Shown piece after piece: positions 1-64,000 of a DNA stretch of 64,000 nucleotides. The notes beneath the pieces were generated by a model. It searched no databases, had not been told where the DNA came from, and was given only the letters and a program-made list of their open reading frames with translations. Position 1 is the stretch's first letter. The number at the start of each line of letters is the position of its first letter. The stretch spans positions 1 to 64,000 of the IMG/VR virus record IMGVR_UViG_3300035698_014711, one strand, 5' to 3'. Source of the DNA: a virus. The translations under genes and the position numbers were made by a program.

Positions 1-3000
1 CCCTTAAGAACTTCACTTGAAGAAGGATATCCGTTAACCATCGGTCTGATTTGGCACTCAACAGGAATAATAGCATCTTTACTCTGGAAGAATGCTCTAA
101 TCTTTGTGATATAAACCCCAGTTGAGTTATCAACATAGAATGACTGAGCAATTGGGTCCCAATCAACACCACGAACACCATCAGGCGGCGGCCAATCAAA
201 CCCATCGTCGGTTTGTAGTGTAGGTGGTGCCGGCGGAGGCGGCGGAGGCGTAACTCTTACTTCCTGAGTTCCATTAGCAAAATAATAAGTCACACCTCTT
301 GAAGCTGAATTGTTTCTATTCTCAACAGTAATATCATAAAGACTGAATCTTCTTACACCAGTTGAGAATCTCAATGCATCAGTATTAGGAATAAAGAACG
401 AACCTTCAATAATGCCATTTGCATTGGAGATAAGAGCAGTAGGCCCTTCAGGGTGCTGAGTAAGATTTGAAGCACCAATCTGAGGATTAGTGTTTACTGC
501 AGCAAGTCTTGTGAATGTTTCTTCTCTTACCCAATCATCAATTCTTCTGCCGTCAAAGAATGCCCAATGTTGTGAATTAGGCAAAAGACCTTCAGCTCTA
601 AATGAGATTCTTCTTGAACGGATGAACGGGATAAAGATGCTATTGGCTGTTCTGCCGTTTGGAGCTCCTCTCTCCTGAATACCAAGGGTCTGAGTGATGT
701 TCCCTTGGTCATCAGGCTCGGTACCGAACCAGCCCCAGTTCACGCCGTCCCAGTTAAGATCAACTGTATCAAAGATTGAAGACACAATTTGGGCATCTCT
801 AGGTCTTAGAGTAGCTATAAGTTCGGCAAGAGTACCGCCGCCTGTAAAGCCTTCTGCATCAGTTAAGTCTGGTGAAGCAGCAATTGATCTTTCAATATCA
901 GAAACACCAAGAACAAACTCAGGGCCCCCTGTGATTGCTACTGGAGAAGTGATTACATCTCTCCATTCATCAGTACTCGGAGATAGCTCAATGTTGCCAC
1001 GATGATCAATCACAGAAAACGGGTTAATATTCTGAAGTCTAGAAGCTTTTGGTTGATCTAGAAATAGTTCTTCTGTATACTTAAGGAAGACTTTATCTCC
1101 TTTCAGAACAATGTTAGTAGAGAGATCAGAATCATAAAACATTCTTACATTTTTCTCACGGAAAGAAGGTCTTAATAACCCAACAGTAGGATCAATAGAA
1201 GCTCTATATTCTAGATTGTTTACATCTGAAGCCTGATGTGATTTAAAGTCATCAGTAAGGAAGCCAGCCTTTGTTCTAGAGAAGCCAGAGGAATCGAGTA
1301 CCTCGATACTTGCTGCAGATAGATCTAGCAAACTTAAGACTGCTAATTCTTCTACCTTATCAATTTTCTTATCTAGTTTGGCAATATCTCTCATAGTATA
1401 TCTTCTATTGTCGATATAGGACATAGAAAGGTCTTTAGTATTGAGAGTATTTGGGCCTAATTGGATGTTATATAGATCCATTGATCTAGCAGGAGTTACA
1501 GGATATTTAGGATCAAGACTTGGAGTACCTTTGAGATATACAATTGAACCAGACTGATTCAGAATAAGCTTATCTTTTCTTCTGTTGTAGTAAGTAATAT
1601 CAGCAGTAACAAGATCTGTATTCTGAGGCAGTTCATTTACTCTTGCTGAGCCAGCGCTAAAGCCAGCAGCATCATCAGAAACTCTTGAACGGAAGTCAAA
1701 TACATCTCTAAGTTCAACCTTTTCACCATTCTGCATTCTATAAGATGGGATATCTTTATACTCAACTTGACCAGTATATGAGTTAACAGCAAAGAAGTTG
1801 CCATTTGTTCCGTGTTGAAAGTATCTGAACCGAACAAAAACATTACCTGTTGGAACATTACCGCCGCTGGTAAGCATCATTTTGCCTATACCATAGAAAT
1901 TATCTCTCTGACCATTGTCAAGGAAATAACATCCACATGTATCTTCACCATCAGAATCAACTAGAGTGATTCTAGACACGTCATAAATATCAGCCTTAGC
2001 AAGATCTAGATAAGCTTGGCCATCACCATCTGAGTCAATAGCAACTGTCACAGTTGTTTCAGTTAATGTTTTTGTTCTGAATGAACCAGAAGCTCCACCT
2101 TTATTGACAAGAGCAATTACTTTAACAGCTGAATTGAAAGGCATTGCAGTCAGTACTGCTGAAGCAGTGCCTGCCCCAGTAATTGCTGGAGAAACTACAT
2201 CACCAGATGAATCAACAGCTACAATCCACTCAGTTGTAGAGCCAAAAGTTTCGCCAGATGATGAAAGAGAAAGATTAAGCTCACCAGCACCATTAGTAGT
2301 ACCAGTAAATGATCTTTCAACATTAAGACTTACATCAGATATTGAGGAAGGCCTTGAGAGAGGGAGAGTAAAGAAAGCATCATTATTATTTGTTTCTTTA
2401 AGAACTGCAACACTATTTTCTAGAATTAAAGTACCATATTCAACATTACTAGCACCAATACTTCTTACAGTACGGAAATTCAATCCTGTATTCATACTTA
2501 TATCAAAGAGATAGATTCTGTAGGTAGCTCCATCAGCTTCAATGCCTCGTACTCTTGCTGTGCCGATAATCGAGCCGCCAGCAGTATCAGCATTATATAG
2601 ATTCCATTTCTCAAAAGATGATAGATCAGGTAGACCCTTCAGAAGAGAAACTTTAACATAATTGCCATAGTTGGCTGCAATAACTTCATTTTCTACTAGA
2701 GAAGTTGTGATTGGCTTAAGAACCTCAAGAGTAGAAGCTCCTGGATCAATTCTATAACCTTCAACATATCCGACACCTGGAGCAATATTTAAATTAAGTT
2801 TAGTGAGATCAGAATCATGATCTTCGAATTTAGAAATAAAAGGTTTTACAACATAATTACCTGATTCTTCTTTAGTACGTGTAGCCAATACGTCAAGTAA
2901 TACATTATAAGTACTATCTGATTTATTGATATTTACAATTTCACCATTGGTTATTTTAGCTATATAAACAAAGTTTTCATCAGAAGCAATATCAGCTTCA

Positions 3001-3764
3001 TCAATCAGAGTTAAAGTAATTCTATATCTGTCTGCACCTGGAGCTGATAGATTAGGAGTTTCACCAGAATTATCATAAAGAGACACATCATCAGTAGCAG
3101 TAACAATATCTTCTGTTACCTGAAAGCCTACTACACCAGAAGGAGTTGTGGTGTATTTACTGAAGACAATAGACTGAGCCTTTGCAAATACAAAGTGTCC
3201 TTGAATATAGAACTCTCCTGAACCAACACTGACTTTAGTGCCCTTACCAAAAGCAGGATTGCTTACTGTATTTGTAGTCTGAACAGTTAGAATTGTACCA
3301 GTTGTATCACCAACAATATTCTCAGCAGCTGTAAATGTCACAGCTGAAGTACCTGCAGAAGCTGCATTAGAATCAGTATATTGGACATAGATTGTAGCCG
3401 GATCAGAACCAGCAGGCACAATTTCAAGGATTCTAGCTTTCACACCAGAAGTTGATCCTTCAAACGTTTCACCAACAATTGATGTCAGATCAGAAGGAAG
3501 AGTATTAGCGCTTGTATTCAGTTTAACAAATCTATGAGAAATGTCAATACCAACATTAGCAGCTGGATTAACTGAAGCTCCATCTTTGAAGATATTATCT
3601 CCAAATCTTTTCATTTCCTGATTAATAATAGTCTGCATCTGTGTAAGTTCGCGAGATTGCACATACCTACCATTATTGAAGAGTATCTGATAGAAATTAT
3701 CACTATCAGTATAATCGTCATTGTAATTTTGTTCGAAGAAGGCTTTTGTTAATTTTTGAGTCAT
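1..3764 (-). CDS. VrlC/DUF4815-like large virion (baseplate/tail) protein, runs off the window's left edge
   Basis: Absent from ORF track (no stop in window). ATG at 3764 reads MTQKLTKAFFEQNYNDDYTDSDNFYQILFNNGRYVQSRELTQMQTIINQEMKRFGDNIFKDGA, typical of this family; later APGADRY and DPIAQSF motifs. Confidence 0.85.
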   Translation of the reverse strand, partial: MTQKLTKAFFEQNYNDDYTDSDNFYQILFNNGRYVQSRELTQMQTIINQEMKRFGDNIFKDGASVNPAANVGIDISHRFVKLNTSANTLPSDLTSIVGETFEGSTSGVKARILEIVPAGSDPATIYVQYTDSNAASAGTSAVTFTAAENIVGDTTGTILTVQTTNTVSNPAFGKGTKVSVGSGEFYIQGHFVFAKAQSIVFSKYTTTPSGVVGFQVTEDIVTATDDVSLYDNSGETPNLSAPGADRYRITLTLIDEADIASDENFVYIAKITNGEIVNINKSDSTYNVLLDVLATRTKEESGNYVVKPFISKFEDHDSDLTKLNLNIAPGVGYVEGYRIDPGASTLEVLKPITTSLVENEVIAANYGNYVKVSLLKGLPDLSSFEKWNLYNADTAGGSIIGTARVRGIEADGATYRIYLFDISMNTGLNFRTVRSIGASNVEYGTLILENSVAVLKETNNNDAFFTLPLSRPSSISDVSLNVERSFTGTTNGAGELNLSLSSSGETFGSTTEWIVAVDSSGDVVSPAITGAGTASAVLTAMPFNSAVKVIALVNKGGASGSFRTKTLTETTVTVAIDSDGDGQAYLDLAKADIYDVSRITLVDSDGEDTCGCYFLDNGQRDNFYGIGKMMLTSGGNVPTGNVFVRFRYFQHGTNGNFFAVNSYTGQVEYKDIPSYRMQNGEKVELRDVFDFRSRVSDDAAGFSAGSARVNELPQNTDLVTADITYYNRRKDKLILNQSGSIVYLKGTPSLDPKYPVTPARSMDLYNIQLGPNTLNTKDLSMSYIDNRRYTMRDIAKLDKKIDKVEELAVLSLLDLSAASIEVLDSSGFSRTKAGFLTDDFKSHQASDVNNLEYRASIDPTVGLLRPSFREKNVRMFYDSDLSTNIVLKGDKVFLKYTEELFLDQPKASRLQNINPFSVIDHRGNIELSPSTDEWRDVITSPVAITGGPEFVLGVSDIERSIAASPDLTDAEGFTGGGTLAELIATLRPRDAQIVSSIFDTVDLNWDGVNWGWFGTEPDDQGNITQTLGIQERGAPNGRTANSIFIPFIRSRRISFRAEGLLPNSQHWAFFDGRRIDDWVREETFTRLAAVNTNPQIGASNLTQHPEGPTALISNANGIIEGSFFIPNTDALRFSTGVRRFSLYDITVENRNNSASRGVTYYFANGTQEVRVTPPPPPPAPPTLQTDDGFDWPPPDGVRGVDWDPIAQSFYVDNSTGVYITKIRAFFQSKDAIIPVECQIRPMVNGYPSSSEVLK

Positions 3765-3773
3765 TTTAAACCG

Positions 3774-5117
3774 TTATAGTTGAATTACTAATTTAATATC
3801 TTCAGTCTGTGAAGCAGACCTAGTGATCGGCGCAGCATTACCAAGATAAAGAACTTCACCTGAGAAAGGGTTGATGTCTGCAGAGTCCAGACTTAAGACG
3901 GAGCCAGAAGCACCGCCTGATGCAGTAATAACAGTACCCACATCAGAATCAAATTTGCCATAGCCAGTAGTATATGTTTGATGATAATAGATAATATCTG
4001 AATCTATGTAATCAATAATAGCTTGTGAGCTCGAATTGTTTCCAGTAAAGATTTGATTAGCAGTAAAAGAACCAGCCTGTGCAGCTGTAGCTACAATGAT
4101 GCTTTTTAAAGCAATACCTGTACCAGTTTCATATAAGATACCAGCATTTGTTTTAATGTTTTTAATAATCATAGTCTGACGAAAATCATTATCAACAATG
4201 AATTTACCTGCCTCAGTACCAGTAGGTTTTGTGTTGAACATCACAGCAGTTGCTCTAAGATCAACAATAGGATTTGCTCCCATTCCTGAATCTAGGTCTG
4301 CATAGATTGGCTTAACTGAGGCTCCAGAGCCACCGCCGCCTGTCAGAACTAATCTGGCATTTAGATAATCGGCTCCATGTAAAATAGTAGTATCAGAATC
4401 ACTCAATTCAATTTTTACTACTTGACCGGAAGAAACAAATGCAACTGCTGATGCATTAGTACCGCTTCCTTCAATAGTAATGCTTGGGGCTGATGAGTAT
4501 CCTGTGCCTCCTGAGATAACTTCAGCACCTATAATCTGGCCAGACACTGCTGCATCTTGAACATTTTTCTGAACAGTATCAAAAACAGTATCAGCTGAAT
4601 CAATATATTTGACAGGCATAAAGTTACCGGAAAGCCATAATGCTGCATCAATAGCTGAGATAGTATAGAGGAATTTCCAAACATAACCATCAGCTGTTTT
4701 GAATGAGCTATTAGATTCACCACTGGGAAGAATAGTTGAGACAACAGCTACACCGGCAGCATTTTTACCTTGTTGTAAACAGATATAAACGTTTCTTGTG
4801 CTAGTTAAAACATAATAAGCAGGTGTTGTGTGACCTTCAGCATTATCGGAGAAGGCAGAATAGATAGTACCGGCAGACCAATCAACTCTAGGAACAACAT
4901 ACGAAAAGTCTTCTGCTGATTTAATAGATTGCATGGATTCTCTTGCTTCACGAATTGCTCTACCTGAATTTAAGGGAGCAACTACTGCATCTGAATCACC
5001 CCAGATTTCAGATTTACCGATAGCAATATAATAACGTTCTGTAGTAGCTGCTAAATCAGTACTCAGCATATAAAGTAGATTTTTCTTAAGAGTATTAGTG
5101 ATGATTGTATTAGCCAT
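3774..5117 (-). CDS. baseplate wedge subunit gp8-like
   Basis: VVPRVDW..GTIY, VYICL, TADGYVWKFLYTI and C-terminal QTEDIKLVIQL motifs. Confidence 0.85.
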   Translation of the reverse strand: MANTIITNTLKKNLLYMLSTDLAATTERYYIAIGKSEIWGDSDAVVAPLNSGRAIREARESMQSIKSAEDFSYVVPRVDWSAGTIYSAFSDNAEGHTTPAYYVLTSTRNVYICLQQGKNAAGVAVVSTILPSGESNSSFKTADGYVWKFLYTISAIDAALWLSGNFMPVKYIDSADTVFDTVQKNVQDAAVSGQIIGAEVISGGTGYSSAPSITIEGSGTNASAVAFVSSGQVVKIELSDSDTTILHGADYLNARLVLTGGGGSGASVKPIYADLDSGMGANPIVDLRATAVMFNTKPTGTEAGKFIVDNDFRQTMIIKNIKTNAGILYETGTGIALKSIIVATAAQAGSFTANQIFTGNNSSSQAIIDYIDSDIIYYHQTYTTGYGKFDSDVGTVITASGGASGSVLSLDSADINPFSGEVLYLGNAAPITRSASQTEDIKLVIQL

Positions 5118-5126
5118 TTATATGCC

Positions 5127-6122
5127 TTACGTTATTGATTTGTATTGATCTGAATCACCGTGAAGAAACCAATTAGTACCTTCCCAGATAAATTCAGCAA
5201 GGCCGTATTGCTTTAGACCTAAAGAAGTACCGTTAGCAAAATTCACTGGTGTGATTGTTGCAATACCTGCGCCTTTATTCAATACCTTTTTCATTTCGCC
5301 TACGGCTGTACCGTCAGCTAAAGTCATACTGATGGCTGTGCCGGAATTCATAATGCTTAACGGCACAGAAAGAGAGATTGCACCTGATGAAGCATTAGTT
5401 AAAGATTTCAGAGCAAGTTTAGACTCAACAATTAATGCACCAATGCCTTTTGTTCCTATCTTTAGATCAACATTAGTATTGGTGCCTGTAGAAGTAATAG
5501 AAGGGCCGTTACCAGTAGCACCATTAGTTATATTTATTCCATTTACAGCTGATGCTGTAGCAGTGAATTGAATCATTCCAGCGCCATTAACATCATTCAA
5601 AGAACCGCTGATATTAGCATCAACTAGAACTGCACTTTGAAGAGTTTTATTTACCAAAGTCTGAGCAACCCCTAGAAACACAAATGTGTCAGAATCAGCT
5701 AGGGCTGGAATTCTAATATTTGTGTCAGAATCAATAGATCCATTGGGTGTCACAATAAAGTTAGCTGAACCTGAAACTAATTGAGGTAAAGACATAATTG
5801 GTTCTATTAATGTCTTTTTAAGTAAAGTCTGCGCAGTAGTGGTGAGAATCAATTCGCCTGATGAATCTGGAATTGTTACTATATTATCAGCTGTTGGATC
5901 AACAGCCATAAGGCTTGTTTCAAATGTATTAGCCGAAACGCCCTCAAAGACAAGAGCATCAGCTTCAATTCTAATTTCATTGGAGATTACATTAGAATCA
6001 CCACCAAGAAAAAGCCACAGTGCAGCAAAGTTAGAGTTAACTTTTGTTCCAGTCTGGTAGAGATTATCTCCAGTTCCGTCATTTCTGACAACACCTGTAT
6101 TAATTATTGCTCTTGAAGACAT
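5127..6122 (-). CDS. baseplate wedge tail-fibre connector, gp9/gp10-like N-terminus
   Basis: N-terminal INTG..RNDGTGDNLY..GTKVNSNF motif; synteny. Confidence 0.75.
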   Translation of the reverse strand: MSSRAIINTGVVRNDGTGDNLYQTGTKVNSNFAALWLFLGGDSNVISNEIRIEADALVFEGVSANTFETSLMAVDPTADNIVTIPDSSGELILTTTAQTLLKKTLIEPIMSLPQLVSGSANFIVTPNGSIDSDTNIRIPALADSDTFVFLGVAQTLVNKTLQSAVLVDANISGSLNDVNGAGMIQFTATASAVNGINITNGATGNGPSITSTGTNTNVDLKIGTKGIGALIVESKLALKSLTNASSGAISLSVPLSIMNSGTAISMTLADGTAVGEMKKVLNKGAGIATITPVNFANGTSLGLKQYGLAEFIWEGTNWFLHGDSDQYKSIT

Positions 6123-6170
6123 TTCTGTTCCTATATTCCATATTTATATTTATTAAAACTATTGATCAAA

Positions 6171-7079
6171 TTAAGAAAGATCGTTATTAGAATCATATCT
6201 TGCCATATCAAATGTTTCATACGTGTTAGACATATCAGGAGCTCCAGCAGAATCAGCATCCATTGTAATACTGTTAGCTCCACCGAATAGACTGATTGAG
6301 CCATACTGATTGGAGATATCTTCTATTGATGAAGAATCAAAGTAACTAATTGTTTTCAGAGCACTCATTCTTGTCATTATTGTATCACTATCTACAGGGT
6401 AACTGCTATCAGGTAACAATGTGATATCCACCATAGGTGACAATTGAGTAATTGTGCTAGTAGTTTCAACTGTGACAAAATCAACGCTCGCCTCAGAAAT
6501 AGGGCCAGTTAAGACAATCTGGCCTGTTCGTTCAATCAGAACTTCTGAGCCTACCCAGAATCCTGCAGGATGAACAAAAATTCTATAAAGATCAGCCCAT
6601 TCTTTTTGCTGAACATCAGACTTGATAAGTACTGAATGAATTTGCCATCTATCATTATTGATAATTCTAAAGCCGTACTCAGGGCCTACAAGAGAAACAC
6701 CAACTGTGAAGATTTCTTCTTTAGGATATGAAATAGTAGGTTCTGTATTGAAGAAACTTCTGAAAAACAGCTGAGCAGAAAGAGGAGTACCTTTTGATCT
6801 AACTACAAGAGAAATAATCTTAGCAATAAGAACTGGATCAGAGAAGATATTACCTCTGATTGAATTACCTACCTCAAAAAAGATATTATCAATTCTGTCC
6901 AAACTAGTTTCATCTAAAAGTCTTAAAGAAAGAATATCTGAGTGGGTATTATGTAAACCGCCTGGTGCTTCATAATACTTTTCTAGGAACTCAACAAGAT
7001 TGGGATAATCCTCTGAGAACCTAGAAGGCAAAATATTTCTGACTTGTGGCTGAGATATAACCAGATTAGTTGCTTGCAT
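6171..7079 (-). CDS. baseplate wedge protein gp7-like
   Basis: DYPNLVEFLEKYY, SKGT, VHPAGF motifs; follows gp6. Confidence 0.7.
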   Translation of the reverse strand: MQATNLVISQPQVRNILPSRFSEDYPNLVEFLEKYYEAPGGLHNTHSDILSLRLLDETSLDRIDNIFFEVGNSIRGNIFSDPVLIAKIISLVVRSKGTPLSAQLFFRSFFNTEPTISYPKEEIFTVGVSLVGPEYGFRIINNDRWQIHSVLIKSDVQQKEWADLYRIFVHPAGFWVGSEVLIERTGQIVLTGPISEASVDFVTVETTSTITQLSPMVDITLLPDSSYPVDSDTIMTRMSALKTISYFDSSSIEDISNQYGSISLFGGANSITMDADSAGAPDMSNTYETFDMARYDSNNDLS

Positions 7080-8917
7080 TATAGAATGTTTCTTCTATTT
7101 TCATAATCGACATAAGTAATTACTTCAGATAGATCATCATCATATTTGATTATATAATTACGCAAAGGTTTTATTAGAGACTGATTTGCCGGGACAGCAT
7201 TTAGCTTAATGTAATCAACTGCCGCTAGAATCTTTGAAGTTTTAAATGCAGTAAGATTTACTTCGCCTGTTGATGAAGTAAATGATCCTATGTTATCTAC
7301 TACAACAGTTTCAGAGTTATCAAGAATCTGTAATTTATTTGTTCCAAGTTTATTTTTAATAGTACAGATCTTTGTGTCATAAGTGAATTGTGAAGAAGTC
7401 AGTACATGATTAACATCATCAGGTACTGTTATAGTAGTAGGAAAAATAAGCGTATATGATTTTTGTACATTCAAAGTAGGAGTAAATCTTTGTTGCATTT
7501 TTACAGTAAGATCTGAGCTCAAGTTAGCAGGGCTATAATCATCAATAAGATTCAACAGAATAGATTTTCTAAATGTCTTATTAAATGCATTCAAGTTATA
7601 TGTGAAGTAAGATATAATTACATTATTGATATTATTCTTCATCAGTTGTGCTGTAATTGAAGAAAGATTAGGATTAAAATAGAAAGAAGTAGACAGAACC
7701 AAATGAGTATCAATAGGATCTACAAACTTTGGAGTTATAGATAATACAGAAAGCGGATCAAGAAGATCTGCTTTAATCTCACTTTTTATTGAGGTTTTGC
7801 TATTATCAGATGTGTTATCAGGAAAGACAAGAGAAATATAGGCAGAACCAAAGTCAACTGGATCATTATCCTCTCCGCCCCAAGAAGCAACATCATTAAC
7901 ATATTCACTATATTGAGAAAGTATTTGGCTTTTATAATCTTGAGCTGTAACTATTCTTTTCTGAGAATTATAATTAAGAGGTGCAATTTGTCTAATTTTA
8001 TCAATTGCTTTTTTATCAGCACCACCTGATGATTGACTCACAGTCAGAACACTAACTGGATGTTCATTTCCATCAACAGTAATTGAATTATTCATCGAAA
8101 AGACTTTTGCATTATTACCAGCAATTCCTGATGATCTCAGATAGAAACAGACAATAGAATTGCCAGCAGTAGGCTTGAGGCCTAAGCTAATACCTGAACC
8201 GAATATAAGTTCGAAGTTACCATTAGCTGCTTCTTTAAGAATGTAGTTTTTACTACTTGAGTCAATAGCAATAACTGAAGAAATATTCTTATAAATATCG
8301 TAATTAGTAGCTTGAGGAGAAGGATAAACTCTTACTGAAGCACTTGTCATATCCATATTTTGATCTTGAATCACATATACTTGAGACTCTGCTGAGTTTT
8401 CAACATAGAATGTTTTGGATAATAATGTGCCTTCTTTAATTGATATTTCATTCTCGCCTTTAGAATTCTTAAATTGGAAAAATCCATATCCGTCATCAGT
8501 AGCCGAACATGTCTCAACAGTCTGAAATGTATAAGAAATATCATCAATTGAAGTTGTGAATAATTCACCAGCTAGAAGAGTTATACTGACAGGTCTACCT
8601 GACTCAGAACTCAAGTCTACAGACATTGAGATCTTTGCTTGCGCTGAATTTCTTGAAGTCTGGTAATACCCAAGTGAAGCTGCATGCGAAACAACTGAGC
8701 CTCTGATCTGTGCGGTTTCGAGAAACGCTTCATTCAAAGAGACGTTGTTAATTAAAGCATTATAATGAGTATTATAAGCTAAGACATCTAGAATATTAGC
8801 AAGAGCAGAACCTTCAAAATCATAATCCGTAAACTCATCACTTCCGCTGAAGAAAGTTTTCAGAGAGGTTCTGATCTGATCGAAATCTAAGTCGGTTGAG
8901 TGAACATTTGTTGTCAT
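7079..8917 (-). CDS. baseplate wedge subunit gp6
   Basis: LDFDQIR..LK, DYDFEGS, LAYNTHYN, RIVTAQDY, WGGEDNDP. Confidence 0.92.
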   Translation of the reverse strand: MTTNVHSTDLDFDQIRTSLKTFFSGSDEFTDYDFEGSALANILDVLAYNTHYNALINNVSLNEAFLETAQIRGSVVSHAASLGYYQTSRNSAQAKISMSVDLSSESGRPVSITLLAGELFTTSIDDISYTFQTVETCSATDDGYGFFQFKNSKGENEISIKEGTLLSKTFYVENSAESQVYVIQDQNMDMTSASVRVYPSPQATNYDIYKNISSVIAIDSSSKNYILKEAANGNFELIFGSGISLGLKPTAGNSIVCFYLRSSGIAGNNAKVFSMNNSITVDGNEHPVSVLTVSQSSGGADKKAIDKIRQIAPLNYNSQKRIVTAQDYKSQILSQYSEYVNDVASWGGEDNDPVDFGSAYISLVFPDNTSDNSKTSIKSEIKADLLDPLSVLSITPKFVDPIDTHLVLSTSFYFNPNLSSITAQLMKNNINNVIISYFTYNLNAFNKTFRKSILLNLIDDYSPANLSSDLTVKMQQRFTPTLNVQKSYTLIFPTTITVPDDVNHVLTSSQFTYDTKICTIKNKLGTNKLQILDNSETVVVDNIGSFTSSTGEVNLTAFKTSKILAAVDYIKLNAVPANQSLIKPLRNYIIKYDDDLSEVITYVDYENRRNIL

Positions 8918-8919
8918 TA

Positions 8920-9366
8920 TTATCTTAACCTTGAAATGTATGTCTGCACAGTTAACTCTGTAGTGGAATTTTTGATATTAAAGACTAATTTAACAGATAC
9001 TTCATTACTGTCTTGACGAGCATTAACTTCTATATCAATAATATTTACTCTTGGTTCATAATTCTTAATAGCAGTTCTGATAATGTTCTTAATAATAGTA
9101 TTGCTATTCTGATCATTGAGCTCAAAGAGTTGAGCTCTAATATTTGATCCGAAGAAAGGTCTAAATGGCTTCTCATAAAAATTAGTAAGAACAATATTGA
9201 GTACAGATTGTTTTACAGCTGCTGCGTCAGTCTTCTTATAAATGTCACCACTCGGTTTCGGTTTAAACAACAGATCTATATCCTTAAAGTCTCGAGACCT
9301 CGAGTTAATAATAGATCTGTTCTGTAGATTGCCGTCTTCAAGAGACAGTGATTTACGTATTGCCAT
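8920..9366 (-). CDS. baseplate wedge subunit gp25
   Basis: AVKQSVLNIVLTNFYEKPFRPFFGS, YEPRV. Confidence 0.92.
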   Translation of the reverse strand: MAIRKSLSLEDGNLQNRSIINSRSRDFKDIDLLFKPKPSGDIYKKTDAAAVKQSVLNIVLTNFYEKPFRPFFGSNIRAQLFELNDQNSNTIIKNIIRTAIKNYEPRVNIIDIEVNARQDSNEVSVKLVFNIKNSTTELTVQTYISRLR

Positions 9367-9374
9367 TTATATAT

Positions 9375-11210
9375 TTATAACATTATTTCAACTAATTCCG
9401 AAGCTTGGAGACTGCCATTATAATAAGTTTCAAGAGATCTATTAAAGGATCCAGCATAACTATCATCCAACTCAGGAAGCTCAATATAAACTCTTGCTCT
9501 GATAATACCGTCTGGGTCATAAGTATGATAGTCAAGTCTCAATTTATCAAAGTAAGCAAATTGGCTCCACTGGCGAGCCAAATCAAAAACCTTTGAGTTA
9601 TCAACTGTGCCGTTTTGATTTATGACTGTGTAAGAAATAGCTCTACCGTTTCTACCGAGATCAGCAAGAGAACCAGTTGCTACAGCTTCACCCTTTTCAG
9701 GTCTATAAATTCCTTCATCAATAATGATTCTATGTTTCTTGAATAGTGCTGAATCGGCAAAATATGCTTGGACATGAAGATATTTTGCTACTTCAAGTCT
9801 TTCACCTCTTTGCATGTGGTCAAGTGAAGTCCGTTCAGTTGAGCTTCCGAGAAATTTACCCAGAGAAGAACGAGCTGAAACTTTAGTTGATCCGTCTAAT
9901 GTAAGATCATCCTGTAAAGCAATAGGATCATATGCAATCTGTCCTGTAAACGATTTCTTCGGCGCAGTATTAGAAGTGAATCTTCTTTTCTTAGAATCAG
10001 AACCAATAAGATCTTCACCTCTAATAGTCCCAGAGAATGTTCTACCCAATGCCTGAGGTATAACTCGAACAATAGAGCTATTTAATTTTCCCTCAGCAAT
10101 TTGAGTTTTCAAAAAATCAGCATTTGAAGAGTGATTAGTATTTCTCAATTTGGAAATTACTTGAGCCGAGGTTAGTGTTTTTGATGTAGCGTTTCCGTTA
10201 TCTGATGATCTATCTATAGAGTTCTTAATAGAATTATCAGGATCAATCTTTACCTTTGAAACACCAATTGAAGACTTATTAACAGCATCAGAAACAATGC
10301 CTGAAGTAGGCAGAACAGTAGCTGTATCAGTTCTAGCTGGAACAGAACCTCCCACAACAGCAAGAGGTGCGCCTAAAGCTCTATGAGACAGTTCAGCATA
10401 TTCTGCAACGCCAGTAAGGTCGCCGTGAAAGGTAGAAGCATAGGCTACCATTCCTGCTCCACCAATAGTTCCAACTGAACCTATAATAGTCATTGAAGGG
10501 GCACTCATGTTGAGAGACTGTGAAGAGAAACTCATACTGGACTCAGAACTCTGCTTAAGCACACCCGAAGCTGTTATGGATGCACTACCGTCAACGGCAA
10601 TAACGGTATCACCCTTAGAGAACAGCTTATACGAGCTTAGGTGTGTTTGCACAGTAGGACCTGCAACAATCATATTACGTGAGCCCTTCACAACTTCATT
10701 GCTATTTCCCATGATATAAGTCTGAGTAGAAAAAGCAATTGTTTCAGATTTAGATCCGCCAACAGTCACATTGTAATTTCCACCCACATCAACTTCATAA
10801 TCTCCATCAACTTTTAGCTTAAGAGATCCTTTGTAGTTCATTTCACCATTGCCTTCAACAATTAGCTTATGTGATCCTGCCACAATTTCTACTTTATTAC
10901 CTCCTGCAACAACAAGAATAGATCCATCGGGCCTAAATTCAATTCCAGCACCTGAGGAATGCTTAATAAGAATTCTCTCATTTCCAAGTGTATCATCATA
11001 CTCAGTTACATGCCCACCTGGAGTCTCGTTAGTTCTCACATTTGGATAAACTGAACCAGAACCCGGCTGTAATTCAAGATCAAGACCTTCAACAGAACCT
11101 CCAGTCTCTAATTCATGTCTGAAACCTCCCTGCGCGGATAAATTAAGAGAACTTTCACCTCGATAATCATCTCGAGGAAATTCACCATTTATATCTCTAT
11201 GATCGCTCAT
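9375..11210 (-). CDS. gp5 C-terminal part (beta-helix spike) with additional C-terminal domain
   Basis: YPN..TPGGHVTEYDDTLGNERI..H.SG motif followed by V.G repeats. Confidence 0.75.
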   Translation of the reverse strand: MSDHRDINGEFPRDDYRGESSLNLSAQGGFRHELETGGSVEGLDLELQPGSGSVYPNVRTNETPGGHVTEYDDTLGNERILIKHSSGAGIEFRPDGSILVVAGGNKVEIVAGSHKLIVEGNGEMNYKGSLKLKVDGDYEVDVGGNYNVTVGGSKSETIAFSTQTYIMGNSNEVVKGSRNMIVAGPTVQTHLSSYKLFSKGDTVIAVDGSASITASGVLKQSSESSMSFSSQSLNMSAPSMTIIGSVGTIGGAGMVAYASTFHGDLTGVAEYAELSHRALGAPLAVVGGSVPARTDTATVLPTSGIVSDAVNKSSIGVSKVKIDPDNSIKNSIDRSSDNGNATSKTLTSAQVISKLRNTNHSSNADFLKTQIAEGKLNSSIVRVIPQALGRTFSGTIRGEDLIGSDSKKRRFTSNTAPKKSFTGQIAYDPIALQDDLTLDGSTKVSARSSLGKFLGSSTERTSLDHMQRGERLEVAKYLHVQAYFADSALFKKHRIIIDEGIYRPEKGEAVATGSLADLGRNGRAISYTVINQNGTVDNSKVFDLARQWSQFAYFDKLRLDYHTYDPDGIIRARVYIELPELDDSYAGSFNRSLETYYNGSLQASELVEIML

Positions 11211-13042
11211 TGCATAATCCTTCTAAGCCAGGCGGGAGCATATCTCGCCCGCGCAGCTCTGCCGCCCCAATATTTAGCTGCTCCAACTCCAGGCTGTCCG
11301 TAAGCAATATCTACATGAATTCCTAAGTTCTGCATATATCCGCCGCCAGCACCAATTGCTGAAATACCATTTGATTTCGCATTTCTACAGAAGCTTTCTA
11401 TTTTCGGTAAATCTGCTTCAACAGCAGAACTTAATCTTCTGCCGCCTGAATAGATCCATATGTCTGCTGCATAACCATTGTCATGTCTTCTTGATCCTGT
11501 TCTTCTACCCGATGGCGCTTGGCCGCCAGAATAGATAACAGCACTGAGACCTGCCGAGCGCGCTGCAGACTCAATCATTTCAAAAAGTGATCTCTGAATG
11601 GGCTGATTTCTAATTTTATTTGAAAACCCTGCCACATAAGAAAGAGTATCAGTTGAATTAGATTGTCTGCCTTCAATTAGTGAAGCATTTCTATCAGCAG
11701 TTTCAGTACTAAGTGTAGAGTTTCTATGAGAGCTTGGATTAAAGCCTGGACTTGAGCTATTCTGATTAATTTCGTTTCTACCGAGAACAGAAGTTCCAGG
11801 ATAAACTCTAAAGAAGCTTCGTGAAACCATGCGATAAGTATTCATTTGAGCTGGAGTTAATGAAGCAAGAGAAAGAGTACGGTCTTCAGCATGTGCGCCT
11901 GTCATGGCAGCATACCCGCCTACAAATCCTACTATTATATTTGTTCCATCAATTACAACATCAATTGGCACCATTCTCTGAAGATTTCCATTTCTTAATA
12001 TCAGATAATGAAAATCATATTGATTTAGTCTCAGAAGGTCTTGTGCTTTAAGATCTTCATCCATAAATGTTTCAGTCCAATCGAGAATAATAGCATCAAC
12101 ATTTCTATGTGATGTCCTTAAGTCTGCTTCAAATTCCTGAGAAGTATTGACAAAGGTGAAGATATTGTCTACTGAGTTTTGAGAAGTAATAGGAGTAGTT
12201 ATAACTCCATCAAGAACACTCCACAAGTTTGTATTTGACCCAAGTCTTAGTACATCTTCAATTGAATTAATATTAGAAATAGCATCAATTGAAAGAGTAA
12301 TAGAAGAAACAACTCCCTCTATCTCAGCAATAGTCATATTTGATGTAGCTTTAAGAAGACTTACTGATTCCTGTATATTTCCCACCATCAAAAGATTCAC
12401 TACCTTATCAGCAGTAACTGAATCAATTGGGGAAGTTAAAACAGAATTGAGTTGGTCTAAAATGCTTGAATTTGTAGGCAGAAGAATACTATTCAGAATT
12501 CCATTGGATGCATTGGGAATTAGACCTGTGAGCTTTCCGACAAGATCAGTAAGACGAGAAGTAAAAATATCTGCTGTACTTAGAATAGTAGAGATATCTC
12601 TTACAAGAGGAAAGGAGGAAAATTTACCCAATGTTGCTTGAATTTCTCTAGTACTTATTGAGCCTGTGTTTGTTAATAATCCATTAACACCACGAGGTGT
12701 CATAGAACCGATACTGTTATTCAGAAAATCAGCCGTAACTATATCACCAGTTAGACTTGATAATTCTGAAGCAAAAGAACTCTGATTCTGTAAAGATGCA
12801 TCAACTCCGGTCACAGCTGGAGTTAATTGCCCAATTGGAATTCTCGCAAATAAATCATTTGTCTGGGAATCTGCATCAAGAAAAACCGAAATGGCTTCAA
12901 TACCGTCTACAATAGTTCCAGCAGAGATAATATTTGTATCAATTGTGCTTAAAAACTCTTGTGAAGAAACTTCAAGCTCAGACATAAATGAACTGAAGCC
13001 TGCTGATCTGCTTACTTGATTAAGTTGGGTAAAATCTATCAT
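11207..13042 (-). CDS. virion cell-wall hydrolase: degenerate amidase-like domain plus C-terminal M15-type peptidase
   Basis: FHYLILRNG..GH-like amidase remnants; SRRHDNGYAADI...IHVD matches the M15 Zn motif. Confidence 0.6.
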   Translation of the reverse strand: MIDFTQLNQVSRSAGFSSFMSELEVSSQEFLSTIDTNIISAGTIVDGIEAISVFLDADSQTNDLFARIPIGQLTPAVTGVDASLQNQSSFASELSSLTGDIVTADFLNNSIGSMTPRGVNGLLTNTGSISTREIQATLGKFSSFPLVRDISTILSTADIFTSRLTDLVGKLTGLIPNASNGILNSILLPTNSSILDQLNSVLTSPIDSVTADKVVNLLMVGNIQESVSLLKATSNMTIAEIEGVVSSITLSIDAISNINSIEDVLRLGSNTNLWSVLDGVITTPITSQNSVDNIFTFVNTSQEFEADLRTSHRNVDAIILDWTETFMDEDLKAQDLLRLNQYDFHYLILRNGNLQRMVPIDVVIDGTNIIVGFVGGYAAMTGAHAEDRTLSLASLTPAQMNTYRMVSRSFFRVYPGTSVLGRNEINQNSSSPGFNPSSHRNSTLSTETADRNASLIEGRQSNSTDTLSYVAGFSNKIRNQPIQRSLFEMIESAARSAGLSAVIYSGGQAPSGRRTGSRRHDNGYAADIWIYSGGRRLSSAVEADLPKIESFCRNAKSNGISAIGAGGGYMQNLGIHVDIAYGQPGVGAAKYWGGRAARARYAPAWLRRIMQ

Positions 13043-13848
13043 TCAAATTGTCCAAATACTATTTCAGCATTTCTTATTCGTGTTTCAGTTGCTGCATAAG
13101 CAGCGTTAGGTCTTTCAAACTTATCTTGAAAAACAATTGTAGCTTCTCTAATTGTATCTGTAGCTTTTAATTCACTCAGGCCAAGATAAGGTTTTGTATT
13201 CAATTCAAATATAATAAAGTCCAATTGTGTTTCAAGTGATAGATGAGATCTTCTTGTTCTTGAAGCAAAATCCTTTAAAGCATCTAATCTTCCTGCAGCA
13301 GGATTCCATTGAGCAATTCCTAAAGAACCTTCACCAGCTGCAACAATGGTTGGGTTTATATTTATTCCAGACTCTTGCATTAGATTACCAACAATACCTG
13401 CAGCTTGTTCAGGGCTGAATCCTTTATCAATAAAGTAATTAAATGCCTTCTCAGTATTATCAGCACCTGTTAAGTCTGCTTGCTCTAGAGGAGTATCAAA
13501 CATGTAGTCCGAAAATGCTGGCCCAGTACTTCCTCTAATAGATGCGGAGACTGTTTCTTCAATCTTAGGTATTGTTCCCCAGATAATTGGAGACTGTGAA
13601 GCATTACCGTCTATAAAGTATCCTATAACTGTAGCTCCGGGTAGCACATTGGGATTCAAACCGAGGCCCGAGACTCCAGGCTCAGTAGTAGGAAGAATTA
13701 CTGCAGCCCAGGGAAGTTTACTATTGGGTATCTGGGCTGCAGTACCGTGCAACCCTCTGATTCTAATTAAGATTCTCCCAAGCTTTAATGGATCTCTATT
13801 ATCAATTGCTGTTCCGACAAACCAACGGAATTTATCACCGTAGAACAT
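13039..13848 (-). CDS. gp5 N-terminal OB-fold fused to phage tail lysozyme domain
   Basis: WFVG..DPLKLGR..RI.GLH..LPWA; QAAGIVGNLMQES, GIAQW, FERP. Confidence 0.85.
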   Translation of the reverse strand: MFYGDKFRWFVGTAIDNRDPLKLGRILIRIRGLHGTAAQIPNSKLPWAAVILPTTEPGVSGLGLNPNVLPGATVIGYFIDGNASQSPIIWGTIPKIEETVSASIRGSTGPAFSDYMFDTPLEQADLTGADNTEKAFNYFIDKGFSPEQAAGIVGNLMQESGININPTIVAAGEGSLGIAQWNPAAGRLDALKDFASRTRRSHLSLETQLDFIIFELNTKPYLGLSELKATDTIREATIVFQDKFERPNAAYAATETRIRNAEIVFGQFE

Positions 13849-15176
13849 TAATTATTTCCTTCAGTATTCATAAGTTTTGTCCCAGTAACATTAACTGAGT
13901 ACTTAGTTCTAGAAAAGGTATGTTGTGCCGCGTAGATAAGATACAGACCTGATTTCTTTGAGTCATATATGTCATACTCAGAGATATTATCCCCAAGAGG
14001 AACAATGTTCTTCGAGAATCTCATGTGCATCATATTACCCACACAGACTTTATCAGTATCAGTTATAAATTTTCTGCCAGGTACTTCAATAGTAATTGGA
14101 GATTTCATAATAAGATCACGTAGGTTTTCAGCAAATCTTATCTTAGAAAAATCACCCTCAAACTCTTGATCATGAATAGAGTTAATATGGTCACTGTATT
14201 GTTGAGAAAAGAATAGACGAGAATCATTAACTGAATTAAAGTTATGTAATCCTCCCATAAACTTATCATCATAAAGCTTATTATAGCTATTGGGAAACAT
14301 TTCAGCAATAGTAACATACTGCTGAAGAAGATTCATTCTGAATGTGATTTCTCTCTGATTAGTTAAATTAGTATAGTTCTGAATAGAACCAATAGAACCA
14401 TTCAGAACCTGCTTGAGGGTATTATCTACTTTTGATTCAGAAAATGCAGAGATATTATAGGACTGTATTTCAATATTCAAAGATTCACTCTTCTGTGCAA
14501 GAAGATGGGAATAAGTAAAGGCTTGATCAACTGTATTAATAGGCTCATCAAGAATCATTTGTGCTAAAGAAAGAAAATTCATCCTTTTTCTTGGCGATAG
14601 TGATGAAAAGAAAAAATAAGGAGTACCAATTGTATCTGTTGATTTATCTCTGATTACTCTAGCTGCATCAAATGCATTTATAGAAGGCACAAGATATCTC
14701 ATTGTTGATTGTGAGCTAATTGTTGAATTAAGTTCTCTATCAATTTCAGCTTCAGCCAGAAGCTTACTCATAATAGCTTCTGGCTTGCCATCAAATGACT
14801 TAGTAATAATACTTTTTGCCTGCTGAAAATATATGTCTTCAACTATAGCAAAGAATATTAATTCAGAATTATCATTAACCTTTTCTGATACAATTCTTTC
14901 TGTGATAACAAATCTCTTCTCGATGATTACATCAGTCTTATCTTGAAGACAATAACCCACCTCAAAGAACTCAGTACCTGAAAAATCAATAGTGTTCAAA
15001 AAATCAACTGTATCTATTATGGCTAGAGTCCCAGTCAAGTACGGCTTATCAATATGTTCATGAATGTTGAGTTCAGAAATAGCTTCTGTGATATCATAAA
15101 CATCATCAAATCTATCTGCTGATATTTCAGCCTTAGTGAAGTAATATGAATATGGTGAGGAGAAATTATCTGCCAT
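13848..15176 (-). CDS. baseplate hub protein (gp27-like)
   Basis: Position between gp53 and gp5; SGLYLI..H.F C-terminus. Confidence 0.55.
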   Translation of the reverse strand: MADNFSSPYSYYFTKAEISADRFDDVYDITEAISELNIHEHIDKPYLTGTLAIIDTVDFLNTIDFSGTEFFEVGYCLQDKTDVIIEKRFVITERIVSEKVNDNSELIFFAIVEDIYFQQAKSIITKSFDGKPEAIMSKLLAEAEIDRELNSTISSQSTMRYLVPSINAFDAARVIRDKSTDTIGTPYFFFSSLSPRKRMNFLSLAQMILDEPINTVDQAFTYSHLLAQKSESLNIEIQSYNISAFSESKVDNTLKQVLNGSIGSIQNYTNLTNQREITFRMNLLQQYVTIAEMFPNSYNKLYDDKFMGGLHNFNSVNDSRLFFSQQYSDHINSIHDQEFEGDFSKIRFAENLRDLIMKSPITIEVPGRKFITDTDKVCVGNMMHMRFSKNIVPLGDNISEYDIYDSKKSGLYLIYAAQHTFSRTKYSVNVTGTKLMNTEGNN

Positions 15177-15885
15177 TTGAGCTCATTACTGATTGGAATT
15201 CTTTCACAATGCTTGAAACAGTAGACTTCTTAGGTACTTTAATTTCCTTTAAAGCATCATTAACAGTATGATAATAGTCTGTATTTGAAATAGGAGTATA
15301 TGTTCCAGGTTCTACAGAAAATGGATCTATATCAACAGCATTCAGATCTGCATCAACATAATACTTAGTTGCATCTTCTTCATATGAAGAAGTTACGAGC
15401 TGAATTGAATTAGATCCAGATATGAGAACTTCACCTTCAGAGAAGACATGTCTTCCTTCTACTGTGATTAAACCAAGCTCTAAATTTCTTGAAACAACTG
15501 TAGTAGAAACACCAGAAGTGCTTCCGGCAAGAGTATCGCCAATGAGAAAGATAATTGAAATATCATCATAAGTACGAATTACAGTATTAGTAAAGTCCTG
15601 AGCTATCTTTTTATTGAGCTCAAACCTAGTTAAAGGCCAGCCTGATTCTTTTATATGATCATTCATAAAGTATAATAGCCAATGATAATCAGGTGATTGA
15701 TAAAACTTCTGAGACAATTGGTCAGCTCTTTCACCTTCCATTATTGTATATGTAGTATAGTAATTAAGTTCATCTTTGATTAAATCAACAATTTCGGCAT
15801 AAGCAGACAAATCTTGTGTTTTAGAAACAATGCCGTCCCCAAAAGAATATTCAGTCTTCGGAAAATATTGAAAGAATTTAGCCAT
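15166..15885 (-). CDS. baseplate wedge subunit gp53
   Basis: FFQYFP, GERADQLS..FY..PDYHWL, WPL. Confidence 0.88.
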   Translation of the reverse strand: MAKFFQYFPKTEYSFGDGIVSKTQDLSAYAEIVDLIKDELNYYTTYTIMEGERADQLSQKFYQSPDYHWLLYFMNDHIKESGWPLTRFELNKKIAQDFTNTVIRTYDDISIIFLIGDTLAGSTSGVSTTVVSRNLELGLITVEGRHVFSEGEVLISGSNSIQLVTSSYEEDATKYYVDADLNAVDIDPFSVEPGTYTPISNTDYYHTVNDALKEIKVPKKSTVSSIVKEFQSVMSSNGR

Positions 15886-16703
15886 TAGAATCCACCTTCT
15901 TCTACATCTGCTCGAGTTAACGTCTCGATTTCTTTAAAACTCATAGACAGGTTAATTTGAGCTGGATTTCCGTCTTCATGTAGAGCCGCAGCAGTTGGAT
16001 TGTAAGTTGAGTTAACATTTGTCAGATAGCAATCTTTTATCTTATGAGCAAATGTTGTTCCGTTTGCTTCCATCGAGATTCTAAACTTGTTGGGAAACCT
16101 TAAACCAAGAGGAATACTAAAACTTCCAATTTGAACATCATCAAAATTAATATTACCTAAAATAGTTTCAGGATAGAGTTCTGTTCTAAATAACTTTATA
16201 ATTTGTCTAATCTGTTCTGCTTCTTGAGCTGAATCTGGAATTAAAGTAAACTCAAATGTAAACTCTCGAATATTAATTCTCTCAAAGATTGCTCTAGTAT
16301 GAGGATTAACAGAAACACCCAGAGCAGCTCTAATACCACCTCGAACACCTGCTCCAGAACCGGTCAACTGCACTGCAGCTAATTTAGCTGCTTCAGAACC
16401 AAAGTTATTAAGGATGGCATCTTTAATATTGGTCATAGAATTAGATATAGAATTAACTGCTGCTCCTGTAATACTAGCACCATTATTGATACCAGTCATT
16501 GTTGCAAATCCCGCTTTACCGAGATCTGTGTTATCAAATGCAACTCCATCTTGGAATTGAATAGCAGGCGGCATATACAATGTTACAATTGGGCCCGATG
16601 GGTCTTCAATTACTGTATCACCTTCTTCAACATTTTTAATCACCTGAAAGATGATAGTTGAATTAAAGCCTTTTTGGTTTAAAGGGTATCTGAGATTTGC
16701 CAT
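15885..16703 (-). CDS. baseplate tail-tube cap gp48
   Basis: LYMP, NP....FE...REFTFEFTLIP, LSMSFKE. Confidence 0.82.
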   Translation of the reverse strand: MANLRYPLNQKGFNSTIIFQVIKNVEEGDTVIEDPSGPIVTLYMPPAIQFQDGVAFDNTDLGKAGFATMTGINNGASITGAAVNSISNSMTNIKDAILNNFGSEAAKLAAVQLTGSGAGVRGGIRAALGVSVNPHTRAIFERINIREFTFEFTLIPDSAQEAEQIRQIIKLFRTELYPETILGNINFDDVQIGSFSIPLGLRFPNKFRISMEANGTTFAHKIKDCYLTNVNSTYNPTAAALHEDGNPAQINLSMSFKEIETLTRADVEEGGF

Positions 16704-16711
16704 CTAAATCC

Positions 16712-16741
16712 TATAAATAAATTTAAGTATAATTATTTATA
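16712..16741. promoter_or_regulatory. divergent T4-type late promoters (TATAAATA on both strands)
   Basis: tataaata at 16712 (+) and tatttata at 16734 (-) between divergent gp48 and gp4. Confidence 0.8.
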
Positions 16742-16750
16742 GGTTCTACC

Positions 16751-17233
16751 GTGGCTAAATCTGGCATTTACAAAGTTAAAAATAGAGAAAAGTATCGAGG
16801 TGATGCTGGAAATATTGTCTACCGAAGCTCTTGGGAAAAGAGAGCATTTGAGTGGTGTGATAGAAATGAAAATGTTATCAAGTTTTCTTCTGAAGAAGTG
16901 ATTGTTCCATATTGGTTTGCCGGTGATAAGAAATGGCACAGATATTTTGTTGATCTTAAGATTGTAATGAAAGACGGAACAATAAGACTCATTGAAATAA
17001 AACCCAAAGCTCAAACTATGAAGCCGAAGTTTCCAGGGAGAAAGACAAAGAGATATCTGACTGAAGCATTAGGCTTTGTTAAGAATCAGAACAAATGGGA
17101 AGCTGCAGAAAAGTATGCAAAAGACAGAAATTGGACTTGGGAAATATGGACAGAGGATACATTAACTGCTATGAATATTCTCCCCAAAAGACTTAAAGCT
17201 CTACCAAAACTAAGAGGACCGAAGAAGAAATGA
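16751..17233 (+). CDS. head completion nuclease gp4
   Basis: KYRGD..NIVYRSSWE, HRYFVD, EIKP, NQNKW. Confidence 0.92.
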   Translation: MAKSGIYKVKNREKYRGDAGNIVYRSSWEKRAFEWCDRNENVIKFSSEEVIVPYWFAGDKKWHRYFVDLKIVMKDGTIRLIEIKPKAQTMKPKFPGRKTKRYLTEALGFVKNQNKWEAAEKYAKDRNWTWEIWTEDTLTAMNILPKRLKALPKLRGPKKK

Positions 17234-17841
17234 TTTCTCTATTTGATAAACTGAAATTAGCAGCATCACAAAAAGGCTTACAGCCTAGATCAAAAGAGTC
17301 TGTAAAATGGTTTCGACAGAGAATCTCAAGTATGAGAGGAAAAGAACTTCGCCGAATTAAAGGTGGAGATCTAATGAAACAAGATGACATAACAATTAAG
17401 TCTGGCCCTCTACCACGCGTCGGATCAATGGCTATGTTTTTCTATGATCCGAAGCATAAGAAAACACTTCCCTACTATGATGCATTTCCGATGATCATTC
17501 CTGTTGGGCCTGCTAAGGATGGATTCTATGGGCTTAATGTTCACTATCTTCCTCCTCTCCTGAGAGCAAAGTTTCTTGATGCTTTGCTTGATGTCACAAA
17601 CAATAAAAAGTTTGATGACAGTACAAAGTTTCAGATTTCTTACGGAATGCTTAAGGCTGCTGAAAAGCTAAAGTATTTTAAACCGTGTTTTAAGCATTAT
17701 CTATTTAAGCATGTCAGAAGCAAATTCGGCATTGTATCGCCTGAGGATTGGGAGATTGCTATATTTTTACCATCTGCTGATTGGCAGAAAGGATCTGGTT
17801 CTCAGGTCTATAGAGATTCTAGGAAGATTATCAATGGTTAA
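17230..17841 (+). CDS. DNA end protector gp2
   Basis: YDPKHK.TLPYYD.FP, GLNVHYLP, KPCFKHYL. Confidence 0.92.
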   Translation: MISLFDKLKLAASQKGLQPRSKESVKWFRQRISSMRGKELRRIKGGDLMKQDDITIKSGPLPRVGSMAMFFYDPKHKKTLPYYDAFPMIIPVGPAKDGFYGLNVHYLPPLLRAKFLDALLDVTNNKKFDDSTKFQISYGMLKAAEKLKYFKPCFKHYLFKHVRSKFGIVSPEDWEIAIFLPSADWQKGSGSQVYRDSRKIING

Positions 17842-18364
17842 TTTCTCTGTAAATTCCTTCAAGGCTGCAGCTCATAATGGGCTGCTTCCTACCAATAAAT
17901 ACCAGGTCATATTACCCGGTGATGTAAGTCCTATCTTTTCCGGGCCTAATTTTTCTGCTACTTGTAAGAATGCATCACTGCCTGGCAAACAGATTATGAC
18001 TTCTGAGAGAATAATAGGCTCGAATGTTCAGAAAATGGCATACGGATTTGCTGTTGAAGATGTAAGTCTTGTTTTTCATATCACAAACGATATGGGAATT
18101 AAGTCATATTTTGAAGATTGGACTAGATTAGCTATTAATACTGATACAGATCCTATCAAAATAGGATATAAAGAAAATTATGCTAGAGATATTACCATTA
18201 AGCAATATAATAAGGAAAATCTTCTCGTCTATACTTGTATTCTTGAAGATGCATTTCCTATTACTATAAATGGTATTGATCTAGCCAATGACGCAAATGC
18301 AACTGCTGAATTAACTATTCAGATTGCATATACAAAATGGAGATCTGAATTTGACCCTGCCTAA
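17834..18364 (+). CDS. tail-tube initiator gp54 / gp19-like
   Basis: Start reassigned to ATG 17834 overlapping gp2 end; LPG, FEDW, DAFP motifs. Confidence 0.75.
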   Translation: MVNFSVNSFKAAAHNGLLPTNKYQVILPGDVSPIFSGPNFSATCKNASLPGKQIMTSERIIGSNVQKMAYGFAVEDVSLVFHITNDMGIKSYFEDWTRLAINTDTDPIKIGYKENYARDITIKQYNKENLLVYTCILEDAFPITINGIDLANDANATAELTIQIAYTKWRSEFDPA

Positions 18365-19070
18365 ATTAAACGCTTCCCCAAAGTTTACTACCAAGATTCC
18401 TTCCACAGGTAAATCTGTGAGGTTCCGACCTTATTTAGTTAAAGAAGATAAGGTACTTATGATTGCTTATGAATCAGGAGATTCTGCTACTGTGCTGAGT
18501 ACTGTTCTCGATACAATTGAAGCTTGCTACGACGAGATTGATGCTCGGAATCTTACTCTTTTTGACTGCTTACATCTCTTCTCAATATTGAGGTCTAAAT
18601 CAGTTGGTGAAGTTGTTGAGCTCAACATTGAATGTGCAGAATGTAATGCACTTAATCCAGTTGATGTTGATCTTGAGAAGTCTGCTATGTATGAAATAGA
18701 AGGTACTATAGAGTCTGAAACAGCTATAGCTCTTCAGGAAGATATGGACCTTATTGTCGCATGGCCGACTATGAAAGATGTTATTCAGCACCCCGAGGTC
18801 TTTACGAGTAAATCTCAAACAGAGCTTGGCTTGATCATGCTTAAAATAGTTCTTAGAGAAATCAGAACAGAAGAAGAAATAAGTCTCTTCAAGGAAGCAA
18901 GTGATAATGATATTGAAGAGTTTATTGGTTCCTTAAATGCTCGTCAATTTGCCTCAGTAAATTCTTATATTAAGAATCTCCCTGTGATGAAATATAAGAT
19001 TGATTTTGAGTGCAGAGAATGTAAGCATAAGAATACTATGGAGCTGGAAGACCCACAAGATTTTTTTTAA
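18351..19070 (+). CDS. baseplate hub assembly protein gp26
   Basis: LPKL..P, FRPYLVKE, RSKSVGE, two CxxC pairs, ends DFF; TTG start likely. Confidence 0.85.
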   Translation: MTLPKLNASPKFTTKIPSTGKSVRFRPYLVKEDKVLMIAYESGDSATVLSTVLDTIEACYDEIDARNLTLFDCLHLFSILRSKSVGEVVELNIECAECNALNPVDVDLEKSAMYEIEGTIESETAIALQEDMDLIVAWPTMKDVIQHPEVFTSKSQTELGLIMLKIVLREIRTEEEISLFKEASDNDIEEFIGSLNARQFASVNSYIKNLPVMKYKIDFECRECKHKNTMELEDPQDFF

Positions 19071-19243
19071 TATGGGCATCTCATGATTCTCTGATGAATC
19101 ATTTTAAGACCAATGAGATGTTAGTGGCCGAGCATAACTATTCTCTGACTGAGTTGGGAGACATGATGCCTTGGGAAAGAGAAGTCTACGTTATTATGAT
19201 AACGCAACGTAAAGAAGAAGAGGCCAAAAGATGGCAGCAATAA
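19061..19243 (+). CDS. gp51-like baseplate hub assembly catalyst, probably made as a -1 frameshift extension of gp26
   Basis: Not in ORF track. -1 frame from the T8 run: FFLIWASHDSLMNHFKTNEMLVAEHNYSLTELGDMMPWEREVYV; in-frame ATG at 19094. Confidence 0.8.
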   Translation, partial: FFLIWASHDSLMNHFKTNEMLVAEHNYSLTELGDMMPWEREVYVIMITQRKEEEAKRWQQ

Positions 19244-20769
19244 AAGATATCACCAAAGCTCTAAAGGCTAATAATAAGGTTAGTGCTAAGGCTTCAAAAA
19301 AGAATGCTAAAGGTATTGAAAAGCTTACTGATGCTATCGGCCAAATGACTTCTAGACTTGAGATGATTGCAGAAAATCAGACCATCATTGCAACTCGACA
19401 GAACAAATGGTTCAAGCCTCTATCCAAGATCATGAATACTCCTAAGCTTATCAAATCAGCTATAAGTATGATAAAAGATAATCCAATTACAAGACTTACA
19501 AGTGCTATTGTAGAAGCTGTGGTGTTTCCATTCAAGACAGTAACTAAAGTGATGAAAAGTATCTTCGGTATGTTTAAGAAAACTTTTTCAATCTTTACTG
19601 CTCCATTCAAATGGCTATTTGGGAGAAATAAAGAGGGTAAAGAAAATAAGCTCGCTGCTGATATCCAGAATAAGATTCTCGCAGAAGTTAAAAAGCTAAA
19701 TGCTCTAATGAGTAAAGCTTTTAGTGAGGATACTAAAGAACAGAAGAAAAAGAAACGAAATAAGAAGCAAGATGATCTTGAGGCAACTGAAACTGAAAGA
19801 GAAAATAAGAGAAAGCCAAGAGTAACTAATAACCCAAGTCTTCCTATCTTACCTATTGTTCCTGCAACAAATGGGGACGGCGAGACTAATACAATTAATA
19901 GTGCTATATCAGGTGCTGTTGCTGGATCTGTTGTTGGAATTGCTGGTCAAATAGCAAAGAAACTAGGTAAAGGTTTAGCTGGTCTTATTGGTTCAGCAGG
20001 CCTCGGCCTCGGGAGTCTTATTGGTTCAGCAGGCCGAGGCCTCGGGAGTCTTATTGGTTCAGCAGGCCGAGGCCTCGGGAGTCTTATCTCTACAGCACCT
20101 GCTGCAGCACGTGCTGGGTTTGGAAATACTATTAAGACCGCGGCAAGATCACTATCTCCTGGTGGTATTTTAGCCAAACTACTCGGTAAACTTGCTCTTC
20201 CTTTAGCATTAATAGTACCTGATGACCTTGGTGATGGTTCTCTCCAAGAAGGAAATATGACTCCTCGCCAGTTATCAGATCTTGAAGAACAAAGAAGATT
20301 TAGTGGTGCAGAGGCCGCTGCCGAACGTGCCAGGTCTCTGGCCGCTCGTGAAACTGCTTATGATGATTTTGGTTCTGTGATGGATAAATTCAATAGAAAT
20401 GGTGCTCAGTTTGATGAAAGACCACCTGTGATTATACCGCAGGAGCCTGCAGCCCGCGAAGCACAAAGAATGCTCCAGAGAAAATCAGCTGTACGTAGAA
20501 GAAGTATAGCTGACCCTCAGCACAATATACCTTCAGCTATGCTTGCTCCTTCATCATTTACTGGAAGAAATTCTATCAGAATGACTTCAGCCTTAGAAGA
20601 TCTCAATAAGACAATGGCAGACCTTAAGGCTTATCTAGCAAATCCGTCTGTGAATGTTGTTGATACGAGTAGCTCACAGGTTGTAAATAACAGCGGTTCA
20701 ACTGTGAATGTAGGAAAAAGTACCACATCTGGTGACCCATTCAACGGTGGAATTGGTCTTAGGCAGTGA
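19231..20769 (+). CDS. tape-measure-like (gp29-like) protein
   Basis: Long helical Ala/Gly/Lys-rich ORF after gp26/gp51. Confidence 0.55.
   Translation: MAAIKDITKALKANNKVSAKASKKNAKGIEKLTDAIGQMTSRLEMIAENQTIIATRQNKWFKPLSKIMNTPKLIKSAISMIKDNPITRLTSAIVEAVVFPFKTVTKVMKSIFGMFKKTFSIFTAPFKWLFGRNKEGKENKLAADIQNKILAEVKKLNALMSKAFSEDTKEQKKKKRNKKQDDLEATETERENKRKPRVTNNPSLPILPIVPATNGDGETNTINSAISGAVAGSVVGIAGQIAKKLGKGLAGLIGSAGLGLGSLIGSAGRGLGSLIGSAGRGLGSLISTAPAAARAGFGNTIKTAARSLSPGGILAKLLGKLALPLALIVPDDLGDGSLQEGNMTPRQLSDLEEQRRFSGAEAAAERARSLAARETAYDDFGSVMDKFNRNGAQFDERPPVIIPQEPAAREAQRMLQRKSAVRRRSIADPQHNIPSAMLAPSSFTGRNSIRMTSALEDLNKTMADLKAYLANPSVNVVDTSSSQVVNNSGSTVNVGKSTTSGDPFNGGIGLRQ
19982..20087 (+). repeat. 33-bp in-frame tandem repeat, about 3.2 copies (SLIGSAGRGLG)
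   Basis: gtcttattggttcagcaggccgaggcctcggga repeated. Confidence 0.95.
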
Positions 20770-20820
20770 GTAGCTGTGTTCTAAGCAGCCTTCTTATATA
20801 GATCCATAACCATACATACT

Positions 20821-20856
20821 AAAAAAGGAGCCCGCTAAGGCTCCCTTTTCTTTTTA
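20821..20856. terminator. bidirectional intrinsic terminator
   Basis: aaaaaa-ggagcc-cgctaa-ggctcc-cttttcttttt between convergent genes. Confidence 0.85.
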
Positions 20857-20869
20857 GTGAGATGATAAT

Positions 20870-21784
20870 TTAGTCTTCGTCAGCAAGACTCGAGAAGAAT
20901 GATACTGTATCAGCATCCTCTTCATCAATGATAGAATCAATGATTGTTTCATCAGCCTCGCCTTCATCGTAGGAAGACTTTTCTTCCTTACCTAAGGATT
21001 TCACATTTGCCATAGTTGGGGAGCCACCGCCAACCATTTCATCGCCTAGAACAAAGACGAGACGTGCCTTAAGCTCATTATAGGATTTGAATTTGGATTC
21101 GTCAGTAAAGTCCTTCAACGAGTGGAGTTTACCATAGGCTTCTTCTGCCTGGGCTTCATTGACTTCTGATGGTTTGTCAAATTCAGCCTTATCATAGTTT
21201 GGCCATCCAGCAACCTTCTGCTGGCGAAGCTTAAAGTTAGCTCCTGTCCAAAGATCAAAGACATCAACTGCCAAAACTTCTTCAAGTTCATCTGCAGCTG
21301 GGTTCATTGTGTCCATGATCTTTTCAAAGATCTTTGCACCAAAGCGGTAAAGGAAAACCTTGCCGTTATTCTCTGGTTTTGCAGGATCATTAATCACAAG
21401 AATGTTAGTTACATAATTAGTCTTACGCTTGTGATTTCTCGCCAACTCCTTGTCAGCATCATTACCGGCATTCCAAAGACGGGAGTTGAGTTCACCAACT
21501 GGATCTTCTTTGCCGATAGTTGTGAGGGAGTTTTCATAATACGTACGATTAGCTCTTTCGCCGTATCCTTTAAAGTAGTGATTCCAGTATTTTGCCCAAG
21601 GTAAATCTTCGCCTTCTGGAGCAGGCATGAAACGAATAACTGCGGCACCAATACCTTCGCCGTTTACAGTTAGTTTCCAATAGCGGTCATCGCCACCTTT
21701 ACCACCACTTACAGCCGCTTCTGCGGCCTTTTGGAGATGGGAGAGGTTATTAGAACGGTTCTTTTTTAGAGAAGCAAATGACAT
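20870..21784 (-). CDS. single-stranded DNA-binding protein gp32
   Basis: DDRYWK, AVIRFMP, DPV.E.N..LWN, NNGKVFLY.FG.KIF, acidic tail. Confidence 0.95.
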   Translation of the reverse strand: MSFASLKKNRSNNLSHLQKAAEAAVSGGKGGDDRYWKLTVNGEGIGAAVIRFMPAPEGEDLPWAKYWNHYFKGYGERANRTYYENSLTTIGKEDPVGELNSRLWNAGNDADKELARNHKRKTNYVTNILVINDPAKPENNGKVFLYRFGAKIFEKIMDTMNPAADELEEVLAVDVFDLWTGANFKLRQQKVAGWPNYDKAEFDKPSEVNEAQAEEAYGKLHSLKDFTDESKFKSYNELKARLVFVLGDEMVGGGSPTMANVKSLGKEEKSSYDEGEADETIIDSIIDEEDADTVSFFSSLADED

Positions 21785-21868
21785 TTAGTAATCCTTTTAG
21801 TACGATTTTGTTCGATTGATTTTTGATTAGTTGGATCATAATATGTATTTCACTTACTATTTATACAG

Positions 21869-22096
21869 TTAAACAGGTAACTGGTTCTCTTTTGGCAAAT
21901 AGTTCAAATCTTTTGCCTCGCATTCAATCCTTTCTTTTACTTTGTTTGATAGGAATTTTCGTGAGTTCTCCAATTCAATTTCATGATGCTTACATAAATC
22001 AATTACAGCATCCATGAAGGTTGAACGAGTTTTGAGAACCCTTGCTAATACGAGATCAGAAAAGGCTCTCTTTGTCATAAATTTATCTTCAATCAT
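21869..22096 (-). CDS. late transcription coactivator gp33
   Basis: F...V....MDAVI..C....IE......S..VKERIE.EA..LNYL. Confidence 0.85.
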   Translation of the reverse strand: MIEDKFMTKRAFSDLVLARVLKTRSTFMDAVIDLCKHHEIELENSRKFLSNKVKERIECEAKDLNYLPKENQLPV

Positions 22097-23253
22097 TTAA
22101 GCGATACTTTCAAAATTATAGTCTGATCGTTGGTTCTCCCGTTAGGAACCTGAGGCTTTGTAGTCAATCCTGCAATTTCTTTCATGACACGAGGATATGC
22201 ATTCTTCAATATGACTGATAAGAATTCTTCAGGCTTTCGAAGTCTGATGCTCATTGATTCTTCGGCATTCACCCCTTGAATTGTTGTTCCTCGAATCTCA
22301 AATTTATCGTCCGTTGATAGAATAGTAAGCATTCTGTTCTTCGTATTGAAAAGATAAACTCTCTTGTTCTGCAGAATGTGAGAAGGATCAATGGAAGTGA
22401 CCTTAAACTCTACTGAAGACTTGAGATATTTGAGAGTCTTTGTTTGCTGAGTAACAGATTTGACTTTAACCATACGAGGCTTTCGGACAGCCTGTTTTGA
22501 CAACACAAACTTTTCAGCATCAGATACAAGAGCAGCAAAGTATTCAGCCCGACGCTTCCGATGAATAGGTTTAGTCATATCAGTAAACCCACCTTGAATT
22601 TCCTTATCATCAGTACTGACAAGGTAAGCATATTCTGCAGCAATTGGTTTATAATAGTTTAAGACAGCATTAGCCATTTGCTGTGAAGCATCGTGCTTAA
22701 GAAGCTCATCAAATAGAGAGAACTCCATGGCTGATTTATGTTCTGGAAGTGACCCTGGGTTGTGACCATCAATTCGAGTCTCTAACTCAGAGATAAACTT
22801 GTCAGTCTTACGCTTGATGATCTCAGCTGGAGAAGGTCCGGATCGCAGAACTTCTTTCTTGCCTTCCTTAAGAGTCTTCTCGCCGATCTGGTTGAGTTCA
22901 AAGAAGCCCTTCTTCAAGGCTTTATTAAAGTCCCAACTGGATGGGAAGGCTCTACCTTCTTCTTTCCAATGGATTGTAGCAGCAAGACCTGAACGAAAAG
23001 CAATGAAGGGATCAGGAGCTGAACAGATGTTCTTTTTGCTGGTGCCCTTGAAATTGCTTCGAGTATAGCTTTTGATCTTGTCAATGATTTCCTTTGCAGC
23101 CAACTCATTTCTAACATAGAACAAGAAGTTGCCCCAGTTATCAGAAGGTGCTGCATCAAATCCACCCCGGAGTTTCCGAGAGAAGACTTTCTTTGCTTTG
23201 ATTTTTTTCTTTGAAATGCTTCTTACAGACATAGAAATCTCCTTAAAGATCAA
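22093..23253 (-). CDS. conserved T4-like hypothetical protein (gp33 neighbour)
   Basis: C-terminal FNTKNR..IRGTT..LRKPEE..NGR.N..TIILKV. Confidence 0.7.
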   Translation of the reverse strand: MIFKEISMSVRSISKKKIKAKKVFSRKLRGGFDAAPSDNWGNFLFYVRNELAAKEIIDKIKSYTRSNFKGTSKKNICSAPDPFIAFRSGLAATIHWKEEGRAFPSSWDFNKALKKGFFELNQIGEKTLKEGKKEVLRSGPSPAEIIKRKTDKFISELETRIDGHNPGSLPEHKSAMEFSLFDELLKHDASQQMANAVLNYYKPIAAEYAYLVSTDDKEIQGGFTDMTKPIHRKRRAEYFAALVSDAEKFVLSKQAVRKPRMVKVKSVTQQTKTLKYLKSSVEFKVTSIDPSHILQNKRVYLFNTKNRMLTILSTDDKFEIRGTTIQGVNAEESMSIRLRKPEEFLSVILKNAYPRVMKEIAGLTTKPQVPNGRTNDQTIILKVSLK

Positions 23254-23282
23254 TTATAACATAAACTGATACCGAGGTAAAC
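23253..23282 (-). promoter_or_regulatory. T4-type early promoter
   Basis: GTTTAC-N-TATGTTATAAT on minus strand. Confidence 0.75.
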
Positions 23283-23348
23283 AACTATTTATACATCATT
23301 TAATTGGAATAAAATCTACATCTGAGAATATGTCTTTATCGTTGTTCA

Positions 23349-23903
23349 TTATTTGTTTCTCTCCCAACGTAGAAAGGAATAAGCACTGATAAGCTTACCG
23401 ATATTGATATTGTACTTGACTGCTAGCTTTGCAACCCGCGCTGGTGACATACCGGTTTTATCTGCACCAATATTGCATACCATATCAGCCATCTTTACCT
23501 CAACAGTAGTTACATCACCTGTTGCAATAATGGCTTCAATGAACTCGTCATAGCTCATGCCTTCATACTGAGGAGAGTTTTTCGAGACATTTGCTACTGC
23601 TGTTGCTACCTTTTCACCAAAGAGATGAGAAATAAACTTTCGGTCATATGAGGTATCCTCAATGATATCATGACAAAGAGCTGCAATATATGAATCAGCA
23701 TAGCTTTCCAAAGTATTGTGATCAGCTCGATTGATATGTGAAGCAACCGCTAAGGGATGAGTCCAGTAAGGTTGGTTGCCATACATCTGAGACCCGTGAG
23801 CATTCATCATCCATTTGACAGCTTCTTTCATCCGACGATTCTGATGGTAGGTCTGCAGTGCTTTAAACTGAATATCTTTCATCATTTTGCTACCTATTAT
23901 CAA
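23349..23903 (-). CDS. HD-domain hydrolase, RelA/SpoT-hydrolase (Mesh1)-like
   Basis: H..Q...PY.TH, AALCHDIIEDT, VKMAD..CN. Confidence 0.8.
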   Translation of the reverse strand: MIIGSKMMKDIQFKALQTYHQNRRMKEAVKWMMNAHGSQMYGNQPYWTHPLAVASHINRADHNTLESYADSYIAALCHDIIEDTSYDRKFISHLFGEKVATAVANVSKNSPQYEGMSYDEFIEAIIATGDVTTVEVKMADMVCNIGADKTGMSPARVAKLAVKYNINIGKLISAYSFLRWERNK

Positions 23904-24624
23904 TTAAAATTACTCGATCAGATTTGGCAGCATAGTGCCGAATACAATCATACATATTGTCAATGTGTTCTTCGCCGCAGGTTCCGAGAGGATCAGTGAT
24001 TACAGGCTGATCTCCGCGCCACATGATGTTACTTTCATGGATATCAAACATCATAGGAAGGTTGAATTTTTGGAATGTCTCAGAAAGAAAATCGAATACT
24101 AACTGAGCATAGACTTTATCTTGAACTTCTTCGTAAGCATCAAAAGCCCTGCACTCAGAAAACACTTGAACTCGATGAAAAGTCTGACCGTAGAATTCAG
24201 TAAGGTCTTCCACTTTCTGACTATCAGTATTCATATTGATAAGACCGCCATGGTCGCTCTCAGTCTGCCTGTGAATATTATTTTTCAATGGTGACAATTC
24301 TTCAATCACGGTCCAAGCTTCCTTGGTCTCAAGATTGATATACATAGCATCAAAATTTGGCATCCAGGCCTGGATATCTTTCTCATCAGCAGAGATAACT
24401 GCAAGAGCATAGAGAATCCACATATCATTGATATGTTCTTTCCGGTTTGTGCAGAACTTCTTGATGACTTTTTTCTCAACATTCGACTTATAAACGTGAG
24501 AATGGACCCCACCGCCAATTATTTTGATATAGTCTTCTGAGGCTTTTTGGTCGGGATTCTCAATAAGACAGACTGGGTTGGTTGAAAGCTTTGAGAGTAG
24601 ATCTTGCATGGTCACATTCTCCAT
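23890..24624 (-). CDS. protein kinase-like (T7 gp0.7 type)
   Basis: IGGGVHSHVY, VIKK, DIHESNIM, VITDP. Confidence 0.7.
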   Translation of the reverse strand: MENVTMQDLLSKLSTNPVCLIENPDQKASEDYIKIIGGGVHSHVYKSNVEKKVIKKFCTNRKEHINDMWILYALAVISADEKDIQAWMPNFDAMYINLETKEAWTVIEELSPLKNNIHRQTESDHGGLINMNTDSQKVEDLTEFYGQTFHRVQVFSECRAFDAYEEVQDKVYAQLVFDFLSETFQKFNLPMMFDIHESNIMWRGDQPVITDPLGTCGEEHIDNMYDCIRHYAAKSDRVILIDNR

Positions 24625-24637
24625 AATGTATATGAAG

Positions 24638-24667
24638 ACTATAACACATGCAAGGTCTTATGTAAAT
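24638..24667 (-). promoter_or_regulatory. early promoter
   Basis: TTTACA...TGTGTTATAGT. Confidence 0.7.
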
Positions 24668-25305
24668 GGCTTTATTTCACCAAATTCAAATGTTTTCTCA
24701 TCAAATTCGATGGTGCTAAGCTCGTTGAGACAGATGAAACGAGTCCCGTTGATGACCTTATCAACATCATGATGCCAGTGCCCAAAGACCCAAGTACCGG
24801 GTCTATGAAGTTCAAACATTGATTGAAATGCCTTTCTTGTCCGAGAGTCAAAATCTCTTCTATAGAAAGGAAAGAGAGCAACTGCCACTTCTTCAGGACA
24901 TTCATGAGTAACCATCACTCGTGGCTTTGCTTCCTCATAGATATCATTTAGATTGAAGAGTTCATCATAGGAAAGCTCTTCATCTTCCCACCAGTTCCAG
25001 CCTTGCAACCGAGCATAAGCATCAATAGAAAGTGCTCCGCCAATATACATCACATTATTTTCAATTGTGCCGTCAGAAATCCAAGACTTCATTGCTTTGC
25101 AAGCTTCGGGATTATCATGATTTCCGCGAATGAATCTACCTCCTGAGGCTATGCATGCTTCATCAAGACCTTCAGTAACGTTCTTATGCCAGTCACCAAA
25201 CCCTACACCAAAATCTCCTATTTGTACAGTCTTATTAGAATTCAATGACCTGATGAGATCAATGTAGTTCCTATGCTTTCCGTGGACATCACCAATAAAG
25301 TGCAT
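24658..25305 (-). CDS. calcineurin-like metallophosphoesterase
   Basis: GDVHG, GDFG, GNHD, THE.P, GHWH. Confidence 0.9.
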   Translation of the reverse strand: MHFIGDVHGKHRNYIDLIRSLNSNKTVQIGDFGVGFGDWHKNVTEGLDEACIASGGRFIRGNHDNPEACKAMKSWISDGTIENNVMYIGGALSIDAYARLQGWNWWEDEELSYDELFNLNDIYEEAKPRVMVTHECPEEVAVALFPFYRRDFDSRTRKAFQSMFELHRPGTWVFGHWHHDVDKVINGTRFICLNELSTIEFDEKTFEFGEIKPFT

Positions 25306-25322
25306 TATTTAAACTCCAGTTT

Positions 25323-25724
25323 CTAAGGGAAGAGAATGAAATTAGTTCTCAACATCTTTTTAATATTAGGTCTAACCACAGTATCATACTCGATAGTCGG
25401 AATAAAAACATAACCGCAAGTTAACATAGGGGTGACATAAGGTTTACCAAAGATAGGTTTAATTGGATAGGACTTATCAACCACAATGCCTCCATAATCA
25501 GCACCATAAGCACCAACTGTTACAGAATAAACTTCTTCAATGGCTTTTTCTGTACCGAGCAAAGTAATAGTTGTGCCGAAGCCCGGGCCTTCTGCAAGCC
25601 AAGTATTGTAATCATCAAAATCTACAAGTTTTTCAGCGGCCATGGACTGAGCGTGCGCGCCCTGGGCAATAGCCTTGCCTGCATTTAAATCAGGAATATC
25701 TTCACGCATTAGAATATATAGCAT
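25323..25724 (-). CDS. peptidyl-tRNA hydrolase PTH2-like
   Basis: YILMREDI..NAGKAIAQGAHA. Confidence 0.7.
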   Translation of the reverse strand: MLYILMREDIPDLNAGKAIAQGAHAQSMAAEKLVDFDDYNTWLAEGPGFGTTITLLGTEKAIEEVYSVTVGAYGADYGGIVVDKSYPIKPIFGKPYVTPMLTCGYVFIPTIEYDTVVRPNIKKMLRTNFILFP

Positions 25725-25761
25725 TTAATCATTTTAACTCCATGATATGTTTCGTAATGAT

Positions 25762-25791
25762 ACACTAACACAACTAGAGGTTGCTGTAAAC
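25762..25791 (-). promoter_or_regulatory. early promoter
   Basis: GTTTACA...TGTGTTAGTGT. Confidence 0.6.
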
Positions 25792-26088
25792 CCTAGTCTG
25801 TTATAAACCAAATTTATGTTAGATCATTCATTATCTAGCTCCTCCAGAGCAGCTCTAACTGCTTTGATAACTGGATCAATATAGCTATCAAAAACTGGAA
25901 TCCAATCAGGATGAACAAGACCGTTTGCAATCTTTGGTTGTAGGTTTGTAAGATTCCTATCTGCCAGCATTAATGCTTCATATGTTGTTTTCATTGTCTA
26001 CTCTTTCTAGACTAATTAATATGCTGTTACGGCTTAATGATGACATAACACCTAAAGCTCTATCACGGTCTGCGGCCAGTACTTCATT

Positions 26089-26649
26089 TTACCCTCTTTG
26101 ATGAAAACCTCGGCCGACGCCATCAGCACCAAAGCTAGCAGCAAAAGCATCAGGCTTGAGCTTAATCTTCTCTTTAGATAGACCTGTCATACCTAGAACA
26201 TAACCTGCAGCTTCAACTGCAGCACAAGAAGAACCGTGTTTAGGGTCGGTTGCAATATCAAGGTGAACTTCCACATCAAACTCACGAATCACAAGATTGC
26301 CTTTTTTATCTTCAACAATCTCTGCCAGTTCTTCAATGAATGGAATAAGCTGGTTGTATGCAGCACACACTTTCATGCTTTCATTCATCATTCGAGTCTT
26401 TGGACGATTCTTTTTCACATCGTAATCTGGTTCTACAGATGTATGGCTAAATAGCTTACAGCCATTCTTACCATTTCTGTGGATGATTACAACAGTAGCA
26501 TACCGAGCGAACCAACGATTGTCTTTTCTGAATTTTACAGAATCACAACCGAAATAGATCTTAGTATCAGACCCAAGATCTTGTAGCATACTTACAATTT
26601 CACTAATTTGTTCTTTACTAAACACTTCTTCATTTCCTTCTTGTTTCAT
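26089..26649 (-). CDS. RNase H-like YkuK family protein
   Basis: IYFGCDS, YATVVIIH, EVHLDI, KPDAFAAS..AD. Confidence 0.85.
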   Translation of the reverse strand: MKQEGNEEVFSKEQISEIVSMLQDLGSDTKIYFGCDSVKFRKDNRWFARYATVVIIHRNGKNGCKLFSHTSVEPDYDVKKNRPKTRMMNESMKVCAAYNQLIPFIEELAEIVEDKKGNLVIREFDVEVHLDIATDPKHGSSCAAVEAAGYVLGMTGLSKEKIKLKPDAFAASFGADGVGRGFHQRG

Positions 26650-26701
26650 TGTATTCTAGGTTTGTTTATATGACAAGTCATTTCTCCTTTAAAGATATAC
26701 T

Positions 26702-26776
26702 TGGTAGAAGATAGAGGTTACGCTCCCCTGCCCGAAACGTTATGAGCGTTTTGTGCTACTATTACACCAATCTTCC
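26702..26776 (-). tRNA. tRNA-Met(CAT) with atypical T-loop
   Basis: Cloverleaf, loop CT-CAT-AA, T-loop AGCGTAA, encoded CCA. Confidence 0.75.
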
Positions 26777-26786
26777 GTTATGGTAT

Positions 26787-27053
26787 TTATACAGCTTTCA
26801 ATTTTTTCCAGTCAGCAACAGCAACAGTTTCAGTAATAGACTGTGAGTTAAAATCAAAGTCAAAAGTGTGAACTTCTGAATTGACTCCCTCATAGAATCT
26901 ATCTCTATTGTTTGTGATATGGCAAGTTACAGCACTTCTACTATCCCAAAAATGAGGATGATCTCTCCATTTCAAAGAATGAAGGCCGTTCTGAGCACCA
27001 GAGCTAAATTTACCTGTGTCTTTATCTCGGATTACAAAGAGCTTCATGCCCAA
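26787..27053 (-). CDS. hypothetical protein
   Basis: ORF overlapping upstream gene end. Confidence 0.6.
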   Translation of the reverse strand: MGMKLFVIRDKDTGKFSSGAQNGLHSLKWRDHPHFWDSRSAVTCHITNNRDRFYEGVNSEVHTFDFDFNSQSITETVAVADWKKLKAV

Positions 27054-27550
27054 TTTCCTATAATTGATTTGGCGTGCAGCATATGTTTATACAGCAGGCC
27101 GTCAGTTCCACTTGTTTGAACGAGTCTTTTAACTCCAAGAATCTCATCAAATCCGAAGTCAATATCATCAAAGATAATAAAGTCTCCGTAAGGATGCTCT
27201 GCCAAGTAATCCTTGATCTCATGAGCCCTTCCATTATACAGCCCTTGATACATTGGAGTTGCAATGTCTTCGGCAAATTTTCCTGTGAATCCTGCGTTTC
27301 GGAATGCTGCCTCAATCCACATCTTTTCCATTTCTCCAATGATCATATAATCCTTCCAAGTAGAAGAGATCACAAACTCCACCGGAGAACGGTAAAAGTT
27401 AATAGCAGTTTTAGACATCTCAGGAATAGTATTGAGAAACTTAATAGCTATTGGATCAAAGGTAGTCATAGAATCAAGGTGGCTAGGTTCTCCCATCCAT
27501 ACTCTATTAGAAGTAAAAACTCCATCAATATCTAAAAATACATAATTCAT
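27044..27550 (-). CDS. HAD-family phosphatase (Swiss-Army-Knife RNA-repair type)
   Basis: FLDIDGV, VISSTW, R..EI..YL, IIFDD, DGL. Confidence 0.8.
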   Translation of the reverse strand: MNYVFLDIDGVFTSNRVWMGEPSHLDSMTTFDPIAIKFLNTIPEMSKTAINFYRSPVEFVISSTWKDYMIIGEMEKMWIEAAFRNAGFTGKFAEDIATPMYQGLYNGRAHEIKDYLAEHPYGDFIIFDDIDFGFDEILGVKRLVQTSGTDGLLYKHMLHAKSIIGNWA

Positions 27551-28473
27551 TTGTAATAGCTTCCGTCCTTAAAGAATGATTCATCAAAATCAGAATTAGT
27601 TACTTCCATATGTTCACTTGCCAGATATGCAGTACCAGACATTGGCCCTTTGTGCTCAGGATCATAAGATCTGTCAACAATAACTTTATCATACTGACCC
27701 TTATATTTACCGTGGACAACAGAGCATGCTTTCTTACCTTTCAGCTCTTCACAGCCATTAATTTTACCTTCATAGAGGCTGCCATAGACATGCTTTGCTA
27801 CTCGAGTGCTAATAAGAACTATTGGCTGATCTGGATGTGTAACATATGTATACCGCATCTGTCTTTCTCTATAGACATAAGTTACCATTCGGTCGGAAAA
27901 TGGGTTGACATAAAGTTCTGCAGTATGTTCTGGGTGATATACTCTGACAAACCTCTTGCCGAGATATACATATTTGCCAAGGGTATTCTCAATGATATCT
28001 CCTGGCGAATGACTCAGTCTACTCTTTGCTGGGTCTTTACCTGTTGCAGGAATATCCACCAGTCCAGTTAAACGAGGGCTGGTCTCAGAAACAAGCCAAT
28101 TGTTAGCTCCATCACGAAGCCAGACCAGATGATCCAAAATTGTCCCACAAGAAATAGTAGTTTCTTTGATGAGTTCTACAACATTTGCAATTGATACTTC
28201 AACCTGTAGACCAGTTGGGTCTAAGAGAACCACAAACTTATTGTCTGTTCTGTAACGGTCAGCAAAGGTGTCAAAGATATAATTATTCTTGGAAGTATTG
28301 TCAACAATCTTGCCTGGCTTGTCAAGAGGTTGTACTTGGCCATATGCATAGCCCCGAGCCCAACGTTCAGCAGTCTCAATCCGCTTTTTACCTGCTGACG
28401 TAGTATCATAAGGCACTACAAAAGCTTTGCCTGCTCTATTGGCAATCACAAATAGTTTTTCATACTTAATCAT
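27547..28473 (-). CDS. hypothetical protein
   Basis: 308-aa ORF coupled to neighbours. Confidence 0.7.
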   Translation of the reverse strand: MIKYEKLFVIANRAGKAFVVPYDTTSAGKKRIETAERWARGYAYGQVQPLDKPGKIVDNTSKNNYIFDTFADRYRTDNKFVVLLDPTGLQVEVSIANVVELIKETTISCGTILDHLVWLRDGANNWLVSETSPRLTGLVDIPATGKDPAKSRLSHSPGDIIENTLGKYVYLGKRFVRVYHPEHTAELYVNPFSDRMVTYVYRERQMRYTYVTHPDQPIVLISTRVAKHVYGSLYEGKINGCEELKGKKACSVVHGKYKGQYDKVIVDRSYDPEHKGPMSGTAYLASEHMEVTNSDFDESFFKDGSYYK

Positions 28474-28841
28474 TATAAATCCTTTTCAATCATCATAGGT
28501 TCAAAGCCTGCGGCGCGGGCTTGCTTTACCATATTAGCAGTACCAGAACCGCCTGGAAAGGCAATCACAATATCAATGGGATAGTCGTCGAGCATTTTCT
28601 TATTACGCACAGGCCCAGCACTTTTCTTGTATTTATCCCAGTCAGCAGGCTCAGGTTTTACCTCGAACCCATATTGTTTAGCTACAAATCCAGCCACAGT
28701 ATCGAGACCTGCCGCGTCACCATGGACTAAGACAATCTTTAGATTTGGGTCCTTGGGAATAAACTGTCCTAGAACCTTCTCTACTTTATCAAAGTCAAAA
28801 TAGTCTCTACCGCCTGTGACCAGAATTGTATATTCTTTCAT
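28473..28841 (-). CDS. SLOG-family (DUF2493/YspA-like) protein
   Basis: VTGGRDY, HGDAAG.D, AGPVRN..M, AFPGGSGTANM. Confidence 0.85.
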   Translation of the reverse strand: MKEYTILVTGGRDYFDFDKVEKVLGQFIPKDPNLKIVLVHGDAAGLDTVAGFVAKQYGFEVKPEPADWDKYKKSAGPVRNKKMLDDYPIDIVIAFPGGSGTANMVKQARAAGFEPMMIEKDL

Positions 28842-29434
28842 TAGATCAGGCCAAGCTGAACATTCAGAATTGCAATCTGTACTACCGGAAGCTTTACTTC
28901 TGCCTTTTGAATTGGGTAAAATTTCATCACCTCTGGCCAGCCTTCTTCAAGCTGCTTGCTTGTATTGAATTTTTCCAAAGCATTCATAACCAAAGCAAAA
29001 TCAGTATCGCAATCATCTCGGAATGTAATCAATTCTTCATTTAACTCAGTCACAGCAAGTCCGATCTTGCTTAGTGATGCAAACTTATCATTCAAAATGG
29101 TAAACGGCATCGGCAGGAAAATACCCCGGTCAGATGACCACGGTCGGTCACCCCAAACATTTGCCGAACGGAGCCTGTAAGAGTCTCCGGAGAAAGATAG
29201 ACTGTGGTGTTCCCCTCCAACATAAACACTGATAGAAGGAGACTTTCTAAACCAATGCTTTGGTGCCGATAGAAAACTCAGACGTTCGGAAGCCGAAAAC
29301 ACAGTTTCATATGCTTGATTTGCAATTAGCTTGGATTTAGCATAGAGAGCTACACGTTTCCAGCTGTACTTGTTCTTAACCAACGTTTGAGCAATTTGCT
29401 TTTTAGTATGATTAGTCAGACGTTCAGATTTCAT
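28841..29434 (-). CDS. Nmad5-like protein
   Basis: RLT...K..I N-terminus and T.KQL.EGWPE C-terminus. Confidence 0.6.
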   Translation of the reverse strand: MKSERLTNHTKKQIAQTLVKNKYSWKRVALYAKSKLIANQAYETVFSASERLSFLSAPKHWFRKSPSISVYVGGEHHSLSFSGDSYRLRSANVWGDRPWSSDRGIFLPMPFTILNDKFASLSKIGLAVTELNEELITFRDDCDTDFALVMNALEKFNTSKQLEEGWPEVMKFYPIQKAEVKLPVVQIAILNVQLGLI

Positions 29435-29466
29435 TTCAAAGCTCCGCTTCTATTTTGTCACATAGG

Positions 29467-29925
29467 TTAGTCACTAACCGATATATACTCCCATTCAAGA
29501 ATAGGAGTAGGTATTGATACATCCGCAAGCTTTGAAAAGACCGTAAACTTTTTCTGACAATCAGCACTGATCTCTTTTGTGATAAAGATCTCTGCTTTAC
29601 ACAGATCAAGAAGGGGAGTGCATAGGCCGTTCCTACTGTTCATAACAATTACATTATATTCATTGCCGGGTTCTACTTTAGGTTCATTCGAGGCAACAAC
29701 AAGCAGGAAGTTAGATGCTTTCATAGCACCTCCGCCGCCTGAGACTGTGATCAAGACATTCCTGCTGGATGTGATCACATCCGTTACCTTATAAGTTTTG
29801 CCGGCATTAACATTCTGGTACCGGCCTGATTGGCGGCGATACGATGACGAGACTTTCGGCCGGTCAATGAGTTTTACTGTGTCGCCAATCTTTGGTAATT
29901 GACCTGACGAGTATTTAAGTGACAT
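29467..29925 (-). CDS. hypothetical protein
   Basis: ORF in operon. Confidence 0.6.
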   Translation of the reverse strand: MSLKYSSGQLPKIGDTVKLIDRPKVSSSYRRQSGRYQNVNAGKTYKVTDVITSSRNVLITVSGGGGAMKASNFLLVVASNEPKVEPGNEYNVIVMNSRNGLCTPLLDLCKAEIFITKEISADCQKKFTVFSKLADVSIPTPILEWEYISVSD

Positions 29926-30634
29926 TTGGTTCTCCTGTTATAGTTACAAAGTTTAGTGTTTCTGCCAGTGCGTAGAGCTTCTCAATATTGAAGCCCTTGA
30001 TAATATGGAATGGATCAATCAATACAATTTCACCATTCTTCCGATACATCCAGTTCTCATCATGCGCGTCGAGAAAGAAGCCGTTGTTAGCTGGGTACTT
30101 AGTGCTTGTGTTAGTATGATCAGTCGGCTTTGGCCCAAAAATATCAGGATCATGCTTATCTATTATGATATCATGCAAAAAGTTCCTGAAGTTTTTATGA
30201 GTAACTGTTTCTATTGGGTCTCTGCAATTATCTTTCTTCAGAAATTCTGGACGAAGATACTGTTTATATGAGAAGTTCTCAACATCTTCTTCATTTTCAA
30301 ACCGCTTGTGGAATCTGATTTTTGTTGACATTTCAGTATCAATAGTATCAAGAGCTTTACATTGAGTCAATAGATCTTCCATGAGAACATAAAGCTCTTC
30401 TTTATCAACATCAATATGGACAGCAAAGATCTTGGGAAATAGACGGTTGGGCTGCGATGTAAGCACCTTGTAAAGAAAATAGGTATAACCATCGCACTTA
30501 AAATCATTTGTTACTTTTAGAACAGTGCCCTTAACCTGACCCTCATAGACCGTGGAATGCATACCTTTACCAGATTGACTATCTGATCCGTGCGAGCCAA
30601 TCGGGTCTTTACTAAAGTTTCCAATATCTAACAT
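29915..30634 (-). CDS. second protein kinase-like gene (T7 gp0.7 type)
   Basis: GKGMHSTVY, VLKV, LMEDL, DAHDENWM, LIDP; start moved to ATG 30634 below promoter. Confidence 0.7.
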   Translation of the reverse strand: MLDIGNFSKDPIGSHGSDSQSGKGMHSTVYEGQVKGTVLKVTNDFKCDGYTYFLYKVLTSQPNRLFPKIFAVHIDVDKEELYVLMEDLLTQCKALDTIDTEMSTKIRFHKRFENEEDVENFSYKQYLRPEFLKKDNCRDPIETVTHKNFRNFLHDIIIDKHDPDIFGPKPTDHTNTSTKYPANNGFFLDAHDENWMYRKNGEIVLIDPFHIIKGFNIEKLYALAETLNFVTITGEPNVT

Positions 30635-30665
30635 TTTCACTGTCCCATAATAAAGTATAGAAATA

Positions 30666-30695
30666 CTTATACCATACAACTGTGATCATGTAAAC
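30666..30695 (-). promoter_or_regulatory. early promoter
   Basis: GTTTACA...TATGGTATAAG. Confidence 0.7.
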
Positions 30696-30728
30696 AAAAA
30701 AGTCCTGGTTTCCCAAGACTTTTTCTTA
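30696..30728 (-). terminator. intrinsic terminator
   Basis: aaaaaagtcctgg-tttc-ccaagacttttt hairpin. Confidence 0.6.
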
Positions 30729-30732
30729 GTTG

Positions 30733-31026
30733 TTATTTATCAAACCTGACTGAGGCTTTGTTGCTTGGTCCTGTTGGAACCTCAGGTGACGCAACAAGCT
30801 TAAAGTAAGGTTTCATGTTTTCTATATTCATATTGTCTTGGAACCAGTCTAAAATTTCAACCGGATCATCTTTAGCTTCAGCAATTTCTTCAGCAAAGAC
30901 TTTATTGTAATCTCCACCGTGTTTTTTAGCTAAGCTTGCATAGTAGTCAGCTCGGTTCAGGACAATAGGCATAGTTGGGATAGACCAAATATAACCCAAT
31001 TCTTCAATATATAGAATTTTAGCCAA
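30733..31026 (-). CDS. hypothetical protein
   Basis: ORF; ILDWFQDNMN. Confidence 0.65.
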   Translation of the reverse strand: MAKILYIEELGYIWSIPTMPIVLNRADYYASLAKKHGGDYNKVFAEEIAEAKDDPVEILDWFQDNMNIENMKPYFKLVASPEVPTGPSNKASVRFDK

Positions 31027-31432
31027 TTGCTTCCCTTTCTATCAAAGAATTTATAAGCTTAGGCCGGATCATACCTAGAACCTCAGCAGCATAAGAAATT
31101 GCCTCATATTGCTTGAACCACCGAGACTTTAGCAATGAATAAGCGTCAAGAGTTTCTTTAGTACCATCAGTCTTTAGTTTCTTGTCATACATAAAGTGAA
31201 AGCCCGAACGTTCAAACTTGCTGCCATAAAGATAGTTGATGGCAATCTCAAGACCATAAATCTTGCAGGACAAATTGTACTTCTTTTGATCTGCAGCTGA
31301 TTGCTCATCTGGTGAATGATGCGAAGGATATAGTCGGCCTTCCTTCTGGGTTGCTACCTTACTGGCAAGAATTGACTTTAAGACTAAGATTTGAGCCTTG
31401 TTGGGGTTATTAGTAACTGCATCGAGTTTCAT
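31019..31432 (-). CDS. hypothetical protein
   Basis: ORF with RBS. Confidence 0.65.
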   Translation of the reverse strand: MKLDAVTNNPNKAQILVLKSILASKVATQKEGRLYPSHHSPDEQSAADQKKYNLSCKIYGLEIAINYLYGSKFERSGFHFMYDKKLKTDGTKETLDAYSLLKSRWFKQYEAISYAAEVLGMIRPKLINSLIEREAIG

Positions 31433-31509
31433 TTTTAATTCCTAAAATAAGTTGCATTGTGAAAAGATCGAGATGGATTTTAGGGAGGCTTTTGAATCTA
31501 GAACATAGT

Positions 31510-31755
31510 CTAATATCCCTCTACGAGGCTGTACTCATGCTGCTGAGGTGCACCATAGATTGCCCGGTCTACCTTTTCAGTCTCTGCTATTGCTGCAATT
31601 CTTGTGTCATATTTCTTTGCAAAAGCATCAGCATACCTAAAGCAATCATCTGTCAGTTCAGAAATAGAACCATCCCAAGAACCTGTAGCACTGCCGGCAG
31701 CTAAAACACCAACCGCAAACTTTACAGCAATATCTAATTTTTCTTTTTCTGTCAT
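31510..31755 (-). CDS. hypothetical protein
   Basis: ORF with GAGG RBS. Confidence 0.6.
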   Translation of the reverse strand: MTEKEKLDIAVKFAVGVLAAGSATGSWDGSISELTDDCFRYADAFAKKYDTRIAAIAETEKVDRAIYGAPQQHEYSLVEGY

Positions 31756-31771
31756 TATATCCTCTTATATT

Positions 31772-31846
31772 TGGTGCAGCTGATGAGAGTTCAACTCTCA
31801 TCATGGATTTTAGAGATCCCTGCATATCCTGCTGAGCTACGGGGTG
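31772..31846 (-). pseudogene. degenerate tRNA with CTA (amber) anticodon
   Basis: TAGCTCAG D-arm start, GGAT-CT-CTA-AA-ATCC, ACCA end; acceptor stem poorly paired. Confidence 0.55.
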
Positions 31847-31856
31847 ATGTTAGATG

Positions 31857-32288
31857 TTAGCCTAGTCCTTTTTTGCCGGCACGAATATCATTCATACATT
31901 CAGCAACAAAGAGAGAATGGCCTCCTTTGAGAAGCACTGTGACACCAAGTTCTGCTTTAACCCAATCGGGATAAAAGGCCACAATTGAAGTCACGTCAAC
32001 ATCAACTGGAGCGTTCTCAGGGGGGAGAGTGAGAGTGATCATATTTGGAAACAAGTGTTTACGTTCCGACGCCTTAGCTGCAGCCTCATCTTCCATGGCT
32101 AATACCGCCGAAGCCTCATTGAGCCACTCGGCCCGCGCATCATCACCCCTGCCCATCTTGCGCTTGATGATTGGAGCAGTAATAGAGTCTGCAGTCTCGA
32201 TAAACCGCTGCCGAGCCGCATGTTCGAACATACGCCAATCATCGGTTGAGCTTGCAAGCAACATCTGTGTTTCGGTCATGACATACAT
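31857..32288 (-). CDS. hypothetical early protein
   Basis: Follows promoter/RBS cassette. Confidence 0.7.
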   Translation of the reverse strand: MYVMTETQMLLASSTDDWRMFEHAARQRFIETADSITAPIIKRKMGRGDDARAEWLNEASAVLAMEDEAAAKASERKHLFPNMITLTLPPENAPVDVDVTSIVAFYPDWVKAELGVTVLLKGGHSLFVAECMNDIRAGKKGLG

Positions 32289-32291
32289 AAT

Positions 32292-32339
32292 TCACTCCTT
32301 GGTTGATTATTTATACCATAACCAAGGAGTGATGTAAAC
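32292..32339 (-). promoter_or_regulatory. early promoter inside inverted repeat (PeSL-like)
   Basis: tcactccttggtt...aaccaaggagtga flanks the -10 box; GTTTACA -35. Confidence 0.8.
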
Positions 32340-32341
32340 CC

Positions 32342-32620
32342 TTAATCTGCAATCTTTTGAACTTTGTCCCGAAGGACCATCACCTGAACAAGCCGACGCT
32401 TTTCTGTGAGTTCTAATACAACTTCTTCAGCCAACTCTTCCCAGATCTCGTTGTGCAATTTGATATCACAAACCTTTGAGATCTGAAAATAAGACTCAAG
32501 ACACCGGCGAGGAGAAATAAGACCGGGAAGTTCAACAGCAGACTTATTTGAGACCATATTCATCACTCGATGATAAGCTACTGCAAGACGGGCTGCATTC
32601 AGTGTTGATACATTAGACAT
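32342..32620 (-). CDS. hypothetical early protein
   Basis: Follows promoter/RBS cassette. Confidence 0.7.
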   Translation of the reverse strand: MSNVSTLNAARLAVAYHRVMNMVSNKSAVELPGLISPRRCLESYFQISKVCDIKLHNEIWEELAEEVVLELTEKRRLVQVMVLRDKVQKIAD

Positions 32621-32626
32621 AATTCA

Positions 32627-32672
32627 CTCCTTGGTTAAGTTAAGTATAACCTATCCAAGGAGCAGTGTAAAC
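32627..32672 (-). promoter_or_regulatory. early promoter inside inverted repeat (PeSL-like)
   Basis: ctccttgg...ccaaggag plus GTTTACA. Confidence 0.75.
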
Positions 32673-32679
32673 ACCTAAG

Positions 32680-34119
32680 TTACTTTCTTTTCTTAAGCCA
32701 TGGCTTGTCAATCTCACCAGCCATCATAGAACCCAAAGGAAGGATTTCATCTACAATGTTAGCAAGCTTATAGTCTTCAATTTGACGGCGGACTTCTGCT
32801 GCAGACTTATAGGCGCCGGGAAGTTCAGAAGGATCTGGCATCCCAGTATAGAACCTAGCATCAATATGACCAGCCTGTTCCTCCATAATCTGAGCAGTAG
32901 TCTTATGAGCATTCAATTTCTTGAATTTAGTCCGAGACATATTCCGTCCAGCCCCATGAGGAGCAAACCCGAACTCATTCTTTTCATGATCTTTTACAAT
33001 CAAGATAGGCTCGCCCATGTTTAAGGGAATAATAGTTCTTCCGTGGATATCTGCGTCGTGAGCGTGTTGACCGAACACAGGTGTAGAACCCTTGGCATGG
33101 TAGAAGTTTTCTCCTTGCTTAAAGACAAAGTTATGCTCATTCCAGAAACGGTCGATAATGTTTGGAGTATCCATATTCATTGCACGCATCACAGCATCAT
33201 GGATCACAGTATGGTTCCACTTTGTCCATTCTCGAATGATTTGCAAAGCTTCCCAATATTCCTTACCTTCTTCGGTATCATATGGAATCCAAGCATTGTG
33301 CTTTGGAATGTCTGGAGCAATTTCTCTCCGAACAAGTTCAGCTGCAATCATGCCATTCTTATATAACAAAGCTCCAGGCTTACGAGACCCGTGATGAGTA
33401 ATGAAAACAAGCTTTCCGTCAGACTTTGCTTTGCCTACATAGAAGAAGTGGTTTCCATCACCCTGAGTTCCAAGATGATCAGACATTGCTTTAAGCATTT
33501 GAACTGATGCAAGGAAACGGTTATCTTTTGCTCGGTTGGTGATAGGACCAGAATGTTCCATCGACAGGTCTTTTCTTCCCCCAGGCCCAAAATGAGACTG
33601 AGCTTGGACATGATCAAGAATATCAGCCACATCAAATTCGTCTGCATCAAAATCAAACTTTGTCAAAAACATTGAGCAGCAAATATCAGCAGAGTGCATT
33701 CCTGGATGGATAGCATTCTTAGCTACTGCTACAGCCCCAACAGGAATAGTTCCTAATGTGCCCCCAGCTGGACAAGCATCAGGGAGTATAGCAGCATCTA
33801 CAATGGTGGGAATTCTCATCAATTCAGCCATATGCTCATGGACTGCAGACATGTTTTCTTTTTCATACTCATTGTTGCCAGCATCAGCAAAGACATGGTA
33901 GGGCTTCTTAAATTTCTCATCCAAAAAGACCATGTTCTCTGCTCGGTCACGGCGAATAGTTTCCTCCATATCATTATGCTCTTGAATCATCTCAAACATT
34001 GCTTCTTCGATGATAGTTTCTTCAATATCATTCTCATGCAAGGCTGCAGCAACTGCTAACATGTCTGCAAAATGTGGCCCGGGTTTACACCCGAGCTCTA
34101 TTAGTCTGTTTCCGTCCAT
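32680..34119 (-). CDS. rtcB: RtcB 3'-phosphate RNA ligase with N-terminal extension
   Basis: LPDAC, IPVG, SADICC, LGTQGDGNHF, THHGSR, HNF, HAKG, APHGAGR, ELPGAYK; start ATG 34119 has RBS. Confidence 0.93.
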   Translation of the reverse strand: MDGNRLIELGCKPGPHFADMLAVAAALHENDIEETIIEEAMFEMIQEHNDMEETIRRDRAENMVFLDEKFKKPYHVFADAGNNEYEKENMSAVHEHMAELMRIPTIVDAAILPDACPAGGTLGTIPVGAVAVAKNAIHPGMHSADICCSMFLTKFDFDADEFDVADILDHVQAQSHFGPGGRKDLSMEHSGPITNRAKDNRFLASVQMLKAMSDHLGTQGDGNHFFYVGKAKSDGKLVFITHHGSRKPGALLYKNGMIAAELVRREIAPDIPKHNAWIPYDTEEGKEYWEALQIIREWTKWNHTVIHDAVMRAMNMDTPNIIDRFWNEHNFVFKQGENFYHAKGSTPVFGQHAHDADIHGRTIIPLNMGEPILIVKDHEKNEFGFAPHGAGRNMSRTKFKKLNAHKTTAQIMEEQAGHIDARFYTGMPDPSELPGAYKSAAEVRRQIEDYKLANIVDEILPLGSMMAGEIDKPWLKKRK

Positions 34120-34130
34120 AACTTTTCCTA

Positions 34131-34784
34131 TTATGTTTTTGGTCGCTTGACCAAGGCATCCTTTGACGGACAATTATTCCCTGGCTTGTAAGAGCTCATG
34201 AAGTTTACCCGTGCTTCATCTCCACCATTTTCAATCCAGATACCCTCTGTTTTTCCACCCCAGGCCTGATACGTTGGTTTTGCTTCATAGATAAAGGCAT
34301 CACCATCACCGTCTACTGCCAAATATTGGAACTTAGGATCAATTTGGCTCCAGTCAATAGAAGGCTTTACAACTGGCTTTGTCACGAGACGATAGACTCG
34401 GTTGGGGAGCAATTTAAAGACAGAGCCTTGCTTCCAGATTCCATCACCACCTATACGGTGCCCCGCATATGTCTTTACTACTTCAGTCCATGCACCAAGT
34501 TTCGTATAGACTTCAATTGGTCCTGCAGATTCAGCAAAGGCATCCTGCATCTCTTTTGACAATAGCCCGTAAGCAGTTGTGTTCTCAACAAGCTGCTTAG
34601 TGCATCGCGGGACAAGTTCAAAATAGCCCGCGGTGCTGCTCCACTGATTGATAACCTCAATTGCGCCGGCATATGGTACGTCTAGAACTACGTACTCAGT
34701 ACCGACAATACCGAAGCGGCTGGGATCATGTGACTCTACAGTCCTGATAACCGTATCACCTACATTAAAATTATGCTTATTCAT
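34131..34784 (-). CDS. hypothetical protein
   Basis: ORF with AGGAG RBS. Confidence 0.7.
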   Translation of the reverse strand: MNKHNFNVGDTVIRTVESHDPSRFGIVGTEYVVLDVPYAGAIEVINQWSSTAGYFELVPRCTKQLVENTTAYGLLSKEMQDAFAESAGPIEVYTKLGAWTEVVKTYAGHRIGGDGIWKQGSVFKLLPNRVYRLVTKPVVKPSIDWSQIDPKFQYLAVDGDGDAFIYEAKPTYQAWGGKTEGIWIENGGDEARVNFMSSYKPGNNCPSKDALVKRPKT

Positions 34785-34965
34785 AGCAAATCTCCTAGAT
34801 TTTTACATATTTTCTAACAAAGAGAGCAAATCTCTTAATTAGTTTGGATCGAATTCGTTGCCTAATGAATGCCATGAAGCCTCTTTTCCATAAGGCTTTA
34901 ATAGGCCACCAGTAAGAAAGAACTTTATAGAAAAACATTAAGTATCTCCAGATTTCAATATCTCG

Positions 34966-35322
34966 TTAGAGAATTGCTTTCCAATGTTTATTAAACTCTG
35001 TCATATATGACTGAATATTTTCTGCTCCAACCGGATTAGCACTATGCACATGCCAGCTAAAGTCAGGGTCATATTTTACTTTTTGGTCTAGAATATAATC
35101 ACAGATCCATTTTGCAAAGGTGAAGCCGGTCTTTTCTTCGTAGAATTTGCCGACATCAGCCAGATCGTGATCAAAGCTAACAAAGCTTGGAAGTCCGTAT
35201 TGCGTGACTGCCCAAACAGCATCATTCATTGACCGGCAGATTACTAGCTCTTTAAGAGGAGCATAGTCATATTTTACTTGAGATGGAAAGCGGATATCAT
35301 CTAAGAAAAGTTTCCAGTTCAT
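34966..35322 (-). CDS. cyclic-phosphate-processing receiver (REC) domain protein
   Basis: KLFLDDIR, SFDHDL, TG, VHSANPVG. Confidence 0.8.
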   Translation of the reverse strand: MNWKLFLDDIRFPSQVKYDYAPLKELVICRSMNDAVWAVTQYGLPSFVSFDHDLADVGKFYEEKTGFTFAKWICDYILDQKVKYDPDFSWHVHSANPVGAENIQSYMTEFNKHWKAIL

Positions 35323-35342
35323 TCTGTTTCACTCCTTGTTGA

Positions 35343-35376
35343 GACCATACTATACTAAAATGGGCACAAAGTAAAC
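35343..35376 (-). promoter_or_regulatory. early promoter
   Basis: GTTTAC...TAGTAT. Confidence 0.55.
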
Positions 35377-35394
35377 ACTTCATGCCCATTCTTT

Positions 35395-35871
35395 TTACCA
35401 AAAGTCGTAATAAAATTGCTTGCTAGAGCGGCGGGTAGGAAGAGGAATTTTCTCCCACTCATCTTTAATAACTTTGTTGCAAAACTCTTTATTTTCACGC
35501 CGAAGAAGCTTCTTGCCAGCATTCTTATAGCCAGTCTTTCTTCCAGTCTCAGTGACACCATCACGGGTGTACTTATCTCTAAATGCCTTCCTATCAGAAA
35601 GCTGCTCTTCAAAAGAATATGGAACAGTAACCATTTTCCATTGGGAGACATGAGCCTTGTGAAACCAATTGAAAAGACGTTCAATAAGAGTTGCATTTTT
35701 CAAAGCAATGGCATAATCAAGATCTGCTTTCTTGATAAGAATCTCAATTTCATCAGCAGTCCGACGTTTGCGCCCGCACCGAGTCTCATCCTCATGAAAG
35801 TAGCAGTCATTGAGATAGTTGATTTCACTTTCCCGCTCAATAAAGTGGGTCTTTCTGTAAGTTCTAGACAT
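35395..35871 (-). CDS. basic hypothetical protein (MSRTYRK family)
   Basis: Arg/Lys-rich ORF with AGGAG RBS. Confidence 0.75.
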   Translation of the reverse strand: MSRTYRKTHFIERESEINYLNDCYFHEDETRCGRKRRTADEIEILIKKADLDYAIALKNATLIERLFNWFHKAHVSQWKMVTVPYSFEEQLSDRKAFRDKYTRDGVTETGRKTGYKNAGKKLLRRENKEFCNKVIKDEWEKIPLPTRRSSKQFYYDFW

Positions 35872-35894
35872 TCTTTTCTCCTAAGCTAAATAGC

Positions 35895-35927
35895 TTAAGC
35901 GTTGATGTCATTCTCATAGTAGTTCAT
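35895..35927 (-). promoter_or_regulatory. 10-codon uORF MNYYENDINA
   Basis: AAGGA RBS; its stop begins a TAAGCTA-TT-TAGCTTA hairpin overlapping the next RBS. Confidence 0.55.
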
Positions 35928-36100
35928 TTTGTTTCCTTATCTGTAAATAACTAAATGTTACCTTTAACCCAATCAATCTTTTGATGCCAACCGATCTTTT
36001 GGGCTTCTGTATAATCATTATTCCAATCGCCGGCGTTGACGCGCAGTGCTAACTTTTTAGCTAAGTTTTTAGTATGATCAGAGAATTTCATAGTTGCTCC

Positions 36101-36174
36101 TGGATACCCGGGCTGGACTCGAACCAGCATTAACAGATTCAGAGCCTGCTTTCCTGCCATTAGAAGACCGGGTA
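36101..36174 (-). tRNA. tRNA-Gln(CTG)
   Basis: Cloverleaf, CCA. Confidence 0.9.
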
Positions 36175-36177
36175 ATG

Positions 36178-36420
36178 TTATGCTTCAATATCAGTATTAC
36201 CTGAACGTAGAAACTCCATTCTTTCTATAGTTTCTTCTTGTGTCATACAATAAAAGCCTTCCAGAACTACACCTGTGGGTAATACAAAGTCTGTAGCTTC
36301 TAATGAAGCAACCGTTGCTTCGCATTGCTCCATACTTACTTGAGGGTGAGGCAATACCTGAGGGTGAAAAGATGCTTGTCCGTTAATGAAGAAGATAGTA
36401 ACTAAGAATAAAGTTTTCAT
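36178..36420 (-). CDS. hypothetical protein
   Basis: ORF with RBS. Confidence 0.65.
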   Translation of the reverse strand: MKTLFLVTIFFINGQASFHPQVLPHPQVSMEQCEATVASLEATDFVLPTGVVLEGFYCMTQEETIERMEFLRSGNTDIEA

Positions 36421-36435
36421 TTAAGTTTCCTTTTT

Positions 36436-36527
36436 TGGCAGAAGCAGGGAGAATCGAACTCCATACGCCGAGAGACGCACGATAAGATTAGCAATCCCTC
36501 CTAGGAACCATCCTAGTTCTTACTTCC
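36436..36527 (-). tRNA. tRNA-Ser(GCT)
   Basis: Long V-arm, G73, CCA. Confidence 0.88.
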
Positions 36528-36530
36528 ATT

Positions 36531-36606
36531 TGGAGTTAGTGCCCGGACTCGAACCGGGGCCTCAAGGATTTGCAATCCTGCGCATTAACCGCTTTGCTAC
36601 ACCAAC
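36531..36606 (-). tRNA. tRNA-Cys(GCA)
   Basis: Cloverleaf, U73, CCA. Confidence 0.93.
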
Positions 36607-36627
36607 ATATTTCTTAAGTATTTATAA

Positions 36628-36702
36628 TGGTGCTTCCAGCAAGAATCGAACTTGCGGCTGACCCTTACCAAAGGTCTGTTTTACCATTGAAACTATGGAA
36701 GC
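36628..36702 (-). tRNA. tRNA-Thr(GGT)
   Basis: Cloverleaf, CCA. Confidence 0.93.
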
Positions 36703-36705
36703 GTA

Positions 36706-36793
36706 TGGAGGAGAGACAGGGAATCGAACCCTGGAGACACTCGCATGCCTTACTGATTTCCAACCAGCTGCCTTACCGCTCGGCCACCTCTCC
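36706..36793 (-). tRNA. tRNA-Ser(GGA)
   Basis: Long V-arm, CCA. Confidence 0.88.
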
Positions 36794-36797
36794 GTAT

Positions 36798-36925
36798 TGG
36801 CCCTTGCTGCGGGAATCGAACCCTAGTAAATAACTGCTTCATGTAGAGCTCGAGTTAACATGAAACATCTATCTACAACTTCCATCCGCTTTCACACGGC
36901 TACTCTACCATTGAGCTAAACAAGG
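36798..36925 (-). ncRNA. 128-nt tRNA-like RNA with about 55-nt inserted hairpin
   Basis: Acceptor CCTTGTT/AGCAAGG, D-arm, GGGTTCGATTCCC T-arm, CCA; no canonical anticodon loop. Confidence 0.7.
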
Positions 36926-36935
36926 ATATTAAGTT

Positions 36936-37002
36936 AAGTTACAGGTCGAGCCGACAAAGTCATATTACTACCTTTCACGAGTGAGCTGATAGCCCGTAAC
37001 TT
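36936..37002 (-). ncRNA. small structured RNA candidate
   Basis: Closing stem AAGTTACGGG/CCTGTAACTT between tRNA genes. Confidence 0.4.
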
Positions 37003-37004
37003 AT

Positions 37005-37078
37005 TGGTGGACCGGGTGGGGATTGAACCCACGTCCTGGGATTAAGAGTCCCGTGCTATACCACTCAGCTACCGGTCC
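37005..37078 (-). tRNA. tRNA-Lys(CTT)
   Basis: Cloverleaf, CCA. Confidence 0.93.
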
Positions 37079-37084
37079 GTATTC

Positions 37085-37174
37085 TTATGCACCGTCATCA
37101 TCACGAAGATCATCTTCATCATCTGTCTGGATTGTGCCATCTTCATCATAAAACCAAAAATCATCCATCATCAT
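37085..37174 (-). CDS. 29-aa highly acidic peptide
   Basis: MMMDDFWFYDEDGTIQTDDEDDLRDDDGA. Confidence 0.4.
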   Translation of the reverse strand: MMMDDFWFYDEDGTIQTDDEDDLRDDDGA

Positions 37175-37188
37175 TCCATTCTATAAGT

Positions 37189-37280
37189 TGGTAGAAGTGC
37201 CAGGAGTTGAACCTGGTCGAGAACGGTAATCTGCCGCTGAAAGACTTATAAGATCTCCCTGTGTACCAACACCCACTTCC
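37189..37280 (-). tRNA. tRNA-Ile(TAT), atypical long V-arm
   Basis: GGAGAT-CT-TAT-AA-GTCTTT, short D-arm, V-arm GCGG..CCGT, ACCA. Confidence 0.75.
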
Positions 37281-37286
37281 GTTATT

Positions 37287-37370
37287 TGGTATAAGCGTGA
37301 AGGTATTGAACCTTGGAATACCGCTTTACTAGCTCGCAAATATTCCAGCAGACCACACTGCCATACGCCC
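37287..37370 (-). pseudogene. tRNA-like RNA with aberrant anticodon arm
   Basis: D-arm GCAG/CTGC, GGAATA..TATTCC arm, T-arm AAGG-TTCAATA-CCTT, ACCA. Confidence 0.55.
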
Positions 37371-37377
37371 TCAGTTA

Positions 37378-37647
37378 TTACATTTTATGTGATCTCTCAC
37401 ATTGTTCTGTAATTGCAGCATCAGACAAATCGAGATTAGGACGTGTCAGACCCTCATAGCAAATCAGGTCCTGTTTAAACCCAAAGTCATTTTCTGAGTT
37501 AACATACATTTGGATGAACCGTCCAGCACCATTAGGATAGCTCAATAGAAACCTTGCAGAAAGTATACCTAAGGCAATCTCCTGTGAGATAAACTTACCG
37601 GTGAAGTGTCCTCGAAGACAGTTCCCTAGGGTATATGACTTTTCCAT
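37378..37647 (-). CDS. hypothetical protein
   Basis: ORF in operon. Confidence 0.55.
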   Translation of the reverse strand: MEKSYTLGNCLRGHFTGKFISQEIALGILSARFLLSYPNGAGRFIQMYVNSENDFGFKQDLICYEGLTRPNLDLSDAAITEQCERSHKM

Positions 37648-37648
37648 A

Positions 37649-37855
37649 TCAAGTAGTCTCTACTGTCTCCATGACAGCCTGCAAAAGTTTGTCATAATCA
37701 CCTGACATTGCTTTAGTCTCAAACTCTGCAATATCATCTGCAGAACAACCACCGCGGCGCATTGCTTTCGCGGTGCGTCCGATGACAGAGAAAGCATTAC
37801 CGTCTTCGCCTACAAGACACACGATAACATTTGGAAATTTAACAGTCATGATCAT
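37649..37855 (-). CDS. conserved small phage protein
   Basis: LVGEDGNAF..IG....AM......SGDYD.LL motif; start below promoter. Confidence 0.75.
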   Translation of the reverse strand: MIMTVKFPNVIVCLVGEDGNAFSVIGRTAKAMRRGGCSADDIAEFETKAMSGDYDKLLQAVMETVETT

Positions 37856-37880
37856 ATCCTCATTGTGTTTTGTTAAGACT

Positions 37881-37910
37881 AAACTAACATACAACAGGGC
37901 CAATGTAAAC
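37881..37910 (-). promoter_or_regulatory. early promoter
   Basis: GTTTACA...TATGTTAGTTT. Confidence 0.6.
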
Positions 37911-37912
37911 CA

Positions 37913-38572
37913 TTATTTTGATTTTTCTTTACGGAAGCTTTTCACATAGTCAAAGCCTGCTTTTTGGATCTTATCTTTATCAGCCAGAGGTTTGATGTCA
38001 GGATTATTTGCAATGATACCCGAGACATATTGAAAGATCTCTTGGTGACAGGAGAATGCATCTAGGATAGAAGGAAGCCCTAAGGAGACAAGCCCATCGC
38101 AGTTGATAGTATGGATCCATTTACCTTTCTCACGTTTAGCAAAAGAGACTGAGGTCACAATCCTATTGTCAATCAAAAACTTCTGGTAGGTTTCTCTATT
38201 AATTCCAAGAAATTCATCGATAGCAGGAATGATTTGCTTTCTCTTGTAGCGTGAGAGAATCTTTGTTAGCTTCTTATCACGAGTATAATGAAAGCCATGG
38301 TGTGTTTCAACAAAGGGATAGCACTTAGTAGCTACTGTCACATACCCAAACCGGATATGAAAGGTATGACTACCGCACCAGAGACCTTGGTCTTTTTTGT
38401 CAAAGGTGTATGAAAGATTGGGGACATAACCGGGCCTACCAAAGCCGACACTCGGTAGAGCAAATGGGAGCTTAGCATTATCTACTTCAGTATTTGTTCT
38501 TTTAAACACATAAGCTTTATCAATACCATAGCCACATCCATCATAGTAATCGTGGCCTCGAATAATAAGCAT
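37913..38572 (-). CDS. conserved hypothetical phage protein
   Basis: DYYD N-terminus; KIQKAGFD..SFRK C-terminus. Confidence 0.75.
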   Translation of the reverse strand: MLIIRGHDYYDGCGYGIDKAYVFKRTNTEVDNAKLPFALPSVGFGRPGYVPNLSYTFDKKDQGLWCGSHTFHIRFGYVTVATKCYPFVETHHGFHYTRDKKLTKILSRYKRKQIIPAIDEFLGINRETYQKFLIDNRIVTSVSFAKREKGKWIHTINCDGLVSLGLPSILDAFSCHQEIFQYVSGIIANNPDIKPLADKDKIQKAGFDYVKSFRKEKSK

Positions 38573-38584
38573 ATCACTTCTCCA

Positions 38585-38770
38585 TTATAAAGAGCATATA
38601 CTGGCAAACATCTCATATTCTTCTATTATCAATTCTATAGTTTTGTGTGTATCTCTTGATTGTCTGTAAGCTCTATGTAAATGGACCCATTCAACAGGAA
38701 AATTAGATTCATAGAGTGCCCAATTCAAAAGATCATTGGGAAGATTTTCTCTTATAAGCAATTCATCCAT
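38585..38770 (-). CDS. hypothetical protein
   Basis: Short ORF. Confidence 0.5.
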   Translation of the reverse strand: MDELLIRENLPNDLLNWALYESNFPVEWVHLHRAYRQSRDTHKTIELIIEEYEMFASICSL

Positions 38771-38784
38771 AATACACCTGTAAT

Positions 38785-38856
38785 TGGAGCGGACAGAGGG
38801 AATCTAACCCTCTCCTTAAGTTTGGAAAACTATTTGGCTAACATAGCCCTGCCCGC
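38785..38856 (-). tRNA. tRNA-Gly(TCC), reduced D-loop
   Basis: GCGGGCA/TGTCCGC, U73, D-arm GGCTA-TGT-TAGCC, T-loop TTAGATT. Confidence 0.8.
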
Positions 38857-38859
38857 ATA

Positions 38860-38912
38860 ACCGTGGAGTGTTGAGTTTTTATGCAATAAAATTAAGGAAC
38901 ACTCTTTACGGT
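38860..38912 (-). ncRNA. GTTCCTTA hairpin motif, copy 4
   Basis: ACCGT-AAA-GAGTGTTCCTTA..AACACTC-C-ACGGT. Confidence 0.7.
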
Positions 38913-38930
38913 AGAATAGTATTTATAAGA

Positions 38931-39158
38931 TTAACATCGCATTTTTGGATCAGAATGAAAAGGACTCATTCCAGTTTTACCTGCATGAGCTTCATTAAGC
39001 TTTTCTTGTTGATCAGCTGGATAGCTTGGATCAATTTCATGAAGAAAAACCATATTCAAGTGTCTCTTGATTAGATCCACTTGCTGAGAGTTAATATTAA
39101 CAGGCTCGGCTACTTCAAAGAAGCCCTGTAGCCAATAGCAAAATTCTGTAGATTTCAT
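38931..39158 (-). CDS. conserved small phage protein (FCYWLQGFFE)
   Basis: True start ATG 39158 with AAGGA RBS. Confidence 0.75.
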   Translation of the reverse strand: MKSTEFCYWLQGFFEVAEPVNINSQQVDLIKRHLNMVFLHEIDPSYPADQQEKLNEAHAGKTGMSPFHSDPKMRC

Positions 39159-39174
39159 GTCAGTATCCTTAAAT

Positions 39175-39363
39175 GGCGAGTTGTAATTTGGTGGCACGCA
39201 AGGGCCTTGCTTGATGTAAGGAACAACTTGTGCCGATGTGAATATGCCGGAGTGTAAGGTTTCTAAAATGAATGAATAAGGAACACTCTTTGGCAATATG
39301 TTAATGATGAGCTGTTAAAAATCGGAGGTTGGTCCGACCACGAGTAAGGAACAGCTTTTATCA
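39175..39363 (-). repeat. three tandem GTTCCTTA hairpin motifs (39305-39363, 39245-39295, 39175-39234)
   Basis: Invariant taaggaac (plus strand) with covarying stems and unrelated loops. Confidence 0.8.
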
Positions 39364-39369
39364 AATTTC

Positions 39370-41115
39370 TTAAAGAGACAACAAAGCCTCCAATTTATCA
39401 TAGCTGAATGATGAATAAGTCAGATCGTAATCATACTCAACACCAGGTACAGCTACTTTATCATAGCCTACGCCAATCAGGCCAAGAACTTCTTGAAGAG
39501 TAAAGACAGAGTTAAGACCTTTTTCAATCAGAGGGTTCTTTCCGTTTGATGAAACATGCCTATTTCCCGTCCGTCCTGTAAACACAGTAAAGGTTGTGCC
39601 CTTGACAAAGCCAAGGATAACTTCCTTAGACTGCATAGTGAATTCTTCCTGAATGATTGGGTTCTGAATCCACTCCCCTTTGGTCTTTTGACCTACAATC
39701 AATGAAGCCTTACAGCCAATTTCACCAGAGTAAATATTAACATTAAGACCATATTCAGAACCAGAAGAGGAGGTCATGAATTCCATAGCATCAGGGGTAG
39801 GTGTAACAACATCACCAGAATAGATAATCTGTCCGTCAGTATATCCACCAGTGCCGCCCCAGCCTATACGATTTCCATCTTTATCAATAGAAGATAAGTC
39901 AAGATCTCGAGCTCCACCGTCTTTATGCCAATAGATACCAGAAGAGATAGATTCTGCAGCAACGTGGATCTTTGTGCCAAAAGGTAGATTACCCAGAGTC
40001 TGCTTCTGAGAGATTGGAAGACCATAGTCAACATTAGTATCCAGAAGGATTTTCTTATCTTTCAGGTATTCTAGATCAACTTTAATAGAAGAAATAATAG
40101 TATTCTGAAGCTGACCTAATACTTTCAGATCATAGACTTTAACATCTGCAGTCTTTACAAAGAGCTTGCCATTCCGAATATTGAAAACATCTACATCTAG
40201 CTGCTTGCATTTATACTCAACCAGGTTAAGAAATTTGAACTTATCTCGCAGAGAAGCTTTAGATAATAGATCAAGGGGATCTGTAATCTTACCTGCAATA
40301 GCATCAGCAATGAAGGTCTTTGTCCATGACTGCTTGAGCGGAATATGAACTGTTTTGCTCAACCTAGAGATATAGTTAATCTGAGTTTTATTGCTCTTAT
40401 GCTTGACAGACATAATTACTGCTTTGTGTCGGTTAAAGACTTGAGCAAGAGCAAGAGCGTTACGGCTATAAAAGCTTGAAGGAATAAGAGCGGCTGACAT
40501 TTTGCAAGCCTGGAGAACTTCTTTTGATTTAATCAGAAGAGTATCACCTGTTGCTCGATAGATAATATAGCGGACTGCATCATCACCACAATCAAAAGTG
40601 TCATTGTTAGCATCAAAGAGCAATACTCTAAGCTCGTTATTCTCAACAAGATTGACATTGAACTGAATGAGATACCTATCAATGATAGCTTTCAGACCAA
40701 GGACATCCTTGACCGGAGCATTGCTATACATGAGCTTCCGAACTTTATCACCAAGTTCTTCTTCAGTAATGCCGATAACAAACTTTAGAGTAAAAGTAGG
40801 CTCTTGAGTCTCATTTATGATAGTAAAAGAACCACCAAGACCGTCAAGACCCATGCCATAAACTTCGAGATAATGGATGAACTGTGTGGTCAGAAGGTAA
40901 GGAAGTGAAGCCTTTTGTCGTTCTTCCACTGTAAAAAGAGTACGAACTGGGAGCCCACGATCATTATGCTTGAAAAACAATTGTTGCTCAGGAGATGGGT
41001 TAAAGTTTAAAACATAACCATGCGCAATCATAGTAGTAACAAATGCATCTCTTGAAACCTGATCAGCATCAATTACAGTAGCATTAAATAGGTCTAGAAC
41101 TTCTTTCATAATCAT
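39370..41115 (-). CDS. 581-aa protein, helical N-terminus plus TerD-like C-terminal domain
   Basis: GIYW..RDLDLS..IGW..YSGDV..AMEF..VNIYSG resembles TerD-like domains. Confidence 0.6.
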   Translation of the reverse strand: MIMKEVLDLFNATVIDADQVSRDAFVTTMIAHGYVLNFNPSPEQQLFFKHNDRGLPVRTLFTVEERQKASLPYLLTTQFIHYLEVYGMGLDGLGGSFTIINETQEPTFTLKFVIGITEEELGDKVRKLMYSNAPVKDVLGLKAIIDRYLIQFNVNLVENNELRVLLFDANNDTFDCGDDAVRYIIYRATGDTLLIKSKEVLQACKMSAALIPSSFYSRNALALAQVFNRHKAVIMSVKHKSNKTQINYISRLSKTVHIPLKQSWTKTFIADAIAGKITDPLDLLSKASLRDKFKFLNLVEYKCKQLDVDVFNIRNGKLFVKTADVKVYDLKVLGQLQNTIISSIKVDLEYLKDKKILLDTNVDYGLPISQKQTLGNLPFGTKIHVAAESISSGIYWHKDGGARDLDLSSIDKDGNRIGWGGTGGYTDGQIIYSGDVVTPTPDAMEFMTSSSGSEYGLNVNIYSGEIGCKASLIVGQKTKGEWIQNPIIQEEFTMQSKEVILGFVKGTTFTVFTGRTGNRHVSSNGKNPLIEKGLNSVFTLQEVLGLIGVGYDKVAVPGVEYDYDLTYSSFSYDKLEALLSL

Positions 41116-41128
41116 TCCTCTTTCAAAT

Positions 41129-41202
41129 TGGATGTGCGAGCTGGGATCGAACCAGCATTAACGGGGTCAAAGGCCGCTTTCCTGCCATTAGAAGATCGCA
41201 CA
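41129..41202 (-). tRNA. tRNA-Gln(TTG)
   Basis: Cloverleaf, CCA. Confidence 0.9.
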
Positions 41203-41206
41203 ATAA

Positions 41207-41341
41207 TCAATACTTAGTTTTCAGATCAATCTTATCCAGACGTCTCTGAGCTTTCTTTGTTTTTCCGTGAGCTCCACTCTTCCGAAAATGGGCATGGGCT
41301 GCAAACGGATTTCTGTTCTTTGGGCTTGGGCTCTTTTTCAT
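41207..41341 (-). CDS. small basic protein (RNPF..RKSGAHGK.KKA.RR)
   Basis: 44-aa ORF with GAGG RBS below an early promoter. Confidence 0.65.
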   Translation of the reverse strand: MKKSPSPKNRNPFAAHAHFRKSGAHGKTKKAQRRLDKIDLKTKY

Positions 41342-41362
41342 AATCATTTCCTCTGAATATTA

Positions 41363-41392
41363 ACTATAACATAAAGAGGGCATGATGTAAAC
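41363..41392 (-). promoter_or_regulatory. early promoter
   Basis: GTTTACA...TATGTTATAGT. Confidence 0.8.
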
Positions 41393-41587
41393 CTATCTTT
41401 TTGTTTCTCGTGCCTTACATGCTTCATAAATAATCTGATTTCTGTCAGCGTCAGGCAATTTGCTACTTGTTACAAAACAAGAGACTCCCATGAAACCTTT
41501 GATAGTAATTGGAGTTATCTCACGCATCAAGTTATCGAGACTTGTACGGAGTAAGAGCTTCTCAACATCAAATGATTTAGCTGTCAT
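41393..41587 (-). CDS. hypothetical protein
   Basis: Short ORF. Confidence 0.55.
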   Translation of the reverse strand: MTAKSFDVEKLLLRTSLDNLMREITPITIKGFMGVSCFVTSSKLPDADRNQIIYEACKARETKR

Positions 41588-41606
41588 GTTCTATCCATTG
41601 TTAAAT

Positions 41607-41683
41607 TGGTACCCAAGGTGAGAATTGAACTCACAATATTCAATCTTGTAAGAATCGATGGTCCACCAGGACGCGGCTCGGGC
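41607..41683 (-). tRNA. tRNA-Val(TAC)
   Basis: CGATT-CT-TAC-AA-GATTG, ACCA. Confidence 0.8.
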
Positions 41684-41692
41684 ATATAGTAT

Positions 41693-41776
41693 TGGTGCTG
41701 GCCATAGGATTCGAACCTATGACGTTGTTATAACGGATTACAAAACCGTTCCTTTCGGCCTCTCAGGCAGACCAGC
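41693..41776 (-). tRNA. tRNA-Thr(TGT), extended variable region
   Basis: Loop TT-TGT-AA, about 12-nt V region, ACCA. Confidence 0.8.
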
Positions 41777-41780
41777 ATTA

Positions 41781-42059
41781 TTATTCAGGCAGTACCACGC
41801 AGGACAAACCTACAGGACCGGCGTCACCAAAGGCCATCACACAGAAAACATTGTCTGCAGTGGCAGCAGGGAATTCATAGACACGAACATCCCTGCCAAG
41901 TGCCTCAACTCGATAGCCTGTGCTTTCCTGTGTAGGAAGATCACCAACATCAGTTGAGAACCAACCCGCTCCTGCGGCACCAGACATTGAACTAACAGTT
42001 ATTAGAACAACACCAGCGGCAATAGCTAACAAACCTGATGGCTTAACAAAATTCAACAT
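41781..42059 (-). CDS. hypothetical membrane/secreted protein
   Basis: Hydrophobic N-terminus, GGAG RBS. Confidence 0.7.
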   Translation of the reverse strand: MLNFVKPSGLLAIAAGVVLITVSSMSGAAGAGWFSTDVGDLPTQESTGYRVEALGRDVRVYEFPAATADNVFCVMAFGDAGPVGLSCVVLPE

Positions 42060-42084
42060 AGATTCACTCCGTTTAATTTAGATA

Positions 42085-42171
42085 TGGAGGACAGGGTGGG
42101 ATTCGAACCCACGATGGATGTTACTCAACGAATTAAAAGCCCGCTCCTTCGGCCGCTCAGGTCACCTGTCC
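42085..42171 (-). tRNA. tRNA-Lys(TTT), long variable region
   Basis: GCGGG-CT-TTT-AA-TTCGT, 15-nt V region, U73, CCA. Confidence 0.8.
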
Positions 42172-42614
42172 ATATGATGTTGGCAATGTTCCGCAGAACT
42201 TCTTAGCTACTCTCCGCTCGTAGCACCATTAGTCTAGTTAATTTCTTTTTCTTTTTCTTGTAGCATTGCTTTTAAAATAGCAATCAGGAAAGCCTGGCCT
42301 GCACTTTCAGATTTACCTTCGGCATAAGTAGTGCCGGGTCCGCCGGAGAAAGCATTGGTGAGCAGATCTAGGTTTGCTCACCTTATAGTTTAGAAAGTAT
42401 ATTTTACTTCAAGACCTGCCTGTGTGTTGTCTGAAGCTGTATCAAAGGACCGTCGGAGGTAGGAATGACTGTCACTTTATTTATGACCGCCACATCAAGT
42501 CCGAGTTCAACATACCCGCCTGCTCTTGCAAACTGATTGCTTGCATTGAAGCTATAACCTGCTTCAGAGAAGGCAGTTACTTCACCAGAGAAGGCATAAG
42601 CATGGTTAGGCAAT

Positions 42615-42686
42615 TGGTAGTGTCACCGGGTATCGAACCCAGCCTATTCAGATATGAACCAAACGTCTGAACCTATCAGTGACACC
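42615..42686 (-). tRNA. tRNA-CAT (Met or Ile2), short D-arm
   Basis: Loop TT-CAT-AT, ACCA. Confidence 0.7.
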
Positions 42687-42695
42687 ATATTAACT

Positions 42696-42766
42696 TGGAA
42701 CCCCCGGGGAGAATCGAACTCCCCGTCATCGGCTTCGAAAGCCTAGGCCGTCCCAGCGGCGGAGGT
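42696..42766 (-). tRNA. tRNA-Arg(TCG), atypical
   Basis: GGC-TT-TCG-AA-GCC, CCA. Confidence 0.65.
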
Positions 42767-42772
42767 ATAAAT

Positions 42773-42854
42773 TGGCACAGATCTGAGGAATCGAACCCCT
42801 TGTCAGATGGTTTGGAAGCATCCGTCTACCCAGTAGACATTAGACTAGACCTAT
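42773..42854 (-). tRNA. tRNA-Trp(CCA), atypical 8/4 fold
   Basis: Acceptor ATAGGTCT/AGATCTGT, 4-bp T-stem, loop TT-CCA-AA, GCCA. Confidence 0.6.
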
Positions 42855-42948
42855 ATTGTCTATAATATTTGTAGTTTTGTAGATGGTATAGAACATGGTT
42901 TGTACTCATAGTTTTATTGTCACTACTATTTATACAAACCATGCTCTC
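42840..42948 (-). pseudogene. GIY-YIG (seg-like) homing endonuclease relic with regulatory hairpin
   Basis: MFYTIYKTTNIIDNIGLV* (42896-42840); 15-bp stem covering start; TATAAATA at 42927. Confidence 0.75.
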
Positions 42949-42952
42949 TAAG

Positions 42953-43024
42953 TGGACCGCCGGGGAATCGAACCCCGTGACAGCAATCTTGCAAGGATCG
43001 CCCGCTACCCCATAGACGCAGCCC
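42953..43024 (-). tRNA. tRNA-Ala(TGC), no encoded CCA
   Basis: G3:U70, CT-TGC-AA. Confidence 0.85.
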
Positions 43025-43032
43025 ATATTCTT

Positions 43033-43109
43033 TGGTACCCAAGGAGGGACTCGAACCCTCAAGACCTTCCGTTTGGGGAAGTATGCTATTCCTCTTACGT
43101 TGCCTGGGC
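43033..43109 (-). tRNA. atypical tRNA, possibly Leu(CAA), 6-nt anticodon loop
   Basis: CTTCC-CCAAAC-GGAAG; paralog of 44460-44537. Confidence 0.5.
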
Positions 43110-43254
43110 ATATTATTGCTACCTACTCCATAGCTTTCCGATACTCTCTCCTTACGAGTATGACCTCGGAACACGGTGCTCGCGCAGACCTAAGAAGTTA
43201 CCTTCTTCTCATATTTAAAGACCCTCAGGCTGAAACAGGGTCGTAGAAAACTTC

Positions 43255-43329
43255 TGGTGTTGTGCCGGGGAATCGAACCACCGTTGGACCGACCTATACG
43301 GCCGCGCATTAACATTATGCTAGCACAAC
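43255..43329 (-). pseudogene. degenerate tRNA (collapsed anticodon loop GTATA)
   Basis: Perfect acceptor GTTGTGC/GCACAAC, D-arm, GTTCGATT, ACCA. Confidence 0.6.
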
Positions 43330-43333
43330 ATAT

Positions 43334-43423
43334 TGGCGGATGGAGAGGGAGTCGAACCCTCACGGCGCTTAAAGCCCTAACTGCTTTCAAAACAGCGGCC
43401 ACCCCCAATTGGCTTGCCCATCC
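43334..43423 (-). tRNA. tRNA-Ser(TGA)
   Basis: Long V-arm, G73, CCA. Confidence 0.9.
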
Positions 43424-43434
43424 GTATCTTATAA

Positions 43435-43836
43435 TCAATCGAAGTATGTTGGATCATCATGAGGATTACGCTTTTTTGGAGCTCTAGTTGTCTTCTTCTT
43501 TTTCCTCAGTTCATCTGATATTTCATAGTCTATACCAATACCATCATATTCGTCTTCTTCAGCAAAGTTATATGAAATTGCAATGACACCTCTAATACTA
43601 GGAGTCTCAAAAGATTCGTAATCGCCGTTTTTCTTATATGTCCACTTGGAATCACTTTTAAGAGTGGCAATTAATTTCTTAAGCTTCTTACGGTCGGCTT
43701 CATATACATCCGTGAAATTCTTGTCTGCTTTTTCAGTTGTCCCGCCAGTTATTTTCACGGCCATTTTAATAACAGTAGCTAAATCTTCTGTATTAGCTTC
43801 ATTAAGAGAATGCATCAATTCTTTAAAGGTTTTCAT
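43435..43836 (-). CDS. hypothetical late protein (MKTFKE type)
   Basis: TATAAATA at 43863 and AGGA RBS upstream. Confidence 0.7.
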   Translation of the reverse strand: MKTFKELMHSLNEANTEDLATVIKMAVKITGGTTEKADKNFTDVYEADRKKLKKLIATLKSDSKWTYKKNGDYESFETPSIRGVIAISYNFAEEDEYDGIGIDYEISDELRKKKKTTRAPKKRNPHDDPTYFD

Positions 43837-43890
43837 ACGATATCCTATTCTATGATTTAAAGTATTTATACATTCATACATTCAAAGAAT

Positions 43891-43971
43891 TGGTACTAGG
43901 TGGTAGGTGGTAGAATTGAACTACGCATCAACATCCTTCACAGGGATGAGACCTCACCAGAGGAACCTAGC
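43891..43971 (-). tRNA. tRNA-His(GTG), A73, with 7-nt duplication near the 3' end
   Basis: CATCC-CT-GTG-AA-GGATG; CTACCAC repeated before CTAGTACCA. Confidence 0.7.
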
Positions 43972-44123
43972 ATGATAAACTTGTGGGTCTTATACATTCG
44001 GTTAACCCTTCAGCTGATTGAGTTTCAACACCAGCGAGTAAAGCGCGTTGCGAACATCACGCGGCATGGTAGAAATTGGACCGATACAATGTCCTAAGCG
44101 TCTTTCGATAATCTGTCGGGCAG

Positions 44124-44381
44124 TCATTCGCAGGCCCCCATAAGCATTTCATCTGATGGGCCATTAATGTAATTTTGTGTTTCCAGTAAATCACCGGCAG
44201 TACCAAAGTAAAGCATTAATGAATTGTCATGGTATTCATCAAATGCTGGGCCACCTACGAGGTTAGGGCCACTTTCAGCATTACCATTGTCATGATAATC
44301 TTCATTATAGGCAGTGTGCGTGAAGCCTGCTTCAATCAAGAAAGCGTGGGACGTGCTAAACGGTGTTCTATTATCAGACAT
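44124..44381 (-). CDS. hypothetical early protein
   Basis: Below early promoter, AAGGA RBS. Confidence 0.65.
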   Translation of the reverse strand: MSDNRTPFSTSHAFLIEAGFTHTAYNEDYHDNGNAESGPNLVGGPAFDEYHDNSLMLYFGTAGDLLETQNYINGPSDEMLMGACE

Positions 44382-44412
44382 TTGGTTAATCCTTTGGTTT
44401 GGTTATAAGTTA

Positions 44413-44442
44413 ACCATAACATAACCAGAGACATATGTAAAC
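44413..44442 (-). promoter_or_regulatory. early promoter
   Basis: GTTTACA...TATGTTATGGT. Confidence 0.7.
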
Positions 44443-44459
44443 AACTAAATGATATATTT

Positions 44460-44537
44460 TGGTACCCAAGGAGGGACTCGAACCCTCAGACCTCACCTTC
44501 TAAGGGTGATATGCTATTCCACTTACATCGCAGGGGC
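44460..44537 (-). tRNA. tRNA-Leu(TAG), short variable arm, mismatched acceptor
   Basis: TCACC-CT-TAG-AA-GGTGA, ACCA. Confidence 0.7.
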
Positions 44538-44547
44538 ATGATAAACT

Positions 44548-44623
44548 TGGTACCTGAGGAGGGAATTGAACTCTCTCATAAACACTAATCAGGTGCTCGT
44601 CTTTCCATTAGACAGTCTCAGGC
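44548..44623 (-). tRNA. tRNA-Ile(GAT)
   Basis: AGCAC-CT-GAT-TA-GTGTT, ACCA. Confidence 0.85.
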
Positions 44624-44627
44624 ATAT

Positions 44628-44702
44628 TGGTAGCGGGGTCAGGAATTTAACCTGAAGGAAGACGTGGTAATGAGCCAGTCTTGAGAAACATCTCTCCCCG
44701 CA
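44628..44702 (-). tRNA. initiator-like tRNA-Met(CAT), degenerate
   Basis: GCGGGG/CCCCGC with 1:72 mismatch, CT-CAT-TA, ACCA. Confidence 0.6.
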
Positions 44703-44730
44703 CAAACTTTATAAGGTTCTTCCAGGGTGC

Positions 44731-44844
44731 CAGCCCTATGTAAATCATACCATTGATTATATTAGTAGTTTTGTAAATTGTGTAGTGCAAGAGAAGTACC
44801 TATAGTTTTACCATATAGTACTATCTATACTTCTCTTGCACTCT
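44731..44844 (-). pseudogene. second GIY-YIG homing endonuclease relic with regulatory hairpin
   Basis: TTG 44790: HYTIYKTTNIINGMIYIGL; perfect 15-bp IR 44784-44798/44828-44842. Confidence 0.8.
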
Positions 44845-44846
44845 AT

Positions 44847-44919
44847 TAAAGCATACGGGATTCGAACCCGTGTTCACCGGGTGAAAACCGGCGCGTCCTT
44901 TCCAATAGACGAATGCTTC
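44847..44919 (-). tRNA. tRNA-Glu(TTC), no encoded CCA
   Basis: GCCGG-TT-TTC-AC-CCGGT. Confidence 0.88.
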
Positions 44920-44934
44920 ATAATGATGAAATTT

Positions 44935-44964
44935 ATTATAACATAATCTAATGCCTATGTAAAC
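44935..44964 (-). promoter_or_regulatory. early promoter
   Basis: GTTTACA...TATGTTATAAT. Confidence 0.8.
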
Positions 44965-44972
44965 AAAAGATT

Positions 44973-45067
44973 TGGTAGGCGCGGTGGGCATCGAACCCAC
45001 GGTGTGATCATTAATCTGTAGCAGATTTTAAGTCTGCCGCGTTTCAGCCAAACTTCGCCACGCGCCC
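44973..45067 (-). tRNA. tRNA-Leu(TAA)
   Basis: Long V-arm, ACCA. Confidence 0.92.
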
Positions 45068-45075
45068 GTTGTAAT

Positions 45076-45149
45076 TGGTGCTCCCGGAAGGAATCGAACC
45101 TTCGTGCGTCGGCTTAGAAGACCTTGCTTGGTAAACCACCAGCGGGAGC
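45076..45149 (-). tRNA. tRNA-Arg(TCT)
   Basis: CT-TCT-AA, ACCA. Confidence 0.8.
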
Positions 45150-45156
45150 AATTAGT

Positions 45157-45232
45157 TGGTGCTGCCCCACAGAATTGAACTGTGGTTTTCGGCTCTTCAG
45201 ACCGACGTGAGCACCAGCCTCACCAGAGCAGC
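45157..45232 (-). tRNA. tRNA-Phe(GAA)
   Basis: Cloverleaf, ACCA. Confidence 0.9.
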
Positions 45233-45238
45233 ATATTT

Positions 45239-45314
45239 TGGTCACTGTGGTAGGTCTCGAACCTACGATCTCCTAGTTCCAAACCAGGCGACTTACCTAC
45301 TAGCCTACACAGAG
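45239..45314 (-). tRNA. tRNA-Pro(TGG)
   Basis: Cloverleaf, ACCA. Confidence 0.9.
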
Positions 45315-45321
45315 ATAATCT

Positions 45322-45406
45322 TGGTGGGAGAGTGAGAAGTTGAATCTCTCGCTTTTACACTCAGGGTTTACAGTCCGTCTGTGGATACCCTCCACTGAAC
45401 CCTCCC
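45322..45406 (-). tRNA. tRNA-Tyr(GTA)
   Basis: CT-GTA-AA, V-arm, ACCA. Confidence 0.78.
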
Positions 45407-45420
45407 AGGTTCTTAGTTAT

Positions 45421-45494
45421 TGGCGGCCCTGTGGGTAATCGAAACCCAATCTTCTCGCAGACAACGAGTAATAATACCTTTATACGACAGGGCC
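45421..45494 (-). tRNA. tRNA-Asp(GTC)
   Basis: Cloverleaf, GCCA. Confidence 0.88.
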
Positions 45495-45546
45495 AAATGT
45501 CAGCCGGGAAATTCTTTATTGCCGCCGGATCGGTCAAATTGCAATT

Positions 45547-45617
45547 TGGAGCGGGTAGAGGGAATCGAACCCTCTCCTTGAGTGTGGCACACTTGTTGGC
45601 TCCATAGCCTTACCCGC
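45547..45617 (-). tRNA. tRNA-Gly(GCC), reduced D-loop
   Basis: GCGGGTA/TACCCGC, U73; paralog of 38785-38856. Confidence 0.78.
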
Positions 45618-45632
45618 ATTTAAACTACATTG

Positions 45633-45718
45633 CTCTCCACCTTGGAATCGAACCAAGCATCGGATCTCTCACGTCAACTGATTAACAGTCAGCTCGCCCA
45701 CCTTGAGCGCTGTAGAGA
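45633..45718 (-). tRNA. tRNA-Asn(GTT), long variable region, no CCA, inside an extended stem
   Basis: GCTGA-CT-GTT-AA-TCAGT; flanks pair 45621-45731. Confidence 0.8.
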
Positions 45719-45734
45719 GCAATATAGTTTATTG

Positions 45735-45893
45735 TATTACCATTAGTCTTCCACGGGCATTACAGCCGGTGTTCCTGTCCTCTCAACGGATATCCTCACG
45801 GGCCGAAGTAGAGTTAGAAGGGTCACTCCCGAGGTGGTTAGTCCTCATTATGACGAGCTGATGTGGAACTTATTGTTCCGACCCTGTGTTTCC
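45735..45893 (-). ncRNA. structured RNA candidate at the 5' end of the tRNA transcript
   Basis: GGGTC/GACCC enclosing GGAAC/GTTCC and CTCGT/ATGAG hairpins; GC-rich, no ORF. Confidence 0.45.
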
Positions 45894-45901
45894 TTAATTA
45901 T

Positions 45902-45931
45902 TGTATAACATAACCTTTTGTCACTGTAAAC
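45902..45931 (-). promoter_or_regulatory. early promoter for the tRNA array
   Basis: GTTTACA...TATGTTATACA. Confidence 0.7.
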
Positions 45932-45940
45932 CACTAAATG

Positions 45941-45973
45941 CAAAAACCTCAGTCTTTTTAGAAGACTGAGGTT
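45941..45973 (-). terminator. intrinsic terminator (putative attenuator)
   Basis: AACCTCAGTCTT-CTAAA-AAGACTGAGGTT-TTTG. Confidence 0.85.
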
Positions 45974-46000
45974 GCAAAATTACTTTATGTAAATTTGATC

Positions 46001-46087
46001 TCAGCAGCAGTATACCTCAATATCTCTCCCAAAGGAGAGGCGTGTCGGTAAGCCTGAATAATTTGATTTTTGCCAATGGGCTGTCAT
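46001..46087 (-). CDS. 28-aa leader peptide containing all 20 amino acids
   Basis: MTAHWQKSNYSGLPTRLSFGRDIEVYCC*, AGGA RBS, upstream of terminator and tRNA array. Confidence 0.8.
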   Translation of the reverse strand: MTAHWQKSNYSGLPTRLSFGRDIEVYCC

Positions 46088-46110
46088 AATAGTTCCTGTT
46101 GGGAGGAATA

Positions 46111-46157
46111 ATTCCCTGCCCTTTTATATACTTATTTATACAACTAGAGCAGGGAAT
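46111..46157 (-). promoter_or_regulatory. late promoter TATAAATA (46133-46140) inside an inverted repeat
   Basis: attccctgc...tatttata...gcagggaat. Confidence 0.7.
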
Positions 46158-46184
46158 GTGTCTTTTTCTTATCTTTTTTGCAAC

Positions 46185-47564
46185 TTAAATTGCTGCATTT
46201 TTCCGAACTGTTGAGAAGGAAGTATCACGTAGAAGCTTTCCATCAAGAAAGACATCCTCAAGAAGATTTACTTCCCCAGCCTTGAGATCACTTTCACGGA
46301 ATGTTTCCTTACCATTGTAGGCGAGACGGCCTCTCTTGGAAGTTTTACCTCCGTGGATAGGATCTTTCCAAGTATCAATCCAAGCTTCGCCTTTATGAAT
46401 TGCAGAAGCTTTCATTGCATAGCCAAGAGTGTCTCGGCTTACATTCTGGAGAAGTCCTCCACCCATTCCGAAGGCAATATTCTCAGTTGAGATTCCTTGA
46501 ATTTCAAGATTATCAAGGATTTTTGGAAGTGATGTAGAATCAATGCCGTCACCTTGAATGACTCGAATATAAGGAGGAAGTACTTTATAGCCTTTTGAAT
46601 TGGTAGTATATCCGAACTCTTCCATTAGAATTTTAATGACTTCAATCGGAACAACGGTTGGAGAGCCTGAGTCTGGACGGATAACAAGAGTGCCGCCTGA
46701 GTTGATAATCATATCTTTAAACTCTCGGCCTACAATGTTCCTTGCCATATTGTAGATATCATAGGAATCAGACACCATGGCCAGGAGTTTTCCCTCACCA
46801 GAGAAAAGTGTCATCATATTTTTAAGAGCTTCTGCTTCGCCTTCACGGCCCCATGAAGTCACGGTGGAGTGTTCTGAGGCGGGAATAGAGAATCCTGCCA
46901 TATCTTCACCATAGTAGTGACGAGCTCCAAGAAGACCGGCAACTGTGTCGGTTCCCATAAAGTTCACAAGGTGAGCGGTTCCACCAAGCATTGCTTGTTC
47001 AAGACAAGTAGCACCACGAGCACCAAAGTCATGCAATTTGAAAGCAATCTGATCAGCAACTGGCACATCAGACGTAATTTCAAGTGCATTGGCGATGTGT
47101 AGCTTCATGTTTCTCGATACTGTTGCAACTGTTGACGGATACCACACAGCTCGAAGCAAGGCAGTTTCAATAAAGCTTGGCAACCAAGAGCAATTTTCAT
47201 CAGTATTGATAATCTGGACTTGCACATTTGAAGATTCCATAACAGTTCCTTCTGGAACAGCCTGGATTCTCAGGGGTAAATAGCCACTGTGTTCTAGCAA
47301 AATGTATTCCCAATCTTCCCGATAGAAAGGGAGACCGTGAGCTAGGATAATCATTTCCGCTTCATTGATATCAGCTTGGGTGAAAGGTTCTAGAAGATAT
47401 TCTTTAATGAACATCTGCAATCCAAAGAACACAGTCACCTTATCAGCCTTGCGAGCTTCAATATATGAGTTTACAAACTTGATGTCTGGAGCCCATTGCC
47501 GGGGTTGGCTATACTTATAGCTATCAGAATTGAGAATTAGATTGGCGATTAGATTATTTCTCAT
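46185..47564 (-). CDS. nadV: nicotinamide phosphoribosyltransferase (Nampt)
   Basis: DSYKYSQ, LHDFGARG, SIPASEHS, VSDSYD, IRPDSG, QGDG, FGMGGGLLQ. Confidence 0.95.
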   Translation of the reverse strand: MRNNLIANLILNSDSYKYSQPRQWAPDIKFVNSYIEARKADKVTVFFGLQMFIKEYLLEPFTQADINEAEMIILAHGLPFYREDWEYILLEHSGYLPLRIQAVPEGTVMESSNVQVQIINTDENCSWLPSFIETALLRAVWYPSTVATVSRNMKLHIANALEITSDVPVADQIAFKLHDFGARGATCLEQAMLGGTAHLVNFMGTDTVAGLLGARHYYGEDMAGFSIPASEHSTVTSWGREGEAEALKNMMTLFSGEGKLLAMVSDSYDIYNMARNIVGREFKDMIINSGGTLVIRPDSGSPTVVPIEVIKILMEEFGYTTNSKGYKVLPPYIRVIQGDGIDSTSLPKILDNLEIQGISTENIAFGMGGGLLQNVSRDTLGYAMKASAIHKGEAWIDTWKDPIHGGKTSKRGRLAYNGKETFRESDLKAGEVNLLEDVFLDGKLLRDTSFSTVRKNAAI

Positions 47565-47593
47565 GTTACAAAACTTCCTTTTGTATCTTTAAC

Positions 47594-48619
47594 TTAACTG
47601 ATGCTTGTGAACCAGTCGATGATATGAAAATGGTCTTCAGATAGTTGGGTTGGATCGATATTACTTAGAGACATCCAAAATGCCTTCTTTGCATCATCAC
47701 CACCTTTTACCTTGGGCAACTTCTTTTGGAAGCCAAGGTCAATGTGATATGCTGTAGTGATGGTCCGTCCTCGAGTTGATCTTTGAGGATAATCGAAAGT
47801 CTTAATAGATTTGATACTTCCGTCCAGAACCTTTTTGGGAACTTTCAGACATGTCTCTTCTTCAAGCTCACGGAGTGCTGCATTTCTGAGAGTCTCATAC
47901 TCATTGATGAAACCTCCTGGAAGAGCAAGAAGGCCTTTACCTGGGTTATTCGCCCGTTCAACCATCAAGACACAGCCGGAGCAAGTCACAACTGAATCTG
48001 CAGTCTGAAAGATTGGAGGGTATTTACCTGTAGAAGTTGTCTGCTTATAGATCCGAGTTTCTTCATATTCATCTCGAAGAAGAGACCAGAAAGGCTGCTG
48101 AGTCTGAGTCTTGAAAATCTGAAAAGCAGCATCAGGCATCAGACTCGTGACTTCATCAGATCGATCACTTAGATAATGAGTATAAGCAAAGTTTCGGATG
48201 TCGGTAGCATTGACATCACCAAACGAATCTACTTCAATCTTGTCCCAGAAGGGAAACATATCCAGATAGAAAGTGGTCTCGTCTTTGCCGTGCCCAAGAA
48301 TTGCAATCTTAAGAGGCAGATTTTGCCAGTTGATCTCAATAGATTCATGGACTGCAGTCTGAACTCGGGCTACCCATTTGTGATCATCATAAGGACAATC
48401 TTGGACAGCAGCGGTCTGTACTGAATACTCAGGAAAAACTGCTTTGAGCTGAGCTCTTCGTTCATTATATGTGAGGGGATTGCGTAAGTCTCTAGCTTGG
48501 TTAGTGGATCCATAGACCCAAATAACATGTTTGCCTTTTTCTTTGGCACATTTAACTAGATGCTCATGTGCCTTTGAGAACGGCGAGGCACGGCCGATAA
48601 TTACTATTACGTCATACAT
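47594..48619 (-). CDS. bifunctional NMN adenylyltransferase / ADP-ribose Nudix hydrolase (NadM-Nudix)
   Basis: GR..P...H, RNPL, NATDIR; Nudix box GGF...E....AALRELEEET; GGDDA. Confidence 0.92.
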   Translation of the reverse strand: MYDVIVIIGRASPFSKAHEHLVKCAKEKGKHVIWVYGSTNQARDLRNPLTYNERRAQLKAVFPEYSVQTAAVQDCPYDDHKWVARVQTAVHESIEINWQNLPLKIAILGHGKDETTFYLDMFPFWDKIEVDSFGDVNATDIRNFAYTHYLSDRSDEVTSLMPDAAFQIFKTQTQQPFWSLLRDEYEETRIYKQTTSTGKYPPIFQTADSVVTCSGCVLMVERANNPGKGLLALPGGFINEYETLRNAALRELEEETCLKVPKKVLDGSIKSIKTFDYPQRSTRGRTITTAYHIDLGFQKKLPKVKGGDDAKKAFWMSLSNIDPTQLSEDHFHIIDWFTSIS

Positions 48620-48736
48620 GCAAAACTTCCTTTTGCTTCATTTGTATAGTTATTTATCAAGATAGACACCTTCTTTGAGTATATCTAAGATTTGTTTTCG
48701 AGTTGAATCTGGGATTGCATCACTACTTGTCAGATA

Positions 48737-48766
48737 CTTATAACATACTCAAGGAGTGATGTAAAC
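48737..48766 (-). promoter_or_regulatory. early promoter for the NAD operon
   Basis: GTTTACA...TATGTTATAAG. Confidence 0.75.
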
Positions 48767-48767
48767 C

Positions 48768-49001
48768 TTACTTTACAGCACTAATAGGATATTCCATCTG
48801 AATGGCTTTCATATCAATTTCCTTAAGTTGTAGCTCAAGGGCAGTTTCATATGTGTAGCCCTTCTTTTCAATACGCTTTTTAGCAACACTGTGCTGGTGA
48901 CGGAGATATGCCAACTCAACAATTGCATCACCAGCACCCTTCTTAAAGACAGATGAAAGATTATATCCGCAGATCTGAGCAAGTATTTTAGTCTTAGCCA
49001 T
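48768..49001 (-). CDS. hypothetical protein
   Basis: Coupled ORF. Confidence 0.55.
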   Translation of the reverse strand: MAKTKILAQICGYNLSSVFKKGAGDAIVELAYLRHQHSVAKKRIEKKGYTYETALELQLKEIDMKAIQMEYPISAVK

Positions 49002-49386
49002 TGTACTGATCCTTTATAAGTTGCAACATTTTCTGTAGAAAGTTATAAGTCTTGGGTGATTTTTCTTCCATCATAGATAATCCGGTGCCAATGCCGTCAC
49101 TTGGTAGAACAATAATCTTACCGAGCTTTAGATTATTCAGAACTCTCTCGAAGTCTGTTGTCATATGTTTTACATTCTGATGGAAGTGCTCATCATCAAA
49201 GAATGCATCCTCATCCATGCTTGGGCTTTTCTTTGTAGCAATGCCTATTGCGTTCGGTTCACCTCGCATCTCTTTGGCTTGGCCGCCATAACCTCGGCGC
49301 TCCAGATTGTCTCCAAAGATGTAGAGCTTGTCTTTGTTCTCTCGAACATCAGCTCTGGTGATAAATTTTTGATAGATAATAGGCAT
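48994..49386 (-). CDS. conserved phage protein, possibly macrodomain-like
   Basis: FGDNL...G.GGQA...RGEPNAIGI.TK, P.DGIGTG. Confidence 0.6.
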   Translation of the reverse strand: MPIIYQKFITRADVRENKDKLYIFGDNLERRGYGGQAKEMRGEPNAIGIATKKSPSMDEDAFFDDEHFHQNVKHMTTDFERVLNNLKLGKIIVLPSDGIGTGLSMMEEKSPKTYNFLQKMLQLIKDQYNG

Positions 49387-49567
49387 TGAATTCCTTATTT
49401 AAACTCCCATGGGTCACTGTTATCAACAATCTTATAGTCTTCGCCATTCTTTTCAATATATGCATAATTAGATTCAGTTGTAACCATAATCTTACTTATC
49501 ACATAAACAATACCAAAGACAGTAAGAGCAATGATCATAAGAATTGTAAGCAAAGCAATATATTCCA

Positions 49568-50035
49568 TTAGATGTATTCTCCACGTTTTGCAATTTCATT
49601 TAAGTCCTGACCGAAGAAGATAATCTTATTCAGATCATAGTCTTCTGTTGCACCTTCTTTTTGACCGAGTCTATACAAAGCCTTGAAGATATCTGATCTT
49701 GATTTACCCATTGCTGAGTAGCTAATCAGATGCCTAAGTTCACACGTATGCTCCGGTATTGCAGCCTTCTCGTAATCAACTCTAGGAAATGTATAAAATG
49801 GCTCAATAGTCTCAGCGTTTGGGCTTTTAATCAATTGGCTCAAGTAGTAAATAGAGGCCAAGGTCTGACGCTTTACCATATATTCCTCACAGAAAGAATA
49901 CAGATAGCATAAACAGAATAGATCTAAGCGGGCACCAGACATTCCCTTATATTCGCCTACTTCTTGAATTGTCTTGAACTCTGTAGGGATCTCATAGTAT
50001 GATGAAGAACCTCCATCAGATTTAAATTTAGTCAT
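49568..50035 (-). CDS. hypothetical protein (SDGGSSSYY / KALYRLG.K family)
   Basis: Conserved phage motifs. Confidence 0.65.
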   Translation of the reverse strand: MTKFKSDGGSSSYYEIPTEFKTIQEVGEYKGMSGARLDLFCLCYLYSFCEEYMVKRQTLASIYYLSQLIKSPNAETIEPFYTFPRVDYEKAAIPEHTCELRHLISYSAMGKSRSDIFKALYRLGQKEGATEDYDLNKIIFFGQDLNEIAKRGEYI

Positions 50036-50231
50036 TAATCATCCTATTTTTCTTAACATTAACTTCAGCAGTGCCCATGTCTTGATCAAACTTAATCTCA
50101 AGCAATACCGTGACAGAATTGTCTTTCATAGCACTATCGCGCCATTGGGGAAGATGGATAAGAGATTGGGCATAAGTGCCACCACGACCTAATGCAACCC
50201 AATAAGTTTCGGTTGACATACTATTTATCAT
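50028..50231 (-). CDS. hypothetical protein
   Basis: Coupled ORF. Confidence 0.5.
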   Translation of the reverse strand: MINSMSTETYWVALGRGGTYAQSLIHLPQWRDSAMKDNSVTVLLEIKFDQDMGTAEVNVKKNRMIND

Positions 50232-50403
50232 ATAAATTCATATGTTATTCAATTCTTCCTGGATAGAAACTGCAGCATACAGTTCCTTTCCGGACTCAAC
50301 ATGTTCTAACATTAGCAAGATTTCATCAACGGATACACCATTGAAGATTGCATCACACAGAGCTGCTCGAGTCCAAGCAAAATCATTGTTCGGATCTATA
50401 TAC

Positions 50404-50682
50404 TCAGACACCAGTATCTCCCATCTCGATGCACCAGAGCTGCTTGCTCATGTCCCAGATATAATAGACAGGACCGTAGTAGTCCGTGTGAAGAAAGAAA
50501 GAAGTATCTGTGATCTTTTCAACACGGTCAGGAAATAGTGACAGGAAGTTCTCAAAAAGAGCTACCTCCTCGAAACACATCTCTGCCGCGGAAAATGGGA
50601 TGTGTACTTCTTGAGCATATGCTGGAGCTGAACTACAGGTAGCGAGAGCTCCAAGAAGAGCCATTGCAAAATAATTTTTCAT
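50404..50682 (-). CDS. hypothetical protein with signal peptide
   Basis: Hydrophobic N-terminus, AYA site. Confidence 0.6.
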   Translation of the reverse strand: MKNYFAMALLGALATCSSAPAYAQEVHIPFSAAEMCFEEVALFENFLSLFPDRVEKITDTSFFLHTDYYGPVYYIWDMSKQLWCIEMGDTGV

Positions 50683-50683
50683 A

Positions 50684-51001
50684 TTACAGACCTCGGTTCA
50701 AAAATGCAGTAACAGTTATATGGCCGTTGTGCCAGGAAGTTGCAAACAGATGTTCAAGAGCGCCGCTGAGATTGGATGAAACTATCTCTTCTTTCCAGGT
50801 CTGTCCTGAGATTCGACTTTTTGCTTCATAAGCATCATTATAGGTGGCGGTGCCTCTAAAGAAATTTGCGATGATCTTAAAATCAGGCCGATATTTTGTG
50901 AAGCGTGCCCGCGATGCATACAGAGCAATGTCTACAAAGGCAGCCTTGCGCTCGGCTCGGAATTTAGCTTCATCAGCTTGTGTCATATACATAGGCATTT
51001 G
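50684..51001 (-). CDS. hypothetical protein
   Basis: ORF with AAGGAG RBS. Confidence 0.6.
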   Translation of the reverse strand, partial: QMPMYMTQADEAKFRAERKAAFVDIALYASRARFTKYRPDFKIIANFFRGTATYNDAYEAKSRISGQTWKEEIVSSNLSGALEHLFATSWHNGHITVTAFLNRGL

Positions 51002-51003
51002 AT

Positions 51004-51258
51004 TCACTCCTTACCGTGGGGGGCGTTTACGATAAGAGTATCTAGAATTTGACCCGGAGTTTGGTAGCCGTCAGATGCCTCAAGAACCCGGCCCAAATAA
51101 CCCAAAGTTATTGTACGCTTGATGCCGTCTCCACAAATTACCTCAATTGTATGAGTCTCAACATGGGGAATAATATCAAACATAGAAGCTGGTACATTGG
51201 GCTGATATGTAGTGAGATTGAATGATGTAGTGAGGGTCATTTTAGTTGAATGTTTCAT
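51004..51258 (-). CDS. hypothetical early protein
   Basis: Below PeSL-like promoter. Confidence 0.6.
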   Translation of the reverse strand: MKHSTKMTLTTSFNLTTYQPNVPASMFDIIPHVETHTIEVICGDGIKRTITLGYLGRVLEASDGYQTPGQILDTLIVNAPHGKE

Positions 51259-51266
51259 TTGGTTCA

Positions 51267-51312
51267 CTCCTTGGTTAAGTATACTTTAACACAACCAAGG
51301 AGCAATGTAAAC
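51267..51312 (-). promoter_or_regulatory. early promoter inside inverted repeat (PeSL-like)
   Basis: ctccttggtt...aaccaaggag plus GTTTACA. Confidence 0.75.
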
Positions 51313-51465
51313 CATTATTTTAATTATTTTTAGATAGAAGGGCTTGTGGCACCTACAAAAGAAGTCCTTTCAGACTTTAGTCTCGCAGATCATGAGTTTT
51401 CTCTCCAGACCTAATAGCCTGGAAAAAATGATTCCACGATTTTACTGTGTGTACAGTAGGTTCCA

Positions 51466-51864
51466 TTAGTACTTCTTTCCGCCTTCGGCTTTACGGTTGG
51501 CGAGCTTATGGTCAGCTCGGCTCTTATTAAACCGGTTCTTCTCGATGAAGGAACCTGCAATATCAAGAGCATTTGCTCCTGCTGTATCCATCATACGGAT
51601 CATACAATCAGCAAACTCTACTTCAGTTCCAGGACGGCCGGGGAGTTTATCATCCATAAGACCTTTTCGGTCAGCTTCAAGAGCTTCAGAAAGTTCGGAG
51701 TGCATCAGTGCTACAACTTCACCAAAGTTCCGTTCAACCAATCCACCTGTTACAGGATCAACATACCATCCAGCATCGGTGGCAGTCTTATGTGCAAGCA
51801 TTTGAGCCATTATAAGACCGTCATAAGCAATCTTTTCTTCGTTAGTCATGTTCTCGGGAATCAT
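51466..51864 (-). CDS. MazG-like nucleotide pyrophosphohydrolase
   Basis: ALMHSELSEALE, EVEFAD..IR..D, EK..FN..R. Confidence 0.85.
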   Translation of the reverse strand: MIPENMTNEEKIAYDGLIMAQMLAHKTATDAGWYVDPVTGGLVERNFGEVVALMHSELSEALEADRKGLMDDKLPGRPGTEVEFADCMIRMMDTAGANALDIAGSFIEKNRFNKSRADHKLANRKAEGGKKY

Positions 51865-52166
51865 TATTCTACCTTTTCATAAGTTGCTTCAAAAATATCA
51901 GGCTTGCAAGGATATAGTTCACCCTGAACTCCCTGAATAATATAGTCACCCCAAGTTACTCGATGAGTTCCTTCGAGAGTAACAATATCCAATTCATCTT
52001 CGCCCTTTGAGCTAGGATAATCAGAAGGCTCCAGAGACCCAGATGTGCCATGTTCAGTTTGCCATGCAGCGTGCATCCACTGCGGCCAATCTGCATTAGA
52101 TTTTCTTCGTTCCATTGTCATCTGAAAAGCTTCAATGACAATAGGCTTTTTACGGTACTTGTTCAT
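51864..52166 (-). CDS. conserved phage protein (KYRKKP...YPCKPDIF family)
   Basis: KYRKKPIVIEA, TLEG, GDYII.GV.GELYPCKPDIF..TY. Confidence 0.8.
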   Translation of the reverse strand: MNKYRKKPIVIEAFQMTMERRKSNADWPQWMHAAWQTEHGTSGSLEPSDYPSSKGEDELDIVTLEGTHRVTWGDYIIQGVQGELYPCKPDIFEATYEKVE

Positions 52167-53209
52167 CAGTCACCACCTTTTAGGAGAAATTTATTTGAGA
52201 TTACCTTGAAGCTTGTGTCAGTGAAGTTATTCTTCCACACAAGGCCTTCCCTGTATTTATGGGTCAGAGAGGCCCCATCTGCATATTCAAGTGCATTTTC
52301 TACGGAAGTTGGGTAGTAACCTTTACTATCTAGAATTGGAACTGTAACAAGTCCATTCTGGGAGATAAATGTCCAACGGGCATCAGGAAGTAGATAAGCT
52401 TGGTTCTGAATATCAAAGATATCAAAGATAAAGAACTCACATTCAGATAGTTTCTCACGGTTACCTTGAACTCCAGGGCCCATAATTTCACCTTGGAAAG
52501 CAAACCCTAGTTCTACTTTATCGCCATACTTTAGAGCTTGTTTGACATAGACATTTTCTTTGGTTGATTCTTCAATACGGATTTCCATGTTTCGGCCCGC
52601 AACATGCAGACCTTCATCATCACGCCAGATTGTGCAAGAAGTTCCATCGAGCTTAAGAGAGATTTCCCAGCTATCATGTGTATAATCTGAGAGTTTTTCA
52701 AAACAGTTCTGAATTCGTTCCTGATCTGTTTTAGGAATAAAGCTTGGAAATGTTCCCTTTGCGAGTCCTTGCATTTCAGCAGGGATAGCCTTTTCCCATT
52801 TCTGAATATTAAGAGCTTCGGTAACATCATCACCAGACTCGACAAAAACCATCATTCCACTTCCAGCCCCGTCTGTGTGATGGAAACCGACAACAAATCT
52901 TCGGTCGCGGACTCTCTCAACGATGTTCAGAATGAGACCTTGGCTGACCTGACCTCGAAGCTTAATTGTCCGAAGACGTTCACCAGCAACCCCATTATAT
53001 TCTCGAGGTGTATGCTCTCTTGAAAGAAAGGGAGCCAAATCATGAGGTACCCAACTATCAATCTCAAGATAAACTACTAGATCACCAATTGTAAATTCGC
53101 CCTTTTTGACAACTACTTTCCAGCCGTCTACTGTAGCCACTTCAATTGCATCTGCGCCTTCAATTGGATCAAGACCAATGATAGTTCTGACTGTTGCTAG
53201 TTGTCTCAT
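52166..53209 (-). CDS. RNA ligase, DRB0094 family
   Basis: PIEGADAIE..VDGW, KLRGQVSQGL, FIPKTDQERIQN, KLDGTS, EGLV, SFKVISN. Confidence 0.92.
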   Translation of the reverse strand: MRQLATVRTIIGLDPIEGADAIEVATVDGWKVVVKKGEFTIGDLVVYLEIDSWVPHDLAPFLSREHTPREYNGVAGERLRTIKLRGQVSQGLILNIVERVRDRRFVVGFHHTDGAGSGMMVFVESGDDVTEALNIQKWEKAIPAEMQGLAKGTFPSFIPKTDQERIQNCFEKLSDYTHDSWEISLKLDGTSCTIWRDDEGLHVAGRNMEIRIEESTKENVYVKQALKYGDKVELGFAFQGEIMGPGVQGNREKLSECEFFIFDIFDIQNQAYLLPDARWTFISQNGLVTVPILDSKGYYPTSVENALEYADGASLTHKYREGLVWKNNFTDTSFKVISNKFLLKGGD

Positions 53210-53610
53210 AGTTCATCCGCTGCTTTTGTCAAAGCTTCTACTTTTTCCTTAAGTCTGTCCTTCATGCAAGAGGTTTGGTATGCTGAATTTACATATTCTG
53301 CTCTCGCTTTCCAAACATCAAGAATAAGACTATGCATGGGTGTTTTCTCAGGCTCTACTTCCTCAGGCTCTGCATTCATGGCAGACTCAATGTATGTATC
53401 AATATTAGCAAACATGACTGTATTCCATTTACGGTCTTCATCACCTACAAACGATACTGTTGAAGATGAGCATCCAACCTCAATAGAACTTACTGTGTAT
53501 TGCAGGCCGGGTTTAAATACCTTCTTCGCAGCTGCTAGTTGGAAATCATACCCATTTCTACCTAGAAAATAGACACTCTCTCCAGGCTTTGTATCTAGTC
53601 GCATTGTCAT
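53206..53610 (-). CDS. hypothetical protein
   Basis: Coupled ORF. Confidence 0.65.
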   Translation of the reverse strand: MTMRLDTKPGESVYFLGRNGYDFQLAAAKKVFKPGLQYTVSSIEVGCSSSTVSFVGDEDRKWNTVMFANIDTYIESAMNAEPEEVEPEKTPMHSLILDVWKARAEYVNSAYQTSCMKDRLKEKVEALTKAADEL

Positions 53611-53998
53611 TATTTTCCATTCTCTTTCTAAGCTCTGATGAGCTGAAGTTATGATACCTACTGTTGTAAAAGATCTTTGTGATATGCATACCGGTAAATG
53701 ATTTGTTCTTATATTCCATTCCGATAAAGCGGATATCAGGTCTAATCAGTCTCAACATATCAGTTAAATCTTGTTCAGTCTCATATGGGACAATCTCATC
53801 AATATATGATACTGCCTTGAGCTGAATATAGCGTTCAACTAATGATTGAATAGGCTTATTCTTTTCCGGTCTATCAATTGTTGGATCAGTTTGTAAACCG
53901 ACAATTAGTCGGTCACAGTTCTCTTTTGATTCTCTAAGCATAGCAATATGGCCAGCGTGGAGTAAATCAAAGGAGCTGAAGGTAATTCCTGTCTTCAT
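53558..53998 (-). CDS. cytidylyltransferase (TagD-like)
   Basis: FDLLHAGH, LIVGLQTDP, KNKP, SSSELR. Confidence 0.9.
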   Translation of the reverse strand: MKTGITFSSFDLLHAGHIAMLRESKENCDRLIVGLQTDPTIDRPEKNKPIQSLVERYIQLKAVSYIDEIVPYETEQDLTDMLRLIRPDIRFIGMEYKNKSFTGMHITKIFYNSRYHNFSSSELRKRMENNDNATRYKAWRECLFSR

Positions 53999-54125
53999 CC
54001 ATTTTCACCAGTCATGAGAAAGAAAAGAAGTAAACCCGAAAAGATCACAAAGACCAAAGGAAACCCGATGATCATACCTAAGAGATACCAGAGCACAAAG
54101 CCCATGAAAAACATAAAGATAAAGC

Positions 54126-54476
54126 TCATTCTTTTTCCTCCACAAACTTAACAGCTAGCGGACCAAGTATGTTTTCTCCGATACAATATCTACCATTGAG
54201 ATACCAAAGTACCCTTGGCTCGCGATATACTTCTATTGCTCGGAAGAATTTGATATTCGGCCAATCTGCATGCTGAGCTCGAGACCATCCAGGATGGCCG
54301 CCCTCGCCATCCTGAGACCAGAAATATTCTAAAATTGTTTCATCATGTATAGAATCAGGTTGGTAATCAGGTTCCACAGAGTCAGCTTTCCAAGGATGCC
54401 ATTCTCCATCATTAACATCAAGCTTTGGCTTCCGGGTGCACCGAGGCCATCCATTAAGTGAATTATCAGGTCCCAT
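54126..54476 (-). CDS. hypothetical protein
   Basis: Coupled ORF. Confidence 0.6.
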   Translation of the reverse strand: MGPDNSLNGWPRCTRKPKLDVNDGEWHPWKADSVEPDYQPDSIHDETILEYFWSQDGEGGHPGWSRAQHADWPNIKFFRAIEVYREPRVLWYLNGRYCIGENILGPLAVKFVEEKE

Positions 54477-54883
54477 TATTTATCTCCAAATTTAAGGGCT
54501 AATTTGTCAAATGTTGCTCGTTCAGAAGCTTCAGCTCGGGCTGCTTTCTTTTCAGCAATGCCTACACGGAAGGTGCATTCCAAGTCTGTTTCCATACGAG
54601 TGCCATACAGTATCATTGATGCAGAACATAAGCAATCATGATGACAGCCGCAATCCATTTCTGCTCGGAAGTGGAGATTGTTATATTCTTTGCCGTACAA
54701 TTTATCAAGTTCAAACATTTTATCAATGATCTCGGTTGGGGATCGGCCGAAGTCAGCCGTCACGTAACCATGAGAATACACAAGCTTTTCACCATCTAAA
54801 ACATTCATAGATAGTTCTGCGCCAAAGACCTTCATAGCCTTAGCAACAGTCCCAACCTTGGTAGTGATAGGTTTATTGTCCAT
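54476..54883 (-). CDS. hypothetical protein
   Basis: Below early promoter. Confidence 0.65.
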   Translation of the reverse strand: MDNKPITTKVGTVAKAMKVFGAELSMNVLDGEKLVYSHGYVTADFGRSPTEIIDKMFELDKLYGKEYNNLHFRAEMDCGCHHDCLCSASMILYGTRMETDLECTFRVGIAEKKAARAEASERATFDKLALKFGDK

Positions 54884-54906
54884 ACTTTTTCCTAACCATT
54901 TTTATA

Positions 54907-55190
54907 ACCATAACACAGTGACTATGACTTGTAAACCATTATTTTAAATAAATCTAAACGTAGTGTGTATTTCTTTTTCTTCTTTTGATAACCACCAGTA
55001 ATCACAAGAACACATTTCTCGTGTGTTACCGTTATTGTCTCTAACAGCAACTTCATTACACCCGTCAGGCATAGATTCTGTTGATAACCATTCCCATGGA
55101 GCATAATATTCAGGCTTAGTCATTTAATAATCTAATTGATATTTTATAGTTATAACATAATGACTATGACTTGTAAACTATTATTTTTAA
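54907..55190 (-). repeat. duplicated early-promoter cassette (about 54907-54949 and 55148-55190) flanking a small ORF
   Basis: tgactatgacttgtaaac(c/t)att present twice. Confidence 0.8.
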
Positions 55191-55234
55191 ATTCTTTCTA
55201 CTTTACCTTCCAACCAACAACTATCATTGTTTTC

Positions 55235-55580
55235 TTAGAAGCACACACTTTGCCATCCGAAGAGACAAGTGTGTGCTTGAGTTTTGTTTACTCGTCGGCA
55301 TTCACACTCTGATATGAGCAACTCTTGCGAGGAAGGGCGGTCAGCCGAATACCTTTTAAGCTCAGTTTGCATACTGACGGCAATTTTCCCAAGCCTATCA
55401 GACGACAACAGGGAAAATTTGATGGTTGATGTGTTCATTGCCATCATCGTGACTATAATATTTAGACAGCATTTAGACTTGGCTGTATCATGGTGTAATT
55501 TGTGCCCTAACTGAGCCCAAGGACTATGTCCTTTCTTCAGGTTTGGCTACTCACTTGAGGCTATGCCTCTATGTTAGCAG
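55235..55580 (-). ncRNA. about 340-nt multi-hairpin structured RNA candidate
   Basis: About 10 consecutive hairpins including GCAA tetraloop; no credible ORF. Confidence 0.65.
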
Positions 55581-55584
55581 AATA

Positions 55585-56181
55585 TCAATGTTTGATATAT
55601 TCTACATTAGCTCCTGTCTTAATCTTTGGAGCTCCGTCTATGTGGTGAAACACAAACTGTGTCTCTGAAAACTCTTTAAACAGTCCTTCCCAAATAGGTC
55701 TCCAGTTACCTGTTAACCTTGCAGTTGCTTGCTGATCTCTTTGAGAATGCAGAATAAGATCAGTAGTACTCGTTAAATCAAAGCTAAAAAGAGAATCGAA
55801 TCCATAAAGATGAATTTCTTCTGCTTTGAGTTTATTTGCTACATAATGAGTAGCAACATGTCCACAATTGAAGTCTGTATGATTTGCAGCATAAGGTGGT
55901 AGGTCTGTATAGAAGGCCTTCACTTTTGGAGCAATCTTCATATAAAACTGAGGATGTTTTTCCAGCCAGATCTTTGGTCTCATACCTAAGATCCATTCTC
56001 CTGGAATAATAAGACTTCCTTCTGTGATAGCTTTCATCATCTTGAAATCAACAATTGTTGATGCGTAAGCATTATGAATATCGAAGGGAGCAAGATTGCA
56101 GGTCATTCTAAGACCTATAGTTCTGTTATCAAAAAGGGCACATGATTTGCCGTTGCCGATAATATGTGCTACTTTAGCCAT
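55585..56181 (-). CDS. glycosyltransferase-like protein (IIGNG motif)
   Basis: IIGNGKS, IHLYGFD. Confidence 0.55.
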   Translation of the reverse strand: MAKVAHIIGNGKSCALFDNRTIGLRMTCNLAPFDIHNAYASTIVDFKMMKAITEGSLIIPGEWILGMRPKIWLEKHPQFYMKIAPKVKAFYTDLPPYAANHTDFNCGHVATHYVANKLKAEEIHLYGFDSLFSFDLTSTTDLILHSQRDQQATARLTGNWRPIWEGLFKEFSETQFVFHHIDGAPKIKTGANVEYIKH

Positions 56182-56815
56182 TCATCATTTCTCTTATTTT
56201 GATTTTGCCTTTGGGACCAGTCCAATGCACAATTTTAGCATTCCTGTCAGTTAATCCATCCAAAAAATCCAATCTTAGAAAATTGTATTCGGATGAAACC
56301 TCGTTAATATATATAAGCTTCTGCAGAGGATCTGATAACATTTCTTGTAAAACCTCTTGATCTCCAACTTTATTTTGGCTAATGCATCTTTGGGACCAAA
56401 GCTTGAGAATGGGAGGGTTATGAATAACTCCAACAACCCCTGAGTTATACCAGAGCTCACCTCGGCGGCGACTCCAAGGTCTATCTTGGCACATACTCAA
56501 TTTGCTCTCAAGAAGAAGATCAAACATCTCGTTAAGATTACCCCGAACTTCACAATCAACATCAAGCCAGATCTTCTTATCAGCCTTAATGTCTAATATG
56601 GCTTTAGGCTTATAGAACCAAGCTTTAATGTTTGTATTAATCTTATCTGTAATCTTAATACCATATGCTGCAGCATGATCAATACCTTTTTGACTTAATC
56701 CAAAATCAACAACTTTAATATTAGCAGTAGGATTATGTTTAAAAAAGTTTGAAAGAAACCAAGGAAGCATCCATTCCTGCTGAGCATCACAACCTGTTAT
56801 GAATGTATTAAGCAT
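56174..56815 (-). CDS. GT-A glycosyltransferase (GT8-like)
   Basis: WFYKP, WLDVD, YNSGV, GDQE, IVHWTG. Confidence 0.8.
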   Translation of the reverse strand: MLNTFITGCDAQQEWMLPWFLSNFFKHNPTANIKVVDFGLSQKGIDHAAAYGIKITDKINTNIKAWFYKPKAILDIKADKKIWLDVDCEVRGNLNEMFDLLLESKLSMCQDRPWSRRRGELWYNSGVVGVIHNPPILKLWSQRCISQNKVGDQEVLQEMLSDPLQKLIYINEVSSEYNFLRLDFLDGLTDRNAKIVHWTGPKGKIKIREMMNG

Positions 56816-57008
56816 TTGTAAGCCTTGTGATCATACCTAAGATACTCTGGCATTCTTTTTTTCTGGTATTAGCATCATGTATGTCTGAAACAGAAGCACC
56901 ATGACCGAGACCGGAAAGTGTATATTTGTATTCTAAAAGTAAATCAAATCTATTAATTCTACTAGTAATGTCAGTTTTTATCTTAAGTAGAGTATCAGTA
57001 TCAGTCAT
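56808..57008 (-). CDS. hypothetical protein
   Basis: Coupled ORF. Confidence 0.55.
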   Translation of the reverse strand: MTDTDTLLKIKTDITSRINRFDLLLEYKYTLSGLGHGASVSDIHDANTRKKECQSILGMITRLTNA

Positions 57009-57658
57009 AGTATTTTAAACTCCGCATTATAGTTATGCTTAGCTAAACAGCCTCGTTTATGCTGGATTGAGCTAAAGTTATCTTTTACCTTTACAATCCA
57101 AGGATAGTACTCTTGAACATTAAAATCATTCTTATTAATGAACAGATCAGTTGGAACACCGCCGTCAGCTTGAGCTTTATCAAGAAGTTTTCTTGCACCC
57201 CGGGGTGTAATCATATAAGCATGAGCTCCAGGTAGATAAGTCTTCGAAGTAAGGGTATTAACACCTAAAAGAGAAGGAGTATTAAACTTACCGTAAGAAG
57301 GAGCTCCAATAGAACATATGTCTTTGAAGGGTATTCTATCATAATCTAAAGAACCAGTGAATATGGCATCATGTTCTAGAATTAGGATCTTTTTGTTTGA
57401 TTGGTATGCATACCACCAAAGAGAAACGTGAGAAGCAAATGCAGCAATGCATGGTTCTGTTCTCGAATAGATACTATCTGCTTCAAACTTACTTACTGAA
57501 ATACCATTTACAGCCAAATACTTTCTTGGGTTTTCAGCCGGCGTAAAACCCGGCCAGATTTCAGCAACAATCTTTCCAATGTCTTCAGCACTTTTTAGAC
57601 ATTTCTGCGCTGCAGTCTGAGATTCTTCTTTATCAATAGCAATTATATAAGCTTTCAT
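57005..57658 (-). CDS. glycosyltransferase family 25-like
   Basis: SH..LW, ILILEHDA, GAHAYMITP.GA.KL. Confidence 0.82.
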   Translation of the reverse strand: MKAYIIAIDKEESQTAAQKCLKSAEDIGKIVAEIWPGFTPAENPRKYLAVNGISVSKFEADSIYSRTEPCIAAFASHVSLWWYAYQSNKKILILEHDAIFTGSLDYDRIPFKDICSIGAPSYGKFNTPSLLGVNTLTSKTYLPGAHAYMITPRGARKLLDKAQADGGVPTDLFINKNDFNVQEYYPWIVKVKDNFSSIQHKRGCLAKHNYNAEFKIL

Positions 57659-58368
57659 GATGACGTTGTAGACCTCGTTCTTTGAACTTTTGTGTAATAA
57701 GTTGTAGTGATACCTAGATCTGAAAACATCTGTTGATTCAATAGAGCATCATTAGGCCAAACTCCATGTTCTTTAACAGCAGCAATAGCACTTTTTGCAA
57801 ATCTAGGTTTAATGATATAAGCAGAGTTACCGGCAAGACCTTGAGGAATCATATACTTATCCACAATAGGCGGCCTGATGAATTTCTTTCCTGAAGTCTT
57901 AGCATTTTTGACATGAGCATCATATATTGAGGCTCGTCTTGTAGCACCAATAGGAGAGTTTAGACCTATACATCCGTATTTAGAATCTAGGATCTCTTCA
58001 ATAGGAGGATTCTTAATAAAGAAGGCATCGTGCTCGAGAATCAAGATAGGCTCTTTACTGTCAACAGATACCTGCCAGAGAAAGTAATGGGAAAGGGCAC
58101 AAGCAATCCGAGCATTTAAGTTAACTGTAGGGTATGCTGAAAGTTTCAATCCAGTAGCAATATCAAGTCTTGATCCACTGCTTGGGTATGTCCATTTAAG
58201 CTTTTCTTGTTTCAGCATTGGTTGTGCTTCATCAGCAGTTACCGCGTTCACTGTCATAACAGGAGCTAATTTGGTATTTGATTTAGCAGAAGCAATACAG
58301 TTCTGTGATGCTGTAATAGATATACTATTGAGTGCCAGAGTTATTACGTAAGCTTTAAGAGATTGCAT
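57655..58368 (-). CDS. glycosyltransferase family 25-like
   Basis: CALSHY.LW, ILILEHDA, AYIIKP..A, PND. Confidence 0.82.
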   Translation of the reverse strand: MQSLKAYVITLALNSISITASQNCIASAKSNTKLAPVMTVNAVTADEAQPMLKQEKLKWTYPSSGSRLDIATGLKLSAYPTVNLNARIACALSHYFLWQVSVDSKEPILILEHDAFFIKNPPIEEILDSKYGCIGLNSPIGATRRASIYDAHVKNAKTSGKKFIRPPIVDKYMIPQGLAGNSAYIIKPRFAKSAIAAVKEHGVWPNDALLNQQMFSDLGITTTYYTKVQRTRSTTSS

Positions 58369-58972
58369 AAATCACACTATCTAATTCGCCAGTCTTATTT
58401 GTATTATCATGAATAGTAATATTTGTGTTCTGAATTGCATCATGGAATAAAGCAAACTCTTGTTTATTATAATCAGATGGCCGAGACTTAATCCATTTAT
58501 TCTGCCATTCTGCAAATCCGAATTTATCAATACGGAATACATCCTCAACAAAATATATCCCGTCCTTCTTAAGCATAGGCTTAAAATTCTCATAGGTCTG
58601 TCTATTTGCTTTAGGAGTGTGCTTTCCGTCATCAATTATGAAATCAAAAGAAGGCCATTTTTCATTCTTCATGACATCAGCCCAACCCTTTCTAGTGCTG
58701 TCACCTTTTATATAAGAGAATCTCTCATTGGTATTCAGATCACCAAGTTCTTCAGGCTGCAGTCTTGAGAAAATATCAATTCCATACATATTAGCATTCG
58801 GCATATAGTCTAGAAATGCTCTTGTTGAAGCTCCATGAAATACTCCAATCTCAAGAATGTTGAGCTTTTTATCTGCAACAGGTGCAAAATATTTACTGTA
58901 GATGGTATGATACTGATGCTTTTTAGCTTTATCACATCCATATTTATTAAACAGATCTTTTAGTTCACTCAT
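58355..58972 (-). CDS. class I SAM-dependent (sugar) O-methyltransferase
   Basis: DK..HQY..IY, ILEIGV..GAS, FDFIIDDG.H, GIYFVED. Confidence 0.85.
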   Translation of the reverse strand: MSELKDLFNKYGCDKAKKHQYHTIYSKYFAPVADKKLNILEIGVFHGASTRAFLDYMPNANMYGIDIFSRLQPEELGDLNTNERFSYIKGDSTRKGWADVMKNEKWPSFDFIIDDGKHTPKANRQTYENFKPMLKKDGIYFVEDVFRIDKFGFAEWQNKWIKSRPSDYNKQEFALFHDAIQNTNITIHDNTNKTGELDSVIYAIS

Positions 58973-59651
58973 TCCAATAGTTCCTCTTAGGTCCGCTATC
59001 AAAATCATAACCCCAGTAATCAATATCTTTCTGATACCAGTCTGCTACAATTTGGGTTGTTTCTGGAGTATATAAATCCATATAACTCCCTTTATTTAGG
59101 GCTGTTACATTTCTTGCTCTAGACATCTGAGGAATGTTAAAATATTTGCATATGTCCTCATTGTAATTTTCAAATCTGATAATCTTAGCCATACATTTTA
59201 GACCATTTTTATCAGAAACGTGATCCCAAGCTGGATACCATCCACGAATAGCTCTATGCCACATGAACTCGTTGGCTCCCCATTTATATCTTTCTTCTAG
59301 GAAGGCTTCAAATGATGAAACATCAGCATAAGAATTGGAAACTTTCTTCTCTACTTCTATTACCTTCTTGGCGAAAAAGTATCGAGAAACAACTCTGTCC
59401 CAAGGATTTCTTACAATTGCAAATGCATCATATTGTGATGTATACTGGGTATTTATATCTCTCCATCTGCTGTGTTCATTTCCGTGGTGATCACCAAGCA
59501 TAGTCATGACTGTATTGAGAGAGTTAGTGTAATCGGGGTTCTTATGTAAATGAGCTCCTGCAATAATTATTTTGTCTCTCAGAAATGGAGAATGCCGAAT
59601 AGTCATGCCGCCATTCTTTGGAATATGAATAAAGATCTTTTTATGCAGCAT
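58965..59651 (-). CDS. sulfotransferase family 2
   Basis: FIHIPKNGG, VRNPWDRVVS.Y, WYQKD. Confidence 0.85.
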   Translation of the reverse strand: MLHKKIFIHIPKNGGMTIRHSPFLRDKIIIAGAHLHKNPDYTNSLNTVMTMLGDHHGNEHSRWRDINTQYTSQYDAFAIVRNPWDRVVSRYFFAKKVIEVEKKVSNSYADVSSFEAFLEERYKWGANEFMWHRAIRGWYPAWDHVSDKNGLKCMAKIIRFENYNEDICKYFNIPQMSRARNVTALNKGSYMDLYTPETTQIVADWYQKDIDYWGYDFDSGPKRNYWNE

Positions 59652-59880
59652 GTTTTTGTTTCTCTATTTCATGATTAAAATGTTCTTCTGCGAAGATTCT
59701 GCTCAGTATATGTGATCCATCAGAAGCTCTTCTGATTTCTTTATAATTAAAGTATAATACCGCAGTATCAAATACTGTCCTCATACAGTAGTAATTGCCT
59801 ATTATAGTTTCAGCTGAGTAGCTATCCAATAGAGAATCTCTATGCCAATCAAGTTTCCATGATTTAGATTTTTCAGACAT
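59641..59880 (-). CDS. hypothetical protein
   Basis: Coupled ORF. Confidence 0.55.
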   Translation of the reverse strand: MSEKSKSWKLDWHRDSLLDSYSAETIIGNYYCMRTVFDTAVLYFNYKEIRRASDGSHILSRIFAEEHFNHEIEKQKHAA

Positions 59881-60664
59881 ATTTCATAAGCTCCTTTACG
59901 TTTTCACCTCTTTGGGGCAATTTATCCTTGAGAAAGAAATGCACAAAATGAGCCTTCTTCATCTGATCTTCTCTGATAGCACTATAAAGAGCATTGAATC
60001 TCCAGTCAAGATTCTTGATCTTCAGTCCGTTCTTTTCTTCTGATCTGATCCAAGTATTGAGAAGGGTCTGATCTGTTGACCATTTCCAATTTCCCACTCC
60101 ATCAATAAACGGTTTGAACTCAGGTCTTGAGAGAAATTGTATAGGTGTCTGTCCTCGTAGATAATCATCAACAAGCTTTTGATTCATTACCATAATACCC
60201 ATATTCATAAACTGGGCACCAAAGCTATTCCATTTCCAGTCTACATTTCTAATATTAGAATACTGCATTTTAGAATAGTTCTGAATTTTAGTTTTATATT
60301 GAGAGGTGATAGGCATTTCTCTCTCAACAACTCCTCCAAAGTGATATTCATCAGAAAGCTCATTAAAGATATTTGGAGCTCCAGGTTTAATAAAGACATC
60401 TGAGTCAACTACTGCAACCTGTTTTCTGGTCTTCAGATAAGTAAAGGCATTTTCTTTTTCATATATTGGAAGATATCCTAGTCTCTCCACAGCATCTTTA
60501 GACCTATTTGTAGTAAATGGGTCTGGCCTTACTTTAAGAATAGGAGTTTTTTGAACAGCGTGTTCAATGCCATGCAGCTTACAGTATTGAGCTACAGACT
60601 CTACACAATGATCATAAAGTTTAGATCTTTTTCCAACATAAACTTGATAGATTAGAGTTTTCAT
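59873..60664 (-). CDS. GT-A glycosyltransferase (GT34/GT8-like)
   Basis: VDSDV, NMG, DQTLLN, FN, FVHF. Confidence 0.8.
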   Translation of the reverse strand: MKTLIYQVYVGKRSKLYDHCVESVAQYCKLHGIEHAVQKTPILKVRPDPFTTNRSKDAVERLGYLPIYEKENAFTYLKTRKQVAVVDSDVFIKPGAPNIFNELSDEYHFGGVVEREMPITSQYKTKIQNYSKMQYSNIRNVDWKWNSFGAQFMNMGIMVMNQKLVDDYLRGQTPIQFLSRPEFKPFIDGVGNWKWSTDQTLLNTWIRSEEKNGLKIKNLDWRFNALYSAIREDQMKKAHFVHFFLKDKLPQRGENVKELMKYV

Positions 60665-60666
60665 TA

Positions 60667-60984
60667 TTAATTCTCATCTTCTTCTTGCGTTTCTTCTGTT
60701 TCTCGATGCCCAGCAACACCACTAAGTTTTTCTTGGCCTCTTGACCAAGCTGTTACGCCAAGAATACCGCCCATTGAAACGTGGAATAACCCACCACTCG
60801 AAAGAGTAATAGGTTCCCATTGTTCAACAATAGAAGTATCGTTGGTGATATCTGGATTCTCGAGAAGATAAACTTGGAGTATAGGCCAAAAAATGGGTGC
60901 TATTAGGAAGTCAAACATAACAATAATCATGTAAACCCAACCCATCATAGGCCGCCATTTATTTTGAATCCATGTTTCTTTCAT
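60667..60984 (-). CDS. membrane protein, 3TM-holin-like
   Basis: WRPMMGWVY, hydrophobic helices, LG..AW.RG.EK. Confidence 0.65.
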   Translation of the reverse strand: MKETWIQNKWRPMMGWVYMIIVMFDFLIAPIFWPILQVYLLENPDITNDTSIVEQWEPITLSSGGLFHVSMGGILGVTAWSRGQEKLSGVAGHRETEETQEEDEN

Positions 60985-61212
60985 ATTTGTATTTATAGAG
61001 TTTGAGTGACAGTCTTACAAATTTCTGTGGCTTTATCAAACTCAGCTCTGAACCGATTTCGTTTCATTCCTGAACTCAAAAAGTATTTCATGTTCTGAAT
61101 AGTACCCTGATTCTTACCAGAAAGCTTATATGATCTTACAATCTCTTCAAATTCATTTCTGAGTTTTAAGTAATTAAAAATGTTCATCCGAATCCATATG
61201 CAGACATAATCT

Positions 61213-61587
61213 TCATAGTCTGTTCTTGCTTGCTTGTTCAATTAAAAAGTTGACAGTAGGAGGAATAGGGTAGAAGTACTCGATGATAGAATCACTATTT
61301 ATCTTTGTGAATTTAATACATTTAGTTCCTTCTGGAATACCTGATTGTGCCATAGAATTTCCCATAATACACAAGCCCCAGTCTCGAGGCCAGCCGTCTT
61401 CTGCCTTTTCTTTCAATGAAAGATCCGGTAGAGTTCGAAAGGGCATTGCTCGCTGAATCCAATCATTTGGAGCACCCGCGCGGCTTTGATATCTCTGAAA
61501 TGGCGGCTCAGCCCCGAACTCATTGCCTGTTGCTTCGGCTGCTTCACCAGTACCGGCGCAGAGATCGCATGTATACTTATTAAACAT
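61213..61587 (-). CDS. hypothetical protein
   Basis: ORF with CxxC. Confidence 0.55.
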   Translation of the reverse strand: MFNKYTCDLCAGTGEAAEATGNEFGAEPPFQRYQSRAGAPNDWIQRAMPFRTLPDLSLKEKAEDGWPRDWGLCIMGNSMAQSGIPEGTKCIKFTKINSDSIIEYFYPIPPTVNFLIEQASKNRL

Positions 61588-62056
61588 CGTGATATTCCTC
61601 ATCAGCTAATACATGAAGGTGAGTTTTCATTGTCCAAATTGCATCAGACAGTGCATTGTGTTCTTTTTCATTTGCAAAAGGAGATTTATCAGCACCTACT
61701 TGATCCATAAATTGCTTTAGGTCTCGGCAATACATTGGCCAACCTTTAGGTAGATCCATCATTGTTCCAAAGAGCTGACGTAATACAACCCAATCATAGG
61801 ATGCATAGTAGGCCCAGAACTCTGGATTCGGACCAGCAAATTCAAGAACTTTCTGAGCAATCTCTTTCTTTGGAATTGCATCACCTGTCATAAAGGGAAT
61901 CACATTATCTGTGACCCACTGACTAGCAAGAGAATGATCACAGTCTGAATTTTCCAGATAGAGCTGAGCACCTTTATCATCAATCATACCTATTGAAAGA
62001 AGCTCAATGGTCTTACCATCTTCAATAAACTCTGTATCAAACCAAATTTTACTCAT
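61580..62056 (-). CDS. DEDDh 3'-5' exoribonuclease (Rv2179c-like)
   Basis: FDTEF, YDWV, HNALSDA. Confidence 0.88.
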   Translation of the reverse strand: MSKIWFDTEFIEDGKTIELLSIGMIDDKGAQLYLENSDCDHSLASQWVTDNVIPFMTGDAIPKKEIAQKVLEFAGPNPEFWAYYASYDWVVLRQLFGTMMDLPKGWPMYCRDLKQFMDQVGADKSPFANEKEHNALSDAIWTMKTHLHVLADEEYHDV

Positions 62057-62646
62057 ATGATGTCCTCATAGATCTCTTTCCAATTTGCAACCCTTGTAAC
62101 CATTGGATGTTCATCATTCTTATTATGATCTCCATCCATCAGATAGCAATTCAGGCCAAGATCAACCCCTTGAATAGCATTACTCATATGATCTTCTACC
62201 CAGACACATCCTGTATCTTTATAAGCTTTAAGATAATGTGACTTATTAGCATTCTGATTTATACAAGTCATCTTTTCAAATGCAGTTTTACCAAACAGTC
62301 TTTCACAATTAAATTCTCGAAGCCTTATTGCCATAGGATCATCCCCGAGTTTAGTGATACAATGAAACACAAACCCGTGTTCTTCATGTAGTTTACGGAT
62401 ATATTTAACTGAGTCTCGAAGAGGGCTTAAATAAGCAATACCAGCTGATTCATTAAACATACCGACATAGGTCTGAATCTGTGTGTCAGAAATGTCATTG
62501 TATCTTTGCTCAATCCGATGACCAACATGATCAAAGTGATCTTGATTATAGCCATGCCGAGCTAGAAATTGGGTAAAACCGTAAACCCAATCAGCAAGAA
62601 CTCCATCATAGTCCGTGAGGATTACTTTTTCATTGATATTCATCAT
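62053..62646 (-). CDS. HAD 5'(3')-nucleotidase-like
   Basis: DYDGVL.DW, CIT, K, WVED. Confidence 0.82.
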   Translation of the reverse strand: MMNINEKVILTDYDGVLADWVYGFTQFLARHGYNQDHFDHVGHRIEQRYNDISDTQIQTYVGMFNESAGIAYLSPLRDSVKYIRKLHEEHGFVFHCITKLGDDPMAIRLREFNCERLFGKTAFEKMTCINQNANKSHYLKAYKDTGCVWVEDHMSNAIQGVDLGLNCYLMDGDHNKNDEHPMVTRVANWKEIYEDII

Positions 62647-62914
62647 AAATTCCTTCATAATTGATGTAAATTGGCTCAATTCCTTGAGCTTTATTTCTAA
62701 TACGCTTGGTGCTAATCCAAAAGCTCCAACATTCTTCACAGTGCTCAGAATCATTACAGATTATGTTAATAATCCAAACAAAGTTGATTCTCTGTTCTAT
62801 TTTCCACTGCCAATTTCTAGCAGAAAATGTTTGATTACTTGATCCACCAAGGATCACATTTATCAGAACAGAAATTGCAATTAGTATTCTATAGAGATAA
62901 TGCTTTAATATCAT
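62630..62914 (-). CDS. hypothetical membrane protein
   Basis: NVILGG..QTFSAR..HC motif. Confidence 0.65.
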   Translation of the reverse strand: MILKHYLYRILIAISVLINVILGGSSNQTFSARNWQWKIEQRINFVWIINIICNDSEHCEECWSFWISTKRIRNKAQGIEPIYINYEGIYDEYQ

Positions 62915-63563
62915 CTTCGTAATCTCTTATTCTTGTGATGAGTTTATTCGCCCAATTATCTCTTTTTTCAATAAAGACGCGAGGCGCGTGGTAATCAACG
63001 TCCATAATTATAACAAGTTTGCTGATTGGTATTCCTGTTCTTTCTTCCCACATAATAGAGTATGCAGTCATCTGAAGAAAGTAGTCTTCAATCCATTCTT
63101 TTTTCTTAATCTTTCTGCTGGTCTTAAAATCAATAATAGCAACAGAACCGTTTAGCTCTGCAATTAAATCAACTCGCCCAGCAAGTCTTAGATAATTGGA
63201 ATAGAGAGGAACTTCTTGTGCCCAGATCTCTCCGAGATTTTTATCGAGATATCTGGAAATCTTATTAAAACCTGAACGAGCCATTGGCATCATTTTCGGA
63301 ACAGTCTCATTGTCTAGGTATTTTTCCAAACAATCATGGAGTTCTGTTCCACGGTTGGCAGCAAACCTGCTAATCTTATCAGCTTCTGCATGACCGACTC
63401 GATCACGCCACTCCTGCAGCCATTCCTTATTTCCGTGTCCTAGGACTGTGGTAATAGAAGGGTACTGTTTGCCTTCTGGAGTAGTATATTTTCTACCTTG
63501 AGGTGTAGTTGAGACTTCGAGGTTCTGAATACCAAAGTCTCGAGTGGAATGTATAAATGCCAT
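62889..63563 (-). CDS. PD-(D/E)XK exonuclease
   Basis: YPSITTVL, RGT..H, AGRVD, IIDFKTS, YFLQ..AY; start ATG 63563. Confidence 0.9.
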   Translation of the reverse strand: MAFIHSTRDFGIQNLEVSTTPQGRKYTTPEGKQYPSITTVLGHGNKEWLQEWRDRVGHAEADKISRFAANRGTELHDCLEKYLDNETVPKMMPMARSGFNKISRYLDKNLGEIWAQEVPLYSNYLRLAGRVDLIAELNGSVAIIDFKTSRKIKKKEWIEDYFLQMTAYSIMWEERTGIPISKLVIIMDVDYHAPRVFIEKRDNWANKLITRIRDYEDDIKALSL

Positions 63564-64000
63564 TAAATGATTGTAAGAACAAATAATACAGTTGCAATAA
63601 CAGTAACAATAACAGTAATAACAAAAACCCAAGCAACAAACTTAAATACTTCCGCTGCTGCGAGTGCCGCCAGTGAATTTCCATTAATCATTATATAACT
63701 CCTAAAATGCCAACCAGAACAAAATTACCCAAAATTGCAACAATAGCTACAATTACCGTTTCAACCTTTTCAAATTTACTCATTTTCTTCCTCATAATAC
63801 TTAGAGACAGCAGCTTCCTGCCAGCTCTTCTCATATTTTAGTCTACGAGTGTTTGAATCTACAGTATCTTTGATCCTGTGATCCTGTTGCTGGGCACTTC
63901 GTCGCTGATCTTTACGTCGGTTCTCAGCAGAGCCCCTTGAATATTTAGCCATAACTTCCTTCTTTTGACTAACCTTGATAAGTGCACCTTAACACATCAC

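Follow-up and report, generated by a model that had tools for sequence, protein, structure and literature searches.

Covarying hairpin RNAs beside an uncharacterised protein family in phage tRNA arrays and Bacteroidota chromosomes: a candidate ribonucleoprotein system

Two described systems are among the closest to the one considered here. The Salmonella operon rsr-yrlBA-rtcBA sets Ro60 (Rsr) with the RNAs YrlA and YrlB next to the RNA ligase RtcB, as also found in many bacteria and phages, and a second pair, Band-7/b7a-tRNA, adjoins RtcB as well (PMC4201824; bioRxiv 10.1101/312249). The Ro60/Y RNA system shares its general layout with the present one. In both, a protein of about 550–600 aa is encoded beside a small RNA or several of them. 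Each RNA is built of modules, a conserved helix with unpaired nucleotides being joined to a plain loop or to a tRNA-like domain, and both kinds can stand in one array. RtcB is adjacent, and the system occurs in bacteria and phages. Band-7/b7a-tRNA likewise couples a protein to a tRNA-like non-coding RNA in linkage with RtcB, but the protein studied here has no Band-7 domain by Pfam, and it is accompanied by arrays of plain hairpins with an invariant motif.

The locus lies in a 64-kb stretch of viral DNA (the window). A minus-strand open reading frame at 39370–41115 encodes a 581-aa protein, and a tRNA-Gln(UUG) gene (41129–41202, minus strand) ends 14 nt upstream of its start codon. The gene and its hairpins are thus embedded in a tRNA array of the same strand. 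An earlier note on this DNA had proposed four minus-strand hairpin units here, and all four are present at the positions it gave. Units 1–3 come straight after the stop codon of the 581-aa gene. Unit 4 is placed beyond a 75-aa ORF (38931–39158, minus strand) and immediately ahead of a further tRNA (38788–38856, minus strand), from which only 3 nt separate its end. The RNase P site of this tRNA would set the 3′ end of unit 4. The tRNA itself is divergent: its anticodon loop, UUUCCAA, was read as Gly-UCC, and its CCA is encoded. It scores 32.6 bits with the Rfam tRNA model, whose gathering score is 29, and ARAGORN does not call it. A blastn comparison of the region with 50,697 phage records returned a sole match of 51 nt, inside this tRNA (query 83–133). 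The 75-aa ORF matches PHROG 28500 and PHROG 35763, both function-unassigned families; relatives of it were not found beside homologues of the 581-aa protein in other loci, and it probably does not belong to the system.

One design runs through the four units. The outer stem has 5 bp and the inner stem 6 bp; between them an AAA bulge faces a bulged C; and at the top an invariant UUCCU is followed by a variable loop closed by UAC. Each folds alone into an outer stem, a 3-nt A-rich bulge, an inner stem, a large loop and a 1-nt C bulge. Folding energies are given below with z-scores relative to shuffled sequences, together with the scores under the covariance model (R1) used for the searches. Unit 1 (39304–39364, minus strand; -15.6 kcal/mol, z -3.28; 39.4 bits, E 1.2e-08) has the outer stem TGAT/ATCA and the inner stem AGCTGT/ACAGCT, with the AAA bulge, UUCCU and the bulged C, and its loop of 35 nt contains a small internal hairpin. 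Unit 2 (39244–39296, minus strand; -12.1 kcal/mol, z -3.85; 52.6 bits, E 1.1e-12) pairs TGCC/GGCA and GAGTGT/ACACTC around an AAA bulge. Unit 3 (39173–39236, minus strand; -14.8 kcal/mol, z -2.06; 38.8 bits, E 1.9e-08) has GGC/GCC outside, AGTTGT/ACAACT inside and ACA as its bulge, and unit 4 (38860–38912, minus strand; -13.1 kcal/mol, z -3.60; 50.4 bits, E 5.3e-12) has ACCGT/ACGGT, GAGTGT/ACACTC and AAA. The folds bear out the proposal that stem sequences vary among the four units while pairing is kept.

There are exactly four copies of the 9-mer TGTTCCTTA in the window, all on the minus strand (38893–38901, 39217–39225, 39277–39285 and 39345–39353). The shared 8-mer occurs five times against 2.27 expected, and at least five copies arise in 8 of 100 shuffles. 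The 8-mer count by itself is ordinary; the clustering, the common strand and the structure are the unusual part. Two suggestions about the loops did not hold. The loops had been proposed as possible guides, and the longest match of any loop elsewhere in the window is 10 nt, which is the chance level. One loop had been said to end in a tRNA-like GCCACCA; the string lies within the loop of unit 3, next to a small hairpin and not at an end, and no recurrence of it was seen among the hairpin sequences inspected from other loci. Neither ARAGORN nor the Rfam tRNA model calls a tRNA on the hairpins.

Pairing is retained across the family. In 17 seed units, 96.3% of cells are paired and compensatory change is seen at 10 of the 11 pairs, a result equalled in 0 of 500 shuffles; here the inner stem, though not the outer, was picked by exact complementarity. 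A larger set of 94 hairpins from 44 sources was not picked by complementarity, but its alignment was fitted to the covariance model. In this set 96.9% of cells are paired, with 337 compensatory cells and again 10 of 11 pairs affected, and sliding the partner strand out of register lowers pairing to 37–48%. UUCCU and the bulged C are invariant in the 94 units, and conservation reaches 98% at two A positions of the bulge. Unit length ranges from 43 to 86 nt across the family, and many loops are A/U-rich filler or carry a small hairpin of their own. The comparison with Rfam that the earlier note had called for was run on Rfam 15 at E≤10 and E≤1, and no family matches any hairpin. This hairpin RNA family is widespread and apparently undescribed. 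Near-identical repeats are absent, since the stems differ and what the units hold in common is structure and 8–9 nt; a CRISPR array was rejected on these grounds, as the earlier note had argued. A Type III toxin-antitoxin array was also considered and set aside. ToxI-like repeats are tandem, near-identical, about 36 nt long and adjacent to a small endoribonuclease, whereas the present units are 43–86 nt and non-identical, and the protein has no match in PADLOC.

The hairpins keep strict company with the protein gene. The covariance model was used to search loci around homologues of the 581-aa protein, and in the window plus 21 viral loci it gives 59 matches at E≤0.014, every one on the strand of the protein gene; 19 of the 21 loci have them. 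Three cultured phages, the Synechococcus phages S-CRM01 and S-CBWM1 and the gut phage Phass-1, also have matches next to their homologues. At E≤1 there are 138 matches in 48 of 52 bacterial loci, mostly from Bacteroidota, all on the gene strand and immediately upstream of the gene. The sole off-strand match among all loci is weak (E 2.8). In the full 73-kb contig to which the window belongs, the model matches the four units alone. Among 151 Flavobacteriales genomes the protein is found in six, and hairpins lie beside the gene in 6/6. Whole-genome searches gave matches in three of these six, always adjoining the gene, and the remaining three showed their hairpins once the region was searched without filters. 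None of the 145 protein-negative genomes matched in the whole-genome search, a figure weaker than it appears because the strict filters overlooked three of the six true positives. The co-occurrence that the earlier note had proposed to test by covariance model is thus borne out in viral and bacterial loci and in Flavobacteriales.

The position of the hairpins relative to the gene varies, as does their number (one to six copies). In the clade close to the window they lie 3′ of the gene, and in the distant clade 5′ of it. This bears on the first of the alternatives, namely that the hairpins are cis-acting sites in the mRNA, where the protein or another factor would bind the untranslated region and control translation or stability of its own message, much as in ribosomal-protein leaders, with no function as free RNA. 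Arrays in the distant viral clade and in bacteria stop 10–40 nt ahead of the start codon, in a possible 5′ UTR, so that a cis-regulatory role fits there too; that the hairpins keep to the gene strand, and that no promoter or terminator signal was found between gene and hairpins in the window, agree with it. A leader does not account as well for the other arrangements. In the window's own clade the hairpins follow the stop codon, and unit 4 is beyond another ORF; in Phass-1 they are 1.25 kb downstream of the gene, past two other ORFs; and in another viral locus (L004) single units sit immediately ahead of tRNAs about 3–4 kb from the gene. Such variable placement is more readily explained by independent RNA genes than by a leader. 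Arrays of two to six copies with unrelated loops are atypical of leaders, and the motif also occurs within a tRNA-like RNA, which points to a processed, stable product. We regard the cis-acting reading as unlikely.

This tRNA-like RNA is 108–124 nt long and stands ahead of the array in 35 of the 52 bacterial loci and in 4 of the 21 viral ones; the window has no copy. Acceptor, D and T arms are present, and a circularly permuted version of the hairpin motif makes up the anticodon arm and caps it. The acceptor stem is open, and an anticodon loop is missing in both the plain-hairpin and the tRNA-like forms.

The tRNA and RNA-repair setting that the earlier note had described is real. RtcB is encoded in the window at 32680–34173 (Pfam RtcB, E 9.5e-35), on the strand of the hairpins and about 4.7 kb downstream of them, and is likely the functional context of the module. 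Of the 52 bacterial loci, 37 encode RtcB in the 3-kb flanks of the module. All 21 viral loci lack RtcB within 5 kb (0/21), and the evidence for the RtcB link therefore comes from the bacteria and this window. Twelve of the 21 viral loci have tRNAs, and tmRNA is present in 5 of the 13 viral loci scanned. GOLLD RNA is found 640 nt past the array in one locus (L005), which also has skipping-rope RNA, and about 390 nt ahead of the tRNA-like RNA in another (L066). GOLLD, skipping-rope RNA and tmRNA thus share the phage tRNA-island neighbourhood of the hairpins, though the hairpins match none of their models. Beyond NAMPT in Phass-1 and a single ORF in L026, no protein neighbour of the window was found conserved in the other loci, and Pfam has no match to the two adjoining ORFs (219 and 61 aa). 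As a side observation, at least two ORFs annotated as 'hypothetical protein' in published phage genomes overlap the RNA arrays, and these are probably not genes.

The 581-aa protein has 308 homologues, and a search at E≤1e-3 yields 1352 cluster representatives (50% identity). A scan of viral contigs with the single protein found no close relatives; the alignment-based scan succeeded. No longer, fused forms of the protein were found, which is weak evidence. Searches of Pfam, PHROG, NCBIfam, PADLOC and PDB sequences give no match. In the literature we found no description of the protein family or of the RNA motif, though a published survey of RtcB neighbourhoods may mention the protein family; Burroughs and Aravind reportedly made such a survey in 2016. 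The AF2 model predicts an N-terminal alpha/beta part, a helical domain (about 118–353), a beta-sandwich (about 356–515) with DLDLS and SGD motifs, and C-terminal helices. The helical domain is rich in conserved basic residues (R182, K196, R229, K231, K238, K254, H257, R314 and K371), and the invariant polar residues of the family are E161, H257, D404, D406, D435 and E445. With the whole model, Foldseek against the PDB returned low-probability alignments with TM ≤0.12, mostly to large multidomain proteins, and these were dismissed as meaningless. With the N-terminal model no PDB match falls below E 0.1 (best 0.12), and the weak top matches are helical-repeat proteins.

A TROVE-like toroid had been suggested; the 581-aa protein and sets of 24 and 30 members have no TROVE domain by Pfam, and Foldseek finds no Ro60. 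Ro60 also has a vWA domain, which Pfam does not find in the 581-aa protein, whose C-terminal domain is modelled as all-beta. On the RNA side, the hairpins have no match to YrlA/Y_RNA (RF02553) in Rfam, and the GNCGAAN0-1G motif that Y RNAs carry near the 5′ end was not seen in the units inspected. YrlA has a closed acceptor stem and its ends form the protein-binding stem, whereas in the tRNA-like RNA here the acceptor stem is open. The analogy drawn in the earlier note thus gains from the tRNA-like RNA with the motif in its anticodon arm and loses on the protein, which is not TROVE-like. Of five bacterial genomes with homologues that were searched, two encode a TROVE protein as well, so the system is not a simple replacement for Ro60.

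The same note had assigned the protein a TerD-like domain, and support for this is weak. The DLDLS and SGD...E motifs of the beta-sandwich align with the metal-binding motifs of TerD (PF02342). An hhalign comparison of the C-terminal alignment with five TerD proteins is marginal (E 0.0084, probability 4.8%, 77 columns over DLDLS/SGD), BFVD contains one structural relative under the annotation 'putative tellurium resistant like protein', and the nearest named ESM Atlas cluster has TerD in 22% of its members. Against this, the Pfam TerD model matches neither the 581-aa protein (E≤1), nor 30 members of the family (E≤0.1), nor the six-frame translation of the contig (E≤10); in five genomes with homologues it matched true TerD genes only, and no TerD structure is among the listed PDB matches from Foldseek. 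TerD proteins are about 190 aa and are not known to have an RNA partner. A further likeness, in predicted structures alone, is to the proteins of an ESM Atlas cluster named for the MXAN_6230/SCO0854-family RING-domain proteins of Actinomycetota, whose model aligns over residues 27–581 (TM 0.63 by query), with a second alignment over 45–355 (TM 0.51). Those proteins are about 990 aa long with Prok-RING_4, unlike the 581-aa protein, and we found no paper on them.

We think it reasonably probable that the hairpins are small stable non-coding RNAs that partner the 581-aa protein, and that the two form a ribonucleoprotein for tRNA or RNA repair or quality control, Ro60/Y RNA-like yet built from unrelated parts. 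The hairpins would then be expressed as discrete RNAs, bound by the protein and put to use in repair. Against this reading, Pfam and Foldseek show neither a recognised RNA-binding domain in the protein nor a likeness to Ro60.

A different use of the same parts would make the hairpins substrates: the protein would cut the AAA/C loop and RtcB would rejoin the ends, so that the inner hairpin is circularised or the tRNA-like cap spliced out. The adjacent RtcB, the invariant unpaired nucleotides at a fixed site between two helices, the circular permutation that puts the same internal loop into the tRNA-like anticodon arm, and the invariant polar residues of the protein would all suit this, and the arrangement is reminiscent of archaeal bulge-helix-bulge processing. 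The bulge-helix-bulge, however, has two 3-nt bulges 4 bp apart, and the 1x3 internal loop here differs from that geometry. No nuclease fold or motif was found in the protein by Pfam or Foldseek; with the cap spliced out, no more than 4 nt of loop would remain, which is not an anticodon loop; and the 21 viral loci have the module without RtcB nearby. The substrate reading seems to us distinctly unlikely. Its fullest form, in which the protein is an RNA-cutting enzyme acting at the AAA/C loop and makes with RtcB a protein-only cut-and-rejoin system, the arrays being precursors of circular or re-ligated RNAs, is quite improbable. A counterpart of Ro60/Y RNA that arose independently, its protein fold and RNA motif both its own, is considerably more likely than such a cut-and-rejoin system.

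The hairpins might instead be decoys or sponges, either mimics of tRNA arms that sequester anticodon nucleases of the host or RNAs whose UUCCU titrates purine-rich sequences, with the protein merely stabilising them. Location in phage tRNA arrays, one to six copies and a UUCCU that is single-stranded in the predicted folds are what such a role would call for. The same module is chromosomal beside RtcB in many Bacteroidota, though, neither form of the RNA has an anticodon loop, and a sponge has no need of a strict one-to-one tie with a protein of 580 aa; we hold this to be very improbable. That the units are dispersed repeats (REP- or MITE-like, or terminator hairpins) or remnants of decayed tRNAs, lacking any specific partner, as short tandem intergenic hairpins might suggest, has next to no chance of being right and is already contradicted by whole-genome searches that place units solely beside the protein gene and by compensatory changes alongside invariant unpaired nucleotides, as well as by the fixed strand, the absence of a T-run after the stems of the four units and the silence of tRNA finders.

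In the ribonucleoprotein that we favour, the hairpin RNAs would be co-transcribed with the protein gene and adjacent tRNAs and excised by the ordinary tRNA-processing enzymes. The protein may read the invariant core, that is, a helix kinked at the AAA/C internal loop together with the UUCCU...UAC junction atop the inner stem. The variable part, whether a plain loop, an extra hairpin or, in numerous genomes, an entire tRNA-like body, could serve as a second module that mimics or recruits tRNA-handling factors such as RtcB. In phages the module might help to maintain the supply of phage tRNAs through infection, and in Bacteroidota it would belong to an RtcB operon.

An uncharacterised protein family and a high-information RNA motif are thus linked across cyanobacterial, gut and salt-lake phages and Bacteroidota chromosomes, with neither family represented in Pfam, PHROGs, NCBIfam, PADLOC or Rfam 15. 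Together they are an unannotated component of phage tRNA islands, near tmRNA and GOLLD RNA. Cultured carriers exist in S-CRM01, S-CBWM1 and strains of Chryseobacterium. If our reading is right, the system would be a second solution to the task of Ro60 and Y RNA, in which a protein is paired with tRNA-mimicking RNAs beside RtcB, and it would offer a natural comparison for testing what Ro60-type partnerships do.

The array proposed in the earlier note was recovered as drawn. TGTTCCTTA occurs exactly four times in the window, always on the minus strand and inside 460 nt; taken alone, the 8-mer count in the window has no significance. The four units (39304-39364, 39244-39296, 39173-39236 and 38860-38912) each fold in the manner that the earlier note describes, with z-scores of -2.1 to -3.9. 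They follow a common plan: a 5-bp outer stem, an A-rich 3-nt bulge on the 5′ strand, and a 6-bp inner stem with a G-U at its end, leading to a loop of 27-38 nt that is opened by UCCUUA and closed by (A/U)UAC. On the 3′ strand one C is bulged before the outer stem returns. All hairpins of the window are of this plain form; the tRNA-embedded form considered below is absent.

The source record is phage-like (73,296 nt, estimated 37% complete), and the hairpin region is surrounded by tRNA genes arrayed on the minus strand, at least 19 in number, to which Rfam contributes further ones. The 581-aa ORF (39370-41115, minus strand) begins 14 nt after tRNA-Gln(UUG). Past its stop codon come three hairpins, a 75-aa ORF, the fourth hairpin and, after a gap of 3 nt, a divergent tRNA (38788-38856, minus strand; Rfam 32.6 bits) that has a weak D arm and an encoded CCA, is read as Gly-UCC from its anticodon loop, and is without an ARAGORN call. 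RtcB (32680-34173), a gp32-like single-strand-binding protein and an NMNAT/Nudix protein are encoded nearby on the same, minus, strand. NAMPT, together with NMNAT/Nudix (46185-48619, minus strand), is separated from the module by a few kb, as NAMPT is in the gut phage Phass-1 (L090 1-1449), which may be a coincidence of phage auxiliary genes. Rfam also reports a tRNA outside the main array (26705-26776, minus strand; 47.5 bits), absent from the ARAGORN list, and a Methylobacterium-1 RNA (55373-55481, minus strand; 47.2 bits vs. a gathering score of 40), unexpected for a salt-lake phage contig.

The pairing of motif and protein claimed in the earlier note is not confined to the window. One metagenome search gave 308 relatives of the protein at E≤1e-3, and a wider one 1352 representatives at 50% identity, 874 of them at E≤1e-30; scanning viral contigs with an alignment of the family gave 21 loci. 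In close relatives (L001-L006, 42-48% identity) GTTCCTTA stands immediately 3′ of the stop codon. Thirteen units gathered from these by a script that demanded an exact 6-nt inner stem, a selection in itself, were joined with the four window units in a seed alignment, in which pairing holds in 96.3% of cells and compensatory changes occur in 10 of the 11 pairs; no selection was applied to the outer helix, which is 91.8% paired with covariation in 5/5 pairs. Run on the window and the 21 viral loci (278,520 nt), the covariance model of the motif (R1) gave 59 matches at E≤0.014, in 19 of the 21 loci and on the gene's strand in all cases. The two loci without a match come from contigs 4.2 and 5.5 kb long, and one more match (E 2.8) is on the strand opposite to the gene. 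Homologues annotated as hypothetical proteins, with R1 matches near them, are also encoded by three cultured phages, S-CRM01, S-CBWM1 and Phass-1. Two "hypothetical protein" ORFs in the published annotations overlap the arrays matched by the model (L088 3230-3376, g173c of S-CRM01, and L090 6602-6901, a CDS of Phass-1); these are probably not genes.

A scan of reference prokaryotic genomes found 52 loci, almost throughout in Bacteroidota (Chryseobacterium, Winogradskyella, Tenacibaculum, Flavobacterium). Here R1 gave 138 matches at E≤1 in 48 of the 52, again all on the gene's strand. Three of the four missed loci have little or no upstream sequence left or are matched by a mere fragment, and the fourth, L036, has two motif matches by a looser regex scan. 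As a whole-genome control, R1 was run at E≤1e-3 on 151 Flavobacteriales genomes, six of which encode the protein. Three genomes had matches, all protein-bearing and each beside the gene; the other three protein-bearing genomes have eight matches 5′ of the gene in an unfiltered search. The 145 genomes without the protein had no match under the strict filters, a zero that is weakened, though not removed, because these filters lose about half of the true sites. The bacterial hairpins form arrays of 2-6 directly 5′ of the gene, and in distant relatives (27-32% identity) the arrays likewise lie just 5′ of the gene, not 3′. That the hairpins are a cis-regulatory leader is rather unlikely, as the position of the arrays relative to the gene varies.

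R1 at E≤1e-3 was further applied to 44 of the 74 sources (near-duplicate Chryseobacterium loci were left out, as were the duplicate pairs L009 and L011, and L015 and L021), and yielded 94 distinct hairpins of 43-86 nt. In their alignment, which is fitted to the model and so tilted towards the structure, pairing is kept in 96.9% of cells, and 337 cells carry changes in both partners. Covariation scores 0.846, compared with 0.275 for shuffles, none of 500 reaching the observed value, and sliding the partner strand lowers pairing to 37-48%. By a cruder measure, pairs with change on both sides, the observed 10 was reached by 36/500 shuffles. The U:A closing pair, UUCCU and the bulged C are conserved at 100%, two A positions of the bulge at 98% each, and the G:C adjoining the closing pair at 96%. 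The loops are rich in A/U, with a median of 24 nt past UUCCU. These loops hold UGGA more often than expected (14/94 vs. 3.9; 0/500 shuffles as high), and in that subset it could form pairs with the invariant UUCC. In the comparison with Rfam that the earlier note had proposed, the hairpins match no family of Rfam 15. No description was found in full-text literature; Burroughs and Aravind 2016, reportedly a survey of RtcB neighbourhoods, may name the protein family.

In Bacteroidota, RNAs of 108-113 nt that match the Rfam tRNA model lie directly 5′ of the arrays. [quoted passage not shown] The helix, the C, the AAA and the UAC and GUUCCU flanks are all shared with the plain hairpin, in permuted order: here it is the outer stem that bears a cap and the inner one that leads into the tRNA body. 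By script, this arrangement with a downstream T-arm word is present in 35/52 bacterial and 4/21 viral loci; Rfam calls long tRNA-like RNAs also in L010, L014 and L017. One L010 unit (1056-1141), whose loop holds two GC-rich hairpins and a T-arm-like AGGTTCAAATCCT, is an intermediate between the two forms.

The setting is one of RtcB and tRNAs. On a single strand of Chryseobacterium locus L033 stand RtcB, the tRNA-like RNA, three hairpins and a 597-aa homologue, in that order. RtcB is present inside the 3-kb flanks of 37/52 bacterial loci, and within 5 kb at none of the 21 viral loci. A reading in which RtcB takes part in cutting and rejoining the hairpins, as substrates, is quite improbable. 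Around the viral loci tRNA arrays are common (at least one tRNA in 12/21, maximum 32), and 5 of 13 scanned have a tmRNA about 2.5 kb or less from the protein gene (L001 6835-7201, L002 4506-4816, L006 8873-9239, L010 3530-3806, L012 6549-6805); three of the five are of the permuted two-piece type. In L001 the tmRNA is directly 3′ of the hairpins with a single hairpin 5′ of it, and in L004 and the window single hairpins immediately precede tRNAs, so hairpin 3′ ends would be set by tRNA 5′ processing. A GOLLD RNA (L005 7756-8218, 187 bits) lies 640 nt past the array on a viral contig of 382 kb, which also carries a skipping-rope RNA (2222-2313) and a CUA-anticodon tRNA of amber-suppressor type (1969-2043, labelled Pyl by ARAGORN) that hints at stop-codon reassignment. 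On a Winogradskyella chromosome, a GOLLD-like RNA (L066 1413-1892; 137 bits, below the gathering score, E 3.9e-36) precedes the tRNA-like RNA by about 390 nt.

The 581-aa protein matched nothing in family libraries or PDB sequences. AF2 models (pLDDT 80.6 for the whole, 83.4 for the N-terminal part alone) divide into four: a small alpha/beta part, a helical domain in which many basic residues are conserved, a beta-sandwich and a set of C-terminal helices. Foldseek against PDB returned nothing meaningful for the whole protein or its N-terminal part; a TROVE-like fold, which had been suggested, found no Ro60 match there. Against BFVD it returned five confident phage relatives: Campylobacter phages IBB35 and CP21, Lactobacillus phage LpeD, an unnamed entry, and an uncultured siphovirus protein annotated "putative tellurium resistant like protein". 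The ESM Atlas comparison led to an Actinomycetota family of RING-domain proteins (TM 0.63), with a weak pointer to TerD. As for the TerD-like domain first read into the protein, the TerD model gave no match, and when the C-terminal alignment was compared with five real TerD proteins by hhalign, the DLDLS / SGD / NIY region aligned at E 0.0084 with a probability of only 4.8%; the domain is therefore no more than possibly TerD-related. TROVE proteins are encoded elsewhere in 2/5 homologue-bearing genomes. On a Chryseobacterium chromosome a TROVE-domain match (G004:C1:936568-936951) is about 5.5 kb from the homologue, so one RNA-repair island may hold both kinds of protein.

Hairpins serving as decoys seem very unlikely, and generic repeats are scarcely credible for helices that covary around invariant nucleotides. 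Taken together, hairpins and protein fit a dedicated RNA-protein partnership, given their strict co-occurrence, the fixed strand and variable position, the invariant unpaired nucleotides within covarying helices, the mixing of plain and tRNA-embedded forms in arrays, and the setting of RtcB and tRNAs. Ro60 with YrlA/YrlB is organised alike (PMC4201824; bioRxiv 10.1101/312249), and the Band-7/b7a-tRNA pairing mentioned there is similar in organisation. Membership tests placed the module in neither family; thus it would work like them as a system of its own, in which the hairpins would be expressed, bound by the protein and have a role in repair.

What the first reader, a model, noticed from the sequence alone, without database searches (positions are those of the whole stretch)
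45902..46157. Pan-amino-acid leader peptide and attenuator upstream of a complete phage tRNA set
Seen: on the minus strand, directly upstream of the tRNA array, lie a late promoter (TATAAATA, 46133-46140), an AGGA RBS and a 28-codon ORF (46087-46001) MTAHWQKSNYSGLPTRLSFGRDIEVYCC. It contains all 20 amino acids, using 25 different codons including AGA and TTA. It has an internal hairpin (CTCTCC-TTTG-GGAGAG). A 12-bp terminator stem (AACCTCAGTCTT/AAGACTGAGGTT plus U-tract) starts about 27 nt after the stop. The last codons (ATTGAGGT) can pair with the terminator 5' arm (ACCTCAGT), giving an antiterminator that a ribosome reaching the end of the ORF would mask. The phage tRNAs downstream cover all 20 amino acids. 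Known: trp/his-type attenuators use runs of one amino acid. Inference: this is a generalised attenuator. Stalling at any depleted or cleaved tRNA (host anticodon nucleases, starvation) would give read-through and extra phage tRNAs. Caveats: an early promoter (45902-45931) lies below the terminator, so only late or upstream transcription would be gated, and stalls at the last few codons would not free the antiterminator. I do not know of this being described.
Basis: partly seen in the sequence, partly recalled or inferred. Interest (0 to 1): 0.95.

Follow-up and report, generated by a model that had tools for sequence, protein, structure and literature searches.

The report
All-amino-acid leader gating phage tRNAs
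A 28-codon mini-gene that uses every one of the 20 amino acids sits with a transcription stop signal in front of this phage's tRNA genes, and the same design in other phages suggests a sensor that lets more tRNA be made when ribosomes stall.

Summary
The ORF at 46087-46001 (minus strand) has 28 codons and all 20 amino acids (P about 5e-5 to 1e-4 per ORF). A 12-bp terminator starts 27 nt after its stop. A second promoter follows, then the tRNA array. No close relative of this phage could be fetched. I did find the same layout in an unrelated set of uncultured T4-like phages: promoter, mini-ORF, terminator, second promoter, tRNA array. There, 58 of 66 modules (38 of 43 unique) encode a 33-43-residue peptide with all 20 amino acids. 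Peptide identity between lineages falls to 28-47%. The last codons pair with the terminator's 5' arm, giving a strong antiterminator that changes in step with the terminator. So completeness is selected, and a ribosome-dependent attenuator is the best reading. In this window the switch is weaker. The antiterminator is predicted to form only when a ribosome sits at about codons 10-18, and it never beats the terminator at equilibrium. tRNAs for only 19 amino acids were detected (no Tyr). No experiment exists and I found no paper describing this. Notes from this scan report the same kind of element on other DNA, so this window is a further, divergent member. Confidence 0.6.

The parts
46185..47564 (-). 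nadV (nicotinamide phosphoribosyltransferase), the gene upstream whose transcripts could also run into the leader
   Evidence: 459-aa ORF. Phage records annotate the tblastn matches as nicotinamide phosphoribosyltransferase. PF04095 and PF18127 are on record for its homologues.
46110..46157 (-). 12-bp hairpin directly after nadV, with the TATAAATA motif in its apical part
   Evidence: MFE and centroid folds of 45935-46190
46133..46140 (-). T4-type late-promoter motif TATAAATA (candidate P1)
   Evidence: 16 matches in the window against 4.7 expected, 14 of them on the minus (coding) strand. Function is inferred.
46094..46097 (-). AGGA Shine-Dalgarno-like motif, 6 nt before the ATG
   Evidence: Sequence. 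It is predicted to be mostly paired with an upstream UUCCU in both long and short transcripts.
46001..46087 (-). 28-codon leader ORF with all 20 amino acids (stop TGA at 46003-46001)
46024..46039 (-). Internal hairpin CUCUCC-UUUG-GGAGAG. It is extended by UACC/GGUA and ties up part of the antiterminator strand (protector, like trp 1:2).
   Evidence: Folds
46007..46027 (-). Antiterminator 5' strand in codons 21-27. The core AUUGAGGU lies at 46021-46014.
   Evidence: Duplex -9.0 kcal/mol for the core, -11.7, and -13.3 for the three-part helix ending 2 nt before the stop
45940..45973 (-). Intrinsic terminator: 12-bp stem, 5-nt loop, U run. It is the only strong minus-strand terminator in 35.5-46.3 kb.
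   Evidence: The hairpin alone folds at -16.7 kcal/mol.
45902..45930 (-). Second promoter (P2): TTTACA, 17 nt, TGtTATACA. The scan tool reads GTGACA-16-AATAAT.
   Evidence: The phage family shows the same TGnTATACAAT type of -10 at the same place.
45719..45897 (-). 179-nt stretch between P2 and the first tRNA, nature unknown
   Evidence: No significant fold (z = -0.14). No Rfam match at the gathering score.
36101..45718 (-). tRNA array. The first genes are tRNA-Asn 45632-45718, tRNA-Gly 45547-45617 and tRNA-Asp 45421-45494.

Best explanation
The element is a leader-peptide transcription attenuator at the head of the phage's tRNA array. Its leader is built to contain as many different amino acids as possible rather than a run of one. 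Transcripts come from upstream, either from the TATAAATA late promoter or by read-through from nadV, and they carry the 28-codon ORF.

If a ribosome translates smoothly to the end, it covers codons 21-27, which are complementary to the 5' arm of the terminator. The 12-bp terminator then forms and the transcript ends before the tRNA genes. If the ribosome stalls earlier for want of a charged tRNA, that strand stays free. It pairs with the terminator's 5' arm, and RNA polymerase runs on into the tRNA genes. This adds to the constitutive transcription from the second promoter below the terminator.

Shown here: the sequence features, their rarity, and the recurrence and selection of the design in other T4-like phages. 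Inferred: translation of the ORF, the direction of the switch, and its physiological trigger (tRNA loss to host nucleases, starvation or any slowing of decoding).
For: 1. All 20 residues in 28 codons has P of 5e-5 to 1e-4. None of 18,155 comparable ORFs in 3.05 Mb of viral loci has this property.

2. An independent recurrence. A sample of viral loci taken with a tRNA-Gly word contained 57 array heads. The two largest arrays (28 and 23 tRNAs) had the two most amino-acid-diverse upstream ORFs among 119 ORFs of 20-40 codons. Both show promoter, near-leaderless ORF, terminator, second promoter, first tRNA.

3. A pattern scan gave 69 stretches, of which 66 had at least 260 nt upstream. Of these, 58 of 66 (38 of 43 unique modules, 28 of 33 distinct peptides) have all 20 residues in 33-43 codons; 4 unique modules have 19 and 1 has 18.

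4. These peptides plus L198 form six clusters at 60% identity. Five of the six contain all-20 members. Identity between clusters is 28-47%. Simulated neutral drift keeps all 20 in only 1-3% of cases after 14-22 substitutions.

5. The property is specific to the reading frame. The mean is 19.8 distinct residues in the ORF frame against 16.2 and 16.4 in the other two frames, which always carry stops.

6. In the family, the last codons pair with the flank and 5' arm of the terminator at -13 to -23 kcal/mol, against -14 to -19 for the terminator. The pairing strand ends 0-10 nt before the stop in all but one. Shuffle tests give p = 0.001 (L261), 0.014 (L215), 0.033 (L198), 0.007 (L265) and 0.08 (window). 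The strand differs where the terminator differs: GGGUUUUGUGU/ACACAAGACCC, GGGGAUUUUG/CAAAAUCCCC, GGGUCC/GGACCC, and in the window UGAGGU/ACCUCA.

7. On the alignment, 93.2% of antiterminator cells are paired, against 28-62% when the partner is slid. The terminator is 98.4% paired, with compensatory changes at 5 of 9 pairs.

8. Masking a ribosome footprint gives a sharp switch in L261 and L215. The antiterminator forms for all upstream A-site positions and the terminator forms once the ribosome reaches the last codons.

9. The window has the same order and spacing of parts. The stop-to-terminator distance is 27 nt. In the family, the spacer from the stop to the flank that pairs with the strand is 20-22 nt. 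P2 lies directly after the terminator with the same TGnTATACA(A)T type of -10. The leader's terminator is the only strong terminator on the coding strand of the whole tRNA region.

10. Both the window phage and the family are T4-like: baseplate wedge proteins in the window, gp45 and gp44 in the family. The family arrays I checked encode tRNAs for all 20 amino acids (L215 with 28 tRNAs, L258 with 27).
Against: 1. There is no relative of the window's phage, so conservation of this particular ORF is untested.

2. The window's antiterminator is weak. At equilibrium the terminator has probability of about 1 for every ribosome position. Before the 3' arm is made, the antiterminator reaches 0.2-0.96 only with the A site at about codons 10-18. 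It is about 0 with no ribosome or with early stalls. By this model only about 7 amino acids are sensed.

3. D, I, E, V and C occur only in codons 21-28, which a ribosome would mask. In the family too, the strict sensing zone holds 16.9 distinct residues on average, not 20.

4. The arm complementarity in the window is only p = 0.03-0.08.

5. The AGGA is predicted to be mostly paired.

6. P1 differs in kind. The window has a late-promoter motif with a 46-nt leader and a Shine-Dalgarno motif. The family has a sigma-70 promoter with a leaderless ATG or a GTG start.

7. The tRNA genes have their own promoter below the terminator, so the gate controls only part of their transcription.

8. The leader's codons are not better matched to the phage tRNA set than the phage's own genes: 22 of 27 against 0.815, 33 of 38 against 0.882, 29 of 33 against 0.870.

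9. Not all large arrays in the sample have such an ORF. L182 (18 tRNAs) and L171 (15 tRNAs) do not.

10. There is no evidence of transcription or translation.
Confidence: 0.6

Rival explanations
1. The module depends on translation, but its output is not read-through into the tRNA genes. The short terminated leader RNA or its translation might act in another way, for example as a trans-acting RNA, as a gauge of completed translation coupled to mRNA decay or tmRNA, or as a control on P2 by promoter occlusion.
For: The all-20 composition is selected, yet on average only 16.9 of the 20 residues lie where a stall could free the antiterminator. P2 lies directly below the terminator in every module. 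In the window the terminator is predicted to win at every ribosome position. tmRNA genes lie next to related arrays.
Against: The conserved antiterminator that changes with the terminator, and the sharp predicted switch in the family, are what a read-through gate needs. No other function predicts them.
Confidence: 0.2
2. It is a small late gene. The TATAAATA promoter, the AGGA, the 28-codon ORF and its own terminator make a self-contained unit whose product, a 28-residue peptide, has a function of its own.
For: Promoter motif, ribosome-binding motif, ORF and terminator form a complete unit of about 190 nt. T4-like phages carry many very small genes (general knowledge).
Against: A functional peptide has no reason to hold all 20 residues. 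In the family the peptide drifts to 28-47% identity while completeness is kept. The best-conserved residues (GFC) are those encoded by the RNA pairing strand. tblastn found no homologue of the window peptide in 50,697 phage records; the best E-value was 8.
Confidence: 0.1
3. It is chance. An unselected ORF happens to lie between the ordinary terminator of the nadV operon and the promoter of the tRNA array.
For: Terminators at operon ends and promoters before tRNA genes are ordinary. The antiterminator complementarity is only p = 0.03-0.08. The scan read about 250,000 windows (figure from the search tool's description), so rare ORFs are expected somewhere. No relative shows conservation.
Against: P per ORF is about 1e-4 and 0.003-0.006 are expected per window. 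The ORF lies at the one place where an independent phage group carries a selected all-20 ORF in the same order of parts.
Confidence: 0.07

Closest known systems
Leader-peptide transcription attenuators of amino-acid operons (trpL, hisL, leuL, pheL, thrL, ilv leaders) of enterobacteria
   Same: A short translated ORF, an intrinsic terminator shortly after it, and an alternative pairing between the ORF's 3' part and the terminator's 5' arm. The position of the ribosome decides which structure forms. The window also has a protector hairpin like the trp 1:2 pairing.
   Different: There are no runs of one or a few regulatory codons. Each of the 20 amino acids occurs one to three times. The genes downstream are tRNA genes of a phage rather than biosynthetic genes, and they have a second promoter below the terminator. 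My knowledge of these classical leaders is recalled. One paper on pheL was seen only in a search listing (PMC3082878).
All-amino-acid leader modules at the head of tRNA arrays in uncultured T4-like phages
   Same: The order is promoter, mini-ORF with all 20 residues, a pairing strand in the last codons ending 0-10 nt before the stop, a terminator, P2 with a TGnTATACAAT-type -10, then the tRNA array.
   Different: No sequence similarity to the window's ORF was detected. The window's ORF is shorter (28 codons against 33-43). It has a late-promoter motif and a Shine-Dalgarno leader in place of a sigma-70 promoter with a leaderless ATG or a GTG start. Its antiterminator is much weaker (-9 to -13 against -13 to -23 kcal/mol).
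Leader-ORF attenuators induced by antibiotics that stall ribosomes (mef/mel(msrD), vmlR, the tylosin-induced yxjB)
   Same: They sense slowed translation in general, through a stalled ribosome on a short leader ORF that opens an antiterminator.
   Different: They respond to drug-bound ribosomes at particular peptide motifs, not to the supply of each tRNA, and they control resistance genes. I saw these papers only in search listings and abstract starts (PMC4335068, PMC9226507, PMC6851288).
The inducible long tRNA array (trn operon) of Anabaena sp. PCC 7120
   Same: An extra tRNA array that is switched on when translation is impaired, with rtcB co-regulated. The window also carries rtcB (32680-34173).
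   Different: Control there is by direct repeats over the -10 box and the repressor TrcR. The words attenuat-, leader and terminator do not occur in the main text of either paper (PMC8421152 and PMC10272220, passages found by term).
T-box riboswitches
   Same: Transcription attenuation that reports the state of a tRNA.
   Different: A T-box binds one uncharged tRNA directly and has no ORF. No T-box match was listed for the window region at E up to 10. The description of T-boxes is recalled.

Membership tests
Leader-peptide (ribosome-mediated) transcription attenuators | A short ORF with a start signal, upstream of and on the same strand as the regulated genes | tested here: met
   28-codon ORF with AGGA 6 nt before the ATG, on the strand of the tRNA genes. 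Translation itself is not shown, and the AGGA is predicted to be mostly paired.
Leader-peptide (ribosome-mediated) transcription attenuators | An intrinsic terminator shortly after the ORF | tested here: met
   12-bp stem, 5-nt loop and T run, starting 27 nt after the stop
Leader-peptide (ribosome-mediated) transcription attenuators | An antiterminator that excludes the terminator and whose 5' strand a ribosome at the end of the ORF would cover | tested here: inconclusive
   The pairing exists: 8-bp core at -9.0, extended helix at -13.3, ending 2 nt before the stop. It is only p = 0.03-0.08 against shuffles. It is predicted to form only with a ribosome at codons 10-18 and to lose to the terminator at equilibrium.
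Leader-peptide (ribosome-mediated) transcription attenuators | Regulatory codons: a run or excess of the amino acid(s) made by the operon | tested here: not met
   No runs. There are 20 different residues, each used one to three times. This is the point of difference.
Leader-peptide (ribosome-mediated) transcription attenuators | Read-through rises when the cognate charged tRNA is short | not testable with these tools
   This needs reporter assays, Term-seq or in-vitro coupled transcription-translation.
   Window: 20 of 20 in 28 codons. Family: 38 of 43 unique modules.
   Window: the strand ends 2 nt (extended helix) or 10 nt (core) before the stop. Family: 0-10 nt in all but one. The window's pairing is much weaker.
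   for the window; for the family
   The window has TATAAATA 46 nt before the ATG and an AGGA. No sigma-70 match of 9 of 12 or better lies upstream of the ORF on the minus strand.
   blastn of the window's tRNA region and leader against all loci then held gave only tRNA matches. tblastn of the peptide gave nothing credible.
   Window: 19 of 20 at the laxest threshold, Tyr not found. L215 and L258: 20 of 20.

The most novel reading that the evidence does not exclude
T4-like phages have evolved, perhaps more than once, a general gauge of decoding capacity. It is a minimal ORF that samples every amino acid and is wired to an attenuator. Any shortage of a usable tRNA would then raise transcription of the phage's own full tRNA set, and in this phage of the tRNA-repair genes further downstream. 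Cleavage of a tRNA by a host anticodon nuclease is one such shortage. That would be a self-regulating counter-defence circuit. The window's 28-codon version would be the shortest known and would be driven from a late promoter.
Probability: 0.35. Interest if true: 0.9.

Novelty: new variant of a known kind. Interest (0 to 1): 0.8.

Why it matters
Why phages carry tRNA arrays, and how they control them, has long been debated; codon compensation and escape from tRNA-cleaving defences are the main ideas. An attenuator whose leader samples all amino acids would be a built-in sensor of decoding capacity. It would give the arrays a demand-driven control. It would extend the classical attenuation principle from one amino acid to the whole set, and from biosynthetic genes to tRNA genes. 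It also yields a directly testable part of under 250 nt. The window adds a divergent lineage (identical contigs occur in runs labelled salt lake metagenome) with a different upstream promoter type. This suggests that the design is either old in T4-like phages or has been reinvented.

Tried and rejected
Relatives of the window phage:
- blastn of 45850-46250 against phage records gave no match.
- NadV, RtcB, the 581-aa protein and gp6 against viral contigs gave best identities of 56%, 61%, none and 48%.
- The record with 61% RtcB shares nothing else with the window. Another record (G002) shares five further genes at 41-59% identity, but its nadV is not next to tRNAs.
- NadV against metagenome contigs gave a best of 60% over a partial match.
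- A NadV homologue at 87% identity exists (P0002).
- Five fragments with the nearest gp6 (40-44% identity) have no tRNAs.
- Phage C48C1, the nearest cultured gp6 at 39.7%, shows only three scattered tRNAs in its first 50 kb.

Peptide searches:
- tblastn of the window peptide and of one family peptide against phage records gave only chance-level hits, with E of 3 or more.
- A back-translated pattern of the first 10 codons found nothing in viral contigs.
- The search for homologous proteins does not take 28 residues.

Sequencing runs:
- No RNA holder was listed.
- The laid contigs of four runs were identical to the window over the leader (X2, one 664-nt contig with 0 differences). Other parts were not covered. 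This gave no variation to analyse.

RNA families: no Rfam match at the gathering score for the window region or for a family module.

Ideas rejected or left open:
- A T4-style switch in which the hairpin around TATAAATA frees the ribosome site only in late transcripts. The AGGA is predicted to be paired in both kinds of transcript.
- Codon matching of the leaders to the phage tRNA set. There is no excess over the phage's genes.
- A structured RNA between P2 and the first tRNA. The fold gives z = -0.14.
- Other all-20 ORFs of 41-50 codons near arrays (L162, L209, L241, and the 49-codon ORF in L268/L297/L312). These are at lengths where chance gives about 1-5%. One overlaps tRNA genes and one is followed by what looks like coding sequence. 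I did not count any of them.

Literature. Six searches of the full-text library found no paper on an all-amino-acid leader or on attenuation of phage tRNA arrays. Subscription journals and supplements were not searched.
Full report
WHAT IS THERE. On the minus strand, nadV (46185-47564) ends and a 12-bp hairpin follows (46157-46110). Its apical part holds TATAAATA (46140-46133). Then come an AGGA, 6 nt of spacer, and an ATG ORF of 28 codons (46087-46001) reading MTAHWQKSNYSGLPTRLSFGRDIEVYCC. The peptide holds all 20 amino acids and uses 25 different codons. Twenty-seven nt after the stop comes a terminator with a 12-bp stem, a 5-nt loop and a T run. Directly below it is a sigma-70-like promoter, which I read as TTTACA-17-TGtTATACA and the scan tool reads as GTGACA-16-AATAAT. 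Next come 179 nt without a significant fold, and then the tRNA genes.

TATAAATA occurs 16 times in the window against 4.7 expected, and 14 of these are on the coding strand, so it probably is this phage's late-promoter motif. The window encodes T4-type baseplate wedge proteins, RtcB and an RNA ligase. Its nearest cultured relatives are Kyanoviridae-like and pelagiphage-like T4 relatives at 30-40% identity.

IS THE ORF MORE THAN CHANCE? An exact calculation gives 5.4e-5 to 9.6e-5 for all 20 residues in 28 codons. That predicts 0.003-0.006 such ORFs among the window's 322 ORFs of 20-28 codons. The ORF is the only one of 492 ORFs of 20-35 codons in the window. None of 18,155 ORFs of 20-32 codons in 3.05 Mb of other viral loci has the property. 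One such ORF somewhere in a very large scan would not be surprising by itself. What decides the matter is what stands at the same place in other phages.

NO CLOSE RELATIVE. Every route to relatives of this phage failed or gave only distant ones. Contigs from four sequencing runs were identical to the window over the leader or did not cover it. Conservation of this particular ORF is therefore untested.

THE SAME DESIGN ELSEWHERE. A scan with a generic tRNA-Gly word brought in viral loci with tRNA arrays. I listed short ORFs upstream of 57 array heads. The two most amino-acid-diverse ORFs, out of 119, lay before the two largest arrays: 20 of 20 residues in 39 codons before 28 tRNAs (L215), and 19 of 20 in 36 codons before 23 tRNAs (L156). 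Both loci read: sigma-70 promoter, ATG 3-6 nt after the -10 box (so a leaderless or nearly leaderless mRNA), mini-ORF, a strong terminator, a second promoter, first tRNA.

A pattern taken from their terminator tail and P2 region found 69 stretches, of which 66 have at least 260 nt upstream. Allowing ATG or GTG starts, 58 of 66 encode a 33-43-residue peptide with all 20 amino acids. That is 38 of 43 unique modules and 28 of 33 distinct peptides; four unique modules have 19 residues and one has 18. A GC-richer locus, L198, has the same layout with a 43-codon all-20 ORF next to a tmRNA gene.

The peptides, including L198, fall into six clusters at 60% identity, and five of the six contain all-20 members. 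Identity between clusters is 28-47%. Random substitution from an all-20 start keeps completeness in about 3% of cases after 14 changes and about 1% after 22. One variant that lost its only Gln (..TLHPEY..) sits beside variants that carry Gln at either of two positions (..TLQPEY....TLHQEY..). The ORF frame is open in all 34 distinct DNA versions. It averages 19.8 distinct residues against 16.2-16.4 in the other two frames, which always contain stops. Completeness, or near-maximal diversity, is therefore under selection, while the peptide sequence is not much constrained. These phages are also T4-like (gp45, gp44, dNMP kinase). The two arrays I checked encode tRNAs for all 20 amino acids.

THE RNA SWITCH IN THE FAMILY. 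The last codons of the ORF are complementary to the 5' arm of the terminator and the 10 or so nt before it. Duplex energies are -13 to -23 kcal/mol, against -14 to -19 for the terminator. The strand ends 0-10 nt before the stop in all but one module. The strand changes where the terminator changes: GGGUUUUGUGU with ACACAAGACCC in most, GGGGAUUUUG with CAAAAUCCCC in the L215 group, and GGGUCC with GGACCC in L198. This also explains why 'GFC' is the best-kept part of the peptide.

Against dinucleotide shuffles of the ORF, the pairing is significant in L261 (p = 0.001), L265 (0.007), L215 (0.014) and L198 (0.033). On an alignment of 35 modules, 93.2% of antiterminator cells pair, against 28-62% when the partner is slid. 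Few changes are on both sides (2 of 11 pairs), and the four L215-type rows are not in register for this helix. The terminator pairs in 98.4% of cells, with compensatory changes at 5 of 9 pairs. When a ribosome footprint is masked, L261 and L215 behave as a clean switch. The antiterminator is predicted for all A-site positions up to about codon 23-32. The terminator is predicted once the ribosome reaches the last codons.

THE SWITCH IN THE WINDOW. The topology is the same. Codons 21-27 can pair with the whole 5' arm and its flank: the core AUUGAGGU/ACCUCAGU gives -9.0 kcal/mol, and a three-part helix gives -13.3 and ends 2 nt before the stop. But the pairing is weak. As good a complement appears in 3-8% of shuffles. 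At equilibrium the terminator has probability of about 1 for every ribosome position. Before the 3' arm is transcribed, the antiterminator is predicted only with the A site at about codons 10-18. Otherwise the strand is held by the internal hairpin, which acts like the trp 1:2 pairing. The classical trp attenuator also has a terminator more stable than its antiterminator (recalled, not checked here), so this does not exclude function. It does mean that only about seven amino acids are sensed on this model.

Five residues (D, I, E, V, C) occur only in the masked part. In the family too, the strict sensing zone holds 16.9 distinct residues on average and the part upstream of the strand holds 18.8. 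The plain attenuation model therefore does not fully explain why all 20 are kept. This is the main open point, and it is the basis of my first rival explanation.

OTHER CHECKS. The AGGA is predicted to be mostly paired in both long and short transcripts. Leader codons are no better matched to the phage tRNA set than the phage's own genes. The leader's terminator is the only strong coding-strand terminator in the 10.8-kb tRNA region, which also contains further promoters of the TTTACA-17-TATAAT type. Many of the tRNAs score poorly or have long inserts. Not every large array in my sample has such an ORF.

WEIGHING. An all-20 ORF is kept in 38 of 43 unique modules of an independent T4-like group at exactly this place. 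By chance it would be expected here at about 1e-4. I therefore take it as nearly certain (about 0.9) that the window's ORF is the same kind of element and not chance. I put at about 0.65-0.7 the claim that this kind of element works as a stall-sensing attenuator that raises tRNA transcription. That rests on the conserved antiterminator that changes with the terminator. Together these give 0.6 for the window.

WHAT IS KNOWN. Leader-peptide attenuation is textbook, but with runs of the regulated amino acid and before biosynthetic genes. Drug-sensing leader ORFs sense stalled ribosomes in general. The Anabaena tRNA array is induced by translational stress, but through a repressor at the promoter; neither paper mentions an attenuator or a leader in its main text. 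Six full-text searches found nothing on an all-amino-acid leader or on attenuation of phage tRNA arrays. Rfam has no family for either module.

This scan's own notes report the same kind of element on other DNA. One freshwater-phage note gives 59 of 65 relatives keeping the full set, which is close to my 58 of 66 and may be the same family. Another note describes a 45-codon version with about 140 relatives. Several describe giant phages whose leaders divide the 20 amino acids among tRNA blocks. I read those notes only after finding the family myself. They are not independent evidence, and apart from the first I did not test them.

VERDICT. The element is a divergent new member of an undescribed variant of leader-peptide attenuation.

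Noticed in passing
window 36101-45718 (minus strand): Many tRNA genes of the array score poorly or are unusually long. Only 19 pass ARAGORN's default, 26 pass at -ps95 and a few more at -ps80. Examples are an 87-nt tRNA-Asn, a 92-nt tRNA-Ile(TAT), and a 128-nt tRNA-shaped RNA at 36798-36925 whose 7-nt loop reads as a GAA anticodon beside a long inserted hairpin. No tRNA-Tyr was found.
   Followed up: partly
window 45719-45897 (minus strand): 179 nt lie between the second promoter and the first tRNA. They have no credible ORF, no Rfam match and no significant fold (z = -0.14). What the transcript starts with is unknown.
   Followed up: partly
window 46110-46157 (minus strand): A 12-bp hairpin directly after nadV encloses the TATAAATA motif. 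A late transcript would therefore start inside the hairpin and lack its 5' arm. A test of whether this frees the ribosome-binding site was negative.
   Followed up: yes
window 36619-36626, 38920-38927, 42927-42934, 43863-43870 (minus strand): Four further TATAAATA motifs lie inside the tRNA region. Sigma-70-like TTTACA-17-TATAAT-type promoters lie at 44963-44935, 44441-44413 and 41391-41363. The array is therefore probably transcribed from many internal starts, both early and late.
   Followed up: no
window 46185-48619 (minus strand): nadV and a 341-aa ORF that looks like NadM-Nudix (my own reading of its sequence; no family search was run on it) lie side by side just upstream of the leader. 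Together they would form a two-step NAD salvage pair.
   Followed up: no
window 32680-34173 and 52166-53209 (minus strand): An RtcB-type tRNA-splicing ligase and an RNA ligase are encoded on the same strand, one downstream of the tRNA array and one upstream. This fits a phage equipped to repair cut tRNAs.
   Followed up: no
L140 12158-12569, L010 5160-5563, L198 5093-5467: tmRNA genes lie inside or next to the tRNA arrays of distantly related phage records. In L198 the tmRNA gene lies immediately upstream of the all-20 leader module.
   Followed up: no
L215 about 2617-2640; L156 and L197 likewise: The motif TTCTTTAAAAATTT that follows P2 occurs a second time about 0.9 kb into each array. This suggests a second promoter unit of the same design inside the array.
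   Followed up: no
L268 4766-4915, L297, L312 (49-codon ORF): A second ORF with all 20 residues (49 codons) lies about 1.2 kb into the arrays of three near-identical family members. What follows it looks like coding sequence, not a terminator. At this length chance is a few per cent.
   Followed up: partly
window 46535-46646 (nadV), runs X2 and X8: A contig of 2,391 nt at high depth matches this part of nadV with 18 differences in 112 nt. A related nadV is therefore far more abundant than the window's phage in one of the runs labelled salt lake metagenome.
   Followed up: no

Follow-up and report, generated by a model that had tools for sequence, protein, structure and literature searches.

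Orphan RNAs of large size and intricate structure that are linked to phages and to tRNA genes are represented by GOLLD and ROOL, which reach several hundred nucleotides, occur in bacteria as well as in phages and have no known function. The Methylobacterium-1 motif was described by Weinberg et al. in 2010 from Methylobacterium and from marine sequences, and was rated as a likely RNA, not of the cis-regulatory or switch kind (PMC2864571). Its published model comprises 103 nt, the accompanying table gives 36 sequences, and the drawing of the motif carries the labels P1, P2, P3 and pseudoknot (PMC2864571). Among the papers found under this name, as far as titles and abstract openings go, only the 2010 description concerns the RNA. 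Genes for tRNA and tmRNA are integration sites of islands, as collected in the Islander database (PMC4383910), and islands of a few kb with few genes and an integrase, the PICMIs, were described from marine bacteria in 2024 (PMC10803314); according to the abstract, they belong to Vibrionaceae, lie beside fis and have three core proteins (PMC10803314). Judged by its sequence, the copy analysed here is a new, diverged and phage-borne member of the Methylobacterium-1 family (RF01712 in Rfam), and what is new about the family is that it appears to be a larger RNA, carried by islands.

The window, that is, the whole stretch of DNA that was analysed, comprises 64,000 nt (positions 1 to 64,000) of the IMG/VR virus record IMGVR_UViG_3300035698_014711, which has 73.3 kb and a completeness estimate of 37%. 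Its PHROG matches (baseplate wedge and hub, a gp32-type SSB, a DNA end protector and an RNase H) are those of a T4-like myovirus, and the 60 window ORFs scanned against PHROG include no integrase. An RtcB-type ligase (32683-34119), a second RNA ligase with an OB-fold N-terminal domain (52169-53209) and 15 tRNA matches spread across 26705-45314 (Rfam) are also present, as are NAMPT and NMNAT-Nudix genes of NAD salvage; by these gene predictions, RNA repair and NAD salvage are both well provided for in this phage.

The genes around the structured RNA lie on the minus strand, and all coordinates of the RNA and of its neighbouring genes refer to this strand. The region homologous to the RNA covers about 355 nt (55229-55584), defined by the RF01712 core together with profile similarity of both flanks, and it runs from directly after the stop codon of a 198-aa gene to slightly beyond a long 3' hairpin; these limits give the extent of homology and not mapped transcript ends. 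The 198-aa gene (55585-56181) is an ORF with neither a Pfam nor a PHROG family. Directly upstream of the RNA there is a run of sugar-modifying genes (56174-59651), composed of a GT8-like match (weak and sub-threshold), two GT25-family glycosyltransferases, a methyltransferase and a sulfotransferase-like gene; a cytidylyltransferase-like gene lies apart from this run, at 53558-53998. Downstream, an ORF of 59 aa (54944-55123) has its own promoter-like 49-nt repeat (55142-55190; TTTACA, 17 nt, TATAAC), which opens the cassette of this gene and has a twin, detected in the repeat search, at 54900-54948. The two copies are 86% alike with an exact core of 17 nt, and each contains a sigma-70-like promoter (TTTACA, 17 nt, TATGGT or TATAAC) before a small gene. 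The repeat looks like a cassette promoter of a variable region, and the RNA unit extends downstream no further than the copy at 55142-55190. Neither a promoter nor a terminator belonging to the RNA itself was found at the locus, and transcription may thus reach it from the 198-aa gene.

The stretch is present in DNA runs labelled salt lake metagenome (all 17 runs listed being DNA), and four DNA runs from ice metagenomes contain small shares of it only. Contigs covering the RNA (55136-55539) show 0 differences from the window and, therefore, no covariation within the phage lineage. A commoner relative strain, with a contig depth of 16-20 in runs X4 and X6 and of about 3 in run X3, versus 3-5 for the strain of the window, shares the 59-aa gene with 18 differences (54905-55124; runs X3, X4 and X6). 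This relative carries a 14-nt deletion at 54924, within the promoter-like repeat, and turns unlike the window exactly at 55124, a break that is also seen in run X2. The break at this point and the contig data indicate that the RNA is, in the phage, a strain-specific accessory cassette in a variable region.

The sequence-only reading had presented this stretch as a novel phage RNA of about 340 nt made of back-to-back hairpins. The ten arm pairs that it listed are all present in the sequence and are here placed on the minus strand. They comprise, from the 5' side, the hairpins GAGGC/GCCUC (55569-55557) and AAGGAC/GUCCUU (55533-55519), both with an AUA loop, the pairs ACAGC/GCUGU (55486-55482 with 55470-55466), UGAUGG/CCAUCA (55446-55441 with 55425-55420) and AAUUUUCCC/GGGAAAAUU (55419-55411 with 55390-55382), the hairpin CAGU/ACUG (55376-55363), the pair AAGG..CGG/CCG..CCUU (55355-55333), the hairpins CUC-GCAA-GAG (55331-55322) and GAGU/ACUC (55293-55279), and a long hairpin with perfect 12-nt arms (55278-55267 with 55250-55239), which was also reported by the repeat finder. 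The minus strand folds at -102.8 kcal/mol versus -85.45 +/- 5.61 kcal/mol in shuffled sequences (z -3.09; 1 of 100 shuffles as good), and the plus strand reaches z -1.62 (4 of 100 as good), so that the structure exceeds chance and is strand-specific.

The Rfam search suggested by the sequence-only reading identified the core of this RNA. Among all 4227 families, the window gave 16 matches, which correspond to 15 tRNAs and to RF01712 (Methylobacterium-1 RNA), the latter at 55373-55481 over model positions 1-103, with 47.2 bits versus a gathering score of 40. The E-value of this match is 4e-5 in the window and 3.8e-7 in a 601-nt region around it, where no other Rfam family appears at E up to 1. 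The earlier statement that tmRNA ends and the cores of RNase P and group I are missing agrees with this result, tmRNA, RNase P RNA and group I or group II introns giving no Rfam match in the window (at the gathering score) or in the region (at E <=1). The claim of novelty does not hold for the central 109 nt, which belong to a family described in 2010 (PMC2864571).

The match places helix P1 at 55473-55478 with 55451-55457, P2 at 55441-55446 with 55420-55425, P3 at 55411-55419 with 55382-55390 and the 3' tail of the core at 55373-55381. On an alignment of 56 sequences including the window (A3), the three hairpins follow the order of the model, and the window forms four of six pairs in P1 (a helix with two non-standard pairs in the window), five of five in P2 and nine of nine in P3, mostly built from letters unlike those of the family. 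It also matches the pattern of unpaired letters of RF01712 (UAAA..AUU in the P1 loop, the CA-GA-G linker and CCGU..AGU in the 3' tail), which are invariant or nearly invariant columns of A3. In this core alignment, 95.0% of the cells are paired versus 87.3% in shuffles, double changes occur in 17 of the 29 pairs, and all nine pairs of P3 covary. The window copy is the most diverged family member seen, and an HMM of the motif that uses sequence only misses it (E 1.6). The Rfam match and the alignment show that the window core belongs to the RF01712 family.

A further candidate helix, here called P0, is formed by ACAGC/GCUGU (55482-55486 with 55466-55470), whose arm 5' of the Rfam model pairs into the P1 loop; we propose that P0 and P1 would form an H-type pseudoknot. 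According to pair counts over the 56 sequences, 90.4% of the P0 cells are paired, and the window keeps five of five pairs. Columns 16/34 of this helix are C-G in 54 sequences, G-C in the window and U-A in one metagenome locus (L187), and columns 13/37 are GC in 15, AU in 13, CG in 1, GU in 2 and unpaired in 25. An alternative pseudoknot candidate, between the P3 loop and the 3' tail, is paired in 92.0% of the cells, with one pair unpaired in 13 of the 56 sequences and uncompensated.

Alignments of 53, and then of 31, members show that conservation continues in blocks beyond the Rfam model, for about 100 nt on the upstream side and about 290 nt on the downstream side, and that the 103-nt motif is, as aligned, the core of an RNA of about 385-450 nt in bacteria. 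The family has a short form and a long form, the latter with two extra hairpins. RNAalifold on MAFFT alignments recovered the structure only in part, and the helices were, therefore, set by eye and their pairs counted. In the first part of the 3' domain (43 distinct sequences), three helices are paired in 96.9% of the cells versus 82.4% in shuffles, both sides change in 9 of the 13 pairs, and one of these pairs is AU in 21 sequences, UA in 11, GC in 8 and CG in 3. The second part (48 sequences) contains the long hairpin, with 6 pairs showing double changes, its structure being paired overall in 77.4% of the cells versus 74.7% in shuffles. These counts show that the larger 3' architecture, with helices of the NGGG/CCCN and ACCUA/UAGGU types besides the long hairpin, covaries in bacteria.

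Several other observations were made on these alignments. The 3' part contains two copies of a six-letter motif (A1 columns 37-45 and 106-114), which changes in step between subtypes, being CUCAAG both times in the long form and CGCAGA or a close variant both times in the short form; no pairing partner was found for it. In each subtype, and likewise in the window (55297-55310 versus 55239-55250), the segment 5' of the small hairpin resembles, by eye, the long hairpin's 3' strand, so it could pair with the 5' strand instead, and this alternative pairing is a possible two-state switch. Two metagenome loci carry mosaic RNAs: in L196, a 5' part that follows one subtype as far as +34 is joined to a 3' part of another, and in L199 the 5' part is a different one as far as -18, the two break points falling within the most conserved blocks. 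These mosaics would fit recombination between alleles. Near-identical RNAs also show sharp homology borders, which alone are no proof of recombination joints since flanks may diverge faster.

The flanks of the window core can be compared with this larger RNA part by part. The 5' domain (55486-55584; short-type profile) includes the hairpins at 55557-55569 and 55519-55533 and a first CUCAAG at 55554-55559, the second copy of this motif in the window being at 55276-55281. The first part of the 3' domain (55322-55376) contains the hairpin CAGU/ACUG, the AAGG/CCUU helix (55352-55355 with 55333-55336), which encloses CGG-CUGA-CCG, and the hairpin CUC-GCAA-GAG; the R3 alignment sets AAGG/CCUU and CUC/GAG of the window onto helices that covary in the family. 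The second part (55239-55321), supported by the R1 local match and by the profile test, includes a GUUGCUC block (55316-55322), GAGU/ACUC followed by the second CUCAAG (55276-55293), and the long hairpin (55239-55278).

The profile test is our own global profile alignment, compared with dinucleotide shuffles and with random window segments. For the 3' part, it covered 55229-55372, leaving out the columns shared with Rfam, and gave a score of 9.7 with the short-type profile versus -43.2 +/- 7.6 in shuffles (z 7.0, 0 of 1500) and -41.4 +/- 8.3 in random window segments (z 6.2, 0 of 1500); the opposite strand gave z -0.3 and the long-form profile z 2.9 (2 of 300). A stretch of 87 nt (55225-55311) gave z 5.67 (0 of 300). 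The 5' part (55486-55584) reached z 4.06 and 3.76 with the short-type profile (0 of 1500 each) and z -0.73 with the long-type profile. Covariance models (CMs) were calibrated for pieces of up to 163 positions, R1 and R2 being built mostly from the long form and R3 from the 3' part of the short form. Over the whole window, R1 and R2 were not significant, their best matches being elsewhere (E 0.5-4.5); in the 601-nt region, R1 found the long hairpin (55241-55276; 7.3 bits, E 0.1) and R2 the expected place (2.0 bits, E 1). R3 gave 55281-55369 as the second of three matches over the whole window (9.8 bits, E 0.45), and within 3 kb the same place was the first of 25 (9.8 bits, E 0.021). Flank HMMs, which use sequence only, had no match in the window. 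Since the CMs are not significant for the flanks, their homology rests on the profile test and on collinearity; on this mixed evidence, we regard the whole of 55229-55584 as a homologue of the short form. The earlier description of a structured phage RNA of about 340 nt was, thus, right in kind, the core being RF01712, and its extent fits the profile test, but the flanks are not significant by CM.

With regard to its distribution, homologs in related phages, proposed earlier as a source of covariation, did not appear: RF01712 was found by Rfam scan in none of 40 phage loci, which are the scanned part of 45 viral loci with relatives of the 198-aa gene, and blastn of the region against the 45 loci gave only two 50-nt matches at chance level. 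A collection of isolated phages had no match to the window region or to a bacterial member. In the viral collection, a DNA pattern returned 65 stretches with one true member (L082, the same as L115). A longer DNA pattern gave at least 119 stretches in metagenomes, with about 60 members among the matches listed (53-55 distinct), one of these loci (L195) being identical to the window copy, and at least 120 stretches in genomes, with ten members among the matches listed. All 20 metagenome loci checked with Rfam were confirmed, scoring 76.7-105.4 bits, and no further family was reported next to the RNA. Of the five genome members that carry a title, four are given as Alphaproteobacteria (Rhodobiaceae, Puniceispirillales, SAR116 and Rhodospirillales) and one as Pseudomonadota only.

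The DNA pattern is narrow and missed most of the copies found in a set of 121 genomes, at least 80% complete, from the order that holds the SAR116 genome, where the RNA is present in 18 genomes, one of them with two copies. Each of five genomes checked has one RNA copy, and separate genes for alpha_tmRNA and for RNase P RNA were found in four of the five each. The RNA is accessory, with a patchy distribution, and not a housekeeping RNA; it lives in SAR116-type and other marine Alphaproteobacteria, in about one genome in seven of the order.

In its bacterial setting the RNA is associated with integrated elements. Pfam searches of 40 loci showed recombinases adjoining the RNA in 12, four more having a recombinase relative by blastp, and restriction and other defence-type genes are also near the RNA in these loci. 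Two 109-aa SnoaL-like proteins, considered as a sign of shared synteny upstream, were not alike. The island context was established from ten loci in nine of the RNA-bearing genomes. A tRNA-Arg gene (anticodon CCG, ACG, UCG or UCU) lies within about 2 kb of the RNA in eight of the ten, and a tyrosine integrase is placed between tRNA and RNA, in the same direction, in six; the integrase is 2.4-2.9 kb downstream in two and absent in the remaining two. In six of the ten loci, the segment is bounded by a direct repeat that copies the final 46-67 nt of the tRNA, giving islands of 4.9, 6.0, 6.7, 6.0, 1.7 and 7.9 kb. The empty site is represented by two related genomes, in which the core flank and the tRNA are the same but the integrase-plus-RNA segment is lacking. 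In three islands, integrase and RNA are 90-95% alike while the other cargo is different. Island cargo has almost no recognisable function, and no satellite-type PHROG match was found among the island ORFs. The RNA is, thus, a conserved non-coding module of tRNA-Arg islands of 1.7-7.9 kb, usually located directly behind the integrase.

The 1.7-kb island (L394:6786-8621, genome G062) contains only the RNA, without an integrase, between tRNA-Arg and a 59-nt repeat of the tRNA 3' end, which makes it a decayed island or else a non-autonomous rider. Beyond the first island of two other loci (L395:4119-4755 and L398:15813-15876), there are more repeats of the tRNA end and a second integrase fragment (DUF6538), an arrangement that suggests tandem islands at the same tRNA-Arg gene. 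The possibility that the RNA is itself a housekeeping gene serving as an integration target, like tmRNA, was considered and rejected, given its presence in 18 of 121 genomes, its position inside the repeats and its absence from empty sites. A search for displaced RNA fragments in three genomes gave only chance 16-18-mers.

None of this setting accompanies the window copy. The nearest tRNA match of the window ends at 45314, about 10 kb off, and a tRNA-Arg/integrase setting was not found; no relative of an island protein was detected in the window at E up to 0.01. Because the window lacks the usual neighbours of the family, the link between phage and islands consists of the RNA alone.

The locus is probably a gene for a predicted folded non-coding RNA, a diverged, full-length and phage-borne member of the RF01712 family that is shared with tRNA-Arg islands. 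Such an RNA would act through its pseudoknotted fold, either as a free RNA or as part of a ribonucleoprotein, and it may serve dealings between the phage and the islands, our best guess being that one partner mimics the RNA of the other. A more specific proposal, which we regard as doubtful, would make the small tRNA-Arg islands satellites of virulent T4-like phages, with the RNA as the joining handle. In that case, the phage could use the RNA for priming or marking DNA, in replication or packaging, or for timing gene expression, and a look-alike in the islands would serve to have them copied or moved by the phage machinery; alternatively, the phage RNA might be a decoy of the island RNA that keeps the islands silent. 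The 1.7-kb element with nothing but the RNA would then be the smallest rider.

The proposal of a working RNA gene has to be weighed against decay, that is, against DNA that the phage acquired from an island or a host and that no longer works, its hairpins being leftovers. Such an origin would suit the most diverged copy seen, its absence from all 40 related phage loci and from the commoner relative at the site, and the failure to find a promoter or a terminator. The nine of nine P3 pairs, five of five P2 pairs and five of five P0 pairs are, however, kept in the window with almost all of them changed on both sides, and pairs maintained by two-sided change reflect selection on the fold and not decay; moreover, the minus strand still folds at z -3.09 and the three domains are retained in order. 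We consider a decaying passenger unlikely.

It is also improbable that the element is of the origin type, a structured primer or origin acting as RNA or as DNA, which the islands would carry so that a helper phage copies them. RNA-primed origins have precedents in ColE1 RNA II and in the origin transcripts of T4, the phage encodes an RNase H, and the 1.7-kb island with only the RNA (L394) suits an element needed in cis. A replication origin was, in addition, the alternative offered by the sequence-only reading, but the usual marks of an origin are missing from the site: iterons and an AT-rich unwinding block are absent and the skew does not change, GC content across the region being 0.40-0.42 with a smooth skew, and the only repeats are the promoter-like 49-mers, which lie outside the RNA. 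There is also no tie between the RNA and replication genes, and the G-U-containing covariation of the relatives points to an RNA folded on one strand. A role as origin or primer is a weaker form of the phage-island idea.

Another reading, quite improbable in our view, is that the stretch is a cis-acting 3' UTR in the message of the 198-aa gene, serving as stabiliser, processing site or terminator. The RNA does start a few bases past the stop codon of this gene, on the same strand and with no promoter of its own found, but relatives of the 198-aa gene go without the RNA in 40 of 40 loci scanned, and relatives of the RNA follow quite different genes, or a tRNA alone. Since the two occur apart, this gene is not the partner of the RNA, and the authors of the 2010 description had scored the motif as not cis-regulatory (PMC2864571).

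The sequence-only reading had found no credible ORF in the stretch, which stands in so far as none has family support or conservation, but mechanical ORFs do overlap it, two on the plus strand (76 and 58 aa) and, the longest, one of 70 aa on the minus strand (55235-55447). That this last ORF encodes the functional product and that the hairpins are incidental can practically be dismissed: the ORF exists and begins with ATG, but its Pfam match is sub-threshold (17 bits versus a cut-off of 21.6) and no family matches above threshold, its start falls inside helix P2 of the RF01712 match, the 31 family members compared have no ORF in common by position, strand or length, and no Shine-Dalgarno-like run precedes the ATG by eye.

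If the stretch is a folded RNA gene shared by phage and islands, as we favour, RF01712, which has been in Rfam since 2010, gains a size, a home and a phage counterpart. An RNA common to a phage and to minimal islands that share no protein with it, in the part of the phage examined, could expose a satellite-helper relationship or bring to light a step of island mobility that depends on RNA. Should the satellite link fail, the extended alignment still improves the family model and would help to find the RNA in the annotation of phages and islands.

In relation to the systems described so far, the RNA reported here shares with GOLLD and ROOL a length of several hundred nucleotides, an intricate fold and an occurrence in both bacteria and phages; it differs from them in that it gives no match to their models, Rfam returning only RF01712 even at E up to 1, and in that it is smaller and has a defined home beside an island integrase. 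As in the islands of the Islander type, the site is a tRNA gene, here tRNA-Arg, which is restored on integration, the displaced 3' fragment forming the far repeat; unlike the target genes of those islands, the RNA is not the target, being located within the islands and missing from empty sites. PICMIs are comparable in size and in having an integrase to the islands studied here, which measure 1.7-7.9 kb and have one element in common with a T4-like phage; they differ in that their abstract mentions no RNA module (PMC10803314). The islands studied here are at tRNA-Arg genes in Alphaproteobacteria and have only the integrase and the RNA as conserved parts. Regarding the Methylobacterium-1 RNA itself, an island context is absent from the table row, the alignment and the drawing of 2010, and the text supplement of that work may say more. 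The window core is like the published motif in its three hairpins and in its conserved unpaired letters; it differs from it in its T4-like phage setting and in being the most divergent copy, and the published 103 nt become, here, the core of an RNA of about 385-450 nt with covarying 3' helices.
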